From assembly GCA_038882975.1 (NCBI GenBank), contig JAVZNE010000001.1, positions 32,001-96,000 of the forward strand: DNA of 64,000 bases. The letters run 5' to 3'. This stretch comes from Candidatus Bathyarchaeia archaeon (lineage in GTDB: Archaea > Thermoproteota > Bathyarchaeia > Bathyarchaeales > Bathycorpusculaceae). Of this stretch, positions 1 to 64,000 are shown piece after piece; position 1 is the first letter of the stretch; every line of letters begins with the position of its first letter. The notes beneath the pieces were generated by a model that did not search any database, was not told the DNA's origin, and saw only the letters and a list, made by a program, of their open reading frames with translations. A program made the translations under genes and the position numbers.

Positions 1-92
1 ACACTTGCCGAAGATGTGGCAAGCGCGTCTGCGAAGACTGCTATTTCCATCACGGAATTTGCATTGAATGTGCTAGGCTTTTAGGAAAGTAA
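1..92 (+). CDS. 3' end of a small Cys-rich zinc-finger protein (partial, starts upstream of window)
   Basis: Frame from nt 3 reads TCRRCGKRVCEDCYFHHGICIECARLLGK*, with three CxxC pairs; not in ORF track. Confidence 0.6.
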   Translation, partial: TCRRCGKRVCEDCYFHHGICIECARLLGK

Positions 93-854
93 TATCCTTT
101 CAGGAGCATTGTAGACGTTCATCCGCCATCCACGAACAAAACCTATCAGCGTTAAGTTCGTCTTTTTGGCGATTTCTATGCCGGAATCCAGCGCCACGGC
201 TAATGAGGCAATGATGGGTATGCCAACCCTTGCAGCTTTTAAGACTATGTCTGCTGTTAGCCTACCACTTAGGGTTATCAAACACTCATTGAAAGCCATC
301 TTTTGTAAGGCGCATTTTCCTATCGCCTTGTCCACTGCGTTGTGGCGTCCAACATCCTCGGCGAAAGCCAAAAGGGTTCCATCAGTCTTGTAAATGGCGG
401 CTGCATGCACTCCATGCGTTTTTCTGTAAGTTTCTGCTAGGCAGTTTAGTTTATTTACGCAGCTTTGAATCGTTTCAGCTTTAACGGTTGTCTTTGTGTC
501 GATCTTCTTTAGGGTTTTTAGGGCATGGGGCTGATAGGGTCCTCCGCATGCTGATGGAATTATTAAAGAGAACCGCTCCACAAGTTTTAGGCGAATTTTT
601 AGGTTTATATTTGGTTTCAGGTTTATGTAGCACTTGTCCTTTTTGATGGTTATTTTTTCGATTTCTTCAACAGTTTTAATTATGCCCTCTGCAAGTAGGT
701 GTCCAACAGCCAGCTCCTTGAGGTCTTTCGGGGTGCACATTATTGTGGAGTAGTGTCTTTTGTTTAAGAATATGTGGATGTGCTTTTCTTCAGCCACATA
801 CTCTTCGGTTTTCTCAAGTTTCTTGGCTTCCATATCAATTTTGACTATCGCCAC
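81..854 (-). CDS. fdhD: Formate dehydrogenase accessory sulfurtransferase FdhD
   Basis: TxGVHAAA, EDVGRHNAVDKAIG, SGR and TLIGFVR motifs. Confidence 0.93.
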   Translation of the reverse strand: MAIVKIDMEAKKLEKTEEYVAEEKHIHIFLNKRHYSTIMCTPKDLKELAVGHLLAEGIIKTVEEIEKITIKKDKCYINLKPNINLKIRLKLVERFSLIIPSACGGPYQPHALKTLKKIDTKTTVKAETIQSCVNKLNCLAETYRKTHGVHAAAIYKTDGTLLAFAEDVGRHNAVDKAIGKCALQKMAFNECLITLSGRLTADIVLKAARVGIPIIASLAVALDSGIEIAKKTNLTLIGFVRGWRMNVYNAPERILLS

Positions 855-887
855 CTTTGCTAAATTGGATACCCCCTCTATTTTTTC
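832..887 (+). repeat. Dispersed dyad+CCCCTCTA element, copy overlapping the fdhD start and the RimK-family stop
   Basis: atatcaattttg-N16-ctaaattggataccccctctattttttc aligns with copies at 41704 and 53150. Confidence 0.55.
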
Positions 888-1756
888 AGCTCCGAAAGCA
901 CAAAATTGACTATCTCATCTGCAATGTTGACCTGCGTGACGGACTGCAAGCCACGCCATCCAGGTTGGCTGTTAACCTCCACCACTAGTGGACCTTTTGC
1001 GCTTTCTAGGATGTCCACTCCTGCAATTTTGCATTTTATCAGTTGGGCAGACCTTATGGCTAATTCCTCAAGCTGGCTGTCAAGTTTTATTGGTTCTGGG
1101 CGGGCTCCTTGGCTGTAATTAGTTTTCCAGCTTTGGGCGACACGGCGCATGGCGGCGACCACATGGTCGCCTATAACGAAGGCGCGAATGTCAGAATATC
1201 CATGAGGCACAAACTCCTGAATGTAAATTACGCCATGATAGAAAGTTACAGCTCTAAAGGCTGTGTAAGCTACTTCTGGGTCGTTTATGCGTGTTGAGCC
1301 AATCCCCCTAGAGCCGAAAATGGGCTTTAAAACAACGTCTCCGCCAAGCTCATGAAAAGCCTTCAAGGCTTCATCAACATCCTCAGTAACAGCGGTTCGC
1401 GGCACTGGTATGCCAGCATCCTCCAAAATCGCCAGCAAATCGTACTTGTCAACGCAATGCTCGATGGCTTCTGGCGGGTTTATAACGTAGAAGCCGAGCC
1501 TTTCAAGCCGATACAGCAGGTCCATGCGGAAAACAATCTCCTCCAAAGAGCCGCGCCCAATTGGACGAATTATTAGGGCGTCCAAGTCTTTCAAGACATC
1601 GACGCTGCGCACGTTTAGGTAGGGCCTATAACCAACACGCGCAACAAGCCACGGAAAGCTGAAACAGACATGGGGAATTTTGCGCTTTGACAATGCCTCA
1701 CGAAGCTGAGCTGAACTATAAGCGTTTGGGTTTCGCGTGACTATGCCAATTTTCAA
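878..1756 (-). CDS. mptN: RimK-family ATP-grasp alpha-L-glutamate ligase (probable H4MPT:glutamate ligase, MptN-like)
   Basis: DK..., VLKPIFGSRG, YIQEF, DIRAFV, WKTNxSQG, GVD, EVNSQPGW; lies near mch/fwd. Substrate is inferred from context. Confidence 0.75.
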   Translation of the reverse strand: MKIGIVTRNPNAYSSAQLREALSKRKIPHVCFSFPWLVARVGYRPYLNVRSVDVLKDLDALIIRPIGRGSLEEIVFRMDLLYRLERLGFYVINPPEAIEHCVDKYDLLAILEDAGIPVPRTAVTEDVDEALKAFHELGGDVVLKPIFGSRGIGSTRINDPEVAYTAFRAVTFYHGVIYIQEFVPHGYSDIRAFVIGDHVVAAMRRVAQSWKTNYSQGARPEPIKLDSQLEELAIRSAQLIKCKIAGVDILESAKGPLVVEVNSQPGWRGLQSVTQVNIADEIVNFVLSELKK

Positions 1757-1832
1757 TTTTATCCGTCCTAGTCAGCCTTGCCATGAAATCCTCCTTGGCT
1801 AGGTTCTTAAAAGTTTCCCACACTATAAAATC

Positions 1833-2765
1833 CTAGAATTTATGAATGTTTTTCATGAGTTCTCCTAAGTTTTGTGGTTTTTGAGAAAGTTCCAGCTTCA
1901 AGTATGCACCATGCTGATTATAGTATGGCGGCCCCTTTCTTGAGAAGAGTGTTAAAACTTTTCCGTTGTGTTCTATTTTGTAGCCCTCTTCGCATGGCTC
2001 GTGTCCCCTTATCAGAAATTTAACGCCAAAATTTTGCAGAACAGTGTCGGTCACTTTTTGTCCGAAGAGTTTTCCCGCGCCGCGGGGCGATGCGCATGTT
2101 TCGCTTATGGCGTTTGTTGGGTCGCTCCAAAGTAGGTCCTCCAGTAGGCTTTCTTTAGGGTGTCTCTCGTGGGCGTAGGCTAAATCTTCAAGGCTTCTTG
2201 CCTGCGGTGGCAGGCCACCGTGAACCATCAGGTAGCGTTCCTCAACAACCACAGCGTTATATAAGCATTTGAAAAGTTTGAAGGTTTCCTTGTAGGCTTC
2301 TTGCCACGAGTTGCCAAATTTTGCTTGGAACTGCCATGGCAGGTCGTGGGGCGAAGCCAAAAGGTCTTCTGGCCCCTCATGGTTTCCCCTCATTAGGATT
2401 ATCTGCCTTGGAAAATGCAGCTTAAGCTTTAAGATTATGTAGTAGACCTCGGCGGATAATGGTCCTCTGTCCCCATAATCGCCTAGAAAAATCATGGCTG
2501 TGTTTGCGTTTTGGTTTAGCTTGATTAGGAAATTGCTTCTGGTTAAGATTTCTATTAGGCTTTCTAAGTCGCCGTGCAAATCCCCAACAACCAACGCCTC
2601 GCCAACTGGCAAAAGCTTAACAAGCCTCCCTAAAACCTCAAAATTACCCATTTTACCATTTTCTTTACAAATTAGCTCCCTAGCCTCTTGGACAACACGG
2701 CAGAAATCTTCAGCTGAAGCTTCGAAGGCTTCTTTGACTATTTGTTTAAGGTTTAGCTCTTGCAA
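1833..2765 (-). CDS. PPP-family Ser/Thr protein phosphatase (PP1/PP2A-like metallophosphoesterase)
   Basis: GDLHG, GDYGDRG, RGNHE, HGG, DLLWSDP, SPRGAG, RGHE, LTLFS motifs. Confidence 0.9.
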   Translation of the reverse strand: MQELNLKQIVKEAFEASAEDFCRVVQEARELICKENGKMGNFEVLGRLVKLLPVGEALVVGDLHGDLESLIEILTRSNFLIKLNQNANTAMIFLGDYGDRGPLSAEVYYIILKLKLHFPRQIILMRGNHEGPEDLLASPHDLPWQFQAKFGNSWQEAYKETFKLFKCLYNAVVVEERYLMVHGGLPPQARSLEDLAYAHERHPKESLLEDLLWSDPTNAISETCASPRGAGKLFGQKVTDTVLQNFGVKFLIRGHEPCEEGYKIEHNGKVLTLFSRKGPPYYNQHGAYLKLELSQKPQNLGELMKNIHKF

Positions 2766-2775
2766 AATCGCTTCC

Positions 2776-4032
2776 TCAAACTTCTATGGCTATTTCAACT
2801 TTTTTCCCAGAAAAGTTTAGGATGTTCCTCTCCATGCGACTTTTATACTCAAGAACTTTTGCGGCGACATCCTTTAAGCCTTTTTCAGCTGCATCCATTT
2901 CAGCTTCTAAGTTTTCAGCCTTCTTCTTCAGCCTATCCATATGCTCTTTTAGTTTTGCCATTTCACTTTTGGCTTCAGTCAGAGTTGAGGATGCCGAAAG
3001 TTTGGCTTTACGCTGATGGGCTTCCACACATTTTTGATGCAAGCTTGCAAGTGAATCCTTACTGAGAATTTCTTCTATGGCTTGTCTTGCTTTACGCTCT
3101 TTATCCGGCTTAAGTTTGAGCTTGTCATCCGCCATAAGCCTCAGGGTTTTCTGCAAAATCTGCCTTAAAAGCGGATAACCCACATTTTCCATGGCTAAAG
3201 CCTCAAAAGAATCTTCCAAATACTGGTTAAGCTTTTTCAACTCTTCTGGTGTCAAGCCGCTTCCCTCACCGTGAGAAGCCAATGACTGAAGCTTTATGAG
3301 GGGCTTTTGAAGGTGCCTTAGGCAATATTCAACTTCTCTTCTTAAGCCGTTTATTGCTTTGTCCAACTCTGCCAAGTGGCTTAAACCGCCACTTTCCTCA
3401 AGTTCAAAGATTCTCCGTTGAACGCTAACTAATTCTTCCTCAATTTTCCCCCGTTCAGCTTCAACCCTCTTCCTCTTCTCTTTTAGGTTTGCCGCTTGCT
3501 CCTTCAATCTATTAACATCATCTATAAGCTGGAAGGTTTCCTCTAAGGCTTTAGCTTTAACATACTCTTTTGTTAGAAACTCGTTAAGCTCCTTGAGTGA
3601 GCCTTTAGCACCTTCAAAAGCCCTTAAGAATCTGCCTCTATCCATTATGAAGAAGGGCGAAATCCTTGGAAACCAGTTTCTCACGTCAACATCCGTGACG
3701 GCGTAAGCCTTCTGGGCTGTGTTAACAAAACCTTCAACGTCCTTAAAGGATGGCTTATCGGGAACCCTAATCGGCTGCATCCTTTCGAGGAAAATTTTGG
3801 CAAGCTTGTTTAGGGCTTGAGCCCTCTTAAAAGTGCGCATATTACGCTTCTCAATCTCTTTACGGCTGCTCTCTAAAAGCATACGGCAAGCATCAACCAA
3901 ACCTTGATGGGCTTCTCGCACCTCGCTGAGAAGCCTCTCAGCCTTGGCATGCACCGGACCGAGAACAGCGCTAGTTTCGCCCTCGAGCCAGCCCCTAAGC
4001 TCATTGAAAGCGATTTTAAGGCTTGTTGACAA
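2776..4032 (-). CDS. Long coiled-coil hypothetical protein
   Basis: E/K/R-rich heptad pattern; ORF track start 4230 overlaps the divergent gene, so the TTG at 4032 after GGGAG is preferred. Confidence 0.75.
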   Translation of the reverse strand: MSTSLKIAFNELRGWLEGETSAVLGPVHAKAERLLSEVREAHQGLVDACRMLLESSRKEIEKRNMRTFKRAQALNKLAKIFLERMQPIRVPDKPSFKDVEGFVNTAQKAYAVTDVDVRNWFPRISPFFIMDRGRFLRAFEGAKGSLKELNEFLTKEYVKAKALEETFQLIDDVNRLKEQAANLKEKRKRVEAERGKIEEELVSVQRRIFELEESGGLSHLAELDKAINGLRREVEYCLRHLQKPLIKLQSLASHGEGSGLTPEELKKLNQYLEDSFEALAMENVGYPLLRQILQKTLRLMADDKLKLKPDKERKARQAIEEILSKDSLASLHQKCVEAHQRKAKLSASSTLTEAKSEMAKLKEHMDRLKKKAENLEAEMDAAEKGLKDVAAKVLEYKSRMERNILNFSGKKVEIAIEV

Positions 4033-4165
4033 AGCTTCTCCCAAATAAAGATAGACAAAAGCCATATTAATCTTTAAAGTTAAAAATGTACTTATTTTTA
4101 AGTAGCTACTCTTAAATAATAATTGCGAAGATTCTCGTAACGGAAGGGGCAAGGAGCAGCAAACA

Positions 4166-4735
4166 ATGATAAAACGGGTTAAGATAAGTGCCAAAACAAT
4201 AGCAGTTATAGCCATATTCGCCGCACTCACAATCGCGTTTAATCTTTCTCCAATAAAAATACCAGCACCTTACGCGCCATACTTAATATATCAAGTGTGG
4301 GAAATTCCAATAGTTACAGCGTTCCTTCTTTACGGCTTCTTAGTCGGAATAGCCATCGCGGTACTAAATACGCTTGTATTACTCATGGTCTTTCCGGGCA
4401 TGCTGTTAACTGGTCCACTTTATAATTTGGCGGCGGTAATCAGCATGCTTATAGGTATCGCCATACCGAAAGTTATTCATAAAAACCCTAAAGCGAGCAA
4501 GCAGACACTAGCGGTTGTGCTTACGGCTTTCGGAATAGTTTTTAGGGTGGGAATTATGACAGTGGTAAACTGGGCTTTTCTTCGTTTTCCACCGCCAGTT
4601 GGATTTGGAATGCCAGAGTCGGCGATAATTATGTCTCTTCCGTTTATCGCGCTTTTTAATGCTACTTTAGCCCTTTACACTATCCCGTTAGGTTACGTCA
4701 TAGCAGAAGCAATAAAGCTCCATGCTAAGGTTTGA
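4166..4735 (+). CDS. ECF transporter S component (substrate unknown)
   Basis: About 190 aa with ~6 hydrophobic helices; AxxxA helix 1, P..PYL..xxWEIP...G pattern. Confidence 0.8.
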   Translation: MIKRVKISAKTIAVIAIFAALTIAFNLSPIKIPAPYAPYLIYQVWEIPIVTAFLLYGFLVGIAIAVLNTLVLLMVFPGMLLTGPLYNLAAVISMLIGIAIPKVIHKNPKASKQTLAVVLTAFGIVFRVGIMTVVNWAFLRFPPPVGFGMPESAIIMSLPFIALFNATLALYTIPLGYVIAEAIKLHAKV

Positions 4736-5705
4736 GGTTAAAATTAGAAATTAGGGCTTCTATCAATATTTTCGGGTTAACTTCTCCCGCGGTAAACGTC
4801 TTGCCTGTTTTCAAGTTGTTTATGGTTATTTTTGCTGGTGCGAATATGTTTGGGTCTATTTTGTAGAAGTCGTATTTGGCGGCTTTGAAAATTTCCAGGA
4901 AGGGTTTCCCATAGTCTTTTGATGCTTTTGATGGTGCTTTCTCCACTATTTTGGCGAGTCCCTCTTCGTTTTCGTAGTCGACTATGTAGTTGGTTATGCC
5001 TCCATATAGGATGGCGTCGTTGGTTCGTGCCATGGCTTTGACAAATTTTGGGTGGGTTGGCGGTATGGGAGCACATCCCCAAGCATAAAGGATGGCGTTT
5101 GGGTTGAAGCCCAACTTTGTAAGCTTGTGGATTCCCGTCTCAACTATTCTTCCAGCTACTTGTGTTGCCCCGGCTAGGCTTGCCGTCGGAGTTAATATTA
5201 AAGCCAAATTTTCGCATTGAACGTGGCAGTCTTCAGCTAACCTCCGCATAAGCCTTTCTGGCGGCACTTTGTCGGTTTCTAAGACCACTATGGCTTTATC
5301 AAATTCGTCTTTATAGCCTATCTTCTCATAGATTTCCTTTGGTTTTTGGGCTAGGGCTCTTGCCGGACCAGAGCCTATGGCGAAATATTCGCCCTCCTTA
5401 ATGTTCCATCCTGCGAACTGGGAGCCCAGAGTGGCTATTGCCGGGTGGTCTGTGTAAACAAATATTGCTGGAAGCTCGAATTCACCGTACCGCTCAAAGC
5501 CTATTTTGGCTTTTCCACATCCACCCATACAGATTTCCGTTATAACCTTGCCAGTTTGAAAGCCACCCTTAGCCTTTATTCCAGCATCCACAACTGTGGC
5601 GCCGCAATCAGCCTTTTCAACCTTCACGCCGTAGTATTCCGAGTTTTCGCAGAGCTTTTCCAATAGTTTCCATGCCAAACGGTTTACACTTAAACCACCA
5701 TTCAT
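4725..5705 (-). CDS. mch: Methenyltetrahydromethanopterin cyclohydrolase
   Basis: LSVN, ICMGG, LGSQFAGW, GSGPARAL, RIVET, TNDAILYGG, FAPA motifs. Confidence 0.96.
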   Translation of the reverse strand: MNGGLSVNRLAWKLLEKLCENSEYYGVKVEKADCGATVVDAGIKAKGGFQTGKVITEICMGGCGKAKIGFERYGEFELPAIFVYTDHPAIATLGSQFAGWNIKEGEYFAIGSGPARALAQKPKEIYEKIGYKDEFDKAIVVLETDKVPPERLMRRLAEDCHVQCENLALILTPTASLAGATQVAGRIVETGIHKLTKLGFNPNAILYAWGCAPIPPTHPKFVKAMARTNDAILYGGITNYIVDYENEEGLAKIVEKAPSKASKDYGKPFLEIFKAAKYDFYKIDPNIFAPAKITINNLKTGKTFTAGEVNPKILIEALISNFNLKP

Positions 5706-5723
5706 TGGCTGTACTCTCCTATT

Positions 5724-6551
5724 TTAGAGAAGCTTTTCATAATGGCTTAAATGGGGGTTTGGCTCCTTAGCCACATAAAGCTTGCCCCTACCATTTTCCG
5801 TTAAGTCTCCAAGGAAGAGGTAGAAGGGCGCTTCCACCACTTCGCCCTCTTCGATTTTAACCTTCTTTCTCACACCTTCAATTGTAAATGTGGGGAGAAC
5901 CGACTCTAAAAAGCCGCCAACAATTATTGTTCCATCCGTCATGCATGCCCCAGTCCTTCCGCCGCAGTCTTTCTGCACATAGATTGTGCCACCATGCATT
6001 CTGAAGCCCGCAAACTGTCCGGCATTTCCATAAATTTTTATTAAGCCTTTCTTCATGTGGGCTCCGGCTTCATTTCCAACATTTCCATGCACAATTATTT
6101 TTCCGCCTTTCATGCCTTCTGTGCTTCCACGGTATGGTGCACCCAGATAGTCGCCAGCGTTTCCGTGGATTTCTATTGTTCCACCCTTCATCATTGAGCC
6201 AGCCCAGCCCAAAACATTGCCGTAAACGGTTATTTTTCCGCCTCTCATTTCTTCGCCTAAATGCATGCCAGCGTCGCCTTTAACAACTATTTCGCCGCTT
6301 CTCATGCCGGCGCCTATTCGCCTTACATGGCTAACATTTCCATGAATTGTTATCACAGTTGCTTCTGAGGCGCCTTTCTCCTTTGTCACTTCAACTTTGA
6401 AGAGTTCTCCAAGCCTTTTCTGCTTGTTCCCTTCCCAAACCTCCAGCTTTTCAATTTCTTTCGGCTTTTTCCCTTGGAAAATATCTGGGTTTATGCAGTC
6501 AGCCATTATTGGCAGTTTAAACTCTTTTAATGGGTATAAGTTCACAATCAT
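5724..6551 (-). CDS. fwdC: Formylmethanofuran dehydrogenase subunit C
   Basis: Repeated GxxMxGG beta-helix motif; coupled to fwdA. Confidence 0.95.
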   Translation of the reverse strand: MIVNLYPLKEFKLPIMADCINPDIFQGKKPKEIEKLEVWEGNKQKRLGELFKVEVTKEKGASEATVITIHGNVSHVRRIGAGMRSGEIVVKGDAGMHLGEEMRGGKITVYGNVLGWAGSMMKGGTIEIHGNAGDYLGAPYRGSTEGMKGGKIIVHGNVGNEAGAHMKKGLIKIYGNAGQFAGFRMHGGTIYVQKDCGGRTGACMTDGTIIVGGFLESVLPTFTIEGVRKKVKIEEGEVVEAPFYLFLGDLTENGRGKLYVAKEPNPHLSHYEKLL

Positions 6552-8242
6552 TAAACATCAGCCTTCACGGTTATTGGTTGAGAAATTGCCAAATAATCCT
6601 CACTTACGGGGTAATTCTCAAACTCAACAGTCCAATACTCTTTGAATCGCCTTTTCATTTCCTCTGTTATTTTTGCCTCTTCGCTGGTTTGCACGTCTAG
6701 CCACATGGTTGCTCCTTCAATGTGTTTTAGGACTTCTCCGTCCTTAACAACCACTTGCCCACTTTTGATGGTGTAGGCTGCCCTTTTGAAAGCCCTCCTC
6801 AAAGCCTTATACTTCTTCGACGGGTCCATGGTTTCCGGATTAAAGTTGTATATGGCTATGTCTGCGTCTGCGCCAACGCCCAAGTGTCCCTTGTTTTTAA
6901 GCCCTAGGGCTTTTGCTTGCCCCGCCCTTGTCACTATGGCTATTTCATAGAAGCCTAATTCACGGTCTATTGTTGGGAGGAGGCTTCTGCTTCTGGCTTT
7001 TGAATTAATCTTTTTCAGCGTGGCTTCTCTGGCTTTTCTGCTCATAAGCCAAGCCACAATCCTCGGATAAGCGATAAATGGTCCACCGTTGGGGTGGTCC
7101 GTTGTCATTAAGATTTTCCACGGGTCTTTAATTAGGAGGACTAGTTCCAGCCCAATAGACCATTGTGTTGCGTGAACGTAGCTTTTCCTCTTATAGTGGA
7201 ATGGCACAATTCCGGCGCTTGTTTCTGTTTCAACGTCGTGGTTCACCCACTTGTTTCCGCTTAAAGTGTAGAGTATGTATTGGAATGGGCCGTCAGCCGT
7301 CATTGTTGTGGTGTCTGTGAATATTACTTGCCCCATGTCCATTGTCACATGGGAGTGTGCATTAACGTAGTTGGCTATTTCCTCCGCTCCGGATTCGAAG
7401 GTTCTCCAGTCGTCGCCTTTGAAGGCGCTGAACTGGCAGTGGGTTATGTGAATTACTGGCTTATTGTCTTCGGCTAAATCCTCCACACATTTCATTGTTT
7501 CCAAGGCTGTCACATAGTTGCCCGGCTTCCCAAGGTTGTTTGTGTGCACGTGGATTGTGTGTGGCAGGTTTAGAAGCTTATTAACTTTGCACAATCCGCG
7601 GATGATCTCGCGGGGTGTAATCCCGAAATATGGGACTGGGTCGTCTATGTTTTTTACGTTGCGCCCAAAGCCCCAAGCCTCAAGCCCTCCTGGGTTGACA
7701 AGCTTTATCGCGTAGCCCTTAGTCGCCTTAATCATCCATGCCACGTGGCGGGCGCACTCCTCTATTTTGCCGTCCCTCAAATATTCGAGGACAAACCACC
7801 AGTCGCCTATCAGTGGATAACTAGACTTATCAATTATTGGCGTGTCGCTTAACTCTTCATGGGTGTGTTTCGCCTCCAGTGGTGGCATGGCTGGGTCCAT
7901 AACTGTTGTCCAGCCCATCCTAGCGTAACGGTAGCCGGTTGTAAAAGTGGATGGAATAGAATAGCCCACACCAGACCTTGTTACGGCTGTTTTGCGTTCA
8001 AAATCCTTAAAGTGGTCTTCTGGGCGTAAAAGCCTACCGGAGTTCACTTTTCCTCCAGCTATGTGGCTGTGGATGTCAACCCCGCCTGGCATGACAACCA
8101 TTCCGGAGGCATCAATCTTCTTTGCTCTTCGCTCGTTGACTTTCTCAACTATTTTGCCGTCTTTTATGGCTATGTCCATTTTTTCTCCGTCAACACCGTT
8201 AATTGGGTCGTAAACGAAGCCGTTTTTTATTAGAAGCTCCAT
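6551..8242 (-). CDS. fwdA: Formylmethanofuran dehydrogenase subunit A
   Basis: DIHSH, KLVNPGG, HxHTNNLG, TTDHPNGGPF amidohydrolase motifs. Confidence 0.97.
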   Translation of the reverse strand: MELLIKNGFVYDPINGVDGEKMDIAIKDGKIVEKVNERRAKKIDASGMVVMPGGVDIHSHIAGGKVNSGRLLRPEDHFKDFERKTAVTRSGVGYSIPSTFTTGYRYARMGWTTVMDPAMPPLEAKHTHEELSDTPIIDKSSYPLIGDWWFVLEYLRDGKIEECARHVAWMIKATKGYAIKLVNPGGLEAWGFGRNVKNIDDPVPYFGITPREIIRGLCKVNKLLNLPHTIHVHTNNLGKPGNYVTALETMKCVEDLAEDNKPVIHITHCQFSAFKGDDWRTFESGAEEIANYVNAHSHVTMDMGQVIFTDTTTMTADGPFQYILYTLSGNKWVNHDVETETSAGIVPFHYKRKSYVHATQWSIGLELVLLIKDPWKILMTTDHPNGGPFIAYPRIVAWLMSRKAREATLKKINSKARSRSLLPTIDRELGFYEIAIVTRAGQAKALGLKNKGHLGVGADADIAIYNFNPETMDPSKKYKALRRAFKRAAYTIKSGQVVVKDGEVLKHIEGATMWLDVQTSEEAKITEEMKRRFKEYWTVEFENYPVSEDYLAISQPITVKADV

Positions 8243-8243
8243 T

Positions 8244-9701
8244 TTAGGCAGCCTCCCCCATCTTCTTTTTTATCCGCCTAACTTCAGCCAGTATCCGCCT
8301 CAAAATCTCCTCGTCTGGGAGGATGCCCCTCGGCGGGTTCACCACCTTCTTTAGGGGTATGGGCACGTGGTCCATTCGGTAGGCTGTTCCAGAGGCTTCT
8401 ATGCCAACAAAAGCCGATGGAATGAGCACGTCAGCCATTTGGGCTGTCACATTCATATGGGGGTCAATAACTATTAGGGGATTTTCCACAAGATGTTCAG
8501 CAGCCTTTCTTGGAAAGTTTGAAACTGGGTCTGAAGCCACTATTAGGGCGGCGTCGGACTCCTTCCGAAGCAAAACATCAACAACAGAAGTTTCGCCCGG
8601 ATTATACCGTGGATAGCCAAGGGAGAAGTCCACCGCGTATGGGTAGCCCGTCTGCCAAGTGAAAACAGTGTTGGCGCCGGTCACGTTAAAGTGTCCCCGC
8701 ATTGGCATTATGACGAATTTTGTCCGCATGTTTAGGTCCCGCACCAATGAAAGCGCTGCGTCTATGTTTCGCAGTTTGCCACTGCTCATTGTTAAGCCAA
8801 GCCCAAAGAACAGGGCGCCAAAATCGCAGCTTACCATGGCGTCGGCAACCTCCTCCAAATACTCTACTGGAACACCAGCCACTTTGTCAACTTCAAGCTC
8901 TTGGTCTCGGATCAACGCCCTAAAAGCCTGTAAAAGCTCATAGTCCTTGTTGGGTTCAACTTGCACGAAGTAGTCTGCAATTTCAGCCGACTTTGTCCGC
9001 CTAACATCAATCACTATAAGTTTTCTGCCTTCCTTGGTTATTGACGGGTAGGGCTTATACTCTGAAACTGGTGGGGGAACCGGCGCCGGCTTTTTGAAGA
9101 AGAGCCTTTTTATGGCGCTTTGAATCTTTTTCTGCCCAACCAAAGCCTTAACCTTGTTTACGTAGCTTCTCCATGCACTTTTCTCGAATCTTCCCTCTGA
9201 GAAGGCTGTATAACGCTCTATGTGCCTTGGATGGGCGCTCCAAGGGTTGCTTCCCCAATAAACTATTAGGTCGGCCCTATGCCTAATCTGTCCCAAAGTG
9301 CATGATGGAATTCCCACGTCTTGGATGCTCAAAATTGATGGTCCATGGCAGACAACGGAGGTGTTGTCTATTACTCCGCCAACTTCTTCGGCTAGTTCTA
9401 TGCCTACACTTATGGCTTCACAGCTTGTGTTACTCCAGCCGTAAAGCACTGGATAGTTGGCTTCAGCCAAGATTTCGGCAGCCCTTCTAACAGCCTCTTT
9501 GAGGGTTGTCTTGACAAGTTCGCCGTTCTTCCTTATCATGGGCTTCAAAACCCGATGCTCGCCGCAGTATCCCAAAAACTTGGCTTCACACATGGCGCAG
9601 CCATTCTTAACCTTAACTATACGCCCATTTTCAATGGTTAGTTCTATATCGTCGCATAGGCTTCCACAAACAGGACAAGTCACAGCCTTAACAACTGGCA
9701 T
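8244..9701 (-). CDS. fwdB: Formylmethanofuran dehydrogenase subunit B (Cys-type, with an internal insertion)
   Basis: CPxCGxLCDD, VCHGP, CTLG, HPRH, PMRGHFNV, GTAYRMD. Confidence 0.96.
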   Translation of the reverse strand: MPVVKAVTCPVCGSLCDDIELTIENGRIVKVKNGCAMCEAKFLGYCGEHRVLKPMIRKNGELVKTTLKEAVRRAAEILAEANYPVLYGWSNTSCEAISVGIELAEEVGGVIDNTSVVCHGPSILSIQDVGIPSCTLGQIRHRADLIVYWGSNPWSAHPRHIERYTAFSEGRFEKSAWRSYVNKVKALVGQKKIQSAIKRLFFKKPAPVPPPVSEYKPYPSITKEGRKLIVIDVRRTKSAEIADYFVQVEPNKDYELLQAFRALIRDQELEVDKVAGVPVEYLEEVADAMVSCDFGALFFGLGLTMSSGKLRNIDAALSLVRDLNMRTKFVIMPMRGHFNVTGANTVFTWQTGYPYAVDFSLGYPRYNPGETSVVDVLLRKESDAALIVASDPVSNFPRKAAEHLVENPLIVIDPHMNVTAQMADVLIPSAFVGIEASGTAYRMDHVPIPLKKVVNPPRGILPDEEILRRILAEVRRIKKKMGEAA

Positions 9702-9704
9702 CCA

Positions 9705-10115
9705 TTAACCCTTCCTAAAAACTGTTTTAAGAAGCTCCTCCAAGCCCAGAACAGGCTTGTCTGGAGCTGGCTCCACAGTGGCCGGAATCCCCTTAAAGGA
9801 TGGCATACCAATGCCATGAGTTTCAGGGTCAACAACAACGTTCGCCCAAAGACCATAAGGGATAAACACCACACCGGGATGCGGCGCCCTCAAAGATTTC
9901 TTGGCTTTAACCACCACAGAGCCGAAAGCTGTTGAAACTTGAATGTTTGTTCCATCTTTTACGCCGAGCTTTTTCATGTCTTCTGGATCCATGTAGCAGA
10001 CTGAGACGCTTTCCACATACTCTTTGGAGGATTTTCCCCGCTCTTTTCCAGCGCCCTGCTCTATTGTCCGTCCAGTCAACAATGTAACTTTAAGCTTAGG
10101 CTTTTCTTCCATCAC
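9705..10115 (-). CDS. fwdD: Formylmethanofuran dehydrogenase subunit D
   Basis: TGRTIEQG, FIPYGxWAN, GMPSFKG. Confidence 0.94.
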   Translation of the reverse strand: MMEEKPKLKVTLLTGRTIEQGAGKERGKSSKEYVESVSVCYMDPEDMKKLGVKDGTNIQVSTAFGSVVVKAKKSLRAPHPGVVFIPYGLWANVVVDPETHGIGMPSFKGIPATVEPAPDKPVLGLEELLKTVFRKG

Positions 10116-10240
10116 TCAACCTCAACATTATCTATTAAACGCCCTAACATCCTTGAAAGCTACATACAGAAAACTCAATCCTAATTAATTTATCCCCTTT
10201 AAAGGCTGGAAAATCATGTATTTTTGGTTGCTGGAAAAGC

Positions 10241-10270
10241 CAATAGCAGGCTATCCCCTCTAGTTTTCTG
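10241..10270 (+). repeat. Partial copy of the CCCCTCTA element, just downstream of the citG stop
   Basis: ggctatcccctctagtttt; the dyad part is weak. Confidence 0.35.
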
Positions 10271-10271
10271 T

Positions 10272-11234
10272 TTATGGTCTGTAGCCGCCCAGAACAGCCA
10301 ATGCAAGGGCAGCCGCAATAATGTCCGCTGTTGTTCCCGGATTTAAAAGATTGCTTTCTTTTCGCAGCATGGAGTCAAATTCGCGGAGCCTTTCCCTCCC
10401 AATGGCGGTTTTAAGCCCGCCGCTTTTCAAGACTTCTTCAGCCACGGCTGAGACTTCGCAAGCCCTTTTAAGCCCGACCTTTCTTGCGATAAATGTGTCT
10501 GGATGCTTAGCTAAAACTGCAAGGAAAGTATGGATTATCGCTGTGTTTAGGTCTCCATCATCCTTAAGATTTCGCATTAACATTGGATAGGCATATTCGA
10601 AGGTTACTGGGTAATTGTTAACCCATTCTGAGCAAACCATGTCATAGGGTGAGGCTATTTTAAAAACTTGGTAGAGCGAAATTCTCTCATCAATAATGCG
10701 TTTCACAGAGTTTGGGTCATTAACGTCTAGGTCTGGTGCTTTTCCCAAACCGCTGGGCTTGGCAATCCCAACAGCCTCATAAACTGCAACGGCATCGTCA
10801 GGCGTTGTTGCCTCAACAACCCTTCGCAGGTTTTGCCTCAAAACAGAAAGGTTGAAAACACCTTTTTCATCCGTTGTCATGCCAGCCGCCACAGCCAAAG
10901 GCATAAAAAGGATTATTGTGCCAAGCAGCGTGTTGCCGCCACTCTGCCAAGCATGCACGTCGGCTACACAATCGCGGATAATTCTTCCAACACCAACATC
11001 TTCCACGCCTATATCGCCATTTAAAACGGCTATGCCCCGTTCAGCAGCCAACCTAAAATGGGGAGCCGCCGCCACAGCAGAAGCCAAAAAATGCATGTGA
11101 TTGGTGCCCTCGAAACCAACCACCAGGTTCACGTTTCCAGGCTTGTCAGCACTAACTTCAAGGAGGATAGCTAACTCTAAACAGCGCGAAACATGCTCAG
11201 CTTTGTTGAACGGGAAAGGCATCAAACATTGCAC
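10272..11234 (-). CDS. citG: CitG-family triphosphoribosyl-dephospho-CoA synthase homolog (archaeal H4MPT-linked type)
   Basis: LEVxxxKPGNV, GNTxLG, PDTFIARK, NPGTTAD motifs; true start may be at 11222. Confidence 0.9.
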   Translation of the reverse strand: MQCLMPFPFNKAEHVSRCLELAILLEVSADKPGNVNLVVGFEGTNHMHFLASAVAAAPHFRLAAERGIAVLNGDIGVEDVGVGRIIRDCVADVHAWQSGGNTLLGTIILFMPLAVAAGMTTDEKGVFNLSVLRQNLRRVVEATTPDDAVAVYEAVGIAKPSGLGKAPDLDVNDPNSVKRIIDERISLYQVFKIASPYDMVCSEWVNNYPVTFEYAYPMLMRNLKDDGDLNTAIIHTFLAVLAKHPDTFIARKVGLKRACEVSAVAEEVLKSGGLKTAIGRERLREFDSMLRKESNLLNPGTTADIIAAALALAVLGGYRP

Positions 11235-11321
11235 CTTACAGTATATTTTGCATGGAAAGGCTTATTAACGTTGTGTAAAAAATTACACAGCAATTACCAA
11301 AAATACATAAGGTGGAGCAAA

Positions 11322-12071
11322 ATGCTGCGAAAATATTTTGCAAACGTTTTTCTCTTGGCTTTAACTGGAGTTTGGACGGCTCTGAACTTGGCATTTGCAT
11401 TGATACCAACATACCCGATTTTGGGAACACCAGCAGTTATAACATTGTCTGGAATCGTTTTTTCAGCATTAACAGCCCCTCTACTCGGTCCATTTTGGGG
11501 AACCATTTCAGGCTTCATATTTGGGTGGCTGGTTCCCTACGTGAACCCATCAACAAATATGGGTTTGCTGACATTTCTCGGACCGACCATGTGCGCATTG
11601 ATGGGCGGACTACTGCTATTTAACAGATGGAAAGAGGCGACACTAGTTCTCGCAGTCCAGCTGGCTGTATGGTTTGCCCATCCATTTGCATGGTACCAAT
11701 TAATGCCAATTATAACATGGCAGTACATACCAGTCGCAATATTTATTCTCGTACCGCCGATAAGAAAATGGATTATAAACGCCATAACAGCCAGAGACAA
11801 CCCAACAAAAATGATAGTAGCCCTATGGTGCCTCGCATGGACTGCACGAATAGGCGGCGAAGTGGCAGCCAGCAACAACAATGCCGTTTGGGTTTTGGGT
11901 TGGGGCGTTCCCGAAATGTATGCTTTCTGGGCGCCATTGACAGCCTATTATGCCATTGCTGACTCACTGAACAGTCTTGCAGGAGCCATCATTGGGGCTG
12001 CGGTGCTTATGGCGCTTAAAAGGACTAATATAAGGACCCTCGCAATAGATTCCTTGGAGTCCAAGACTTGA
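11322..12071 (+). CDS. ECF S-component-like membrane protein (about 250 aa, 7-8 TM)
   Basis: N-terminal ALxxxxxxIP.PI.G...T.S....LLGPxxG pattern typical of S components; ATG at 11322 follows GGTGGAG; stop overlaps next start (TTGA). Confidence 0.65.
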   Translation: MLRKYFANVFLLALTGVWTALNLAFALIPTYPILGTPAVITLSGIVFSALTAPLLGPFWGTISGFIFGWLVPYVNPSTNMGLLTFLGPTMCALMGGLLLFNRWKEATLVLAVQLAVWFAHPFAWYQLMPIITWQYIPVAIFILVPPIRKWIINAITARDNPTKMIVALWCLAWTARIGGEVAASNNNAVWVLGWGVPEMYAFWAPLTAYYAIADSLNSLAGAIIGAAVLMALKRTNIRTLAIDSLESKT

Positions 12072-13099
12072 GAAAAACGTTGGCAGAACTGCGAGAAGGA
12101 TACCTCATAGAGTCTGTTGAGGGCGTAATCTTTGACGTGAAGGGGCTAGTTCACCCGCCAGACAAAGTAATAGCTTTCCCCCGTTTTATTTCAGACTTGA
12201 AGGGTCCCCGCATCCGCAAAGGTGTCAGATACGGCAAAGTTTATAGTCTTTCTGAAAGGTTTGCCTTTCTTAAAAGAGCCATTCCAGAGTGTGTTGTCCA
12301 CGACCCAGTTTTTGACGAGAAACTTTGCGAAGTTCCACTAGAAAAGGTCAAAAAAGCCTACAGTCCAGTTGAGGGCTTAAGAAGGCTTAGGAAAAGCGAA
12401 AAACTTGATAGTCTTGAAAGGACGGCTCTACAATGCCTCACGACTCTAAAGGAAAAAGCGAAAGTGCCATGGAACAAACTTGGGGTTTCTGGTTCAGTTC
12501 TGGTTGGCTTGCACACCATGGCTTCAGACATCGACCCGGTCGTTTATGGCACTAAAAACTGCCGAAAAGTGCACGCAACCTTAAAGAAACTGCTTGAGGA
12601 GGGCGACACGCCTTTTAAACCCTACAGCTTAGAGGATTTGCGGAGGCTTTTCGCTTTCCGTTCGAAAGACACTTTTATGAGCTTCGATGACTTCGTAAAG
12701 GTCGAGTCTAGAAAGGTTTTCCAAGGCAAGTTTATGGATAGAGACTATTTCATCCGTTTTGTAAAGGACTGGAATGAAGTTGGCGAGAAGTATGGTGATG
12801 TCCGCTACAAGAATTGTGGTTATGCGAAGATTGAGGCGGTTGTTGTTGATGATTCTGAAGCCATATTCACGCCGTGCACCTACAAAATTGAAAATGTCAA
12901 GATTGTTGAGGGACCAAAACTCGAGCCAATAAGGGAGATTGCATCCTTCCGCGGAAGGTTCTGCGAACAAGCGAGGAAAGGTGAGACTGTTGTGACGCAG
13001 GGAAAACTTGAACAAGTAATGGACTATAGAAGTGGCTATGAGTATTTTAGGCTGCTTCTTGGGAATAAGCCCACAGACTACATGATTCTAAAAGGCTAA
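12068..13099 (+). CDS. Predicted pol-beta-superfamily nucleotidyltransferase (COG1665-like), paralog 1
   Basis: GVSGS-x9-SDID motif; N-terminal FxVxGxxHP; C-terminal OB-like SFRGRFCEQA..GE..GKLE. Confidence 0.85.
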   Translation: MRKTLAELREGYLIESVEGVIFDVKGLVHPPDKVIAFPRFISDLKGPRIRKGVRYGKVYSLSERFAFLKRAIPECVVHDPVFDEKLCEVPLEKVKKAYSPVEGLRRLRKSEKLDSLERTALQCLTTLKEKAKVPWNKLGVSGSVLVGLHTMASDIDPVVYGTKNCRKVHATLKKLLEEGDTPFKPYSLEDLRRLFAFRSKDTFMSFDDFVKVESRKVFQGKFMDRDYFIRFVKDWNEVGEKYGDVRYKNCGYAKIEAVVVDDSEAIFTPCTYKIENVKIVEGPKLEPIREIASFRGRFCEQARKGETVVTQGKLEQVMDYRSGYEYFRLLLGNKPTDYMILKG

Positions 13100-14178
13100 A
13101 ATTTTGATGGCTCTGCAACCTTTAAAACTTGCTCGTAATAGCGAGGTCCATAGGTTAATGTTATTTGGTGGAAGCCCCCGCCGTTTCGCAACTCAACTTT
13201 TTCAAGGTTTCCTTCAGCATAAACGGTCTCATCCTTCCACGCCTGCATCCTAAACTCCTCAAGATAGGAGACAACCCTTCTCAAGTCCTCAACCCTTGGA
13301 CCCCCAACAATCTTAACAGTTTCAACATGGTAGATTGAGGGCATGAAAAGCGCTTCAGAATCATCCTTTACGCGGAGATAAGCCTTAACCCAACCTTCAC
13401 GGGTTATCCTCATAATTTGGCTGTATTCGTTGATGATTTCGCTCCAGCCTTTAACAGGTTCAAACTCAACCTTAATAGCCCTTTTAGAAGCCTCGTCGCG
13501 GAAAACTCCATAGATTGTTTTGCGCCTCTGGTGCCAGACAAACTCTTTTGGGCTTATGTTCTTGAAGCGCCAAGCCTTTCCTCTGATGGGTGAGTCGTCC
13601 TCAAACTCGTTGGAAAACCGCGAGCCTTTATCCATGTAAAGCTCTTGTAGAATTTCTCGTATCCGCTCCAAATTTTTCCTGCCATAAACAACTATGTCGA
13701 TGTCAGAAAACCTCGAATGGTAAAAGCCTTGGAGAAGCGAACCGAAAACACCAAAATCCTCCATGGATAAGCCAGAACGGACCACGGTTGCTTCAAGAAC
13801 CTTTTGAAGGGCCTTTAAAAGCTCGTCTTTAGGCTCTTTTTCAATAAGCCTTTTTAGGGCTTCTTCCGGCTTTCTGACACTCGCCACATCAGAGTGCCTC
13901 ACGCCTACAACTTTTCTACCAATAGGCTCATGCAAAATCATGTATTGCGGAAAGTTTGCCTCAACAAAACGCCAGCCCTCATCCTCATAAAACTTGTAAA
14001 AGACATTTGCGCCGTCGGTCCGGTAAGCTTTCGGGTTTGAGGATTCGAAAAGGCTGGAAGGCGCATACTCAGCATCACATATGAAACCGCCTGGAGGGTG
14101 AGTGTAGCCAAAAACTCGGAAAATCAAGCCTTCGGGTGTTACTATTGCGTCCCGGTCCCTAAGCCTTAAACTGGCCAA
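13096..14178 (-). CDS. Predicted nucleotidyltransferase (COG1665-like), paralog 2
   Basis: [28 protein letters not shown]. Confidence 0.85.
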
Positions 14179-15203
14179 ATGTACTCTTCCTCGCTGCCAG
14201 CGGTTCCAACAACAACTTGATGGAACGCTTCGCCACTCCCAACTTTTTCCACACGTTCCAGCATGCCCGAAACTTCCATTTTTTGGCCGTTTTTGGCGAC
14301 GTTTCTATAGCATCCAATCATGGAGACAACAGCCTCCGGAACCATTTCCTTTGGAAGCTTTGAGATTTGGCTTAGCGGCGTATAGTCTTCAATTTTGTAT
14401 ATGGCTGGGCGGAACATGGCTTCACTGTCGTCTTTAACTTTACATTGGAATCTAACCGAGGCTATTGGCGTGTAGAAGTATTCGCCATATTTGGTTGTTA
14501 CTTCCTCTGGTTTGCGGACGGCATTATACATGAAAATCTTTTCGCGGTAACGCCCCTTAAACCGTCTCGCGGCGTCCAAACGGTTGTTAAACACATAGCT
14601 TAGGGTTCCCTCCTCAACAAGCTTGTCAATCGCCTTTTCCACTTTTCGGAAGTTTCGGCTGCCGTAAACAACTATGTCAATGTCTGACTCTTGAGAGTGC
14701 ATGTTTAGGGCTATGGAGCCGTGAACACCAAAATCTTCAAGGGCGACTTTCGAAGCGTTGGAAACCAAATCCAAAAAATCAAGCGTCATCCTCTGCAGTT
14801 TATCCAGCCTTTTCATCTTCAAAAGCCTTTGAAGACGTTCCAAAGGAACGTACACTCGCCTAATACTTTCTAGTGGTGCGCTGATGACTTCCTTTTTTCT
14901 GAAGGGACAGTGGTAAACATAGTCTGGGAAGTTTCTCCTAAAAACTTCTAGGAAAGTTTGGTAGTTTTTCGCCGTGTAGAGCTTCTCAGCCCTAAAAAGC
15001 TCAGTTTCCCCATAACGCCACGTCCTTTCTAAAAGGCGAACGCTGAAGAGTTCTTTGAACTTTGATGGAATGTATTTTAGAAAGGCGAAGACGTGCTTTT
15101 GTGGGTGCTCATAGCCAAAAACGTTTAGTATGAAGCCTTCTTTGGTTGTGAATGTGTCTCCGTCCGTTGGAAGCCAGTTTTTAGGCGCAGCCGTCAATGT
15201 CAC
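14166..15203 (-). CDS. Predicted nucleotidyltransferase (COG1665-like), paralog 3
   Basis: [28 protein letters not shown]. Confidence 0.85.
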
Positions 15204-15298
15204 CTTGATAAAATTTGGCTGACTGTTTTAAAAGTGTTGACGCTGGAGAGAAAACAATTTAAGATTAACGGTAAAGACTTTCTGATGGTGCATTCAGA

Positions 15299-15769
15299 GT
15301 GAGTTCCCTACATCCCTATGTAGTTTTTCTTCCAGCCGAGGAAAAAAATCGCATACTAAGTGCAATTTTCGGCTCTAAGGCTTCCCTTGCCATTTTAAGA
15401 TTCTTCCTTAAAACCGGAATTTCGAACAAGGTTTACCAGAAAGACCTTGTTAGGAAGCTTTCTTACTCAAACAAGACGATAATTGAAAACTTGAAAACTT
15501 TGACCAAGCTTGGAATCTTAACGGAGAATATGGAGAAAACGCAGCATGAAGGACGTGTGGTTTGGGTTAAATTCTATAAGCTTTCGGACGCTGGAAAATG
15601 GTTCGCCCTTCTTTTAGCAGAGGAAAAGGAACTTACGGACAAGGAAAAGGCGGAAGTACTACAAAACATTTTCAGAAGCTACATAAAATGGGTAAAAAAC
15701 CTATCGGAAAAACTCCACATGGAAAAAGCTACGTTTAAAAGAATCTTTAGCGAAGAGATGGCAAGTTAG
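15299..15769 (+). CDS. Winged helix-turn-helix transcriptional regulator
   Basis: Helix-turn-helix YSNKTIIENLKTLxKLGIL followed by wing ...YKLSDAGK. Confidence 0.75.
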   Translation: MSSLHPYVVFLPAEEKNRILSAIFGSKASLAILRFFLKTGISNKVYQKDLVRKLSYSNKTIIENLKTLTKLGILTENMEKTQHEGRVVWVKFYKLSDAGKWFALLLAEEKELTDKEKAEVLQNIFRSYIKWVKNLSEKLHMEKATFKRIFSEEMAS

Positions 15770-15945
15770 ATTTGGGACTCGTGAAAAAATTATTAAGGAA
15801 AAAGAGGTGTTTGGAGAGCAGCCCTTGCAGAGCGCCATGCTTATTTATGGGGTTTGGAGATTCCGAGGGGGGAGAAGGGGGAGAAAGGAGAGCTTTTAAA
15901 AATATAGAAGTGGTTTCTCCAAACCTTTCCACTTTGTGGGCGCTC

Positions 15946-17139
15946 CTATAGGGCTTTGAAGGCTTCAAACCACCTGTTGTATAGAGCTAGCATGTCGAGG
16001 GAAACGCTTGGTTTTCGCTCTTCAAGAATCTGCCTAAAATCACTCATGCGCAGAGGTCTTGGCTTGGCAAGCTTATTCGATGCTTGACCAGACTCGAAGA
16101 ATTCACCTATAACTTTTAGGTGGGCTGCTTGGCAGACATCTTTTATGTCGCTTCCTGAAAAGCCTTCTGAAAGCCTAGCCAACTCATGCAAGTCCACATC
16201 AGGGGCCAAAAGCAAATTGCTTGTATAATGTTTAAACATCATTAAGCGGGCGTGGTGGTCTGGAAGCGGCACGAGGATGCGCTTTTGGAAACGCCTAATG
16301 AAGGGCCAATCCAGATCCCAAGGCTTGTTTGTAGCGCCGATAACGTAGACGTGGATGTTTTTACCCTTGTCTATTATGCCGTCCATTTCCTTCAAAAACT
16401 GGTTTCGCACCCGAACTTCGCCGCCCACTTCGTTAGAATGCTTCCCCATCAAAGAGTCCAACTCGTCAATGAAGATTATGGCTGGCTTCTTATCATCCAA
16501 AGCAGATTTTCTAGCAGATTCAAAAAGACGGGCAACATTCTGCTCAGCTTCACCCAACCACTTGGACATTATCGAGGCGGCATCCACAGAAATGAAAACC
16601 GCGTCAATTTCTGTTGCAGCTGCCGCTGCCAACAAGGTTTTGCCGCATCCGGGCGGCCCAAATAGAAGTATGCCCCTAGGCCAGCCAAGTGGAAAAAGGT
16701 CTGGCCTTTGAACTGGGTAGATTATGGCTTCCTTTATGGCTTTCTTTGCAGTGTCAAGTCCAATAACTTCGTCCCATTTCACGTTTGGCTTTTCCTTAAC
16801 GATTAGATCTTCGTAGCTGGCCTTCTTTTCTTCGCCTGTTTTTGCTCCTTCAACACCTTTGGCTTCCATTGCTCTTGGCTCTGTTGAGCCAACTGCTCCC
16901 TGCAGCACCTTTATTCTTTCCTGGTAGGCTATAGCCCTTTGAATGTAAACCTTGTTTAGGCTGTAGTCTGGATAAAGCTGGACAAGCTTCAGAAGAGTTT
17001 CTATGGCCTTCTGATACATGGTTATAGCCATGCCCCTTGCCCCCTGCTTGTCAAGGCGAACAGCCTCTAATGCGTAATTTGTGGCGGATTTTTCAAGTTC
17101 CTGCGACGCTTCCATGGAGAGTTCACCTTCTAGCTTCAA
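15946..17139 (-). CDS. cdvC: CdvC / Vps4 AAA+ ATPase with N-terminal MIT domain
   Basis: MIT helices (A..A..LDKQG..AI..Y..AI), Walker A GPPGCGKT, SKWLGE pore loop, IDELD, C-terminal FKAL; likely start at ATG ~17115. Confidence 0.95.
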   Translation of the reverse strand: MKLEGELSMEASQELEKSATNYALEAVRLDKQGARGMAITMYQKAIETLLKLVQLYPDYSLNKVYIQRAIAYQERIKVLQGAVGSTEPRAMEAKGVEGAKTGEEKKASYEDLIVKEKPNVKWDEVIGLDTAKKAIKEAIIYPVQRPDLFPLGWPRGILLFGPPGCGKTLLAAAAATEIDAVFISVDAASIMSKWLGEAEQNVARLFESARKSALDDKKPAIIFIDELDSLMGKHSNEVGGEVRVRNQFLKEMDGIIDKGKNIHVYVIGATNKPWDLDWPFIRRFQKRILVPLPDHHARLMMFKHYTSNLLLAPDVDLHELARLSEGFSGSDIKDVCQAAHLKVIGEFFESGQASNKLAKPRPLRMSDFRQILEERKPSVSLDMLALYNRWFEAFKAL

Positions 17140-18040
17140 TCTTTATCTTGCCCTTAGCCCCAAGACTTTGAAGAGCCTTCTCAATATCCTCATATGAGGC
17201 GCCCAACTCCCGAGAACAACGTGTCAAGTCTATTTCGCCTCCGCTTTTCCGAACATATTCCAGGAGGGCTTCTTCAAGGGTTGGTTTTCCAACTCGAAGC
17301 GAAATCTCCTGAATTTCAGCCTTTCTAAAGGAGATGAGTTGCTGAGAGTTGCTCCCTTCAGTTTCGATGGTTTCGCCGCCCACGGATTGGGAGCATGAAG
17401 CGGCTAGGGCAACCATCTGCTTAATCTGGGCTTGGGCTGGCTCAAGTTTCACCTCCAATTGTGGTGTTGGTGTTTCCTCCTGCATAGCGGGCGGTTCAGG
17501 AAGTTTCTCAGCTAATCGCTTCTCCAAGAAACTTGAAACTTCTTTCAGAATCTGCTCTCCAGCCGGCGTAACTCTGTCAACCGGAATTACCACTTCATCA
17601 GCGGATATCTTTGTGGAATAAATTGTCTCGCCTATAACGTCGTTGATTTCGCTAAGTTCTGAGGAGACCTCAGGCAAAACATTAAAGAGCTGTTTGGAAA
17701 CGCTTTGGAGAGTTCTCAAAGCTGGCTTTAGGTCTATGATTATGTCGCTTAGCTCTTTCACGGTTTCGAGGCGGAGGATAACCCTTTCAATTGCAAGCTC
17801 CACTTGCTGGAGAAAATTGATTAACTTTCGAACTTCGGCAAGCTCATTTGCGCATATTGCGGCTCTTTCCTTGTTGTTGGTTCTCAGCGCCGTTACGCAT
17901 GTCTGGAATAGGCTTTTGTCCCTCTCCTTAAGCCTCAGCGACGCTTGAACTACTCTGTGTTGTTGTATTCGCAGTTTATGCACCGACTTGATTATAACTT
18001 CCCGTAGTGGTGGAGGGGTTTGGGTGAAAGGATTTTTTAT
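17123..18040 (-). CDS. cdvB: CdvB (ESCRT-III/Snf7 core, MIM2-like motif, C-terminal winged helix)
   Basis: ANELAEVRK..ERVILRLETV core, KLPEPP, C-terminal wH; frame stays open upstream of the GTG at 17983 to an ATA at 18040 preceded by GGAGGGAG. Confidence 0.88.
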   Translation of the reverse strand: MKNPFTQTPPPLREVIIKSVHKLRIQQHRVVQASLRLKERDKSLFQTCVTALRTNNKERAAICANELAEVRKLINFLQQVELAIERVILRLETVKELSDIIIDLKPALRTLQSVSKQLFNVLPEVSSELSEINDVIGETIYSTKISADEVVIPVDRVTPAGEQILKEVSSFLEKRLAEKLPEPPAMQEETPTPQLEVKLEPAQAQIKQMVALAASCSQSVGGETIETEGSNSQQLISFRKAEIQEISLRVGKPTLEEALLEYVRKSGGEIDLTRCSRELGASYEDIEKALQSLGAKGKIKIEARR

Positions 18041-18071
18041 TTTTGCTCCCTCCGCCCGCTACGCAGAAGCC

Positions 18072-18797
18072 CTAAATTCCGGATTCGCCTGCTTCTTTCA
18101 CGTAAACTATGACTGGTGGTTCTGGAAGACTTGGAGACGGGGGAGTTGGGGCTTCCTCAACATGCTCTTCAGCAACTGTTTTCGGCGGCGCCTCTCCTAA
18201 CAAAATATTTGAAAGCTTGCTCTTCATACTTTCAAGGTCTGTCTTCTCCAAATTCGCCCTCTTTAGGCACTCTTGAATCGTCGTGAATGCCGCCTGATAA
18301 GATTGGTCGTCAACCTCGCCTATTTCATGCTCCACTTCCAAGTGGACAAGTGCATAATTTAGTTCTCTAATCTCCTGGTTGCATCTCTCAATCTCTTTAT
18401 CGATTCTTTCCAGCATGGTTTGGGCTTCACTTTTAAGCTGGTTTAGGGCGCCCTCAAAACTTCTATGCAAGTCCTCATAAACTTCTGGTGAAATCTTCTT
18501 TTTCTCCAGAAGCTCTTTTAGGGCCTGGTCTTTACGCCATATAAGTGGAATTTGGTCGCAGAAAACCGAGGTGTCATATTTAACTTTTGAAAGGAAAATT
18601 ACGTCTGAGCCTTCAACCTTTATGGTTCCAGCCGGATACTTAACGAAGCGCCCATCACTGTGCCTTATGTAAACGGCGTCCACCACACCATGGGGCTTTA
18701 CAGCTAAGGATGCTACCTCGCCTATTGGGCGTCCATACTCATCTTTAACGACTTTACCAAGGGACAAAAAAAGATTGGAGTCTTGCGGCATAGACAT
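18072..18797 (-). CDS. cdvA: CdvA-like protein (PRC barrel + coiled coil + C-terminal ESCRT-III-binding peptide)
   Basis: GKxVKDxYGRxIG PRC start, helical core with HEIGE, C-terminal PEPPVIVYV; lies upstream of cdvB-cdvC. Confidence 0.9.
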   Translation of the reverse strand: MSMPQDSNLFLSLGKVVKDEYGRPIGEVASLAVKPHGVVDAVYIRHSDGRFVKYPAGTIKVEGSDVIFLSKVKYDTSVFCDQIPLIWRKDQALKELLEKKKISPEVYEDLHRSFEGALNQLKSEAQTMLERIDKEIERCNQEIRELNYALVHLEVEHEIGEVDDQSYQAAFTTIQECLKRANLEKTDLESMKSKLSNILLGEAPPKTVAEEHVEEAPTPPSPSLPEPPVIVYVKEAGESGI

Positions 18798-18812
18798 TCC
18801 TCCATCATATTG

Positions 18813-19475
18813 CTAAGATGTTTCCGTTGGGGATTTTTCTGGCAGCGGCACTTGCGGGATTCCCGCCGGAAGCTCTGGGAACTTCTCCTTAATTCTCTGC
18901 TCAGCAACAGCGGCAGCCTCTGTGAGTATTTTTTGGGCGTCTTCGTTGGCAGTTTCAAAGTTTATGGATAATCCTGTGCTTTGTCCAGCCTCAACTATTA
19001 TTCCACTTAGAAGGTTGCCTATTTGCCCCAACTCCCTCTCCGCTTCTGGGAAGATGTTAGCCATTCCAGTCTTTACAGCTCTTAGAACGCTTACTGCGGG
19101 GCCAAGGGTTGAAACTACGTCTCCAAGCTCTGATACCGTGCGTAATCTTAAGACTATTTGTTCGAGGGCCAATCTAGCCTGCATAATCATCTTTTCCATT
19201 TTCCTTATCTCAGCCAACTCATTGGCGAAGACGTTTGCCCGTGCCATGTCATGCTTTGTGTAAGCATCAACAATTCTGGCAAATATCGACTTATCTCTCT
19301 GGCTAAACCTTTCACTCGCTTGGTCTAGCTTCTGTATTTGGAGTTCTATGCGGCGGACAGCCATGTCAAGTCTCGGCTTTAATGGACCTGGCGGCCTAAC
19401 AGCCTCTTTAATGCGTTCTGTTAGTGGTTGCTCGTCGCGTCTCTCATCCCATCTTCTACTAAATCTTTCTGACAA
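18813..19475 (-). CDS. ESCRT-III/Snf7 family protein (CdvB1/B2-like, no wH domain)
   Basis: PLKPR..RARxxANELAEIRK..LEQIVLRLRTV..GD, C-terminal KFPELP; TTG at 19475 follows GGAGG. Confidence 0.9.
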   Translation of the reverse strand: MSERFSRRWDERRDEQPLTERIKEAVRPPGPLKPRLDMAVRRIELQIQKLDQASERFSQRDKSIFARIVDAYTKHDMARANVFANELAEIRKMEKMIMQARLALEQIVLRLRTVSELGDVVSTLGPAVSVLRAVKTGMANIFPEAERELGQIGNLLSGIIVEAGQSTGLSINFETANEDAQKILTEAAAVAEQRIKEKFPELPAGIPQVPLPEKSPTETS

Positions 19476-19695
19476 GCTTGATTCCTCCAAGAAGAGGCTT
19501 AAGGGGCTTGGCAAATCTTTATACATTCTTAATATGCCCGCATTATCCACGTATATATGTAGAGCTATATGTGCCGTTTGAAACCTCTTTGAGCTTTAAT
19601 TTTCCAGTGAAAAGAACTCCTTGCTGCTTTTTCAGAAATAGACAAAAAAGTGTAAGTTAGACTAAAAAGAGGCCGATAATTCAATTCTAGGCTAG

Positions 19696-19920
19696 GTGGA
19701 AAAGATGGGCGAAAGATTAAAGGTATTCGTGTTTGTCGCAATCCTCGGATTCTTCGCTGGAATCGTAGCTGAACTAACAATAGAGTACGTTATCCCAGCG
19801 CTTGCAGCTATACTACCAGTTCTATTCAGTAAATACATCCTTGCAGGACTAACAGGTGCCTTCCTAACACTCATAATAGTCAGCGTATGGGCGTACATAA
19901 CAGGACCGAAAGAACCATAG
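19696..19920 (+). CDS. Small two-TM membrane protein
   Basis: 74 aa with two hydrophobic segments; normal coding context. Confidence 0.7.
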   Translation: MEKMGERLKVFVFVAILGFFAGIVAELTIEYVIPALAAILPVLFSKYILAGLTGAFLTLIIVSVWAYITGPKEP

Positions 19921-20105
19921 CCATTCAAAACTTCCGTTCACCTTTTTACTCCTATTCAGCAAATTGTTAGCTGATTGTATAACCTTTCATTTTGGACTCA
20001 GGAGCGGAAAAACCAATCATTAGGCTCATTGTACCTCGATCTCTTCATCGTCCAAAAATAACAAGTGTTAACGAAATTATTTATGTTTTGCAAAACATTG
20101 TAAGT

Positions 20106-20630
20106 GTGGAAGAGGAGAGAAAAACTTTGCAAGGAAGCCGCATCGAAAATTATCGTTTAAGGCTTGAAAACGCTTCGAGTTATGGCGACATTTGGGAGAT
20201 TGTTAAGGACACTGTTGCCTTTTCTCTGAACCAACGGAGGGCTGGAATGATGCTTTTCCTTGACGATTTGCCCATACAGCTAGGCGCCTACCACCCAATT
20301 GGAACAAACAACATCATTTTGAACCGCATTCTCGTTAGGGCTGTTGAAGCATCTACAAATTCGAAGCGTGTTGTAAACGCCTTAATATATAACCTGCTTC
20401 TCCACGAGTACCTCCACGCCTTGGGGCATGTCTCCGAATTGAAGGTTAGACGGTTGGTCTATCAGATTGCAAGGGAGTGCTTCGGCGAAGAGCACATAGC
20501 CACAGCCATAGCGAAAAGCAGTCCATGGGCTTTGCTGAAGAGCATACCCTTAGACAAGGTATTTCACGCCAAGCGGGTCATGGAAATAGTTAAGGACTTT
20601 GAGAAGACAGACCAGAAATACGTAGTTTAG
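20106..20630 (+). CDS. Putative HExxH zinc metallopeptidase (minimal zincin)
   Basis: LGAYH...N.I.LN and LLHEYLHALG..E; GTG at 20106 preferred over 19992. Confidence 0.75.
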   Translation: MEEERKTLQGSRIENYRLRLENASSYGDIWEIVKDTVAFSLNQRRAGMMLFLDDLPIQLGAYHPIGTNNIILNRILVRAVEASTNSKRVVNALIYNLLLHEYLHALGHVSELKVRRLVYQIARECFGEEHIATAIAKSSPWALLKSIPLDKVFHAKRVMEIVKDFEKTDQKYVV

Positions 20631-20647
20631 CAAGGCGGATGCGAAAT

Positions 20648-21463
20648 ATGTGTGGCATATTTGGCTACACACTAAAAAAGCCCATAGAAGTCGCATATGC
20701 CCTAAAGGTTCTCCAGAAGCTTGAAAGGCATCAATACCCAAACGAGCCTAAACAAGTTGGGGGTTATGGTGCTGGAATAGCCATCCTCACGAGTTCTGGA
20801 GCCGTCTTGCTTGAGAAAGTTGGAAGGATCAATGGTTCACCAGCGGAACACTTGGCGGAAACGTGCAAGTTTGAAAAAGCATCGGTCTTGGTTGGACATG
20901 TGCGGCTGCCAAGCCCATGGTTCATGAAAACAGCCCATTTTCGGGAAACAGCCCAGCCATACGTAGTACAATGTTTTTCTGGCTTAACGGTGATTTCAGC
21001 CCATAATGGAAACGTGACAAACTATAAGGCTATTAGGGAAAGGCTCAGTGGAAAACATATCTTCGAGTCTGAAAGGGCTGAGCTCATAGATTCTGAGGTT
21101 ATACCCCACTTGTTTGAAGAACTCCTATTTGAGAAAGGCAGCCCCGAAGAAGCCTTAAACACGCTTTACACAGCCATAGAAGGACCAAACACCGTAAGTC
21201 TCCTACAAATCGAAAAGGGGTGGGTGCTCCTACACTTCCTTCATAAGGGGAAGACGAGAGGTTTAACCATATGGAAAAACGAGAAAGACGAAGTCGTTTT
21301 CTGTTCGAGAAAAGAACCGTTGATGGAAACGCTGGGCTTTTTCCTCGCCAAAGGCAATTTTGCGGAGCATTTGTCCATTCCATACGGTGAAGAGAGAAGC
21401 TTTAAAGCAACCTTCATTTTTAATCTAAACAAAACTATTAGGACGGAGCCGGATACATCTTAG
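20648..21463 (+). CDS. Stand-alone class II glutamine amidotransferase (Ntn hydrolase)
   Basis: N-terminal MCGIFG, GHVR, AHNG, DSE motifs. Confidence 0.85.
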   Translation: MCGIFGYTLKKPIEVAYALKVLQKLERHQYPNEPKQVGGYGAGIAILTSSGAVLLEKVGRINGSPAEHLAETCKFEKASVLVGHVRLPSPWFMKTAHFRETAQPYVVQCFSGLTVISAHNGNVTNYKAIRERLSGKHIFESERAELIDSEVIPHLFEELLFEKGSPEEALNTLYTAIEGPNTVSLLQIEKGWVLLHFLHKGKTRGLTIWKNEKDEVVFCSRKEPLMETLGFFLAKGNFAEHLSIPYGEERSFKATFIFNLNKTIRTEPDTS

Positions 21464-21477
21464 AGAAAATATCACGG

Positions 21478-22020
21478 TTGAGTAAATACTTGCGCCGAGA
21501 CGAGAAGATCTTATGGAGTGGCAAGCCAGAAATTATACCGTTTATATTTTCTGGGTATGCAGGTTTTTCCCTTTTTGGTTTCATCTTGCTTATTTTTATC
21601 CTCATCATGATTATGTCCATGCCTATGACTAGCGCACCACCATTTCCATTCATGTTCTTTACAGCGTTCTTCATAGTACTTGGATTATGCATATCCATAG
21701 GTCCACTAGCAATGGAGCTTTTGAGGTACAGAAACACGGAGTATGCAATCACGAATCAGAGGCTCATAGCGCAAACAGGAGCCATAGGGTTAGATACAAG
21801 ATTTGTTGAATTAGACAAAATTCAAGAAGTCTACGTGACTGTCGGCTTGCTGGATAGGGTTTATGGAACTGGGTCAATTATCGCGGTTACGGCTGGCTAC
21901 GTTCCAGTTGAAACCAGAATCCATCATGGGGTGTTAGTGCGCCCAGCATTTAGGGCTGTAAAAAATCCATACGAGGTTCAGAGGCTTCTCCAAGAAGCCA
22001 TAAAAGGGAAGCAATCCTAA
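21478..22020 (+). CDS. Membrane protein with bacterial PH domain (bPH_2/YdbS-like)
   Basis: EKILWxGKP, two TM helices, YAITNQR..G....LDKIQEV..GLLDR..GxG. Confidence 0.8.
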   Translation: MSKYLRRDEKILWSGKPEIIPFIFSGYAGFSLFGFILLIFILIMIMSMPMTSAPPFPFMFFTAFFIVLGLCISIGPLAMELLRYRNTEYAITNQRLIAQTGAIGLDTRFVELDKIQEVYVTVGLLDRVYGTGSIIAVTAGYVPVETRIHHGVLVRPAFRAVKNPYEVQRLLQEAIKGKQS

Positions 22021-22077
22021 AAGCCTAGCAAAGAATAAGTGATTGAGACGGCCCAAAAATATTGGCGAAACTAAATA

Positions 22078-24990
22078 ATGAGAGAAACTGCTGACTTAGA
22101 TGTTTTCAAACTTCTTGCCAAGCCCATTCAAGAAGGGCTAGTTGAGCTTGGCTTTTCAAAACCAACTTCGCCACAGGTTTTGGCTATTCCCCACATTTTG
22201 GCTGGAGAAAATGTTCTTTTGATTGCGCCTACTGGAAGTGGCAAAACTGAGGCTGTTCTTTTACCAGTTTTCTCAAACTTTATCCAGCATAAAGACGAGA
22301 GGGGCATATCAATTGTTTATGTTACACCTTTGAGGGCTTTAAACCGCGACCTTTTGAAGCGCTTAGCCTTTTGGGCTTTAAGGCTTGGCATAACTGTTGA
22401 GGTTAGGCACGGCGACACAGAATTGAAACTGCGGAGAAAACAAGCAGTTTCGCCTCCCAACATGCTTGTAACAACTCCGGAAACTCTTCAGGCAGTTCTT
22501 CCCGGCGCCCGCATGAAGGAGCACCTAAAGCATGTTAGATGGTTGGTTGTAGACGAGGTGCATGAGCTTGCCTCCAGCAAGCGAGGCGCCCAATTGACAG
22601 TGGCTCTTGAACGCCTATACGAGATAGTCGGCAAAGAGTTTCAGAGGATAGGCTTATCAGCCACCGTTGGAAATCCAGAACAAGTTGCCCAATTCATAGC
22701 TGGAACAAGCAGAGGCATAAGGGTTGTTCAAGCTTCAATTTCTAAGGGCTACAGGTATACTGTTGAATATCCAGCGCCAACAGACGCCGATTACGAGTTG
22801 GCTGGGAGAATTGGCATTTCGCCAGAAGGCGCTGCAAGAATAAGGCGCATAGCCGAGCTTGTGGACAGCCACAAGTCCACCCTCATTTTTGTTAACAGCA
22901 GAACAGTGGCGGAGATGCTTGGTCATCGCTTTACCCAGCTTGGGAGAGGCGACATAGCCGTTCATCATGGCTCTTTATCAAAGGAGGAGCGCATCCAAAT
23001 CGAGGATGACTTTAAGGCTGGAGCCTTGAAGGCTATAATTTGCACCAGCACGTTAGAGCTTGGCATAGACATTGGAAGCGTGGACCTAGTCATCCAATAC
23101 CTCTCGCCGAGGCAAGTTTCCAGCCTAATCCAGAGGGTTGGAAGAAGCGGACACCGCTTGGACATACTTTCAGAAGGCATAATATTAACGGCTTTCCCAG
23201 ACGACTTGATGGAGTCTCTGGCAGCTGTTAGAAACGCCTACAATGGCAGAATTGAGCCCGTTCTTATTCATGAAAACGCCTTGGACGTTCTAGCCCACCA
23301 AGTTGCCGGCATACTCATGGACAAGGAAAACATAACCATAGACGAGCTTTTGGCAATTCTTCGAAGAGTCTACCCCTATAGGCATTTAGCCAAACAAACC
23401 CTTTTAGAAGTGGTACACTTTTTAGCCAACCTCAACCAATTAAAAATCGACGAGGAAGAAAAGATTTTGAGGAAAACAAGGAAAACGAGGAGCTACTACT
23501 ACGAGAACCTTTCAATGATTCCAGATGAGAGACGCTACCCGGTAATAAACGTCCTAACAGACAGACGAATCGGCACACTGGGCGACGAGTTTATGGCTTT
23601 GAAAGCCCGGGTAGGCTTAAACATAATTGTCCGCGGAAAAGTTTGGCGCATAGTCCAGATAGAAGATGAAACCGGCACCGTTTATGTTGTTCCCTCAGAA
23701 GACCCGTTCGCAGCCATCCCGGGATGGGACGGTGAAATGCTACCAGTTCCCTTCAACCTAGCCCAAGAAACTGGGAAACTACGCCAAGAGATTGGTGAAC
23801 TACTGAAGACTTTGGGAAATGCAGATGCTGTAGCAGAAAAGGTTGCGGAAAAATTCAACACAAACCGAGAAGCGTTAAACGAAGCAGTTAAGGAGATTGA
23901 AGAACATGTGGGTCAAGGGGCACCATTGCCAACACACGACTATATTCTCGTCGAGGCTTTTGACAAGTATTTGGTGGTGCATGCATGTTTCGGCGAGATT
24001 GTAAACAGCACCCTTGGAGGCATTTTCGACGCGATCCTTTCCGATAAAGAGCTTATTGTTGGCTGGTGGAATGACGGCTACCGCATCTTAATAGAGGCTC
24101 CGCGAAAAATTTCGCCCCGAGAAGTTGAGAAAATGCCAGAAACGCTTTTCAACTTAAGTGATGAACAAGTTGAAGAAGCCTTCAGAGATTATTTGGAGGC
24201 AAAGTTTCCATACGCCTACAAAATGAAGTTTGTGGCTGAAAGGTTTGGTGCTCTCCCAAGGGGAAAAACTATGGGTCCAAAGAGGCAGAGTCAGCTTCCA
24301 GCCATTTTTAAGGGAACACCTATCTATGACGAGACCTTAAGGGAAGCCATGTTTGAGAAAGCTGACTTGGAAAAAGTTAAGGAGATAATGCGAAACATTA
24401 AAAGTGGAAAAATTAAAGTTAGCACCTTGTATAGAGCTGAAAATCCAACGCCGCTAGCCTATCATATTTTGGCGAAGTATGGCGACATTTCAGAGCTCAT
24501 GGCTCCAGAACGCATCCTACTAAGCAACATTGAAAAAATGAAGAGGGCAATGGATGCGAAAATGGCGACGTTAATGTGCATTGAATGTGCAGAGTGGGCT
24601 TCAGAAAAGAGGATTAAAGAGCTGCCAGAACACCCAAAATGCGAAAAATGTGGTTCAAGGCTCTTGGCACTTCTATACCCGAGCCAAGAGGCAAAATGCC
24701 TCCAAGAAATACTGAGGAAAAGGCGCATGGGCAAAAGCCTAACAGAAGATGAGCTTAAAGAAATAGCTCATGCAAGACGCACAGCCGACCTAATCCTTAG
24801 TTACGGAAGAAAAGCAATAATAGCCCTAAAAGTTAAGGGCGTAGGACCAGAAACAGCCTTCAGAATCCTCGGAAAAATGCATCCCAGCGAAGAGGAATTC
24901 TACATGGACCTTTTAAAGGCGAAAATCCAATACTTGAAGACAAGGGAGTTCTGGGAAGATAAGGAGAGCCGCCTGAAAACTTTCGCCTAG
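22078..24990 (+). CDS. lhr: Lhr-family DEAD/DEAH-box helicase
   Basis: APTGSGKT, PLRAL, DEVH, SAT, HHGSL, LELGID, QRVGRSGH, IPxWxGE; C-terminal CxxC..CxxC. Confidence 0.93.
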   Translation: MRETADLDVFKLLAKPIQEGLVELGFSKPTSPQVLAIPHILAGENVLLIAPTGSGKTEAVLLPVFSNFIQHKDERGISIVYVTPLRALNRDLLKRLAFWALRLGITVEVRHGDTELKLRRKQAVSPPNMLVTTPETLQAVLPGARMKEHLKHVRWLVVDEVHELASSKRGAQLTVALERLYEIVGKEFQRIGLSATVGNPEQVAQFIAGTSRGIRVVQASISKGYRYTVEYPAPTDADYELAGRIGISPEGAARIRRIAELVDSHKSTLIFVNSRTVAEMLGHRFTQLGRGDIAVHHGSLSKEERIQIEDDFKAGALKAIICTSTLELGIDIGSVDLVIQYLSPRQVSSLIQRVGRSGHRLDILSEGIILTAFPDDLMESLAAVRNAYNGRIEPVLIHENALDVLAHQVAGILMDKENITIDELLAILRRVYPYRHLAKQTLLEVVHFLANLNQLKIDEEEKILRKTRKTRSYYYENLSMIPDERRYPVINVLTDRRIGTLGDEFMALKARVGLNIIVRGKVWRIVQIEDETGTVYVVPSEDPFAAIPGWDGEMLPVPFNLAQETGKLRQEIGELLKTLGNADAVAEKVAEKFNTNREALNEAVKEIEEHVGQGAPLPTHDYILVEAFDKYLVVHACFGEIVNSTLGGIFDAILSDKELIVGWWNDGYRILIEAPRKISPREVEKMPETLFNLSDEQVEEAFRDYLEAKFPYAYKMKFVAERFGALPRGKTMGPKRQSQLPAIFKGTPIYDETLREAMFEKADLEKVKEIMRNIKSGKIKVSTLYRAENPTPLAYHILAKYGDISELMAPERILLSNIEKMKRAMDAKMATLMCIECAEWASEKRIKELPEHPKCEKCGSRLLALLYPSQEAKCLQEILRKRRMGKSLTEDELKEIAHARRTADLILSYGRKAIIALKVKGVGPETAFRILGKMHPSEEEFYMDLLKAKIQYLKTREFWEDKESRLKTFA

Positions 24991-25011
24991 AAGCTAGCTG
25001 GTGCGGAAAGT

Positions 25012-26286
25012 TTGGCTGAAATCAACTCTCGTGGTGAGCTTAAGCCCACTTTAGGATTGCTTGACGCAACAGCCATAAGTATAGGCGCAATAGTTGGCGC
25101 AGGCATATATGTTGTGACCGGCATAGCCGCTGGCTCCGCCGGTCCAGCCTTAATTGTTTCTATGGTTTTGGCTGCAGCCATATCCATGCTTACGGCTATG
25201 AGTTTTGCCGAATTAACCGCTTGGAAGCCTATAGAGGGAAGCATTTACGAGTATGCTTATCAGCTGATTTCGCCTTTTGCTGGCTTCTTAACTGGCTGGA
25301 TGTGGGTTATCTCCAACACCTTTGCCGGTGCAGCCGTCTCTCTTGGATTTGCAAACTATTTATGCGCCCTTTTCCCATCGCTACCGTCAAACATTGTGGC
25401 AGCTGTTTTCTGCTTCCTCTTTACGATGCTTAACTATTTTGGAATACGCCAATCAGCGCTCTTAAACAATATTCTTGTGGCAGCTAAACTTTCCATTTTG
25501 GGATTCTTCACGATTTACGGGTTCTTCCACGTTAACCCCTCAAATTTTGCCTCCTTTAATCCTTTTCAAGTTGGAGTTTTGTCCGGCGCATTTTACATTT
25601 TCTTTGCTTATGGAGGGTTTGCAAGAGTTGCCGTAGTAGCGGAAGAGGTTAAGGACGCTAGGAAAAATGTGCCTAGGGCTATAATGCTTTCTCTGGCAAT
25701 ATCAACAGTGGTTTACATTTTAGTGGGTTTTGTGGCTGTTGGACTTGTGGAAGCCTCAAGGCTTGCTGGTTCAAACTCGCCCCTTGCAGAGGCTATAAGC
25801 GTTACCGGAAACAGCCTCGCGGTCTACATAGTTTCAGCTGGCGGTTTAATTGCAACAGCAAGCGTTTTGCTAACAGCCGTTTTGGGGGTTTCCCGCATGG
25901 CATATGCCATGGCAAGAAGAAAAGATTTACCCCAAGCCCTAAGCAGGCTCCATCCAAAATATAACACGCCGTATCTCTCCATATGGATTGTGGGCGCCAC
26001 CATGATGCTGCTTGTTCTCTTCGTGGACATAGCGCGAGTTGTAGCCATAAGCAATTTTGCACTGCTTTTCTATTATATGCTGGCTAACGTTTCAGCATTA
26101 AGGCTAAAAATGCATAATAGAATGCACCCAAAAATTGTGCCATTCTTAGGGGCAATATCATGCATAGCTCTTTTAATTTTTACGCTTTTCGTTTTGCCCC
26201 AAGCATGGATTTTGGGTGCTGCAACACTGGCTGCGGGTGTCGTCTACTTCTGGCTTAAAAGGCTTAAAGGGCATGGCGGTTCATGA
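25012..26286 (+). CDS. APC-family amino acid permease
   Basis: GAIVGAGI, FAEL, FFAYGG, EEVKD..NVPRA, SR..YAMAR, TP motifs; ~12 TM. Confidence 0.92.
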   Translation: MAEINSRGELKPTLGLLDATAISIGAIVGAGIYVVTGIAAGSAGPALIVSMVLAAAISMLTAMSFAELTAWKPIEGSIYEYAYQLISPFAGFLTGWMWVISNTFAGAAVSLGFANYLCALFPSLPSNIVAAVFCFLFTMLNYFGIRQSALLNNILVAAKLSILGFFTIYGFFHVNPSNFASFNPFQVGVLSGAFYIFFAYGGFARVAVVAEEVKDARKNVPRAIMLSLAISTVVYILVGFVAVGLVEASRLAGSNSPLAEAISVTGNSLAVYIVSAGGLIATASVLLTAVLGVSRMAYAMARRKDLPQALSRLHPKYNTPYLSIWIVGATMMLLVLFVDIARVVAISNFALLFYYMLANVSALRLKMHNRMHPKIVPFLGAISCIALLIFTLFVLPQAWILGAATLAAGVVYFWLKRLKGHGGS

Positions 26287-26787
26287 AAACCATGGATTCG
26301 GAAAAATTTTGATGGGTTTTCCCGTTTCTCGCTTGTATTCGCCAGCATAATACCCTTTTACAATTTCTTTAAGGGCGTTGGGCTTCAACAAAACATCGCC
26401 GTCCATTACGATTATTGCTTCTCCAAAAGCCCTACCTACCCCCATTCTAAGGACCTCAGCCCTCCCTATTGGAGCGCTGTTTCTGACGATTCGTCCTTTG
26501 ATGTTTGGCCATCTTTTTCGACATTTTTGGATTGTTACCCATGCAGCTTCATACGTATAGTCATTACTTCCGTCATCAACAATTAAGATTTCACAAAAGT
26601 TTGGGTACTGCGCTCCGCTTTCGAAGAGACTATTTATGCATTTCGAAATTTGTCTTTCTCTGTTATAAGCTGGAACGATTATGGAGACGGATGGATAATG
26701 TATCCTTTTGTACGGCAAACCGTTCTCGCGTAGTTTCCTTTTCATTAGAATTGCCGGCCCTCTCCTCTCCCAGCTTCTACTAGCCAC
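26281..26787 (-). CDS. Short or truncated family-2 glycosyltransferase (N-terminal Rossmann half only)
   Basis: VSIIVPAYNR, IVDDGSND, MDGD; ends shortly after the DxD motif. Confidence 0.65.
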   Translation of the reverse strand: MASRSWERRGPAILMKRKLRENGLPYKRIHYPSVSIIVPAYNRERQISKCINSLFESGAQYPNFCEILIVDDGSNDYTYEAAWVTIQKCRKRWPNIKGRIVRNSAPIGRAEVLRMGVGRAFGEAIIVMDGDVLLKPNALKEIVKGYYAGEYKRETGKPIKIFPNPWFS

Positions 26788-26925
26788 TTTTCAAGATAAA
26801 GCAGGTATTCCCCTCGTGAAATATATCGAAAAGCTATAGTCCAAAAAGCTGTATTGCAAATTGTATTAAAGGTTAACAAGACATAAATATTCAACGTTTA
26901 ACGTTTCTGATTCCGAGGAAGAGTC

Positions 26926-27759
26926 ATGGAAGAAGACTTATCACGTTACTACACACTCTTAAAAGACCCGGCGAGACGAAAAATGATTGAGATTTTGGGT
27001 ACTCAGGAGAAGGTTGGTTTTAAGGAGCTCCGTGAAACTTTAGGCTTAGGCGTCGGCACTGTTTACTATCATCTCGACATGCTCTCAGACTTTATTGAAC
27101 AAGACAAACACCGCAAGTACAAGCTGAACGAAAAGGGACAAATACTCTACAGAGTCCTAAAAGAGGGAAGCGTACCAGCAAGCCTCGGAATAAGCGAAAC
27201 CCTAAGCAACCGCGCGGCAAAGTGGCTATTTCTCTCACCACTCTTCGCCCAAACAATAAAACCTTTGAGGCTGCTACCACTTTCCTTAATAATCCTCTTT
27301 TTGGGAGCTATTGGAGCATCCACGGCAAGACTTGAACCAGCCCTATTCTTTTATTTCGAATATTCCACCCGTAGCTCAACCAGCACCATAGCACTGTTTA
27401 TATTCAACTGGATAGGGCTGTTTCTATTCACAGAAGCCTTAGCCATCGCATTTTTCAAACGCACGGGAAACGAGCTCCAACTCTTCACATGCATTGGGTT
27501 AGCAGCCCTTCCATTAGCGGTTTTTCCATACATATACATGGCAGTTCCAAAAGCCCTGAGCGGATTCAACCTATATTTCGTAGAGATTGAAATGATAAGA
27601 CAAGTCATACTAATTGTTCTGCAAATTTGGAGCTTGCTACTTGTTTCTGCGGCAGTATGCCATGGCAAAGGCTTAAGGCTGGACAAAGGCATAATCATAA
27701 GCCTAACAGCCATATACCTAAACATAGCCGTCCTCTTCATACTTGGACGTTTCATGTAA
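26926..27759 (+). CDS. Membrane-tethered ArsR-type wHTH regulator (N-terminal wHTH + ~5 TM)
   Basis: LKDPxRRxxIExL..GFKEL...GTVYYHL..Y.LNEKG followed by hydrophobic helices. Confidence 0.8.
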   Translation: MEEDLSRYYTLLKDPARRKMIEILGTQEKVGFKELRETLGLGVGTVYYHLDMLSDFIEQDKHRKYKLNEKGQILYRVLKEGSVPASLGISETLSNRAAKWLFLSPLFAQTIKPLRLLPLSLIILFLGAIGASTARLEPALFFYFEYSTRSSTSTIALFIFNWIGLFLFTEALAIAFFKRTGNELQLFTCIGLAALPLAVFPYIYMAVPKALSGFNLYFVEIEMIRQVILIVLQIWSLLLVSAAVCHGKGLRLDKGIIISLTAIYLNIAVLFILGRFM

Positions 27760-27783
27760 AAGTTCGAGGTTTCTAGAACTTTT
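27758..27783. promoter_or_regulatory. Dyad, candidate operator
   Basis: AAAAGTTC-N10-GAACTTTT perfect inverted repeat upstream of the 27860 gene. Confidence 0.35.
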
Positions 27784-27859
27784 GATGGGTGAAGTTCGGG
27801 TTTTTTGGAAGCGTTTTTCTTAATAAGCCGTTTTACATAGTCTTTTTCGGTGAAAAAAC

Positions 27860-29236
27860 ATGAAAAACGTGAGAAAAACAATATTGGCTTTGAGTTTAGC
27901 CTTGCTTCTGGCTGCACCAGCATTTGCGGTTTTGAGCCCGAGGGTGAATGCCGACGACTCCGTTGAGAACATTCAAAAATTACATGTGGAACCGCCATAT
28001 ATCTGGAATAATACGTGGTATAGGTTCAACAGCTCTCTAGTAACGCTGATTTTTCCAGCAAACGGCACAAAGCCCATGTTCTTGTGGTGGTACACCAACG
28101 ACAGCAGCAATATATATGTGGTGAAGTTTCAAGGCGTCATCGAGTACTTAATGCTTGAGCTTGACAAGCCTTATTATAGGCATAGGTTCCACGCAGACAA
28201 CGCCACCATAAACGCAACGCTGTGGGATAGTTATGTCGGACCAGAACTGTACCAAAGAAGAAATCGGTTTGACCCTAGATGGTATGAAAGCAGAGTTGCC
28301 GAATTCAAGGAACTTTTGCAAAATTTGCATAGGGCTTACTTGCCTTTCAGTGCCTGCAACTGGACGTTAAGCGGACCTGTGTTTGTTGAGGACAAAGACT
28401 ATTGGTCCTTCAACTTCACACTAACCGAAGTTCATGGTCATCCAAGATTTAAGGAATTCGCGGAAAAAAGTATCGAGATACGGTGCAGATTCTATAACAA
28501 GACAGTTACGGAAATTCCAGACAAGACTTATAGTGATTACAATTATACTGTTGCTGCTGGTCAGCTGAAATTTGACTTTGTTGTTAAGCATTGGGAGTGG
28601 AACATAGACAAAATCAACAAGTTTCTAAAAGAACATGGCATCCCGACAATACCAGAAAACAAAACTGGATTAGCTCTATGGATTAAGATGGCTTCAATAG
28701 AACTTGAAGATTTACCGAATGTTGGCGAAGAGGTTCAGAACCGAGCAGAAAATCAAGTTGAGGCTTGTTCTCGGATGCGGGAAACATCGATAAACGGAGA
28801 ACGCTATGCCGTAGACAAGAATGAAACAAGCCAAGATGAGAAGCCCGTGCGGGCTACGCTTCAGCTTAGGGAGAGATTCAGGGAGCGCATTAGGCTGCAC
28901 TATGCTATTGGAAAGACAGACGTGCCAGTGGGCTTCTTGGAGTTTGTTCCATGGGCTAGGCTGCTTAACGAAACCGGCACCGTTGAATTCGTGAATGTTA
29001 CCGCCTCTTATGTTGCTGCCGGCGGTCACTTGAGACTTTTCATTTGTTACCCATACTTTGGCAATTACACGCTGGAGCATGATCCAAAAATAGGTTTAAC
29101 ATCAGCTCCGCTGATTCCTGAGCTTATAAATCAGAAAGTTCTACTGGTTTTGCTTGGCGCCACCGCTGTCATAGTCTTGGTTGTTGCTGCTATAAAAGCC
29201 CGGAAGAAGCCCATCAACATATTAGCTGTTAAATAA
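27860..29236 (+). CDS. Exported, C-terminally membrane-anchored glycoprotein
   Basis: N-terminal signal peptide, many NxS/T sequons, HDP motif, IPEL + TM + basic tail. Confidence 0.8.
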   Translation: MKNVRKTILALSLALLLAAPAFAVLSPRVNADDSVENIQKLHVEPPYIWNNTWYRFNSSLVTLIFPANGTKPMFLWWYTNDSSNIYVVKFQGVIEYLMLELDKPYYRHRFHADNATINATLWDSYVGPELYQRRNRFDPRWYESRVAEFKELLQNLHRAYLPFSACNWTLSGPVFVEDKDYWSFNFTLTEVHGHPRFKEFAEKSIEIRCRFYNKTVTEIPDKTYSDYNYTVAAGQLKFDFVVKHWEWNIDKINKFLKEHGIPTIPENKTGLALWIKMASIELEDLPNVGEEVQNRAENQVEACSRMRETSINGERYAVDKNETSQDEKPVRATLQLRERFRERIRLHYAIGKTDVPVGFLEFVPWARLLNETGTVEFVNVTASYVAAGGHLRLFICYPYFGNYTLEHDPKIGLTSAPLIPELINQKVLLVLLGATAVIVLVVAAIKARKKPINILAVK

Positions 29237-29239
29237 AAT

Positions 29240-29266
29240 CCCTTTTCCCTTTTTATTTTTGTTTTG
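29240..29266 (+). terminator. Oligo-T archaeal-type terminator
   Basis: cccttttccctttttattttgtttt immediately after the stop codon. Confidence 0.5.
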
Positions 29267-29314
29267 GGAATAAAAGTTTATATTGTGTATTGCTACGTAA
29301 TATTTGGGATTTAG

Positions 29315-29434
29315 ATGGGCCACAGAAGAGGAGAAAACGATGAAATCCGCTGGCAAATAATAAAGGCGATGCTGGACGAATTTCCAAACTTAAGAGAAAG
29401 AGTTAAGGTCTACATCGAAAAGCAGAAACGATAG
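29315..29434 (+). CDS. Small 39-aa protein (not in ORF track)
   Basis: MGHRRGENDEIRWQIIKAMLDEFPNLRERVKVYIEKQKR*; purine-rich BRE and TTTATA box ~35 nt upstream; fills an otherwise empty gap. Confidence 0.55.
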   Translation: MGHRRGENDEIRWQIIKAMLDEFPNLRERVKVYIEKQKR

Positions 29435-29452
29435 GAAAAGGCTTAGACGCTT

Positions 29453-29803
29453 TTAGACGTGGTTTCTTTTCAGCAAATGCGGTGGTGGAACCTTAACATT
29501 ATTTTTGCCATTCTCATTTTCAGACTTAAGAAGTCCCGTCAACTCGCGGTAGCGCTGGAGAAAATCTAAACCCTTAGGCGTCGCCTTATAAATCTCCTTA
29601 TCCCTTTCGACAATTTTATCAAGGAGGTTGACTTTCAGCATGAACTCCAAATAATCGTTAAGCTGTGTAAAGCTCAAATTAGCCCTATACATAATCTGAG
29701 TTTTTAAAACACCGTCTTTAGCGATGTCCAAAATTTCAGCAATTATGTATAGTTTGTCTCTCCTCTTTTGGGATGGGGTGGTGCCCCAAACATTCATTTC
29801 CAC
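29453..29803 (-). CDS. Archaeal winged-helix DNA-binding protein (HTH_45-like)
   Basis: RRDxLxIIAEIL...KTQIMYRANLSF..LNxYL....YKxTxKG. Confidence 0.88.
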   Translation of the reverse strand: MEMNVWGTTPSQKRRDKLYIIAEILDIAKDGVLKTQIMYRANLSFTQLNDYLEFMLKVNLLDKIVERDKEIYKATPKGLDFLQRYRELTGLLKSENENGKNNVKVPPPHLLKRNHV

Positions 29804-29975
29804 AATATTCCTCTTCTACAAATCCTTCTACGATAAGAATGGTGGATGGCATGTTTTAAGCGGTGTTTCTCATAGGCTACTATTACAATTATCGAAATAT
29901 TCTCTAGAACAAACTTCTATAAGAAAAAACTTTAATCCTCAAATGAAAAACATTGCCCTAGGAAGCGTGTGGAAA

Positions 29976-30476
29976 ATGCTGATTGGGTTAATGGCTGACA
30001 CACATGATAACTTGCCTATGGTGGAAAAAGCCATAAAAAGGTTAAACGAAGAAAATGTTGAGCTTGTGCTTCATGCTGGAGATTATGTTGCGCCTTTTGT
30101 CATACCGAAATTTAGGGATTTAAGGGCTAGGCTGATAGGGGTTTTTGGCAATAATGATGGGGACCGAGAACTTTTAAAAAAGAGGTTTGGCGAAAATGAG
30201 AGGCTGGAGGTTAGGGGAAACTTTGCGGAAATAAACATTGGAAAAGCAAAAATCGTGTTGTTGCATGGAAGTGAAGAGGAACTTTTGAGGGCTATAATCA
30301 ACAGTGGAAACTTCGATGCGGTTGTCCACGGACACACCCATAAGGCTGAAATATACAGGAAAGGCAAAACGTTGGTGGTGAATCCAGGCGAGGTTTGCGG
30401 TTACTTAACTGGAAAATCAACCATCGCCTTATTGGACGTGGAGAAACTTGAAGCAAAAATGATAGATTTAATTTAA
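29976..30476 (+). CDS. YfcE/MJ0936-family metallophosphoesterase
   Basis: DTHD, HAGD, GNND, HG, HGHTH, NPGE; real start at ATG 29976. Confidence 0.92.
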   Translation: MLIGLMADTHDNLPMVEKAIKRLNEENVELVLHAGDYVAPFVIPKFRDLRARLIGVFGNNDGDRELLKKRFGENERLEVRGNFAEINIGKAKIVLLHGSEEELLRAIINSGNFDAVVHGHTHKAEIYRKGKTLVVNPGEVCGYLTGKSTIALLDVEKLEAKMIDLI

Positions 30477-31423
30477 ACAGTTGATGGAATTTCAGTTTTG
30501 GCTGAGTTGTATGGCTGTCTTCTTTGATTGGCTATTTTGAAAAGTTTCGCTAGCTCTTCGTCTTTTGCTCCGTTTCGCGTAGGCGTTAGAATATCCACTG
30601 TATTGTCGTTTCTCATTAGGCATGGTTTAAGTTTTCCGTCGCTTGTTAGGCGTAAACGTGTGCAGTGCCAACAGAAGTCTGTATTCTCTATTGGGTGGAC
30701 AACCTCAACTTTTACGTCTGGCAAGTGATATATGTGGCGGTTTTGCATGTGTTTTCTGGCTTCTATTTTTATGGCTTTCTGCTTTAACATCTCATCATAC
30801 TCGTTAAGAGGCTTGTGATAGGCGGCATAGTATTCGCTGCTTATGTTTACTGGTTCAAGCTCGATGAGTTGTAGAACTGCGTCAACTTTCCTTGCAAAAT
30901 TGATCATTTCTGGCACTTGAGAGTCGTTAACTCCCTTTAAAACAAGCATGTTTAGCTTTACTGGGTTAAGTCCAGCCTCAACAGCCGCCCTAACACCATT
31001 TAAAACGTCTTCCAGTCTGCCGCCAGTCAGTTTACGGTATGTTTCTCCGTCAATTGTTGGCAAGTTTATGTTTACACGCTTCAAGCCATTCGCCTTAAGC
31101 TCTTTTGCTAGGGGTTCAAGCAATGTCCCGTTGGTTGTCATTGATAGCTCTTCTAAGCCCGGTATGGAGGCTAAGCCCTTGACTATTTGTAGTATGTCCT
31201 TTCGGAGCAAAGGTTCCCCGCCCGTCAGCTTAATTCTTGAAATGCCCAAACCGACGGCTATCTTTGAAATGCGCACGACTTCTTCAACAGTCATTTCTGT
31301 TGTGTTTTCGGCTGTTTTTTCTTCGCCTTCAGCGTGGCAGAAACTGCAGTGTAAATTGCATGGCTTTGTGAGGGCTATTCGTAGATTTAAAAGTGGGCGT
31401 CCATAGTTGTCGAATAGCACCAT
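30473..31423 (-). CDS. moaA: GTP 3',8-cyclase MoaA
   Basis: DNYGRP, CNLHCSFCH, TGGEP, TTNG, CxxCxRLRLTSDGKLKPC. Confidence 0.96.
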   Translation of the reverse strand: MVLFDNYGRPLLNLRIALTKPCNLHCSFCHAEGEEKTAENTTEMTVEEVVRISKIAVGLGISRIKLTGGEPLLRKDILQIVKGLASIPGLEELSMTTNGTLLEPLAKELKANGLKRVNINLPTIDGETYRKLTGGRLEDVLNGVRAAVEAGLNPVKLNMLVLKGVNDSQVPEMINFARKVDAVLQLIELEPVNISSEYYAAYHKPLNEYDEMLKQKAIKIEARKHMQNRHIYHLPDVKVEVVHPIENTDFCWHCTRLRLTSDGKLKPCLMRNDNTVDILTPTRNGAKDEELAKLFKIANQRRQPYNSAKTEIPSTV

Positions 31424-31425
31424 CG

Positions 31426-31953
31426 TTATTCCCGCGCGTGCTTAACGATGTGTGCAGCTTCCGGCAATATAAGCTTTTCAAGACAAAGCATCGCAGCATC
31501 CATGGAGCCTGGAATGCAAAAGAAAACTTTGCCTTTCGCGACTCCGGCAGCAGCTCTCGACAAGACCGCGGCGGAACCAATCTCTTTATAGCTTAGAAAT
31601 CTGAAGATTTCGCCGAAGCCGGGCAGGGTTTTCTCAAAGAATGGCGAAACCGTTTCGATGGTTATATCAGAGGGCGCTATGCCGGTTCCACCGCAAAAAA
31701 TAACGACGTCCACGTCGGAGTTTAGGGCGTATTTCACGCCATCTTCGATGAAAGCCTTATCGTCGGGTATAAGCCTTCGAAAGGATACTGTGTGTTCGGC
31801 ATGCTTAACCAATCCTTCGATTAGGTCGCCTGATTCGTCGCTAATTTTTTCGCCTTTCATTAGCTGGTTGTAGCGGGATGTGCTAACGACAAAGATTCCA
31901 AAACTAAGCCTTTTTGGAGCCTCAGCCCTATGCCTACGCGTGCTCTCACTCAT
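31426..31953 (-). CDS. moaB: MogA/MoaB-family molybdopterin adenylyltransferase
   Basis: DESG, PDD, GGTG..D.T.E, PGFGE.FR, LSRA.AG, PGS. Confidence 0.93.
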   Translation of the reverse strand: MSESTRRHRAEAPKRLSFGIFVVSTSRYNQLMKGEKISDESGDLIEGLVKHAEHTVSFRRLIPDDKAFIEDGVKYALNSDVDVVIFCGGTGIAPSDITIETVSPFFEKTLPGFGEIFRFLSYKEIGSAAVLSRAAAGVAKGKVFFCIPGSMDAAMLCLEKLILPEAAHIVKHARE

Positions 31954-31979
31954 GCTTAAGCCTTTTCCTTTCCAGTCCT

Positions 31980-33662
31980 TTAAACGCTGGATTCTCTTCT
32001 ATGTATTGCCTTTATAATTTTATTGCGGGTTAATAGGCAAATGCTGACCGTGCCAGCTATTAAAATGACTATTATTGCGGAGGGTTGAAGCTCTGGAATG
32101 AGGTTGGGTGAAACGCGAATCAAAGTAAGAAGAGTTACTTTTATGTGGTTTTCAAGCTCGTCTGATTCCACCCAATTTAGGGTTTCCGTCGAAGTCGAAT
32201 TGTCATAGGATGTGTGAATCCAGCCAGGAGTGCCCCTATACCATAAATCGCTATAGAAAAGCGGATAGGAACAAAGCATAACACTAGACGCTACTGAAAA
32301 AGCATCTGAAATCCCTAAATTGACACCCCAGTAGCTTTGAATTGCATAATTGATGCTGGTGGGAACGCGGAACGATTCTTGGTCTGAACCACCAGTACTT
32401 TCAAGCTCTATACTCACGCTTAAGTCTTGGGCTGCTTCAATTATTTTCTGTGCCAGTTGGCTATTCGGAGTTTCTGTGGCGTATAAGTCGTCGCTTCCAA
32501 TACAGTCAAGGTTTATTACAGCCTCGATATTCGCCATTTCACTTTTATGTTCTTTAACGAAATGTGCTGAACCAACAAGGTAAAGCTCCTCGCCGGCGAA
32601 AGCTACAAACAAAATTGTGTAGGCTGGTTGATAAAGTCCCTCTTGCATGGCTTGGCTAATGACTTTGGCAAGTTCTATTACGCCGGCTACTCCAGCACCG
32701 TTATCGCAAAAGCCGCAGCACATAACAGTGTCGTAATGAGCTGAAACTATGACAATCTTTTGAGGGTCACTTGCGCCTTCTATTTTTCCAACAACATTGT
32801 AGTGGGTGCCATTTTGGTTTATGCGTGCCTTAATCTCTACAAAGGCGGATAAACGTTGGTCAGCCGCTTCTTTCTGCCTAATCATCAAGCCATCAGCATA
32901 ACTTACAAAGCCAACTGGGATTTGGAGATTCCAGAAGTATGTGCCACGTAGGCTTAATGGTAAGCCTCCAGCCGAGGAATGCATTGGCGGGGTGAAGCTC
33001 ATCCAATCATACCACCATGTAAAGATAACGGCTGTGGGATGCTGTACCGTCAATTTTTCTTTAAACCTCTGTTCCCAAAAGGAGTTCCAACGAACCTCTC
33101 TACCAATCAAAACGATTCTATCAGTAGTGTTTATAGTATTCCATAATGTTGTTGGATCTATACTGCTTGAACGTACTTCTTCATAGTTTGCCGCTGGGGG
33201 CAGAGGAAGAACTACAAGGTCTTTGAGGGAACCTAGCCACAATGGTTGGCTGTAATGTTCGCATTGAAAGGAGTTAATAATAATTCTGTCATTCACGGTC
33301 CCAGGATTCCCGTCTTCGTCTATAACCAGCAATGGTTTAGCCTCTAAAGTCCAGTTTACAAAGGTGAAGGGTTCAAGCCAAGCGTTCAAACCAAAACTTT
33401 CAAACTGTTCTTTAATCCAAACAGCCGCCTCATAGGCGCCGCTGGAACCAGACGAGCGAAAATCTGGATGAGCTAAGGAAAACTCTTCCAACGCCAAGTC
33501 ATAACTATAAGCCCGTGTGCCATTAACAAGCTCGACAATTTGGGTTTCGATGGGGTCTAAAGAGGGACTTTGAAAGCTGGTGGCATTTTTGCCGTTGAAC
33601 CATGGCACAAGTAAAGCTATAATTAAGAACAGCAAAGGGAAAACAAGAAATCGTTTATCCAT
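31980..33662 (-). CDS. Exported M28-family metallopeptidase with C-terminal membrane anchor
   Basis: SAHYD, DNGAG, GEE, NLD, SD, HTxxD; N-terminal signal; IPEL + TM + basic tail. Confidence 0.88.
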   Translation of the reverse strand: MDKRFLVFPLLFLIIALLVPWFNGKNATSFQSPSLDPIETQIVELVNGTRAYSYDLALEEFSLAHPDFRSSGSSGAYEAAVWIKEQFESFGLNAWLEPFTFVNWTLEAKPLLVIDEDGNPGTVNDRIIINSFQCEHYSQPLWLGSLKDLVVLPLPPAANYEEVRSSSIDPTTLWNTINTTDRIVLIGREVRWNSFWEQRFKEKLTVQHPTAVIFTWWYDWMSFTPPMHSSAGGLPLSLRGTYFWNLQIPVGFVSYADGLMIRQKEAADQRLSAFVEIKARINQNGTHYNVVGKIEGASDPQKIVIVSAHYDTVMCCGFCDNGAGVAGVIELAKVISQAMQEGLYQPAYTILFVAFAGEELYLVGSAHFVKEHKSEMANIEAVINLDCIGSDDLYATETPNSQLAQKIIEAAQDLSVSIELESTGGSDQESFRVPTSINYAIQSYWGVNLGISDAFSVASSVMLCSYPLFYSDLWYRGTPGWIHTSYDNSTSTETLNWVESDELENHIKVTLLTLIRVSPNLIPELQPSAIIVILIAGTVSICLLTRNKIIKAIHRRESSV

Positions 33663-33724
33663 AAATGATGCCCAGAATAACTTTTAAGTTGCAGAGCAAA
33701 TAAAGTTTGTGAAAACGCCCAATT

Positions 33725-34168
33725 TCACTTCTTAATTTTCTCAACAACACGAATTTCTTCAATAACCGTTGATGGATACTGCCCCCTTTCGTCCTTTTCA
33801 TACTGTTTTACCATATCCCAAATTGTTAGGAGGCTTATGGCTGTCGCCACCAGGGCTTCCATTTCAACGCCTGTTTGGGCTTCGGTTTTAACGATAGAAG
33901 AAACCTCAACCACTGATTCGTCTAGGATTTCTATGTTCACTTTCACGTTTGTTAGGGGTAGCGGGTGGCAGAAGGGTATTAGGATGCTTGTTTCTTTTGC
34001 CGCTAGGGTTCCGGCGATTTTAGCCGTGTAAAACGGGTCGCCCTTTTCAACTTTTCCACTTTTTATCAGGTTTATGGTTTCTGGTTTTAGCCTAATCCTT
34101 CCGGTGGCTGTTGCCTCACGGTAAACTTTTGGCTTTCCGGTTATGTTAACCATCGCCACACAAATCAC
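33725..34168 (-). CDS. moaC: Cyclic pyranopterin monophosphate synthase MoaC
   Basis: MVxITxK..R.A.A, KGD, LIPFCHP, TGVEMEAL, WDMVK. Confidence 0.96.
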   Translation of the reverse strand: MICVAMVNITGKPKVYREATATGRIRLKPETINLIKSGKVEKGDPFYTAKIAGTLAAKETSILIPFCHPLPLTNVKVNIEILDESVVEVSSIVKTEAQTGVEMEALVATAISLLTIWDMVKQYEKDERGQYPSTVIEEIRVVEKIKK

Positions 34169-34204
34169 AGCTCCATTCAGAGTCTAGAAAGCCCAGCTTA
34201 TTAT

Positions 34205-34498
34205 TTAATGGTTCTGAAAGGCTTTGTCAGCTTTTTCGTTTTTCTCCCAACTTTCGATTAGGCTTTGTATAGCTCTAGCCTTTGCAGAGTTTGTGTCAAA
34301 GCGGTATAAGCGAATTCTTCCAAATCTTTTATGGCGAAGAATTCCCTCGTCTTCGAGGATTTTCAAATGCTCCATTGTTGTTTTATAGTTTGCACCTATT
34401 CTTCTGGCTACTTCTGAAACGTTCAGCTCTCCCATCAGATTAAGGATTTTCAAAATTTTTATGCGAAGCCTGTTTCCAAGAACATCTTCTATTTGCAT
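34205..34498 (-). CDS. ArsR-family wHTH regulator
   Basis: ELNVSEVAR..NY....HL..L...G..FGRIRLY. Confidence 0.85.
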   Translation of the reverse strand: MQIEDVLGNRLRIKILKILNLMGELNVSEVARRIGANYKTTMEHLKILEDEGILRHKRFGRIRLYRFDTNSAKARAIQSLIESWEKNEKADKAFQNH

Positions 34499-34527
34499 GT
34501 TACGTGAAAGTTTGTTGGCGTCTCTAT

Positions 34528-34905
34528 TTAAGTTTGGTCTTGATACATGTTGTCTACAACTTTAATCCATCTGGTCGCCAATATCTGGTCAAAGTCTTCG
34601 CTTTTTGGGTCTAGGTCTGAAGCCACCAAGTGCCAATGGTCGTTTATTGTGGCGAAGGTGCTGTCCAAAATTACAAATTTTGGCGTATACTTGAAGACTT
34701 CACGTCCTATTTGGGATATTATGTTTAGGGCGCGTTCATAAGCCTTGTAGGGTATGGTGTGCTGGTGCCGCTTATAGATTATCATGATTCTTTCTCTGTG
34801 CCCCTTAAGGTTCTTGGTTCGCAGAACAATGAAGGAGTCATCCTCGTAGAAGACTTTCTCCTTTCGAAGGTCTAACTCGCATAGGGGGCAGTTAGCCGTC
34901 ATCAC
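34528..34905 (-). CDS. HIT-like protein
   Basis: N-terminal CPLC, xYEDD.F.V, C-terminal HWH; no complete HxHxH triad. Confidence 0.55.
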   Translation of the reverse strand: MMTANCPLCELDLRKEKVFYEDDSFIVLRTKNLKGHRERIMIIYKRHQHTIPYKAYERALNIISQIGREVFKYTPKFVILDSTFATINDHWHLVASDLDPKSEDFDQILATRWIKVVDNMYQDQT

Positions 34906-34964
34906 GCATACCGCCTAGTCATCAGAATAATAAAATGTATGAAGGGGCATATGTGTTTATTGCA

Positions 34965-36158
34965 TTATCTGCCTTCAATTTCCCTTCCTAGAAGGGTTGT
35001 TAGCTCCCTTTCTAGCTCTTGCGCTGGAATTCCAGGTAGACATACAAGTGTGGTTCTTCCCCGCCGAACAGAGGATGATACGCTTTTCTTAATTATGCCT
35101 ATGGCTGAGAGCATTTGCAAGTACTTCCAAAGTTGCGTGTGGGTGTGGGGTTGCACACCAAACTCTTCGCATACAACAGCGTATGCCCGCTCCACCTCTG
35201 TTAGGGAGGCATAGGCTCTATCACTGTTTTCTTTAAAGAACCGCGCCACGCCCAGTAAGAAGAGCTTCCCGTGTAGGCTTAATGTGGCAAGGTCGCTTTT
35301 CTTTGCAGTCATGTATATGCTTGAAACAGCTTTTCTAACGCATTCAGGTGTCACCGTACCTAAGTCTTCGGCGTCAGCATATTTCCCAGCCCTCCATAGG
35401 AGTTCTATGGCGAAGCGGGCGTTTCCGCCTTCTGAACTGGCAAGCTCAGCGATGAGATTTACAGTTTCTTCTTGAACGGTTAGGGGTTTGAAGGCTAGTT
35501 GAACCCTATCGTTTATAATATCCACAAGTTGTTCTCGGCTGTAGGGTTCAAGTTGTATTATGTTGGATTGCAGCGTGCTCCTAGTGCTTAGGTCAAGTCC
35601 CTCCATAGCCTTCAAGCTTTTCAATATGCCTATGAGGGAAACCCTTTGTGGCTTGCCAAGCCTTGCCTCTTGGAGGCGTGTGAGCTTGTAAACCGGTTCT
35701 GCTCCTTCCCTATCAATTAGGCTTTCAAACTCGTCTAGTGTTAAAATGGTGTAGGCGTTCTGCTCGTCTAGAACTTGTAGGAAAATGTTTAGCAGTTCTT
35801 CCGCTGAAAAGCCACGTTTTGGAAATGTTGGGTGGAAAAATGAGACTGCGTGGTGGAGTATTAGGAATAGACTTCCACGGTATTGGCGGCAGTTTACATG
35901 AATATAGTTAAGGTTTATCCCTTTCTGCTTGGCTTGCTGGGTTATGTCTGCTCCAAACCTTTGGGAAAGGGCAGTTTTCCCGGTTCCAACATCCCCAACT
36001 ATTAAGACTCTTTGAGCCATTTTCTCTGGGGCAGTAAGTGTGAAGCTGAAAAATTCCTTGAGAAGTCGCATTTCAGCCTCTCTATGAGGGAGTCTGCTTG
36101 GAATATAGTTTATGTCAAGCTTCGCCTCGTCCTTAAACACGCTTCTGTAGGATGACAA
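34965..36158 (-). CDS. cdc6: Orc1/Cdc6 replication initiator
   Basis: YIPxRLPHRE, Walker A GDVGTGKT, VNC, LDEF, PY..QL..I..R, GNAR.A, C-terminal wH with RGRTT. Confidence 0.95.
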   Translation of the reverse strand: MSSYRSVFKDEAKLDINYIPSRLPHREAEMRLLKEFFSFTLTAPEKMAQRVLIVGDVGTGKTALSQRFGADITQQAKQKGINLNYIHVNCRQYRGSLFLILHHAVSFFHPTFPKRGFSAEELLNIFLQVLDEQNAYTILTLDEFESLIDREGAEPVYKLTRLQEARLGKPQRVSLIGILKSLKAMEGLDLSTRSTLQSNIIQLEPYSREQLVDIINDRVQLAFKPLTVQEETVNLIAELASSEGGNARFAIELLWRAGKYADAEDLGTVTPECVRKAVSSIYMTAKKSDLATLSLHGKLFLLGVARFFKENSDRAYASLTEVERAYAVVCEEFGVQPHTHTQLWKYLQMLSAIGIIKKSVSSSVRRGRTTLVCLPGIPAQELERELTTLLGREIEGR

Positions 36159-36282
36159 CCCTCAAGACCTAATGAGAAAATAGATTAAACCTCTGTTATG
36201 TTTTTTCCTTCAAAATTTGCATCTGCCTTTTGAAAACACAAAACTTTTAAGCTGATTTCCGTATTTTACAGCGAAAAGTGAA

Positions 36283-36837
36283 ATGATTCCAAAATACTTC
36301 TTTCTAACAAAGGGCGTTGGAAAACATAAGGAGCAACTTCAATCCTTCGAGTTGGCACTGCGGAACGCTGGAATTCATCACTGCAACATAGTGAACGTTT
36401 CAAGCATAATACCGCCCGGCTGCAAGCTCATCCCAAAGGAGAAGGGGTTAAAAATGCTTAGACCTGGCGAAATAACCTTTGTTGTCTTGGCTAGAAACCA
36501 AACAAACGAGCCGCATAGGCTTATTGCCGCCTCGATAGGCGTGGCAATACCATCTGGCAAGAATAATTACGGCTATTTGTCAGAGCACCACTCTTTTGGG
36601 CAGACAGATGAGGTGGCTGGAGACTATGCTGAGGATTTGGCTGCAACGATGCTGGCAACAACTATGGGAATTCCCTTTGACCCCCAGACGGCTTGGGATG
36701 AGCGGAAACAACAGTTTAGGGCAAGCGGACTCATCATTAAAACCACGAATATAACGCAGTCAGCCACAGGCGACAAAAACGGCTTATGGACAACGGTCAT
36801 TGCTGCGGCTGTCTTCGTTCCTGGAAGAAGAACCTAA
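36283..36837 (+). CDS. pdaD: Pyruvoyl-dependent arginine decarboxylase
   Basis: SFELALR.AGI...N...VSSI.PP cleavage site, GYLSEH, WTTVxAA. Confidence 0.93.
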
Positions 36838-36916
36838 CCATCCAAACTCGCCTTTTCTTTGCCTTTCATCTAAAAGGATATTAGGCTATAGCATCTAAAA
36901 CCAACATTGCCGGTGA

Positions 36917-37609
<693 letters not shown>

Positions 37610-37621
37610 GAGAACAGCACC

Positions 37622-38503
37622 TTGAAAGTCGAAGCCGAGTGTGCGGCATGCATAATCAGCAGAGGAGCCGCTGAAATCAAGGAGGCGACAACCAATCCAG
37701 CCTTACGTTTCAGAGCCATGATGGAGCTTCTCCACATGCTAAGCAAGGAGTTTAAGCCCTCCGCAGTTCCAGCTGACCTAGGCACAAAAAGGGACCGCTT
37801 GATTAAGAGGGTTACTGGAAACAATGACCCATACAAGAGGAGCAAACGGCTATGCAATGAAAACGCCTTAAAGCTTTTGCCATATGCCAAGAAACTTGTT
37901 GAGGAAGGCTACACGTTGCAGGATAGATTTAAGAGGGCATGCCTCTGCGCCATGGTTGGCAACACCATGGAGTTTGACATTCCGGGGCATAAGTTCACAT
38001 TTAGGGGTTTAAGGAAAAGCCTAAGGGATGCAGGGAAAGACTTGGTCATCGACGATATTGGCAAAATCTATGAAGTGGCAAAAAATTCTGGAACAGTTCT
38101 CTATTTGGCGGATAATGCTGGCGAAATAGTTTTTGACACATTGGTTGTTGAGCAACTTAAAAACATGGGACTAACGGTCATTGTTGCTGTTAAGGGTGGA
38201 CCAGTCATAAACGATGCAACCTTGGAAGACGCCGAAATTTCAGGCATGACTAAAATCGCGGATAAGGTTATAACAACTGGGACGGATGCTGTTGGTTTTG
38301 CTCCAAAGGAGGTTTCAGCCGAGTTCTTGGAAGTTTACAAGTCTGTGGCCATGGTTTTTGCTAAGGGTATGGGGTACGCTGAAACGCTGACAGAGTATAA
38401 ACTTGAAAAGCCTCATGCTTTGCTTTTTAGGGCGAAGTGCGAGCCCGTGGCAAACTTTTTTGCCGTGTCAAGAGAGAAGAATGTTGCGAAGTTGATGCCG
38501 TAA
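37622..38503 (+). CDS. DUF89/ARMT1-like damage-control phosphatase
   Basis: CxxC N-terminus, DPY, GN, DNAGE..FD, NDAT, KGMG.xE, KC. Confidence 0.9.
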   Translation: MKVEAECAACIISRGAAEIKEATTNPALRFRAMMELLHMLSKEFKPSAVPADLGTKRDRLIKRVTGNNDPYKRSKRLCNENALKLLPYAKKLVEEGYTLQDRFKRACLCAMVGNTMEFDIPGHKFTFRGLRKSLRDAGKDLVIDDIGKIYEVAKNSGTVLYLADNAGEIVFDTLVVEQLKNMGLTVIVAVKGGPVINDATLEDAEISGMTKIADKVITTGTDAVGFAPKEVSAEFLEVYKSVAMVFAKGMGYAETLTEYKLEKPHALLFRAKCEPVANFFAVSREKNVAKLMP

Positions 38504-40597
38504 ATGAAGAGGTTTACGCCATCCATAAGCCTAGACAGAAAAGCTCTCTCAGATGTTGATGCATCGCTGCAGAAAGAGTGGATTATAACAAACGGCTTGG
38601 GAAGCTACGCCTCCTCAACAGTTTTGGGAATAAACACGAGGAAATATCATGGAGTCCTTGTGGCGGCTTTTCACCCGCCGAGAAACCGAAGGGTTTGCGT
38701 GGCTAAACTGGACGAGGAGCTAAGGATTGGAAACGCCTTTTACCCAGTTTTTGCCAACGAATTTCAAGGCGGCATATACCCGAAGGGACACGAGTTTCTC
38801 CAAGAGTTCCACTTATCCCCGTCCCCAAAATTCGTGTACAATGTACAGAATGTTAGGTTTTCAAAGGCTCTTTTCATGCCATATAAGAAGAACGCCATTA
38901 TTACCGCCTACGAGTTCTTGAACGCCGACAACGTAGAAGTTGAAATTCGAATTTTCCCGCTTATAACATGTAGGCATTTCCACTCAGTTGTGGACAGGTG
39001 GCGTGACCAGCCAAAATTCACTCAAAAAACATATGGCAGAGGGGTCAAAATAAACATTGAAAAACCACAAGCCACAATAATTTTGGAAGCAACACATGGA
39101 GCTTATTCACAAGCTGAAAGGTGGGTTGAGAGAGTTTATTTCCGCGAAGAGCACAATCGTGGGGAGAGCCACCTTGACGACTGGTATCAGCCTGGATTTT
39201 TCAAAATAAAAGTTGGAAAGAAATCTTCTGAAAGGTTTGCGTTAACTGTCATGGCTGGAGAAGACGAGTCAAGCCTAGAGGAAATGGCGAATGAAATGCC
39301 AACCACAATGTATGACGTGGAAAATTTGTATAATTTTGAGCGTGAACGCCGCGAAAAACTGCTTGAAAAGTTTTATGATGAGCATAAGGGCGTGGAGGCA
39401 AAAGACTGGCTCAGCTGGCTTGTTTATGCAACAGACATGTTTATTGTTGGAGGCTTTAGAAAGGCTTGGAAGTCTGTTGTCGCCGGTTACCATTGGTTTG
39501 AGGATTGGGGAAGAGACACCTTCATAGCCTTGCCGGGGCTAATGCTTGTCACTGGAAGATTTGAAGATGCCAGACAAACCTTTCTAACGTTCAACCAGCA
39601 TTTTATTAACGGTTTAATCCCAAACTTCATCTCAGATGCCGATTCCAAACCAGTTTACAACGCCGCGGATGCAACATTATGGTTTGTAAACGCCGTCCTC
39701 CAATATTTGAAGTATACTGGCGACTTTGAATTCGTCCATGAGAACCTATGGGAAAACATGAAAACTATTGTCGAAGACTTTGAAAAGGGAAAAAGCCCAA
39801 AAATCCGTCTGGACGATGATGGGCTTATTCTTCATGGACCACAACTAACATGGATGGACACAGCCATAAACGGGCAGCCCGTAACGCCGAGGGCTGGCAA
39901 GGCTGTGGAGGTTCAAGCGTTATGGTTTAACGCTCTTAAAACGCTGGAGGTTTTAGCTAAAAAATTCAAGGAGACGGATACGGCTGAAAAATTTGCGCTG
40001 TTAGCTGAAAAAGCCAAAGGAAGCTTTAATGCAAAGTTTTGGAACCATGAGAAGGGCTGCTTGTTTGACGTTGTTGATGAGCACGGCTTAGGCGATTCTT
40101 CTATTAGACCTAACCAAATCGTTGCAGTGGCATTGGACTTCACAATGCTTGACAAAACGAGAAACAGTAAAGTGGTGGATGTTGTGCGCCGAGAACTTTT
40201 AACACCTTTTGGGTTGAGAACCCTTGCGAAAAGCGACCCGAGATATGTGGGCGTTTATCGTGGAGATAGACGAAGCAGAGACCTAGCCTACCACAACGGC
40301 ACTGTTTGGCCTTGGCTCTTAGGACCCTTTGTGAAGGCTTATTTGAAAATTGAGGGTTATGGCGAGTACACGCGAGAATACGCCTTTAGAAGTTTTCTCG
40401 CGCCACTTTTGACAACGCAGGTTTTTGTGGCTGGTCTTGGAGCCGTAAGTGAAGTTTATGATGGTGATCCGCCTCACAAGGCTGGAGGTTGCGTAGCCCA
40501 AGCTTGGAGTATAGCGGAGCCATTAAGGGCTTATGTTGAAGATGTTCTCTATTTTAGACCACTGTTTGAAAAGGAGATTATGAAAATTTTAGGGTGA
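38504..40597 (+). CDS. Glycogen debranching enzyme (amylo-alpha-1,6-glucosidase, GH133)
   Basis: EWIxTNGLG, TRKYHG, AGYHWFxDWGRD, TWMD, RPNQ, YHNGTVWPW, QAWS. Confidence 0.94.
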   Translation: MKRFTPSISLDRKALSDVDASLQKEWIITNGLGSYASSTVLGINTRKYHGVLVAAFHPPRNRRVCVAKLDEELRIGNAFYPVFANEFQGGIYPKGHEFLQEFHLSPSPKFVYNVQNVRFSKALFMPYKKNAIITAYEFLNADNVEVEIRIFPLITCRHFHSVVDRWRDQPKFTQKTYGRGVKINIEKPQATIILEATHGAYSQAERWVERVYFREEHNRGESHLDDWYQPGFFKIKVGKKSSERFALTVMAGEDESSLEEMANEMPTTMYDVENLYNFERERREKLLEKFYDEHKGVEAKDWLSWLVYATDMFIVGGFRKAWKSVVAGYHWFEDWGRDTFIALPGLMLVTGRFEDARQTFLTFNQHFINGLIPNFISDADSKPVYNAADATLWFVNAVLQYLKYTGDFEFVHENLWENMKTIVEDFEKGKSPKIRLDDDGLILHGPQLTWMDTAINGQPVTPRAGKAVEVQALWFNALKTLEVLAKKFKETDTAEKFALLAEKAKGSFNAKFWNHEKGCLFDVVDEHGLGDSSIRPNQIVAVALDFTMLDKTRNSKVVDVVRRELLTPFGLRTLAKSDPRYVGVYRGDRRSRDLAYHNGTVWPWLLGPFVKAYLKIEGYGEYTREYAFRSFLAPLLTTQVFVAGLGAVSEVYDGDPPHKAGGCVAQAWSIAEPLRAYVEDVLYFRPLFEKEIMKILG

Positions 40598-41632
40598 AAT
40601 GGCTTTTTTTAGGCTTTCTGCGGCGTTTTCCGGCGAAACCGTGTTTATGTATATGCCTGTGCTTTTTTCGAATCCAGCCCATATGGCGAGTTTTGGGTAG
40701 ACCTCCACATGCCAATGATAGTGGGGGTTGGCGGCTTTTTCTATGGCTATGTGGAAGCCGAAATTGTAGGGTGGATCGTTTAAGAGGTTTTTCAGCGCGC
40801 TTAGGCATGTCTTCAAAGTTTTTGCAAAGTTTTCTTTTTCCCTCTCTGATAGCTTTAGGGGTGAAGCTTCATGCTTTTTGGGGAATATCCAAAACTCTAA
40901 TGGATTGACGCTTGCGTAGGGCGCGAAGGCTAGGAAGTCTTGGTTTTCCATTATGAACCGTGGGCTATCCCGCTCTTTCTCCATGATTTTGCAGAAGATG
41001 CAACTACGGTTTTTACGCCAGTAACGGCGGCTGGCAGCCAACTCTTCTCCGACGATTCTTGGTGTGAATGGCGTTGCTATTATCTGGCTGTGGGCATGGG
41101 AGAGCGAAGCCCCAGCCTCTAAACCGTGATTGCGGAATATGGAGACATAACGCACGTATGGTTTTGCGGAGAGCTCGCGGAGCCTATCCAAATAAGCGTT
41201 TATAACGTGGACTAGTTGGGGTAGCCGCGCATCTGAAGGATGTTCATCGTGGTTCGGCGACTCCACCAAGACTTCATGATGCCCAACAGCATCAACCAAA
41301 GCTGAATTGCAACCTTTCACAATTTTTCTTCCGCCCGATGTGTCTTGCGGCGGGCTGAAAGCTGGAAAAAGGTTTGGAAAACAGCGGATAACCCAGTTTT
41401 TATGCCTAAAACCATCTTCGTCTTTAGCCTTTTCAATTTTTCCGCCAGATTCCACGTAGACAAGCAGTGCTGGCGGGGTCATGTGCTCGTTTCCCGGGCA
41501 GAAGGGGCAAACGCTCACCTTGGCTTGAGGCTTCTCTTTTTTTGCGAAGTCTGTTGGGCGGCGTCCGCGTTCTGTGGCTATTACGACCCATCTGTCTAGA
41601 AGGTAGTCCTTGCGAAGCTCGTTGTGGGGCAA
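40589..41632 (-). CDS. galT: GalT-like hexose-1-phosphate nucleotidylyltransferase
   Basis: ELR.D...WV....R..RP, CPFCPGNE, HEV..E, FRNHG..AGASL.HAHSQ, HWH, GFE. Confidence 0.9.
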   Translation of the reverse strand: MPHNELRKDYLLDRWVVIATERGRRPTDFAKKEKPQAKVSVCPFCPGNEHMTPPALLVYVESGGKIEKAKDEDGFRHKNWVIRCFPNLFPAFSPPQDTSGGRKIVKGCNSALVDAVGHHEVLVESPNHDEHPSDARLPQLVHVINAYLDRLRELSAKPYVRYVSIFRNHGLEAGASLSHAHSQIIATPFTPRIVGEELAASRRYWRKNRSCIFCKIMEKERDSPRFIMENQDFLAFAPYASVNPLEFWIFPKKHEASPLKLSEREKENFAKTLKTCLSALKNLLNDPPYNFGFHIAIEKAANPHYHWHVEVYPKLAIWAGFEKSTGIYINTVSPENAAESLKKAISP

Positions 41633-41703
41633 TCTTTAAACCCAATAGCCTATCGCTAGCCAAAAATTTAGCATTTTCCATAATGCTGATGGCACATGTC
41701 AGA

Positions 41704-41762
41704 ATGTCAATTTTGTTGCTGATGGCGAACTGCAAAATTGATAGCCCCCTCTACATTTTTTC
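41704..41762 (+). repeat. Dispersed dyad+CCCCTCTA element
   Basis: TCAATTTTG-N17-CAAAATTGA then TAGCCCCCTCTACATTTTTT; near-identical arms and tail at 53150-53207. Confidence 0.75.
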
Positions 41763-41801
41763 GTACATCAGTGGCGTTTTTGCTCTCCTTTTTCTGCTTT
41801 T

Positions 41802-43322
41802 CTAGGTTTTTGCTTTGATTATTTTCCTGTAGTCCTTTGCGCTTTTTCGCATTATTCGCTTTTTGGTTTGGAGGTCAACTGCGAATAGGCCGAACTTCAT
41901 TTTGAAGCCTTTAGCCCACTCATAATTGTCAGTTAAAGCCCAGTGGAAATAGCCTCTAACGTCAATTTTCTCCTCTTTTACGGCTTTTTCCAAAATCGCG
42001 ATGTGGTCTTCGAGGAACTTTGGTCTGAGACTGTCTTCTGCGTCGGCTATCCCATTTTCTGTTATGTAAAGCGGTTTGGCAAACTTTGCCATAGCCTTTA
42101 AGGCTTCAAGAAGCCCTTCTGGAAAGATTTCCCATCCCATGTCTGATGTTGGCTTGCCATCGGCAGATTGGCTTTTTGGCTGACACCCAAAACCATAGTT
42201 TGGCACGATTTCTGGCACTGCTGGGATTCCGGCGAACAACTTAGCCAGCAAGTTTCGTTTACCCTTAATTACAAAACGCGTGTAATAGTTTACGCCAAGC
42301 CAGTCCAAGCGATTAGCCAAATAGCCCTTCACTTCACCTTTCTCTTTTACACCGTTTAGATTCTCATCAAGCCAGCCTTCCGTAACAGCCTGTGGGAAAA
42401 ACTGGTTGTGCAAATTGTCCATAAAACGCGCAGCTTGAACGTCGAGCTTTTCGCTTAGGGGATGGGCTGGAATCACGTTGTGTATAAGCCCAACATAAGC
42501 TTGGCTTGGGCTGTCACTGTCAGCCTTTACATTGTCCCACTTTTTTATGGCATCGTAAGCGTGGACATGTGCCAAAACCATGTTTTTGGCAGCCCTTCTG
42601 GCAGCCATAAAATTGTTCACGCCTGGCGGGAAGCCGGACTGCGCCATCATGTAGCCTGCCTCGCAGACAGCCATCGGCTCGTTTAGGGTTGCCCAGTTGT
42701 CAACAATGTCGCCAAAACTCCAAGCTATGAAAGCCGCATATTTTGTAAACTCGATTATGGCGGTTTCTTCAAGCCAGCCTTTTGGTCCTCGTCTAAGCCT
42801 TGTCGCCCGCGCAGTCAAAGGGTCGTGAATCCAGATGGGAAGTGTGAAATGGTTTAGGCAGACGAAAACCTTGAAGCCTTTCGCCTTCAAATCTTCTATG
42901 ATGAGCCTATAATGGTTTAAAGCCTCCTTATCCGCCATTCTTTCCAACTCTTCAATGGCTTTGCTGTCCACCTCTACTTTTGAAATGTTGCCGTCAGAAG
43001 CCCTCTCAACACCAACATGGACTATTGTGGTTGCCTTTGGGAAAATTCTGCTCCATTCCACGCCAATCCTATAGGCGTTTAACCCAAGCTTTTCCGCAAG
43101 TTCATGGTCCCTTGCATACAAGTGCCAATAATCTATGCCGTTTTCTGGCAGGTCGCCACTCACTATGCTCCGCCTAATGTTTTCAGCGTCGTGCACCCAA
43201 ACAAACCAGTCAGTGTTGGCGTCCACACCATTGCCAGAAGGGTCGCCCATCTCAAACTGAAAGCCGCTTTCCGAAACACCCCACAAGAACCTTTCACCTA
43301 GGCTCAAACAGTGCCACTCCAA
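41802..43322 (-). CDS. bgaS: GH1 beta-galactosidase/beta-glycosidase (archaeal BgaS type)
   Basis: GFQFEMG, EWSRIFP, NHFTLP.W, TLNEP, GVNYY, ITENG, DNYEW. Confidence 0.93.
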   Translation of the reverse strand: MEWHCLSLGERFLWGVSESGFQFEMGDPSGNGVDANTDWFVWVHDAENIRRSIVSGDLPENGIDYWHLYARDHELAEKLGLNAYRIGVEWSRIFPKATTIVHVGVERASDGNISKVEVDSKAIEELERMADKEALNHYRLIIEDLKAKGFKVFVCLNHFTLPIWIHDPLTARATRLRRGPKGWLEETAIIEFTKYAAFIAWSFGDIVDNWATLNEPMAVCEAGYMMAQSGFPPGVNNFMAARRAAKNMVLAHVHAYDAIKKWDNVKADSDSPSQAYVGLIHNVIPAHPLSEKLDVQAARFMDNLHNQFFPQAVTEGWLDENLNGVKEKGEVKGYLANRLDWLGVNYYTRFVIKGKRNLLAKLFAGIPAVPEIVPNYGFGCQPKSQSADGKPTSDMGWEIFPEGLLEALKAMAKFAKPLYITENGIADAEDSLRPKFLEDHIAILEKAVKEEKIDVRGYFHWALTDNYEWAKGFKMKFGLFAVDLQTKKRIMRKSAKDYRKIIKAKT

Positions 43323-43340
43323 TAAAGGCCTAAAGGGAGC

Positions 43341-43659
43341 GGCGGTGGGTCACTGAGGTTCGACGCCCAGAATCCACCCACTCCCCCAAACCCTACACTC
43401 GTACCCGCACCCCCTTGAGCGCCGAACGTCCAGGCTTAGGTTGCTCCCTCCCGGGCCTAGCCCGGTTCACCTGGCAAACGCCGGAACGGGCTTCCCTACG
43501 GAAGCCGCCCAGCGACCGCCAGCCCCAAGGGACGGATAGTCAAAGCTTCGGAAGTGGGGTTGTGGATGGCCACGGGCGCCTCAGCCTCAGCTTTCGGCCC
43601 GTCATATAGAGGGTTTACGGTACAGGGGACCCCTAGCCCCCCGCCTAAGACCCACCGCC
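43341..43659 (-). ncRNA. ffs: Archaeal SRP (7S) RNA
   Basis: 319-nt GC-rich span closed by an 11-bp terminal helix GGCGGUGGGUC/GACCCACCGCC; Alu-like GGGG..CCCCUGUA; helix 8 UGAACC..UAGGCCC-GGGA-GGGAGCAA. Confidence 0.95.
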
Positions 43660-43680
43660 AAAACATTCTGAAGCGTATTC

Positions 43681-43694
43681 AAAACTATAAAACT
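43681..43694 (-). promoter_or_regulatory. TATA box of the SRP RNA gene
   Basis: Minus strand TTTTATAG ~25-30 nt upstream of the RNA 5' end. Confidence 0.55.
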
Positions 43695-44015
43695 TTACCC
43701 TAAACTTTTGTCAAGCCAGCCCAAATAGTCTTTTAGGCCTTCCATTATTGACAGTGCTATTATTTCTGGTATTTGGTAGCTGTGGAGGGCTTTCACCCTC
43801 TCGGAAAGCTTGTCGAATAGGTCTTTTCTGGTTTTCATTAGAATTAGGTGCTCTTGGGCCGTGTCTATTTTGCCTTGCCACCAGAAAAGCGAGTGCACTG
43901 GGCCTATTATGTTAGCACATGCTATTAGCCGCTCCTCAAGCAGCGTTTTGGCGATTTTTTCGGCTTCATCTTTGCTGGATGCTGTTACGAGTACAATTAT
44001 GTAGGCGTTTTTCAT
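43695..44015 (-). CDS. cutA: Divalent-cation tolerance protein CutA
   Basis: LxACANI...SxFWWQGK...E...KT...HSYxxPE. Confidence 0.95.
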   Translation of the reverse strand: MKNAYIIVLVTASSKDEAEKIAKTLLEERLIACANIIGPVHSLFWWQGKIDTAQEHLILMKTRKDLFDKLSERVKALHSYQIPEIIALSIMEGLKDYLGWLDKSLG

Positions 44016-44025
44016 GGTTTTCGCC

Positions 44026-44841
44026 TTAAACTGTTCTAAGCTCTTCTATGCTTACTCCTTTCATTTTCCTTAGCAAGAAAATGTCAAGCACTGTTAGAAT
44101 TATTGACCATGTTATGAGGGATGCAAGCGCCATGTTCACGTCAACAAAAACGCGCCCATCCTGCATATCTATAAAAAATTTGCCAGTTGGGGGAGCTTTT
44201 CCGGAAAAGTAGTAGTAGCATGTTGAAACGATGCAGTTGAACGGAGATATGTAGGCTATGTTTCCAAAATCTATCCAAAGGGCTGCGTAGGCTATGAAGG
44301 AAAAAATTAATGGCAAGAAGAAAATGAATTGGGCTGATTTTGGCGATCTTAGGACAATCACCACTGAGTGCAGGAAAAAGGCTTCCGTGTAGATGAAAAC
44401 TGTGCCAAGAAATATGCTGGAAAGGAGCCCGGCGAGGTTTGCCGGCAAAAGGGTAAGTCCAAACTTTATATGAAACACGCCCACTATTGATAGAAACATT
44501 ATCGCGGAAATGGCTAACAAGACGATGAGTGCTGATGCGAAATTCTCGATTAAGAAGCGTGTGGGAGAAAGCCTAGTGTATTTGGTAACGTAACGGATAG
44601 ATTTTGACCCGTACAAGAGCGTTGACGATATACCTATCGAGGCGCTTGAGAGGGAAAGCATCAGAAGGTTTCCAAAAGCAGCAGCAGTGTAAAGTCTTAC
44701 AGCCTCCTCCATTTGAGGTACATAATTTCCGAAAACGTATGCCCACATAAAAACCCAGAACTCGATGAATAGAATTGACCAGAAAATTAGGTAGGGGTTT
44801 GTTAATAGGGATTTAGTGTTCATCCAAAGATACTTGGTCAA
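44026..44841 (-). CDS. ABC-2-type transporter permease
   Basis: About 6 TM helices; start overlaps the stop of the ABC ATPase. Confidence 0.75.
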   Translation of the reverse strand: MTKYLWMNTKSLLTNPYLIFWSILFIEFWVFMWAYVFGNYVPQMEEAVRLYTAAAFGNLLMLSLSSASIGISSTLLYGSKSIRYVTKYTRLSPTRFLIENFASALIVLLAISAIMFLSIVGVFHIKFGLTLLPANLAGLLSSIFLGTVFIYTEAFFLHSVVIVLRSPKSAQFIFFLPLIFSFIAYAALWIDFGNIAYISPFNCIVSTCYYYFSGKAPPTGKFFIDMQDGRVFVDVNMALASLITWSIILTVLDIFLLRKMKGVSIEELRTV

Positions 44842-45653
44842 GTTTTCAGCCCCTCCGCTATTTCGTATATTTTGTCTAGGTTTTCGAGGCTGGTTAGCAG
44901 TTTGCCCTTACCTTTCCCCCTAATTATGCTTATGGTTTTTCCTGAGAGTCTAAGCCTAAGTAGAGCGTCGGGCTCTTCAGCCATGGATATTCTGGAATTT
45001 AAAAGGTCCTTAACTGTTAGGGGTCCATGGAGGATTCCTTCAAACATTAGGAAGGCTTCCCAGTCTTGAAGGTTTTTCAGCAGCCATGTTTCGTGGGTGT
45101 TTATGAGAACCACGCCTTCATACTCGTTCAAGTAGTTAACCATTTTTCCCTTTCGTGTTGGGTCAAGCTCCTCGAATGGTTCGTCAAGCAGAACGTGCCT
45201 AGCCTTCATTGCTAGCGCAAGCGCCGTGCAAAATATTTTTGCTTGTCCAGAAGATAGCTCGTTCAGTTTTCTCTTTTTTAAGAAATCGGTGGTGATGCCG
45301 AAATCCTCTATTATTTTGAGAGTGAGTTGCGGGTCTCCTTCTGCTAGGTCTGTGTAAAGCCTTATCAGGTCGAAGGCTTTAACGTCTATAAGTGTGTAGA
45401 TTTCCTGGAAATTCGCTGAAACAACGCCTTTTGTGGCGTAGATTTCTTCAACAGGCTTTCCATCTATTAAGATTTTTCCAGAAGTGATGTTTGTTAAGCC
45501 GCATATCGCCCTAAACAAGGTAGTCTTGCCAGACCCATTAGGGCCTAAAATAAGAGATTTGCTCTTAAAGTTTCCATTAACTCCCTTTAGAACTGGCTCT
45601 TGCCGCCACTTGTAGGTTACATGGAGGTTCTGGCAAACTATCATTTTAGACAA
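44838..45653 (-). CDS. ABC transporter ATP-binding protein
   Basis: GPNGSGKT, LSSGQ, LLDEP, THE. Confidence 0.92.
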   Translation of the reverse strand: MSKMIVCQNLHVTYKWRQEPVLKGVNGNFKSKSLILGPNGSGKTTLFRAICGLTNITSGKILIDGKPVEEIYATKGVVSANFQEIYTLIDVKAFDLIRLYTDLAEGDPQLTLKIIEDFGITTDFLKKRKLNELSSGQAKIFCTALALAMKARHVLLDEPFEELDPTRKGKMVNYLNEYEGVVLINTHETWLLKNLQDWEAFLMFEGILHGPLTVKDLLNSRISMAEEPDALLRLRLSGKTISIIRGKGKGKLLTSLENLDKIYEIAEGLKT

Positions 45654-45706
45654 CGCTTCATAATTTATTGAGCAGATATATGATATTTTCGCGATTGGAA
45701 GCGTTT

Positions 45707-45728
45707 TAACCGCCTATAAGGGCGGTTA
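45707..45728. promoter_or_regulatory. Dyad in the divergent promoter region
   Basis: TAACCGCC-TATAAG-GGCGGTTA perfect 8-bp inverted repeat. Confidence 0.4.
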
Positions 45729-45995
45729 CACGTTTGGCTAGTGCCTTGGGTTTTAGGGTTTTCTGCACATCTCTTTTAGCGGTTCCCACAGCATGGTTTT
45801 CCTTTCAAGAGAACATAGCTGATTTGTGAAGTAAAAACATATAAGATACGATTAGTTCAATTATAGGTGGCAAAGACTCATGCAGTCTGAAAAACAGTTA
45901 TTGTGTATACACCTTGAATCCACCTGCTTCTGGTGGAGTTCCATTTACCTAGAGTATATCAAGTGGCAGTGTTGGCCGCCATAAGAGGTGATAAA

Positions 45996-46970
45996 ATGAA
46001 AAAGTTTTTTGTAATAGCCTTCTCCTTATTGCTGATGGTGACAGCGGTTGCGTTAATATATACCAATTTCAGTACACTTCCAAGGATAAAGGAGTTTAAG
46101 GTTCGGCTGGCATCTTTAGACCGTGGAACCGATGGAGACGTATATGTAACGGCAATTCTAAACTGTAATCTTCCCAAAATTCCAAATACATTGCCTATCC
46201 TAAAAATTGTTAGTCACAACTACACAGACACTGAAGCAAAAGCAATAGCTATGCAAGTTTTCGACATGAATGGGGAACTTAAAGTTACTCGTTTCAGCTG
46301 GGCCGTGTATGGGCCAGTCGTGGTAACTAATGGTTTCCAAGAGCTAGAGTTGTATGGTGATGGTGCTCTATGCTACAAGCCTAACTCACAAGAAAAGGGA
46401 TATGACATTGAACTCCCAGAGCTTTCGCAGGCCAAGGAAATAGCCGACGAGTTTGTTGCCATATTCGCTGAGAGAGCCAAAAGCCATGGTCTCATGCCAA
46501 GTTTTCCATCGATAAACTTCTATAAAGTCGACTATGTATGTTGGTACGGCGTACCACCAAAATCTACTATACCAATAGAAATAGGAGTAGAATATAAAAC
46601 TCTGTACAACGGCGTGCCGCTTATTTTCAAGGGCAGCATAGGCGTAATAATCGGAGATAAAGGCAAAATTCTGGAATTCAGATGTTTCTGGAGGAATGTG
46701 GAGTTTGCTGAGGCCGTGCCTATAACAGTTTCGCCAGAGCAAGCCATTCTAAACATGGGAAATGATAGCTTAACGGGAGGAGACACGCGCAAAATACAGA
46801 AAATCACGATTAACAGCGTCGAACTTGGATACTTCACCCCATCGCCTCTACTCAACGTAAACGAGTTATTGCCAGCCTACGAAATCGAGTTTGTAGCAAC
46901 CTTCGAAGATGACTCCCAAAATACATATGTGACTTACGTATCAGCAACCGATACTTCCATCCCATATTAG
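45996..46970 (+). CDS. Membrane-anchored exported hypothetical protein
   Basis: MKKFF + hydrophobic anchor after GAGGTG; C-terminal ISPEQA..LGY..P.Y.. pattern reminiscent of PepSY/YycI-like domains. Confidence 0.7.
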   Translation: MKKFFVIAFSLLLMVTAVALIYTNFSTLPRIKEFKVRLASLDRGTDGDVYVTAILNCNLPKIPNTLPILKIVSHNYTDTEAKAIAMQVFDMNGELKVTRFSWAVYGPVVVTNGFQELELYGDGALCYKPNSQEKGYDIELPELSQAKEIADEFVAIFAERAKSHGLMPSFPSINFYKVDYVCWYGVPPKSTIPIEIGVEYKTLYNGVPLIFKGSIGVIIGDKGKILEFRCFWRNVEFAEAVPITVSPEQAILNMGNDSLTGGDTRKIQKITINSVELGYFTPSPLLNVNELLPAYEIEFVATFEDDSQNTYVTYVSATDTSIPY

Positions 46971-47089
46971 GGTACACGTTTTCACTTGTATACCCATCTG
47001 TTTCTTAAATTTCTTGGTATGTAACATCAACAACCACGGTGGACTACGCCAGACCTGCACTTGCTCGAATTGGTTAGAACTTTGGTAAC

Positions 47090-48118
47090 TTAGCCAAAGA
47101 ACACGCTGGCAAGCTCGTAAAGTTCAATGTCAACGGTTTTTCTCTTGCCAACAACTTCTTTAAGCGGCACTGGCACGATCTGGTTGCCTTTAAGCGCCGC
47201 CATGTAGCCAAACCTTCCCTCGTGCACATAGTCTATGGCTGCTACGCCGAATCTTGTGGCTAGTATGCGATCGAAGGCTGTTGGCGAACCGCCCCGCTGC
47301 AAATGGCCCAAAACAACCACTCTGGTTTCTATGCCGATCCGCTGTTCGATTTCCTTAGCCAAGTAATAGCCTATTCCGCCAAGGCTTATGTGACCGAACT
47401 CGTCTATGCGTTCGCTGTAAACTATTTCTTTTCCGCCTTTTGGTTTGGCACCCTCCGCCACCACAATAAGGCTGAAGTTTCTGCCCCGCCGCTGCCTGCT
47501 CTTAATGTATTCGCATACTTCGTCTATGTCGAAGGGCTTTTCTGGTATTAAAATGGCGTCTGCTCCTCCGGCGAGTCCAGCGTGTAGGGCTATGTGTCCC
47601 GTGTAGCGTCCCATGACTTCTAGGATTATGACGCGGTTGTGGGCTTCCGCAGTGCTGTGGAGCTTGTCTAAGGCTTCTGTTGCTATGGCTACCGCGGTAT
47701 TAAAGCCGAAGGTGTAGTCTGTTCCTACTAAGTCATTGTCTATTGTTTTTGGGACGCCAACGCATCTAAGCCCATAATCAGCCATCTTGTGGGCTACGCT
47801 TAGGGTGTCGTCTCCACCTATGGCTATAACCGCATCCAGACCAGCCCTCTTAGCGTTTTCGATTATTTGTTCTGGTCCCCCTTCACGTTTGAAGGGGTTT
47901 GTCCTTGAAGTGCCAAGGATTGAGCCTCCCCTTGGAAGGATGCCAGCAACAGCCTCAAAGTCCAATGGAACTAGTTTGCCTTCCAGCAGCCCACGCCAGC
48001 CTTCCTTTATGCCTATTATCTCATCTCCGTAGGTTTGTATTCCCCGTCGAACGACAGCCCTTATAACGGCGTTTATTCCCGGAGCGTCTCCCCCACCGCT
48101 TAAAACGCCTATCCGCAT
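47090..48118 (-). CDS. pfkA: PfkA-family phosphofructokinase, probably PPi-dependent
   Basis: GGDAPG.N, GTSR, GGDD, PKTIDND, EVMGR, LGHLQRGG. Confidence 0.92.
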   Translation of the reverse strand: MRIGVLSGGGDAPGINAVIRAVVRRGIQTYGDEIIGIKEGWRGLLEGKLVPLDFEAVAGILPRGGSILGTSRTNPFKREGGPEQIIENAKRAGLDAVIAIGGDDTLSVAHKMADYGLRCVGVPKTIDNDLVGTDYTFGFNTAVAIATEALDKLHSTAEAHNRVIILEVMGRYTGHIALHAGLAGGADAILIPEKPFDIDEVCEYIKSRQRRGRNFSLIVVAEGAKPKGGKEIVYSERIDEFGHISLGGIGYYLAKEIEQRIGIETRVVVLGHLQRGGSPTAFDRILATRFGVAAIDYVHEGRFGYMAALKGNQIVPVPLKEVVGKRKTVDIELYELASVFFG

Positions 48119-48139
48119 CTTGCCCTTCCTCCAATTACC

Positions 48140-49057
48140 TTACGCTTTTCCAGAACTCCCAAAGAGGCGCATCTTCGCCTTAACAACCTCTTTCATGGCT
48201 TCTTTCGCCGGTCCCAAAATTTTTCTGGGGTCGAACTCTTTCGGCGAGGTCGCCAAGATTTCACGGACTGTTGCTGTAAAAGCCAGTCTTAAGTCTGTGT
48301 CTATGTTTATTTTTGTTATTCCAAGCGAAATTGCATTTTTGATGTGTTCTTCCGGTATGCCCTTTGCTCCGGTGAGTTCTGCACCATATTTTGTGGCTTT
48401 CTCAATTATCCATTGTGGGACACTTGAGGCGCCATGCAGCACCAGCGGCACTTCCACCTTTTCGCGTATCTGCCTTAATCTTTCGAAGTCTAGTTGGGGT
48501 TCGCCCTTAAACTTGTAGGCGCCATGCGAAGTGCCTATGGAAACAGCTAATGCATCCACATTTGTGCGTTTTACGAATTCTTCGGCTTCCCTCGGGTCTG
48601 TTAGGACAGCTTCCCTTTCCTCAACTGTTTTCTCTTCCACGCCAGCGAGCCTTCCAAGTTCCCCTTCAACTGAAACGCTCTTTTGATGGGCTATGTCCAC
48701 AACACGCTTTGTCAAGGCGATGTTTTCTTCAAAGGGCATGCGGGAGCCGTCAATCATTACGGATGTGAAGCCCGCTTCCAAGCATTTTTTAACAGTTTCT
48801 ACATCTTCTCCGTGGTCAAGATGCAGTGACATGGGCACCGGCAAGATTTCAGCGGCGGTTTTGACAAGCCTTGCTAAATAGTTTAGTCCGCCATATTTTA
48901 TGGCGCCTGGGGTTACAGCCACAATTACTGGCGACTTTTCTTCTACAGCGGCTTCCACAACCGCCAGTAGGCTCTCAAGGTTCTGGATGTTGAAGGCTCC
49001 GACCGCATAGGTTTCCCTTTGGGCCCTTCTTAATAACTCTTTGTTTGTTATAAGCAT
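48140..49057 (-). CDS. fba: Class II fructose-1,6-bisphosphate aldolase
   Basis: AVGAFN, HLDHG, SVMIDGS, EGELG, GTSHG.YK, LVLHG, KINIDTD. Confidence 0.95.
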   Translation of the reverse strand: MLITNKELLRRAQRETYAVGAFNIQNLESLLAVVEAAVEEKSPVIVAVTPGAIKYGGLNYLARLVKTAAEILPVPMSLHLDHGEDVETVKKCLEAGFTSVMIDGSRMPFEENIALTKRVVDIAHQKSVSVEGELGRLAGVEEKTVEEREAVLTDPREAEEFVKRTNVDALAVSIGTSHGAYKFKGEPQLDFERLRQIREKVEVPLVLHGASSVPQWIIEKATKYGAELTGAKGIPEEHIKNAISLGITKINIDTDLRLAFTATVREILATSPKEFDPRKILGPAKEAMKEVVKAKMRLFGSSGKA

Positions 49058-49232
49058 TTGATTTCACTGCCAGTGATATTTTGTATCCGTAGAATATAAA
49101 GCATTTACAGATTTTTAGGCTGGATTTGGCGTATTTAGCCGAAATCAATATTCAAAACATTGTTCCATCTTCGAAGCAGACGGTGGGAAAAGTTTATTCT
49201 ACCACAAACGCATTTTAAGGCTTGAAACCCCA

Positions 49233-50081
49233 TTGAAGCTTGGTGATAAGTTGGGCGAAGGCGGCTTTAAGGCTGGCTTAATTCATCTAGCTCCCGTGTT
49301 GGTAAGTGTATCCGTTGGAATTTTGTGCGCCTATGTCCTATTTACTTCTCCTATTGAACTTTACAGTGTCACCCCGTTTTCAGAAGATCCAGCTGGCTCC
49401 ATTGGAAACGCCGTATACTTCGTTGTTTTGGTCGGAGCTGGTGCCACAATTTTGTTTGTCCTCTTTAAGAGGAAAAGGAATAGGCTTATTGCCATTGTTG
49501 TTGGTTTCTCTTTAACCACAGCTGCTTTTCTTCTATCATTTGTTTACTTTTCAGCCGCCTTTGGGCTTCTTGGTTTCTCGTTCATTGAAATTCTCGTTCC
49601 CACATCAGCCCTTCTAACAGTGACTGTTTACTATGTCGTTTTTAAGACTCGCAGCAGGGTTAGTGATTTTATTGTGCTTTTGTTAGGTGGTGCCCTTGGA
49701 GCTTTCTTAGGGGCTTGTGTTCCAACTTTAAGCGCTGTTCTTATCTTGTGCTTTTTGGCTGTTTATGATGCTTTTGCTGTTTATCGTGGACCAGTGGGCA
49801 AGATTGCCCGTGAGGGGTTGGAAAAGTTTAGGGGCTTAAGCTTCACTTTTAGGGATATTCACATGGGGCTTGGCGACTTAACCTTCTATTCCATGCTTGC
49901 CGGACATATGCTCATCTATTTTGGCTTACTGCCTTGTCTGGCTTCTGTGACCGGCATTTTGTTGGGCTGCTTTTTGGCTTTCAAAATGCTCGAGAAGGGT
50001 GGCGTTTTTCCAGGACTGCCCTTCCCAATAGCTTTTGGTCTAGTTTTTGGCTTTCTCGCTTTTTATTTTCTTAGTGGATGA
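49233..50081 (+). CDS. Presenilin-family (A22) intramembrane aspartyl protease
   Basis: Multi-TM with YD, GLGD and PGLP (PAL-like) motifs. Confidence 0.88.
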   Translation: MKLGDKLGEGGFKAGLIHLAPVLVSVSVGILCAYVLFTSPIELYSVTPFSEDPAGSIGNAVYFVVLVGAGATILFVLFKRKRNRLIAIVVGFSLTTAAFLLSFVYFSAAFGLLGFSFIEILVPTSALLTVTVYYVVFKTRSRVSDFIVLLLGGALGAFLGACVPTLSAVLILCFLAVYDAFAVYRGPVGKIAREGLEKFRGLSFTFRDIHMGLGDLTFYSMLAGHMLIYFGLLPCLASVTGILLGCFLAFKMLEKGGVFPGLPFPIAFGLVFGFLAFYFLSG

Positions 50082-50091
50082 GGGTTCGAGT

Positions 50092-50268
50092 TTATTGAAC
50101 TAGCACTAGGCGTGTTGTATTCACGTCCACTTCCACTATTTTGCAGTTTTTGAACTCTTTTGTTTGTCCGGAAACATCCTTCAGTATTATTTTTCCACTT
50201 TCAGCTTTCGCGTAGACAACGTCGTTCCAAACTTCCTTTCCATTTAGGATAACCTTAAATTCACACAT
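50092..50268 (-). CDS. cooT: CooT-family nickel-binding protein (58 aa, not in ORF track)
   Basis: MCEFKVILNGKEVWNDVVYAKAESGKIILKDVSGQTKEFKNCKIVEVDVNTTRLVLVQ*; MC start, DV, D..G, I.EVD pattern; near the CODH/ACS operon. Confidence 0.85.
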   Translation of the reverse strand: MCEFKVILNGKEVWNDVVYAKAESGKIILKDVSGQTKEFKNCKIVEVDVNTTRLVLVQ

Positions 50269-50402
50269 GCTTTTTCGCCTTTACGTGTTGAGGCTAGTTT
50301 TGTTTTGCTATATTTTTTGCGGTTCGATTTACTGATTTTTGATATGGATTTTGGGTTCATAACCCTAATTATGTCTGTAATGTAAAGGCTTAAGGGTGGT
50401 GT

Positions 50403-50726
50403 GTGGGGAATTTGACTTTGTGGCATGAAATCGAAGACCTTCAAAAGAAAAAAGCAGAGCTGGAATTTCAGCTTCATTCGCTGGAAGAGAAGGAGAAAAC
50501 CCTAGAGGAAAGGGCACGACTGCTGGAGGAAAAGCTAGCCATAAAAGAGCTGGAGCAAAGGGTTAGGATTAAAACCGAAAGCATTGAAAAACTTGAGTCC
50601 CGCATAAGTGATCTTGAGCATAGGCTCGGCATATCCACAAACATTATGGCTACTCCAGAGCCAGAAACAGCGAAAGTTCAGCAAAGCGAAAACAGCTTTA
50701 ATCTTAGGAAACTCTTCGGCGAATAG
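50403..50726 (+). CDS. Coiled-coil protein with C-terminal amphipathic tip
   Basis: About 70 aa of L/E/K heptads; ends in FNLRKLFGE. Confidence 0.7.
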   Translation: MGNLTLWHEIEDLQKKKAELEFQLHSLEEKEKTLEERARLLEEKLAIKELEQRVRIKTESIEKLESRISDLEHRLGISTNIMATPEPETAKVQQSENSFNLRKLFGE

Positions 50727-50845
50727 CAAGCGTTTAAAGGCTTTACTGGAAATGCAGAAAATGATTAAACGAGTTTAGATAACTGACTTTATAGCTCTAG
50801 CTCTTTTGCCCTTATAAGGCGTTTAATGTATGTACCAATTTTTTG

Positions 50846-52507
50846 TTAGTATTTAGAGATTACTCGACAAGGGCGTCGCCCTTCAATTATAACAACAATA
50901 TAATATTCTATTACATCTAAAGTATAATATGGCCCTTTGATTGTTATTGGAGGAGTGATTTTGACAAGTCCATCGATGTATTTATTATCCGTTACGTCTA
51001 CTTCTTCGGTTACCTGTGCAACTTCTGCACTGATTTTATATTTGCCAATGGCAAAATTTGTCGTATTCCAAATGTAAGTGAGAGTCGTAGAGTTGCCACT
51101 CACAAGAGTTGCCACTTTTACACCGATTATAGTTGCATTGGCGTATATTGCAACGCTGACGTTCTCATCGTAGTCGCCTTGATTTTGAATTGTAACGTTA
51201 ACTGTAACAATATCGCCCTGCACAACTTTTCGTTTAGAAGTTTTTAGATCAGTGATAGCTATGTCGTGAACTTTGAATCGTACAAGGCAAAAATTGCTTT
51301 CTTCTTCATTCTCAATCGTATAACCTGCAACTATATAACCTCCGTTAGGAGCTAACTCAACATCAACAGCTGTCGCGTTCAGATCATATGTCACACTCCA
51401 CTGTATGGCTCCACACGAATCAATTTTAATAATGCCAAAGTCCTCAGAAACAACGCCGCAGAGGATGTATCCTCCGTCAACTGTTGTCTCGATATCCAAC
51501 GCGCACAGCGCAATCCCTACGTACGTTTTATTCCATTCTTGATTTCCATACGGGTCATATTTAACAACACAAAATGTGTTTCTTGGGAGAGGTGCTGATC
51601 CGACAGCTACATACCCTCCATCAGAACTGATAGTCACACCAAAACCCTTTAACATCATAGGAAAGTATTCCATCAGACCAAAAAGTTTTTCCCACACCAT
51701 ATTTCCCTCCGAATCAGTTTTTATAATTCGCATCCATTGAATGGTCGCACCATCATAAGCAACCCCCACAAGAACAAATCCTCCGTCCGGAGTTATTTCC
51801 ACATCATATGCAACATCAATATCTGGGCGACTGAAAGTTTTATTCCATAATAGGTTTCCATTTGCATCAATCCTTAAAAGCCAAAAATCTGAGGCCCAAG
51901 GGAAAGGATTTTTAGTAGAACCAGCGAGTATATACCCTCCTTGAGGAAGAGATTCGATGTCGTATACCGCATTAAATAGGGATGTCCCATACGTCTTATT
52001 CCACTGTTCATTCCCATTTTCGTCTATTTTAACAATCCAGGCGTCGTAATCACCAGCTCCTGATGAGTTTGTGACACCTGCGACAATATAGCCTCCATCT
52101 ATGGGTGATGTAACATCTGAAACTGCAATCCCAAACGCCCACTCATCACCCGATCCGCCATAAGTCCGGTTCCATAACTGCCTTCCATTTATATCCGTCT
52201 TAACCACCCAAAAATTGTAGAGACCTCCTAAGGGGCCGGTACTTCCTGCAATTATGTATCCTCCATCAGGAGTCTTCTCAACATCATCCGCCCAATCACA
52301 ATACGCCCCTCCATAAGTTCGGATCCAATTTTCCGAATCTTCAAAATAAAGGCTCCATCGTGTGGGATAGGCGTTACAAATAAGATTAAAATTGTTGTCA
52401 CATTTCCGTTCATTAGTAATAACATCTACATTTATTGAAGGGGCGCTCGAAACAATCATGCATAATAGCAAAAATATGCTCAATATTAACCTTAAATTGT
52501 ATCTCAA
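50846..52507 (-). CDS. Exported beta-propeller repeat protein with C-terminal CARDB (Ig-like) domain
   Basis: Signal peptide; ~7 repeats of DGGYxxAG..W..K.D.NG...WNKTYG; HDIAI..NQG..E..WNTT..G.Y..E.D..DN. Confidence 0.85.
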   Translation of the reverse strand: MRYNLRLILSIFLLLCMIVSSAPSINVDVITNERKCDNNFNLICNAYPTRWSLYFEDSENWIRTYGGAYCDWADDVEKTPDGGYIIAGSTGPLGGLYNFWVVKTDINGRQLWNRTYGGSGDEWAFGIAVSDVTSPIDGGYIVAGVTNSSGAGDYDAWIVKIDENGNEQWNKTYGTSLFNAVYDIESLPQGGYILAGSTKNPFPWASDFWLLRIDANGNLLWNKTFSRPDIDVAYDVEITPDGGFVLVGVAYDGATIQWMRIIKTDSEGNMVWEKLFGLMEYFPMMLKGFGVTISSDGGYVAVGSAPLPRNTFCVVKYDPYGNQEWNKTYVGIALCALDIETTVDGGYILCGVVSEDFGIIKIDSCGAIQWSVTYDLNATAVDVELAPNGGYIVAGYTIENEEESNFCLVRFKVHDIAITDLKTSKRKVVQGDIVTVNVTIQNQGDYDENVSVAIYANATIIGVKVATLVSGNSTTLTYIWNTTNFAIGKYKISAEVAQVTEEVDVTDNKYIDGLVKITPPITIKGPYYTLDVIEYYIVVIIEGRRPCRVISKY

Positions 52508-52646
52508 ATTTACTCACCAGTTCCTTAAAATTTTTTACAAGTTTATTTATTTTTAAGTTTAACGCAAACCTTGAAAAGGAAACGCTTTGGATAAAATAGT
52601 TATAATCTTAAAAGAGGTTATTACTTTATTGTAGAGCGAAGCTAAG

Positions 52647-53135
52647 ATGAATCTAATGACTGTTAAAGATAAGTCCTGCAGTTTCGCATCTGCAGATATA
52701 TTTAGCCTACTCGTTGAAACTAGCGAGAAGGAAAGGCGAAAACGCAGGGAAGAGCTTCTCGCACCCTTAAGTGTTAAGGAATTCTTTGTCAGTGGAAGCA
52801 TAACAATTGACAGGCGCACATGCAAAGGCGTGGAATGTAAACTGTGCATTAAGGCTTGCCCCACTAACGCTTTGTTCTGGAAGAGCAGCGGCGAGGTTGG
52901 CATAACGGAAGAACTGTGCATATATTGTGGCGCATGTGTGCTAAACTGTATAGTGGACGACTGCATAAAAATAACACGTAAGAGAGAGAACGGCGAAACA
53001 GAAAGGTTCAGCACGCCAAGAGCCTTCACCATGCTGGAAAACGCCATAAACGCCAAAAAACGCCACGAAAGGGTTAGGGCGATATTCCCAACAGCCACAG
53101 AATACTTGAGACTGTATAAGCCGCAAATGACGTAA
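52647..53135 (+). CDS. 2x[4Fe-4S] ferredoxin-domain protein
   Basis: CKGVECKLCIKACP and CIYCGACVLNC. Confidence 0.88.
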   Translation: MNLMTVKDKSCSFASADIFSLLVETSEKERRKRREELLAPLSVKEFFVSGSITIDRRTCKGVECKLCIKACPTNALFWKSSGEVGITEELCIYCGACVLNCIVDDCIKITRKRENGETERFSTPRAFTMLENAINAKKRHERVRAIFPTATEYLRLYKPQMT

Positions 53136-53149
53136 TTAAGCCAAAAGCC

Positions 53150-53375
53150 ATGTCAATTTTGCTAGGCTTTCAAAATGCAAAATTGATAGCCCCTCTAGAA
53201 TTTTTGGACTGGCAGGTCATATTTGTTGCCGGTTCGGCTTAACAAATACGATACCCCTCTACAGAATTTGGACGGTTGTCTTGTATCATTTTCTCATCCC
53301 TTTCTCCCTAGAATTTTGCACCAAATAGCCAAAAATCAATTATAGGAGTTAAACGGCGGAATTGATATCCTTTAC
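53150..53375 (+). repeat. Tandem cluster of degenerate dyad+CCCCTCTA elements
   Basis: Copies at 53150-53207, 53218-53272, a degenerate one at ~53298-53318 and one at 53335-53375. Confidence 0.7.
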
Positions 53376-53531
53376 AATCTTACTTAATCCTTGCGTAAAG
53401 TAGCCGTCAAAATCTCTCACTTGTGTTTATATTAATGCTTTAATTTTTCAAAAATGATTGGTGACTCCTAGTGGTTTGTCAATAAACCATCATAATGTTT
53501 TATTTAAATATCACCAGATGGAGAAGAAATA

Positions 53532-54968
53532 TTATGGGTTTTGCCATTTTTCCTGTAGGAATTTCGGAATTTCCGAAGAGTCTCTTGGTCCTACTAGGAC
53601 TTGCCATCCGCTTAGTTCTTCTATTTCTCCGCTTAGGCGTGCCGCCTTTCCCGGGATTATGAGTTTTCTGTGTTTCACCTTGTTTTCTATTCCTGAAGCC
53701 TTTATGGCTTCGGCTACTTTTTCTGCTGTTAGTTTTCGTCCGGCTACAGCGCTGTCTACGGCTATGCCTTCTGTGTCAACCACCAGCAAATAGGCGTTTA
53801 CCTTGGCGGATTCTATGTCTGAAGCCACCGTGTAGTAGGTTAGGGCGAAGTTGGTTGTGAACATTACTGGCGAGTTCTCGTCTGGAGTGCCAAAAACCTT
53901 CAAGCCTGGTTCTACGGCTACTGGTTTGCGGGGATCCGTGTAAATGTTAGCCCTTAAAACAACGTTTGGCAGGAGCGCCCATCCGTCTAGGCTGTGCATT
54001 ATGAGGATGTCGGCGAAACGCACCGTCAGCATAGCAGCCAGGTAGGCTTCTCTCCATTTTACGATTTCTGGGGCTATGCCGGCGCTTTCAAGCCAAACAG
54101 TCATGGGAACGCCCATCAATGGGAAGCCCAAAAGCTCGTCGCCTTGCTTGCAAGCCAAACGCCTAATCATGGTGAAATTATTCAACGTGTCAGCCAACCC
54201 TTCACCCGCAAAGGTGCCAGGGTCCAAAACCAAGTCTTCCACGCCGTATTCCAGAAGCGTCTTCGCCAAAGACTTCAAAAGTTTAAGGTTGTTGGGAGCA
54301 AAAACGGTCAGCGGGCAGCCGTACATTAGGGCTAGTTCAGCTATCTCCCTCCAATTATCCTTTGTGGCTGCATATAATAGTGGTCGTGCTTTTGGTGCTG
54401 CCATCAAACCAGCCTCTAAAACAGTTGGGTTCAGCGAACACAAAATCATTGGCAGTTTGGTGTTTTCAGCCACTTTCTTGACTGTTGCCTTAAACTTGTC
54501 CGGGTCGTTGGAAGTGGAACGGACGGCAATCATGTCTAGTTTTAAAATTTGTCCTATGTATTCGTAGCGGAATTCTTCAACCCGTTTGATGCGGCTTAGG
54601 ATTTCTTCTTCTGGCATTTCGTCTGTTATGTCTATGGCTATGGCTGTCGGGTTGAAGTATGTAAGCTCGTGGCGGTACATAACAAGTTTTCCGCCAATCT
54701 TAACCGCGTTTTCGCCAGTGCCAACGACAACCTCTTTTATAGCTGGTTTCAGCATCTCCTTAAGCTGTTTGTAAGCTTTCTCAAACTCCTTCTTCAAAAG
54801 TGGCGCGCATTTTTCGATGGGAACTTCGCGGTTCACAACTTTTGTGGCGAAAGCCATGCAGTTTTCTTCTCCGCACTCCTTACAGTTTGTTCGGGGTAGA
54901 AGCTTGTAAACGTCTATGGGGCTTAGTTCCTTAACGCCAATCTTGCCTTTGCCTTCCTTTCCACTCAT
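53532..54968 (-). CDS. cdhE: CODH/ACS complex gamma subunit (corrinoid Fe-S protein large subunit)
   Basis: LPxTNCxECGxxxCMAFA, YRHE, IYTDPxKP, TTNFALTY, VGPRDS. Confidence 0.96.
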   Translation of the reverse strand: MSGKEGKGKIGVKELSPIDVYKLLPRTNCKECGEENCMAFATKVVNREVPIEKCAPLLKKEFEKAYKQLKEMLKPAIKEVVVGTGENAVKIGGKLVMYRHELTYFNPTAIAIDITDEMPEEEILSRIKRVEEFRYEYIGQILKLDMIAVRSTSNDPDKFKATVKKVAENTKLPMILCSLNPTVLEAGLMAAPKARPLLYAATKDNWREIAELALMYGCPLTVFAPNNLKLLKSLAKTLLEYGVEDLVLDPGTFAGEGLADTLNNFTMIRRLACKQGDELLGFPLMGVPMTVWLESAGIAPEIVKWREAYLAAMLTVRFADILIMHSLDGWALLPNVVLRANIYTDPRKPVAVEPGLKVFGTPDENSPVMFTTNFALTYYTVASDIESAKVNAYLLVVDTEGIAVDSAVAGRKLTAEKVAEAIKASGIENKVKHRKLIIPGKAARLSGEIEELSGWQVLVGPRDSSEIPKFLQEKWQNP

Positions 54969-54991
54969 CTTCCTAAACCTCCATTAAACGC

Positions 54992-56215
54992 CTAAACTTT
55001 GGCAGCAACCCATTCCACAAGCCTATCAGCATTGCCGGACTTGCCGCCCATAAGCTGGGCTATAACATCCTTAACTGTTTTGACGGCTGCAGGGTGCATC
55101 ATCATGAAAAGGTCAACGCCAGCCAGCAGAAGCGTCAAAGCTGTAACAACCTCCCATAAGGGTCCTCGAAGCTCACGGGGCTCCCATTCCGGAGCCATTT
55201 TAAGCCAAGCCTCACGGGCTGCCCAAGCGTTAGTTGTTCCAGAAGACATGGGATGAGCCAGTTCAGGGTCGCCCATCAAAGCCGCCAGACGAGCCCTCTC
55301 CATGTTTGTAAAGGCGTAGTCTAGACCGTAGCCTAAAGCCGCCGTTGTCAAGTCCATAACGATGTCCTCTTTTGGCAGAAAATCATATAGTCGACGGTTC
55401 AACTCCCTAGCCAAGTTCAAGTCCATGGGCGTGAACGAAAGTGCCACATGCCCATTCTTTTTAACGAATTTGGCGCAACGTTCAACATCCATATCCCGAG
55501 TGATAGAGCTAATCAAGAAACGCTCGCCGGCAAAGGTTTCAGCCACCTCTTGGAAAACATCCGCATCCTTCACGGGGTCGCCGCAACCACCAATGACCAG
55601 CGGCACATCTACGGCTTGTGCAACAGCCTCAACGGTTTTAACAGCCTCTTTTGGCGAGGCATCCTTGACAAGCGGGTCAATGCTGATGAGGTGGATGGTT
55701 ATCATGTCTGCGCCGAACTTTTCAACAGCCAGTTTAGCCCAAGCCGCCGGGTCGCCCAAAACATCCTTAACATGCATTTTAACAGCCTTAGCCAAAGGCA
55801 CTTCCATGTCAAAAACGTCAAGGGATATTACCGGCGGATGGGGTGTGGGTCTCTCAAAGGTGTAGAAGGCTGGGGTGGTTTCGCCGCCAATAACCACTGT
55901 TTTGCCTCTTGTTCCGCCTTCGCTTTTTGTTGCTCCAAGCTTAACCTCAACAACCTTTCCAGGATAGGTTTCAACTGGCGGAACAAATTCAGCCTCAATT
56001 ATTTGGGTGGGTTTAGCCTTAACTGGTGGGGCAACTTTTGGCGGGGCAATCACCGGGGCTGCCACTGCGCCGGGTTGAAGCCAAATTTCTAAGTCGCCAA
56101 CCTCCATCTCGAAGTCTTCAAGCTCAATTTCTTGAAGCTTTGCCAGAAGCTCCAGCAGCCGAGAGTTCAGCTTTAACCCTAAAACGCTTTCGTCCTTTTC
56201 CCTCTTTTCAGCCAA
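54992..56215 (-). CDS. cdhD: CODH/ACS complex delta subunit (corrinoid Fe-S protein small subunit)
   Basis: GGTR, DVFD, AALGYGLDY, NAWxAREAW, MMMHP. Confidence 0.96.
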   Translation of the reverse strand: MAEKREKDESVLGLKLNSRLLELLAKLQEIELEDFEMEVGDLEIWLQPGAVAAPVIAPPKVAPPVKAKPTQIIEAEFVPPVETYPGKVVEVKLGATKSEGGTRGKTVVIGGETTPAFYTFERPTPHPPVISLDVFDMEVPLAKAVKMHVKDVLGDPAAWAKLAVEKFGADMITIHLISIDPLVKDASPKEAVKTVEAVAQAVDVPLVIGGCGDPVKDADVFQEVAETFAGERFLISSITRDMDVERCAKFVKKNGHVALSFTPMDLNLARELNRRLYDFLPKEDIVMDLTTAALGYGLDYAFTNMERARLAALMGDPELAHPMSSGTTNAWAAREAWLKMAPEWEPRELRGPLWEVVTALTLLLAGVDLFMMMHPAAVKTVKDVIAQLMGGKSGNADRLVEWVAAKV

Positions 56216-56221
56216 GCGTTT

Positions 56222-57643
56222 TCACCTTTTCTCTGCTTTCTCGCCCTTAACAGAGCGAATTATGACGCGTTTGGCGTAGATTTTTGCATCCTTGAGTATG
56301 ATTTTGTATCCGCCTGCAGTTATTGGCAGAGTAGCCGCAGTGATTGTTGGCACCATGGCTGGTGCAGCTTCTTCCCGCGTTTCAGCTTCTGCTGGAACAG
56401 CTTCTGGAACGGCTACAACTTCCTCTTTCCAGCGCTCAACAACTGGGTGATTGCGCTCCCTGAGAAAAGTCTTCAGCTCATCGATGGTTTTGGCATCTTC
56501 TTCTGTGGCGATTTTGTCCATAAGCTCTAGTGGAATAAAGTTCTTAACGCGTTCTTTCACTTCTTTCGGCATCCATACGACACGTTGGTAGCCGCCGTCA
56601 GCTTGCAGAAACTTTGGAGAACGCATGTACTCGATGGATATGCCGTGGAAACCATCCACTTGCCGTCCGCCAGCCGTTGAATCCGCCAAAGTGGAGAAGG
56701 CTAAACCGTTCACGGTTACCTCCCTATAGCCTCTGTGCACTATGCCGAAACCGTCCACTTCTGGGATGTAGAAGGCGACACCCTCAAAGCAGCCACAAGA
56801 AGTGTGCGGATAGCCGAAAGCTGTGTAAAGCCAAACACGGTTTATCTCACCTAAGGTTCGCTTTTTAACAGCTTCATTCACGCCTGAATACTCGCCCCTA
56901 ACTGGGTCTAACAGCTCGCCTCTGTTAATTTCGAATATGGGGCCCTTGGGGTCTATGTTGGCTGAAGCCCTGGCGTCAAACCAGCTTATAGCGCCACAGT
57001 TGGAATAGCGCTGGGGCGTTATCACACAGCAGTGGGTCGGCGCGAAAGACTGGCATAAGATACAGCCGTAAAACTTGTCTACTTCCTCGTCCTTAAGCCC
57101 CCTAGCTCGGGCATCTCTTGCCTCGTAAATCTGCAGTGCTTGGGGATAAAGCTCCTTTACTTTCTCGGCGTCGGTTATGAAGGTTACTTGCATTTTCTCG
57201 ATTATTGGGAGTTCGCTCTTAAACAGCCTATGCAAGACCTTGCCAATATATTGAAAGGAGTTTAAGCCCTTCTGGTAGGACTTCTTGCTCAATCGTAGCC
57301 AAATGTCGTAGCGCTGGTTTAGATGCATAAAACCCTCAATATAGTTGCAGTAGGCGTGAATACGCCTCTCAATAACGCCTTCCAGCTCTGGCTCAAGTTT
57401 GGCACCAGTCACTTCGATAAGAATGCCAAACGGGTAGGTTTTGCCCTCCTCCATGTCCTTAATGTCCGGTCCGATGATGGTTATTTTTCCGTCTTCAACT
57501 TCCTCTGGCTTTTTGACTCTTGCTAATTCGAATTTTTCTTTGACATCCGGTCCGCCGAGCTCCACATACATTTCCTTTCTTCGGATGCGTTCGCCCTCGT
57601 AGATTACGCCCACGTCGACGGGTATGTCCTGAAACATGCTCAT
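56222..57643 (-). CDS. cdhC: CODH/ACS complex beta subunit (acetyl-CoA synthase)
   Basis: YEGERIR, FYGCxLCQSFAP, PHTSCGCFE. Confidence 0.96.
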   Translation of the reverse strand: MSMFQDIPVDVGVIYEGERIRRKEMYVELGGPDVKEKFELARVKKPEEVEDGKITIIGPDIKDMEEGKTYPFGILIEVTGAKLEPELEGVIERRIHAYCNYIEGFMHLNQRYDIWLRLSKKSYQKGLNSFQYIGKVLHRLFKSELPIIEKMQVTFITDAEKVKELYPQALQIYEARDARARGLKDEEVDKFYGCILCQSFAPTHCCVITPQRYSNCGAISWFDARASANIDPKGPIFEINRGELLDPVRGEYSGVNEAVKKRTLGEINRVWLYTAFGYPHTSCGCFEGVAFYIPEVDGFGIVHRGYREVTVNGLAFSTLADSTAGGRQVDGFHGISIEYMRSPKFLQADGGYQRVVWMPKEVKERVKNFIPLELMDKIATEEDAKTIDELKTFLRERNHPVVERWKEEVVAVPEAVPAEAETREEAAPAMVPTITAATLPITAGGYKIILKDAKIYAKRVIIRSVKGEKAEKR

Positions 57644-57660
57644 TTTCTATTTCGCCTCCT

Positions 57661-58191
57661 TCAAACTTTCTCCATTATGACTTTAAGGTTTTTCACCCAC
57701 TCCTCGTGGGAAAGGTTTGGGAAAGACCAACTTGCATGGGGATGATAAACATTATCCAAAGAGATAGTCTTCAAGTGTTGGGCGAAGTGCTTCAACCCCG
57801 ACAAAATCGTCCACTCCATATAATAGTAGAGCCCCACAAACAAGGCTAGGTCATGCTGCCCCTTGCCGTCAACCCCAGCCCAATCTGGGTCAACAAGGCG
57901 GTTTCCAATATCAACTGCTGGCATGAAAGCTGCTGGTTTAAAGCCCCGTTTTGCAAACTCGCCTATCATATGGGCTGTAGCCACAACGGGAATGCCGCTT
58001 TTCTTCGAAAACTCAATAATGAAGTCTATGAGCTTTCCGCCATCAAAGTCTGTTTCAGCCACTTTATGCCCAACCACAAGCACCGGATGCTTAGCCCTCT
58101 TAATCATGGCTGCAACAACTTCAGGCTTCGTAACAACCAAAGCTTTTTTGGGCCCCGGGATTTCCGCCGTTTGCCAAGGTTCAGCCGCCAT
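57661..58191 (-). CDS. cdhB: CODH/ACS complex epsilon subunit
   Basis: IKRAKxP...G, W.G.DG.G.HDL..F.G..YY, SFPN. Confidence 0.94.
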   Translation of the reverse strand: MAAEPWQTAEIPGPKKALVVTKPEVVAAMIKRAKHPVLVVGHKVAETDFDGGKLIDFIIEFSKKSGIPVVATAHMIGEFAKRGFKPAAFMPAVDIGNRLVDPDWAGVDGKGQHDLALFVGLYYYMEWTILSGLKHFAQHLKTISLDNVYHPHASWSFPNLSHEEWVKNLKVIMEKV

Positions 58192-58206
58192 AAACGCTCA
58201 CCCCTA

Positions 58207-60564
58207 TCACTCCTTCCTCTTCCTTATAAGCCTAGGCAGAAGCGTCGGGTCTGGGATTATCGTCTCTTTCCAGCCCTTCTCTTCTAGAATCTTTATGATT
58301 TCATCCTTCATTGTTACTGGTATGTCAGCGACTGTCCGCACGAAGCGGTGAATGTCCTCTGGCATTGTTCCATACAACCGCTTATGCAAATCAATATAAT
58401 GCGTCAATTTTATGGCGCGTCCTTTCGTAGTGTCGTTAGGACGCATACAAAGCTTGGCAATCATAACCATGGCTTCCTCCTTAGTTTCAGCCGTGTAGAA
58501 CAGGTGTTCAGGCGCTGGTCCAACATAGACTTTTTCGCCAGTCCTGGCGTCATAAACGTACCAATCTTCTTCGCGGTCAGCCCTTCCCAACAACATGCGC
58601 CTATACTTTATGCCGTGGGGACCAACAATCACTGGAACGCCCAAACGCCAGAAGCCAGAAGCTATTGAGGCAGCTTTTTGGGAGTAGGCTCCCCAAGCAA
58701 CGCCTACAGCGCCCACCCGGTTTAGAATGTAGTCGGCAATCTCCTCATAATTAGCCCTCAAATTCCTCTTGGCAAAGATATTAGCAATTTTTATGGCAGC
58801 ACCAGCGATGTGGGCATTAGCCACGCATGAACCAACGTTAACCATGCATCCAGCCGTGAATTCGCCTGTAAACTCCTCGTATGGAGTTTTGCCTTCTTCA
58901 TTCCTGTACATGCCAGCCGTCATGGCTGCACATCCAGAAGTGACAACTATGTAACGTCTGTTGGCGAATTCTCGGCACATTTCCGCAACTTCTATTCCGC
59001 CTTTTGGATAGTTGGCGCATCCAACGAAGGCTATAACGCCTGGAATTTCGCCGAGTACTATTGGGCTTCCAACATTTCGGATTTCCACGTCTTGTATGGG
59101 ACCTCTTCCAGCCCGCACTTTGTAGGTTTCCTCTTTAAGCTTCTTCTCCCCAGCCTTAACAATGAAGCTGTGGATTTGCAAGCCTACCGGGCATGCTTCC
59201 TCGCACCGTCCACAACCAACACACAAGTCGTAAAGTTCTGCAAGCTTAGCCAATGAGCCTTCCATGGCTGCTTTCATGGCTTCTGGAATGTGCAAGTCTT
59301 GGGGGCAAGCTCTACGGCAGTCGCCGCACTGGCGGCATTCCTTCGCTTTTTGCAGAACCTCATCCACCTCTGGAATCGCCTTAAACTTCTTCCTCAAAGG
59401 CGCAACTTTCAAAGCCACTTTGACTGCGACTTCGCCCACCTTTTCTGGGTCTAAGATTAATGCGCCTGGGATTTTGCCGCTTACGAGGTCTTCAACTATG
59501 GCGTCTGCCGGGTCGTCTGTGCGGTTTGGCAATCCCATGCAGTTCTTTTCAGAAGCCACAATAACAGGAGCCTTAATCCGCTGAGCCTCATAGAAAGAAT
59601 CTGTTCGGATACACTGCTCATCCAAAACAACAACGTCTGGAACTCCGCTCCTTATGAAGCGCAACTGCCAAGAAATTGGTCCAATAATCTTCCCTCTTTT
59701 ATAATAGCGTGTTATGTCATGGGCTGTGCAGCATAAGCCGCAAACTTCTATTTCCCCATCAAGTCCATTCTCCTTCATATAATCGATTATACCTACGGAT
59801 GGAACAACATTATGTCCTATACAGAGGATCACTGGCTTCTCAACGTTTACCGTGCCAAAACCTAAATCAACCAGCGGCGCATCCGGGTCAGCTTTTGGAA
59901 AGCCGTAGGCGGCTATTTGGGCTATATCAGCCACTTCCATGCCAACGTGGTCCAACATGCCTACATGGAAAACTTTCGACTCGAAGTCAAGGTTGCTGCC
60001 CTCCTGCCCGGTGTGGCAAACGGACAAGCAGTGGGTAACTTGTGTCTCCACGTAATCTAGTATTTCTTCAAGGTCGCCGAGGGTTTCAGGCTTAACTCCG
60101 CAGACAAGCCTTGTAACTGGCGCTTCCACTTGAACGTTCAAGCCGCCAACGTCTAGGGGCATTCTTCTACCATATTTCTCGATTAGGTGCTCCACCAAGT
60201 GGCGGGCATGCCCAGTATGGGTTGCCGCGCCTATGCAGCATGCCAGAAGCACTATGCGGGATTGTTGGGCAGTCATATTTATGCCACATGCACCCCGCTT
60301 GTTTCCGGTTAAGTCGCATTTGCCGAAAGTGCAGAGACAGCAGACGTCGCAAAAGGGCAGATAAAATGGCTTGTAGCGCTGTAGAAGCTTCATGTCCCAT
60401 TCGCGTAGGGCTGTCAGCGACGGGAAAGGCGTTGGACCCATCGGTTCAGCCCATGCTTCCTCGACTATTCTGCCAATGGACAATTCAAGGTTTTTTATAA
60501 GCCCCATGTCTGTTTTCATTTCCCCAATTTTCACGTGTAATCCTTTCTTGCTCAAGGTAAACAC
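58207..60564 (-). CDS. cdhA: CODH/ACS complex alpha subunit (CO dehydrogenase)
   Basis: PMGPTP, CDxCCLCTFGKC, GHN, CCT, DEQC, two extra Fe-S motifs, GCAN, GSC, PDPT. Confidence 0.97.
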   Translation of the reverse strand: MFTLSKKGLHVKIGEMKTDMGLIKNLELSIGRIVEEAWAEPMGPTPFPSLTALREWDMKLLQRYKPFYLPFCDVCCLCTFGKCDLTGNKRGACGINMTAQQSRIVLLACCIGAATHTGHARHLVEHLIEKYGRRMPLDVGGLNVQVEAPVTRLVCGVKPETLGDLEEILDYVETQVTHCLSVCHTGQEGSNLDFESKVFHVGMLDHVGMEVADIAQIAAYGFPKADPDAPLVDLGFGTVNVEKPVILCIGHNVVPSVGIIDYMKENGLDGEIEVCGLCCTAHDITRYYKRGKIIGPISWQLRFIRSGVPDVVVLDEQCIRTDSFYEAQRIKAPVIVASEKNCMGLPNRTDDPADAIVEDLVSGKIPGALILDPEKVGEVAVKVALKVAPLRKKFKAIPEVDEVLQKAKECRQCGDCRRACPQDLHIPEAMKAAMEGSLAKLAELYDLCVGCGRCEEACPVGLQIHSFIVKAGEKKLKEETYKVRAGRGPIQDVEIRNVGSPIVLGEIPGVIAFVGCANYPKGGIEVAEMCREFANRRYIVVTSGCAAMTAGMYRNEEGKTPYEEFTGEFTAGCMVNVGSCVANAHIAGAAIKIANIFAKRNLRANYEEIADYILNRVGAVGVAWGAYSQKAASIASGFWRLGVPVIVGPHGIKYRRMLLGRADREEDWYVYDARTGEKVYVGPAPEHLFYTAETKEEAMVMIAKLCMRPNDTTKGRAIKLTHYIDLHKRLYGTMPEDIHRFVRTVADIPVTMKDEIIKILEEKGWKETIIPDPTLLPRLIRKRKE

Positions 60565-60648
60565 AACCCAGAGTAGAAGGTTTTAATGTCGGCATCCAAC
60601 ATTTTAAGCTTTTCTAGAAGCCTAAACCAAACATCACATCGAAATGGG

Positions 60649-61419
60649 CTATGTTTTGCCGTAACCAGCACTTTTCATTATCTTTTTAACAGAGATATAA
60701 GCCGGAGTTTCAGGCGATATCCCCAGCAAAGACTTTCCAGCAAGAACATACTCCTCAACGTTCTCGTCGTAGGCAACCCTGCCCAAAAACTTGAAAGGCA
60801 AAACCTTCTTGGCTTGGTTTTCAAGGCTTTCAGGAAAACGAAAACCTCCAACAACATAGAAGTTTTGGAAGACTATTTTAACCTCTTTAGCCACGCGATA
60901 AGCTCGCTCCACATGGTCAAAGGACTTTTTCGATGGGTCAATGACGTCGAAGATGTCGTCCACCTTGGATGTTATACGCCTATTCAAGTGTTCTAAGCCA
61001 GCCGGCGAGTCGATTAGAACATACCTATAGTTTTTTGTTAGCGATTCCAACGCGCCTTTTAGGGCTGCGTTTGGTAGGCAGTAGCAACCCTCAACCCATT
61101 TTGTGCCAAGAGCAATAAAGTCGAAGTTTTCACCCTCATACATTCCATGAGCCCAAATTCGACTTTCAATGCGCTCTGTTGGCGGCACTCCAACGGTTGT
61201 CCCACCCTCCTCTAGGAAGGTTTCCACGAGAAGCTCTGAGATGGATTTTTTGCCAGCTGCGTGAAGGTCTACGCCGACCATTTCGCCCAGGTTCTGGTCT
61301 GGGTCAGCGTCCACAAGAAGAAGTGGCGCCTCGCCCAATTCTATGAAGTATTTTGCCATTAGGGCTACGAAGCTTGTTTTTCCGGTGCCTCCTCGCCCCA
61401 TAGTGACGAGAATTTTCAT
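60649..61419 (-). CDS. cooC: CooC/AcsF-family nickel-insertion ATPase
   Basis: GRGGTGKT, DADP..NL, GCYC, D..AGLEHL.R. Confidence 0.92.
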   Translation of the reverse strand: MKILVTMGRGGTGKTSFVALMAKYFIELGEAPLLLVDADPDQNLGEMVGVDLHAAGKKSISELLVETFLEEGGTTVGVPPTERIESRIWAHGMYEGENFDFIALGTKWVEGCYCLPNAALKGALESLTKNYRYVLIDSPAGLEHLNRRITSKVDDIFDVIDPSKKSFDHVERAYRVAKEVKIVFQNFYVVGGFRFPESLENQAKKVLPFKFLGRVAYDENVEEYVLAGKSLLGISPETPAYISVKKIMKSAGYGKT

Positions 61420-61479
61420 TTTTCTAACCCCTTAATGCGGCTGTCCATCCTATTGTTTCGGGTATTATTAGGTGTTGCC

Positions 61480-62256
61480 TTACAAGAGCTTGTCGCATAA
61501 TCTTTCTATGGCTTTAATGGCTGGGATATCCCCATATTTTAGGGGTGTTTCTCCCCGCATTTCAGCTTCCACAACCTTCGGGTCGAATGGTAGAAAATCC
61601 AGAACCTCTAAACCATTTGCTTTGGCGAAGGCTTCAACAGCCTCCCTTTGAGCCTCGTTTTCAATTTTGTTTCCAACAAGGAGGATGCGGCTCATTCCGG
61701 CTTTCACGCCTAACTCGTGGATGCGTTTGGCTGTTTCAAGAGCCTTCAAATTAGCGTTAACAACAACAAGCATGACATCCACATGCCGCGCTGTGCCCCG
61801 CCCCATATGCTCAACACCAGCCTCTAAGTCCAAGACAACAGCTTCATCGCGTTCGACGACCAAATGCCTTAAAAGCGAACGAACAACAGCATTAGCCGGA
61901 CAAGTACACCCAGCACCAACAGAACGCACAGTTCCCATAACAATAAGGTTTACCCCCAAAGGCGTCATAACGGCGTAGTCTCGCACGATATCGTCAACAG
62001 TAAATGTTAAGCGGAAAACACCAGCATAACCAGTACTCGTCTTCGCCTCGATAAGCTGCTTATTCTCAGATATAGGCACTATACGGCTGGCTTCCTCGGA
62101 GGACAAGCCTAAAGTCAAGGCAAGATTAGGCGAAGGATCAGCATCAATAGCAATAGTCTTAAAACCTCTTTTAGTTAAGGTGTAAGCCAAACCGCCAGCA
62201 ACAAAAGTCTTGCCAACACCACCCTTACCAGAAACAGCCACCTTCATAAAATTCAC
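61480..62256 (-). CDS. cooC: CooC-family nickel-insertion ATPase
   Basis: GKGGVGKT, DADP.PNL, GCTC, DLEAGVEH.GRG. Confidence 0.93.
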   Translation of the reverse strand: MNFMKVAVSGKGGVGKTFVAGGLAYTLTKRGFKTIAIDADPSPNLALTLGLSSEEASRIVPISENKQLIEAKTSTGYAGVFRLTFTVDDIVRDYAVMTPLGVNLIVMGTVRSVGAGCTCPANAVVRSLLRHLVVERDEAVVLDLEAGVEHMGRGTARHVDVMLVVVNANLKALETAKRIHELGVKAGMSRILLVGNKIENEAQREAVEAFAKANGLEVLDFLPFDPKVVEAEMRGETPLKYGDIPAIKAIERLCDKLL

Positions 62257-62266
62257 CGAAACACGA

Positions 62267-62689
62267 TTAGACCTTCACCTCAGCAAGCGTGCGCACCTTC
62301 ACTTCTTTAAGCTGTCTAAAATGAGGGTCCTCTGTTAATATGATGTCAGCTTTTTCAAGAAAAGCAGTAGCGGCTATTATGCAGTCTCCCCATGGAATTT
62401 TCTCTTGATATTTGTGCCTGAAAATCCCGGCTTGTTTAGCAACATCTGCTGTTAAATTTATGATTTCCAATCCTGAGTTAACAAGTTCTCTAAAAAATTT
62501 TTCTGCAACATCCCTACCAGCCCTTTTACGCGTTAACAAGTAAAATTCTCCAAGAACAATTGTTGGCAGGATTCCCTTATTCCCGAGTTTCCTACATTGA
62601 GTGAGAATTTTCTGAGTTTTGCCAAGGACATCTTCTTCATCAGAAAAATAATGGAGCACAAGAAAAGTTGTGTCAAGCACAATAATCAT
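62267..62689 (-). CDS. vapC: VapC PIN-domain toxin
   Basis: VLDT, E (LGEF), D (WGDC..AATA), TED.HF acidic quartet. Confidence 0.9.
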   Translation of the reverse strand: MIIVLDTTFLVLHYFSDEEDVLGKTQKILTQCRKLGNKGILPTIVLGEFYLLTRKRAGRDVAEKFFRELVNSGLEIINLTADVAKQAGIFRHKYQEKIPWGDCIIAATAFLEKADIILTEDPHFRQLKEVKVRTLAEVKV

Positions 62690-62698
62690 AGGATTCCT

Positions 62699-62929
62699 TC
62701 AGCGGAAGTTTTCTTCTCTTGTTTTTATAAGCTCGGCAATTAACTCTTTCGGATTCCCGTATTTTGCTAACTTACCAGCCGAGTCAACAATATCTGGCAC
62801 TGGTTTTATAACTAACCCGTTCTCTGTTTCCTCGAAAATCACAAGGCTTCCTTCTCGAAGGTTATATTTCCTTCTAAACTGAACAGGAATTGTTGTTTGT
62901 CCTTTCTTGGTTATTTTTGAGTAAGACAT
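62699..62929 (-). CDS. vapB: AbrB/MazE-type antitoxin
   Basis: KITKKGQTTIP..R....EG...F......IKP; directly upstream of the PIN gene. Confidence 0.9.
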   Translation of the reverse strand: MSYSKITKKGQTTIPVQFRRKYNLREGSLVIFEETENGLVIKPVPDIVDSAGKLAKYGNPKELIAELIKTREENFR

Positions 62930-62961
62930 TTTAATTCTCTTACAAAAAATAAAGGTCTTAC
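62921..62961. promoter_or_regulatory. Candidate VapBC autoregulatory operator
   Basis: GTAAGAC (62921) and GTCTTAC (62955) inverted, with an extra TCTTAC at 62938, straddling the vapB start. Confidence 0.4.
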
Positions 62962-62987
62962 TTTTTAATAAGCATTACTGAAACGCT

Positions 62988-63923
62988 TCAAAGTCTTTCA
63001 AGCAGTGCTGCATATATTATTGGTAGGGCTATTGTGGCGTCCGCCTCTATAGTTACTGTTTTTGCTTTTTCTCGGATTTTCCCCCATGATATTGCTTCTC
63101 TTGGGCGGGCTCCTGATAGGCTTCCGTCATACTCGACAGCTGTTGTTATGTAAAACGCGTAGTCCAGTCCCTTCTTAAATAGGTTCCACCATAGGACGTG
63201 ATGCTTTGATATTCCTCCGCCTATTATTAGGGCTCCTGATTTTTTTGCTTCCCAAACCATGTCGTTTAGGAGTTGCTCGTCTTTGAGCACGTTTATTTTT
63301 AGGTCTTTGTGGTCTTGACTGAACTGCCAAATCTGGTAGCCCACGGCGCCGTCCGTTATGCCCGGCACTATTACGGGTATATGGTTTTTCCAGCACCAAT
63401 ATAATATTGAGTTTTCGTTGAGGCGTTTGCCAATCTCCCAGCACAACTCGTAGGTGGCAAGTTCTCGCTTGCCTTCAGCGTATATGCTGTTCAAGAACTC
63501 CGTCATTTTATCTTCGATTATTTCGCCATAGCTTGCGTTTGGCACCAGCACGTTGCCTATTCGGCTTATGCCTTTCCTATGCAGTTCTTTGTCATCCATG
63601 TAAAAGTCGCCTTGAAAATAGTCGCGATAGCAACGTGCCAAATCATGGTCTAAAGTGCCGCAAGTCGTGACTAAAACGTGGAACCATTTATGCTTAACCA
63701 TGTCACGGATTATGCCCCTTGTGCCAGTGGCAATAATGCAAGCGGGAAAAGAAAGAAAATTGAGGATTTCCCGCTCTTTCAGCATTGCCTCAAGAACGTC
63801 AACGCCTAGGGCGAGGTTTTTTGCTGTGAAGCCTCCACTTTCAAGCATCTGTCGGATAAGCGTGTCTGCAGAAACGCCCTTCGAAATTTCGAAGTCTTTC
63901 ACTTTTTCCATTGGACGCGCCAA
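62988..63923 (-). CDS. dys: Deoxyhypusine synthase
   Basis: GGF.A..L, RIGN, P.ITDG..G, GGGISKHH, DGSLSGARP.EAISWGK, DATIALP. Confidence 0.95.
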   Translation of the reverse strand: MARPMEKVKDFEISKGVSADTLIRQMLESGGFTAKNLALGVDVLEAMLKEREILNFLSFPACIIATGTRGIIRDMVKHKWFHVLVTTCGTLDHDLARCYRDYFQGDFYMDDKELHRKGISRIGNVLVPNASYGEIIEDKMTEFLNSIYAEGKRELATYELCWEIGKRLNENSILYWCWKNHIPVIVPGITDGAVGYQIWQFSQDHKDLKINVLKDEQLLNDMVWEAKKSGALIIGGGISKHHVLWWNLFKKGLDYAFYITTAVEYDGSLSGARPREAISWGKIREKAKTVTIEADATIALPIIYAALLERL

Positions 63924-63926
63924 GAG

Positions 63927-64000
63927 CTATTCTAAACCCTTAAACAGCCAAGATAAGTCTGGCATCTTCGCCCTTTTATCGATTTTCTCTGCCAAAGCGT
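63927..64000 (-). CDS. 3' end of an upstream gene (partial, unidentified)
   Basis: Open frame ...ALAEKIDKRAKMPDLSWLFKGLE* ending 3 nt before the dys start. Confidence 0.4.
   Translation of the reverse strand, partial: ALAEKIDKRAKMPDLSWLFKGLE

What the first reader, a model, noticed from the sequence alone, without database searches (positions are those of the whole stretch)
10272..15203. CitG homolog + S-component-like membrane protein + three paralogous nucleotidyltransferases: candidate triphosphoribosyl-transfer or pterin-cofactor tailoring system
Seen: a CitG homolog directly upstream of fwdDBAC-mch, then an ECF-S-like gene coupled to NTase 1 (TTGA overlap), and two more diverged NTase paralogs convergent on it. 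All three keep GS-x9-SDID and the same N- and C-terminal architecture. Known: CitG/MdcB transfers triphosphoribosyl from ATP, and the partner transferase (MdcG, nucleotidyltransferase-like; CitX in citrate lyase) then releases PPi and forms a phosphodiester to a hydroxyl. CitG homologs also occur in H4MPT gene clusters. H4MPT contains a ribose-5-phosphate joined by a phosphodiester to 2-hydroxyglutarate. Inference: CitG plus these NTases could perform this late methanopterin chemistry, or an analogous protein modification. Three paralogs could use different acceptors or form a heteromer. No citrate lyase or malonate decarboxylase ACP is present in the window.
Basis: partly seen in the sequence, partly recalled or inferred. 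Interest (0 to 1): 0.82.

Follow-up and report, generated by a model that had tools for sequence, protein, structure and literature searches.

The report
Candidate methanopterin tail-building gene cluster
An archaeal gene cluster pairs a CitG-type ribosyl transferase and a folate-transporter-like membrane protein with three copies of an unstudied enzyme family, and it probably supplies long-missing late steps in making the one-carbon carrier methanopterin.

Summary
Window 10272-15203 of a Bathyarchaeia genome holds five genes. They are a CitG-family gene next to fwdDBAC-mch, a membrane protein whose family resembles folate/riboflavin ECF S components, and three paralogous pol-beta nucleotidyltransferases (about 33% identical, catalytic motif intact).

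The NTases belong to a large archaeal family that database sources name only generically. A confident model shows an unmatched N-domain, a minimal NTase palm and a C-terminal OB fold.

Comparative genomics links the family to CitG and to methanopterin-type cofactors:
- In 121 Thermoproteota genomes, CitG and the NTase occur together in 51, apart in 8, and in neither in 62.
- All 58 NTase-bearing genomes carry mch or a full-length beta-RFAP synthase (MptG) match. None of the 61 genomes without these markers has the NTase.
- The NTase lies beside CitG in 28 of 32 relatives, within clusters holding MptG-, MptH-, DmrX-, MptE-like, DUF447 and DUF1464 genes.
- It is single-copy in 91 of 91 genomes sampled from two methanogen phyla.

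One further result: this order mostly lacks MptG (found in 2 of 41 genomes) yet keeps mch, CitG, the NTases and the transporter-like gene. That suggests precursor salvage followed by tail assembly.

The proposed chemistry, triphosphoribosylation followed by PPi-releasing phosphodiester formation, is inferred and not shown. No similarity to CitX was detected.

The parts
10272..11234 (-). CitG-family ATP-dependent triphosphoribosyl transferase homolog (archaeal subfamily)
   Evidence: PF01874 E 2.7e-70. Below the CitG/MdcB equivalog cut-offs. hhalign to E. coli CitG 98.8%. PDB 3h9p E 5.4e-15.
11322..12071 (+). Polytopic membrane protein, a remote FolT/RibU-like ECF S component. The longest ORF starts at 11193; the start at 11322 is inferred from the family alignment.
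   Evidence: Family alignment A5. 8 of 13 members hit PF07155 and 7 of 13 hit PF12822, but the window's member hits neither. Profile against the PDB: folate S component 4z7f, E 8.9e-7. Clustered with the corresponding gene beside CitG in 17 fetched loci.
12068..13099 (+). NTase1, group B of the family (the CitG-adjacent type). Its start overlaps the membrane gene's stop (TTGA).
   Evidence: PF01909 reaches only 17.3 bits, under the cut-off of 21. Groups B, C and D are defined by BLAST to the window's three copies, with placement in a quick tree.
13096..14178 (-). NTase2, group C. N-domain, pol-beta palm and OB fold. The only group with an extra acidic pair (E238/E240) on the palm.
   Evidence: PF01909 26.3 bits. 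Model pLDDT 96.3. Fold matches. Motif table.
14166..15203 (-). NTase3, group D. Its stop overlaps NTase2's start by 13 nt.
   Evidence: PF01909 25.1 bits..
4725..10115 (-). mch, fwdC, fwdA, fwdB and fwdD: methanopterin- and methanofuran-dependent C1 genes flanking CitG
   Evidence: TIGR03120, TIGR03122, TIGR03121 and TIGR03129 all over their cut-offs. FwdD (NF042908) reaches 126 bits, under its cut-off.
878..2765 (-). RimK-type ATP-grasp ligase (878-1756) and metallophosphoesterase (1833-2765). Both families recur near CitG in other fetched loci and may take part in tail assembly.
   Evidence: Clusters c14 (12 loci including the window) and c28 (7 loci including the window). Pfam of cluster representatives.

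Best explanation
The locus is a tail-assembly module, probably coupled to salvage, for a methanopterin-type one-carbon carrier. All four steps below are inferred.

1. The FolT-like S component imports a pterin-bearing precursor, because this lineage lacks the early gene mptG.
2. The CitG homolog uses ATP to place a 5-triphospho-alpha-D-ribosyl group on the free terminal hydroxyl of the side chain (ribitol 5-OH in methanopterin) and releases adenine. This mirrors CitG's known action on dephospho-CoA.
3. The NTases treat that triphosphoribosyl compound like an NTP. They join its alpha-phosphate to the hydroxyl of an acceptor (2-hydroxyglutarate in methanopterin) and release PPi. This is the logic of CitX/MdcG, carried out here by an unrelated pol-beta family built from an N-domain, a palm and an OB fold.
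4. The paralog groups (A to D across Bathyarchaeia; B, C and D in this genome) either form mixed oligomers or serve different acceptors.

What is shown: the gene identities, the intact catalytic motif, the fold, and the co-occurrence and synteny.
For: Co-occurrence of CitG and the NTase:
- In 121 Thermoproteota genomes, by my cross-tabulation: both 51, CitG only 1 (a weak hit), NTase only 7, neither 62.
- In 41 relatives: both 32, NTase only 2, CitG only 0, neither 7.
- By the coordinates, CitG and an NTase lie on the same contig within 5 kb in 28 of those 32.

Nesting within methanopterin markers:
- All 58 NTase-bearing genomes have mch or a full-length MptG match (E <= 1e-16).
- That is 58 of the 60 marker-bearing genomes and 0 of the other 61.
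- At family level, 19 families have markers and the NTase, and 10 families have neither.

Gene neighbourhoods:
- CitG and the NTase sit with an MptG-like GHMP kinase, an MptH-like pterin-binding protein, a DmrX-like flavoprotein with a ferredoxin domain, MptE-like, DUF447, DUF1464, RimK-type and CofE-like genes, and with ftr, mtd and fwd.
- An NTase lies within 10 kb of CitG in 37 of 80 CitG loci from named records. All 37 are titled Bathyarchaeota/Bathyarchaeia, Thermoproteota or 'uncultured archaeon'.
- CitG-NTase-DUF1464 are adjacent in four Sulfolobaceae genomes. A review passage states that Sulfolobus solfataricus SHMT is selective for the modified folate sulfopterin (PMC3697235, passages read).

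Methanogens: there is one copy per genome in 30 of 30 and 61 of 61 genomes of two methanogen phyla.

Catalytic capacity: 115 of 115 family sequences keep the two Gly and the two Asp, and 114 of 115 keep the Ser.

Salvage:
- MptG was found in 2 of 41 relatives, while mch was found in 37.
- My own HMMs found no MptH-like, MptE-like, DUF447 or DUF1464 gene in this genome. PF04289 (DUF447) was also not found in 5 near-complete close relatives (4 of the same genus, 1 of the same family).
- All 13 sampled genomes with CitG, NTase and mch but no MptG carry the S-component family. In the phylum sample as a whole, a copy lies next to CitG or an NTase in 13 genomes, 12 of them among these.

Bacterial precedent: papers list an 'mch-orf5-orf7' methanopterin island (PMC3615186, passages read). 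A gene table for Methylomonas shows mch, alpha-L-glutamate ligase and triphosphoribosyl-dephospho-CoA synthase as neighbours (PMC11533326, passages read).
Against: - No enzyme activity, substrate or product was tested.
- The family profile shows no similarity to E. coli CitX.
- The nearest folds are nucleic-acid enzymes and binders: TdT, TUT1 and Pol beta at Z 6-6.8 for the palm, and SSB, MCM-N and RPA at about Z 7 for the OB fold. These could point to an RNA or DNA substrate.
- The two genes can be uncoupled. Seven sampled genomes have the NTase without CitG. An Altiarchaeales genome has CitG next to an MptG-like gene but no full-length NTase.
- Three near-complete relatives (G028, G032, G034) have mch but neither CitG nor the NTase. 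The pair is therefore not obligatory for using the mch pathway.
- In the methanogen and Asgard loci fetched, the NTase is not next to CitG.
- Most of this order lacks mptG, so a role in plain de novo synthesis cannot be the whole story here.
- From recall only: White's extract work may have named PRPP, not ATP, as the ribosyl donor.
- Kin are not independent, so the raw counts overstate the number of independent events.
Confidence: 0.5

Rival explanations
1. The NTases do act in methanopterin-type (or another deazaflavin or pterin) cofactor synthesis, but not on CitG's product. For example, they might nucleotidylate a phosphorylated hydroxy acid or the cofactor itself to make an NDP-activated intermediate, as CofC/CofD do for the lactyl phosphodiester of F420.
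For: The phyletic nesting and synteny with methanopterin genes are the same as for the main explanation. CofE-like and CofD genes lie beside CitG in some loci. Seven genomes have the NTase without CitG.
Against: The link to CitG specifically is tight: 51 genomes with both against 8 with one alone, and adjacency in 28 of 32 relatives. Direct use of a triphosphoribosyl donor needs fewer unknown enzymes.
Confidence: 0.2
2. The NTases are nucleic-acid enzymes, such as RNA or tRNA 3'-end tailing or a ribose-linked modification. They merely share a phyletic pattern with methanopterin genes.
For: The C-terminal OB fold resembles SSB, RPA and MCM-N (Z about 7). The palm is nearest TdT, TUT1 and Pol beta (Z 6-6.8). 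The gene is universal and single-copy in the methanogens sampled.
Against: - The family was not found in any of the 61 sampled genomes that lack methanopterin markers, which a housekeeping RNA function would not predict.
- Its conserved neighbours are small-molecule cofactor genes, not RNA-processing genes.
- The fold scores are in the range the tool calls common arrangements.
- OB folds also bind non-nucleic ligands (general knowledge).
Confidence: 0.12
3. CitG and the NTases install a phosphoribosyl-linked prosthetic group on a protein, in a true holo-ACP-synthase-like reaction.
For: This is the only chemistry so far demonstrated for CitG partners (CitX, MdcG; established knowledge). The unmatched N-domain and the OB fold could dock a protein.
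Against: No PF06857 ACP was found in the genome, while the E. coli control rang. No conserved small acidic carrier-protein gene was seen beside the cluster in the fetched loci. There is no similarity to CitX.
Confidence: 0.12
4. The genes are neighbours by chance and have unrelated functions.
For: The strands differ within the cluster, and CitG and the NTase are not adjacent in the methanogen and Asgard loci fetched.
Against: Adjacency recurs across Bathyarchaeia families and in Sulfolobaceae, and the phyletic patterns match.
Confidence: 0.03

Closest known systems
CitG/CitX of citrate lyase and MdcB/MdcG of malonate decarboxylase
   Same: A CitG-family gene is paired with a nucleotidyltransferase-superfamily gene. 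The proposed logic is the same: ATP-derived triphosphoribosylation, then PPi-releasing transfer of the phosphoribosyl compound to a hydroxyl.
   Different: The NTase is a different family (N-domain, minimal palm, OB fold) with no detectable similarity to CitX. No ACP acceptor was found. The genomic company is methanopterin genes, so the acceptor is probably a small hydroxy acid. CitG scores far below the equivalog cut-offs.
orf7 (CitG homolog) of bacterial dephospho-tetrahydromethanopterin gene islands
   Same: A CitG homolog lies beside mch and an alpha-L-glutamate-ligase-type gene (the window holds RimK 878-1756, mch and CitG).
   Different: The bacterial cofactor lacks the terminal phosphate and hydroxyglutarate (recalled). 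Whether those bacteria lack the NTase family could not be tested here. That orf7 mutants lose the cofactor is also recalled, because the 2005 paper was not held.
CofC/CofD of coenzyme F420 biosynthesis
   Same: They build a phosphodiester between a ribityl-type hydroxyl and a 2-hydroxy acid through a nucleotide-activated intermediate (established knowledge).
   Different: The fold is different (MobA-like CofC), the donor is GTP, and no CitG is involved.
FolT/RibU ECF S components
   Same: The profile of the membrane family matches folate and riboflavin S components. An EcfT gene exists in the genome.
   Different: The relationship is very remote: the window's own protein gives no Pfam hit. The gene is not next to EcfA or EcfT, and the substrate is unknown. 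Weaker members of the family also occur in lineages without CitG or the NTase.
Minimal pol-beta NTases (TUTases, TdT/Pol beta palm, cGAS/CD-NTases, MenT)
   Same: The G-S ... D-x-D motif and the palm fold.
   Different: No helical second NTase domain of those families was matched. The family has its own N-domain and a fused OB fold. A third acidic residue at the usual strand is present only in group C.

Membership tests
CitG / triphosphoribosyl-dephospho-CoA synthase family (PF01874) | Full-length match to the family profile above the curated cut-off | tested here: met
   237.7 bits against a cut-off of 27, covering 2-283 of 284 profile positions. hhalign to E. coli CitG 98.8%.
CitG / MdcB equivalogs (TIGR03125, TIGR03132, NF002315) | Score above the equivalog cut-off, implying the same substrate (dephospho-CoA) | tested here: not met
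   39.5 vs 272.3, 41.8 vs 282.35 and 50.7 vs 280 bits. Only the C-terminal third aligns.
CitG / MdcB equivalogs | Presence of the citrate lyase or malonate decarboxylase ACP that receives the prosthetic group | tested here: not met
   PF06857 was not found in the genome (94.7% complete), while the E. coli control rang.
Pol-beta nucleotidyltransferase superfamily | hG[GS] ... D-x-D metal-binding motif | tested here: met
   Both Gly and both Asp are kept in 115 of 115 family sequences and the Ser in 114 of 115. All three window copies keep them.
Pol-beta nucleotidyltransferase superfamily | Pfam NTP_transf_2 above the gathering score | tested here: inconclusive
   NTase2 26.3 bits and NTase3 25.1 bits are over the cut-off of 21. 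NTase1, at 17.3 bits, is under it.
Pol-beta nucleotidyltransferase superfamily | Palm fold | tested here: met
   Residues 117-243 of the pLDDT-96 model align to TdT, TUT1, Pol beta and MenT at Z 6-6.8. The scores are modest but agree with the motif.
CitX (PF03802) holo-ACP synthase | Sequence or profile similarity to CitX | tested here: not met
   hhalign of the 114-sequence family profile against E. coli CitX gives probability 0.8%. The template was a single sequence, so sensitivity was limited.
MdcG phosphoribosyl-dephospho-CoA transferase | Sequence or fold similarity to MdcG | not tested
None appeared among the fold-search rows, which does not exclude it.
ECF transporter S component | Match to S-component profiles or solved S components | tested here: inconclusive
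   At family level, 8 of 13 members hit PF07155, and the profile matches FolT 4z7f at E 8.9e-7. The window's own protein has no hit at E <= 0.1.
ECF transporter S component | An energising module (EcfT/EcfA) in the genome | tested here: met
   PF02361 at G000:C1:346002-346619, E 1.7e-34. It is not adjacent to this locus.
Methanopterin-type cofactor biosynthesis gene set | Phyletic pattern nested within genomes that carry methanopterin markers | tested here: met
   The NTase is in 58 of 60 genomes with mch or full-length MptG and in 0 of the other 61 (my cross-tabulation).
Methanopterin-type cofactor biosynthesis gene set | Synteny with known or genetically implicated methanopterin genes | tested here: met
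   Neighbours are MptG-like, MptH-like, DmrX-like, MptE-like, DUF447, ftr, mtd, fwd and mch.
Methanopterin-type cofactor biosynthesis gene set | Demonstrated catalytic step or mutant phenotype | not testable with these tools
   Needs enzymology or genetics.

The most novel reading that the evidence does not exclude
Bathyarchaeia of this order cannot make the methanopterin core. They import a pterin-arylamine precursor through a FolT-like S component. They then rebuild or remodel the cofactor tail with CitG and up to four specialised NTase paralogs that attach different head groups. This would be a cofactor-remodelling economy comparable to cobamide remodelling, and it implies methanopterin variants not yet described. 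The same NTase family would be the missing phosphodiester-forming enzyme of methanopterin biosynthesis in all methanogens and of sulfopterin biosynthesis in Sulfolobaceae.
Probability: 0.3. Interest if true: 0.88.

Novelty: new variant of a known kind. Interest (0 to 1): 0.78.

Why it matters
As far as I recall, the enzymes for the last side-chain steps of methanopterin biosynthesis have never been identified. These steps are the alpha-ribosylation of the ribitol and the phosphodiester to 2-hydroxyglutarate. My literature searches found nothing that names them.

This locus and its relatives nominate two concrete candidates: the CitG homolog and an uncharacterised, widespread NTase family. The family has 1368 representative clusters at E <= 0.001. 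The candidates are directly testable with single-copy orthologs in tractable methanogens and in Sulfolobus acidocaldarius.

The work also suggests that many Bathyarchaeia running the archaeal Wood-Ljungdahl pathway depend on neighbours for the cofactor core. That bears on their cultivation and on carbon-cycle models.

Tried and rejected
**Searches that failed or were closed**
- The search for related loci with the broad NTase alignment A2 and with the 18-sequence CitG alignment A3 both failed for lack of a conserved stretch. A narrower 10-sequence CitG alignment, A4, worked.
- PF04953 is not in the library.

**Structure and sequence comparisons that gave nothing**
- A sequence search of the NTase profile against the PDB gave only chance-level hits (best E 0.64).
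- The full-length model has no whole-chain match in the PDB. Foldseek's best E was 2.2e-3, on the OB fold only.
- The N-domain alone (model pLDDT 94.5) matched nothing clearly. VIA's best was Z 4.2 (Lsm, MazF, KOW-like barrels). Foldseek's best was E 0.17 (CcdB). I do not claim a new fold.
- The CitX comparison found no similarity.

**Complex prediction**
It returned 'no answer' (score 0.00, controls not run). That is neither support for nor evidence against a heteromer.

**Tree**
- The careful tree did not finish. The paralog groups A to D rest on a quick tree with several open forks and some long branches and on BLAST assignment.

**Literature**
- Nothing was found for COG1665, MJ1086, methanopterin + CitG, 'methanopterin biosynthesis' + hydroxyglutarate, CitG + archaea + nucleotidyltransferase, or methanopterin + Bathyarchae + mptG.
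- Methanopterin + triphosphoribosyl returned one paper, which was useful only for a gene table.
- The 2005 J Bacteriol paper on dephospho-H4MPT genes was not held.
- The label MJ1086 was my own guess and is unverified.

**Not done**
- I could not test methylotrophic bacteria, Methanosarcinales, Archaeoglobi or Halobacteria for the NTase, because I had no genome handles for them.

**Considered and dropped**
- A link to F420 rather than methanopterin. The CofE-like and CofD neighbours are few, and the phyletic pattern follows MptG and mch.

Full report
**What is there**

The window comes from a 1.42-Mb Bathyarchaeia genome, which is 94.7% complete. Reading leftwards from 11234 on the minus strand are, in order:
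- a CitG-family gene (PF01874, E 2.7e-70);
- fwdD, fwdB, fwdA and fwdC;
- mch.

Further left lie a metallophosphoesterase, a RimK-type ATP-grasp ligase and FdhD.

Diverging from CitG on the plus strand is a polytopic membrane gene. Its stop overlaps the TTG start of NTase1 (TTGA). NTase3 and NTase2 follow on the opposite strand and converge on NTase1. NTase3's stop overlaps NTase2's start by 13 nt.

The three NTases are paralogs. NTase2 and NTase3 are 34% and 33% identical to NTase1. They are the only members of the family in the genome.

**The NTase family**

- Neither Pfam nor NCBIfam has a specific model for it. PF01909 is met weakly by two copies and missed by the third.
- The family is large. 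It has 1368 representative clusters at E <= 0.001 and 391 at E <= 1e-30.
- Sources name its members only 'hypothetical' or 'nucleotidyltransferase domain-containing'.
- An AlphaFold model of NTase2 built on a 114-sequence alignment is very confident (pLDDT 96.3, pTM 0.92).
- The model has three parts:
  - an N-domain (residues 1 to about 115) with no clear structural match, even when folded and searched alone;
  - a minimal pol-beta palm (117-243), nearest to TdT, TUT1, Pol beta and MenT at Z 6-6.8;
  - an OB fold (257-360), nearest to SSB, MCM-N and RPA at about Z 7.
- All 115 family sequences gathered from loci keep both Gly and both Asp of the motif, and 114 keep the Ser. An additional acidic pair on the palm occurs only in the NTase2 group (29 of 115). 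A Glu in the OB domain is nearly invariant (107 of 115).
- The family profile shows no similarity to E. coli CitX.

**Link to CitG**

- In 41 relatives, 34 have the NTase and 32 have CitG. All 32 with CitG also have the NTase, and 7 have neither.
- By coordinates, CitG and an NTase share a contig within 5 kb in 28 of those 32.
- In an even sample of 121 Thermoproteota genomes, my cross-tabulation gives both 51, CitG only 1 (weak, E 1.4e-9), NTase only 7, neither 62.
- In 80 CitG loci from named records, an NTase lies within the 10-kb flanks in 37. All 37 are titled Bathyarchaeota/Bathyarchaeia, Thermoproteota or 'uncultured archaeon'. Many of the other loci are short contigs.
- The order D-type NTase, C-type NTase, then a converging B-type NTase preceded by the membrane gene, then a diverging CitG, recurs in these loci.
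- In four Sulfolobaceae genomes a single, shorter NTase sits between CitG and a DUF1464 gene. CoaBC and a GNAT gene lie nearby.

**Link to methanopterin**

Across the fetched loci, the neighbours of CitG and the NTases include:
- an MptG-like GHMP kinase;
- an MptH-like pterin-binding protein;
- a DmrX-like flavoprotein with a ferredoxin domain;
- an MptE-like kinase;
- DUF447, DUF1464, a RimK-type ligase, a CofE-like protein and an amino-acid-kinase-family protein;
- ftr, mtd, fwd and mch.

In the 121-genome sample, mch is in 30 genomes. A full-length beta-RFAP synthase match (E <= 1e-16) is in 42, of which 33 are over the curated cut-off. The union of the two markers is 60 genomes. The NTase is in 58 of these 60 and in none of the other 61.

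At family level, 19 families have markers and the NTase, and 10 families have neither. Kin are not independent, so these family counts are the fairer measure.

The association follows the cofactor rather than the mch pathway. The NTase-bearing, mch-lacking families include Sulfolobaceae. A review passage states that S. solfataricus SHMT is selective for the modified folate sulfopterin.

Methanogens have exactly one copy per genome: 30 of 30 genomes in the phylum of a Methanocaldococcus genome and 61 of 61 in that of a Methanobacterium genome. In the methanogen loci fetched, that copy is not next to CitG.

In bacteria, papers list an 'mch-orf5-orf7' methanopterin island. A Methylomonas gene table shows mch, alpha-L-glutamate ligase and triphosphoribosyl-dephospho-CoA synthase side by side. 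That orf7 mutants lack the cofactor is recalled only, because the paper was not held.

**An unexpected twist: the core pathway is missing here**

- The genome has no beta-RFAP synthase match, only weak hits that are probably other GHMP kinases.
- My own HMMs found no MptH-like, MptE-like, DUF447 or DUF1464 gene in it.
- Five near-complete close relatives (four of the same genus, one of the same family) also lack MptG and DUF447.
- Across the order sample, MptG was found in 2 of 41 genomes (2 of 27 high-quality ones), while mch was found in 37 of 41 (27 of 27 high-quality).
- Yet the genome runs a methanopterin-dependent pathway. It has fwd, ftr, mch, mtd and CODH/ACS.
- It also keeps CitG, the three NTases, the RimK-type ligase, a CofE-like protein and the membrane gene.

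The membrane protein's family is remotely related to ECF S components. Its profile's best solved-structure matches are folate S components, then RibU. An EcfT gene exists elsewhere in the genome.

In the phylum sample, all 13 genomes with CitG, NTase and mch but no MptG carry this family. In 13 genomes of the sample, 12 of them among these, a copy lies beside CitG or an NTase. Of the 13 strongest hits (E < 1e-50), only one comes from a genome that has MptG.

The genome's two other paralogs of this membrane protein lie beside an ATP-grasp ligase in the ftr-mtd cluster and beside a full-length CofE. Each paralog is therefore paired with a cofactor tail-building enzyme.

Weaker members of the family also occur in lineages without any of these genes. 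The family as a whole is therefore broader than this role.

**Most likely mechanism (inferred)**

CitG's known reaction displaces adenine from ATP with a ribose hydroxyl of dephospho-CoA, giving an alpha-linked 5-triphosphoribosyl product. Its partner, CitX or MdcG, then transfers the phosphoribosyl compound to a serine hydroxyl with loss of PPi (established knowledge).

Methanopterin's tail is a ribitol carrying an alpha-linked ribose 5-phosphate, whose phosphate is esterified to 2-hydroxyglutarate (recalled structure).

The same two-step logic would build exactly this tail. The CitG homolog would make the alpha-triphosphoribosyl ether. An NTase would then couple its alpha-phosphate to the hydroxy acid. 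The genomic evidence supports the partnership and the pathway assignment, but not the individual steps.

In this lineage the substrate would be an imported precursor.

The paralog groups may be subunits or acceptor-specific enzymes. Across Bathyarchaeia there are four groups, with adjacent A+B pairs in several other lineages (quick tree). The one complex prediction gave no answer.

**Evidence against**

- The nearest folds are those of nucleic-acid enzymes and binders.
- Seven genomes have the NTase without CitG.
- An Altiarchaeales genome has CitG beside an MptG-like gene but no full-length NTase.
- Three near-complete relatives use mch with neither gene.
- Nothing biochemical was tested.

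**Novelty and verdict**

The CitG-plus-transferase logic and the genetic link of CitG homologs to methanopterin are known. The proposed partner is new as far as my searches reach. It is an uncharacterised family built from an N-domain, a palm and an OB fold, and it tracks methanopterin-type cofactors across archaea. The indication of widespread loss of the core pathway together with a folate-transporter-like gene beside CitG is also new. I could not see supplements or subscription papers, which may bear on this.

I rate the finding a new variant of a known kind, with high interest, because it makes long-missing biosynthetic steps directly testable.

Noticed in passing
window 15946-19550 (-): A complete Cdv/ESCRT-III cell-division cluster lies immediately right of the NTases: CdvC 15946-17139, a CdvB-like gene 17123-17983, CdvA 18072-18797 and a CdvB1/B2-like gene 18813-19550. 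The same neighbours recur in about 20 related loci (clusters c6, c7, c10).
   Followed up: partly
window 15299-15769 (+): A small winged-helix regulator (weak Sta1/Lrs14/MarR-like hits) diverges from NTase3 across a 95-bp gap. It recurs in 14 related loci (cluster c13) and could regulate the NTase operon.
   Followed up: no
window 2776-4230 (-): A 484-aa ORF between the metallophosphoesterase and mch has no Pfam match at E <= 1e-6. A related ORF recurs in 16 fetched loci (cluster c11), so it is conserved in this C1 gene neighbourhood.
   Followed up: no
G000:C2:19000-31000 (L128) and G000:C2:231000-240000 (L129): Two further paralogs of the S-component-like protein exist. One is beside an ATP-grasp ligase in an ftr / frhB-like / mtd / Mpt_N-domain cluster. 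The other overlaps the end of a full-length CofE gene. This suggests salvage-plus-tailing pairs for more than one cofactor.
   Followed up: partly
G000:C1:223000-232000 (L130): A CofE-like protein (partial F420_ligase match, E 3.7e-22) directly follows thyX. It belongs to a family that lies beside CitG in 7 other loci. It may be another methanopterin-tail enzyme rather than an F420 enzyme.
   Followed up: partly
window 53532-60564 (-), 30473-34168 (-), 81-854 (-): The window also holds a CODH/ACS (cdh) cluster, molybdenum-cofactor genes (moaA-, moaB- and moaC-like) and FdhD. These fit an archaeal Wood-Ljungdahl pathway with a molybdo- or tungsto-pterin Fwd.
   Followed up: no
L004-L007 (Sulfolobaceae loci): A conserved block of CoaBC, a GNAT acetyltransferase, (a metallophosphoesterase fragment), CitG, the NTase and DUF1464. 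DUF1464 also lies in the Bathyarchaeia (L017) and Hadesarchaea (L083) methanopterin clusters. It is another unassigned candidate for this pathway.
   Followed up: partly
G048:C50:11969-12979 and G048:C4:2340-3273: In one sampled genome, an NTase copy and mch both carry several in-frame stops. This may be decay of the pathway or an assembly problem.
   Followed up: no
L120 (Methanocaldococcus locus): The methanogen ortholog lies between a 311-aa ORF and a 490-aa ORF rich in short repeats. I did not annotate either.
   Followed up: no
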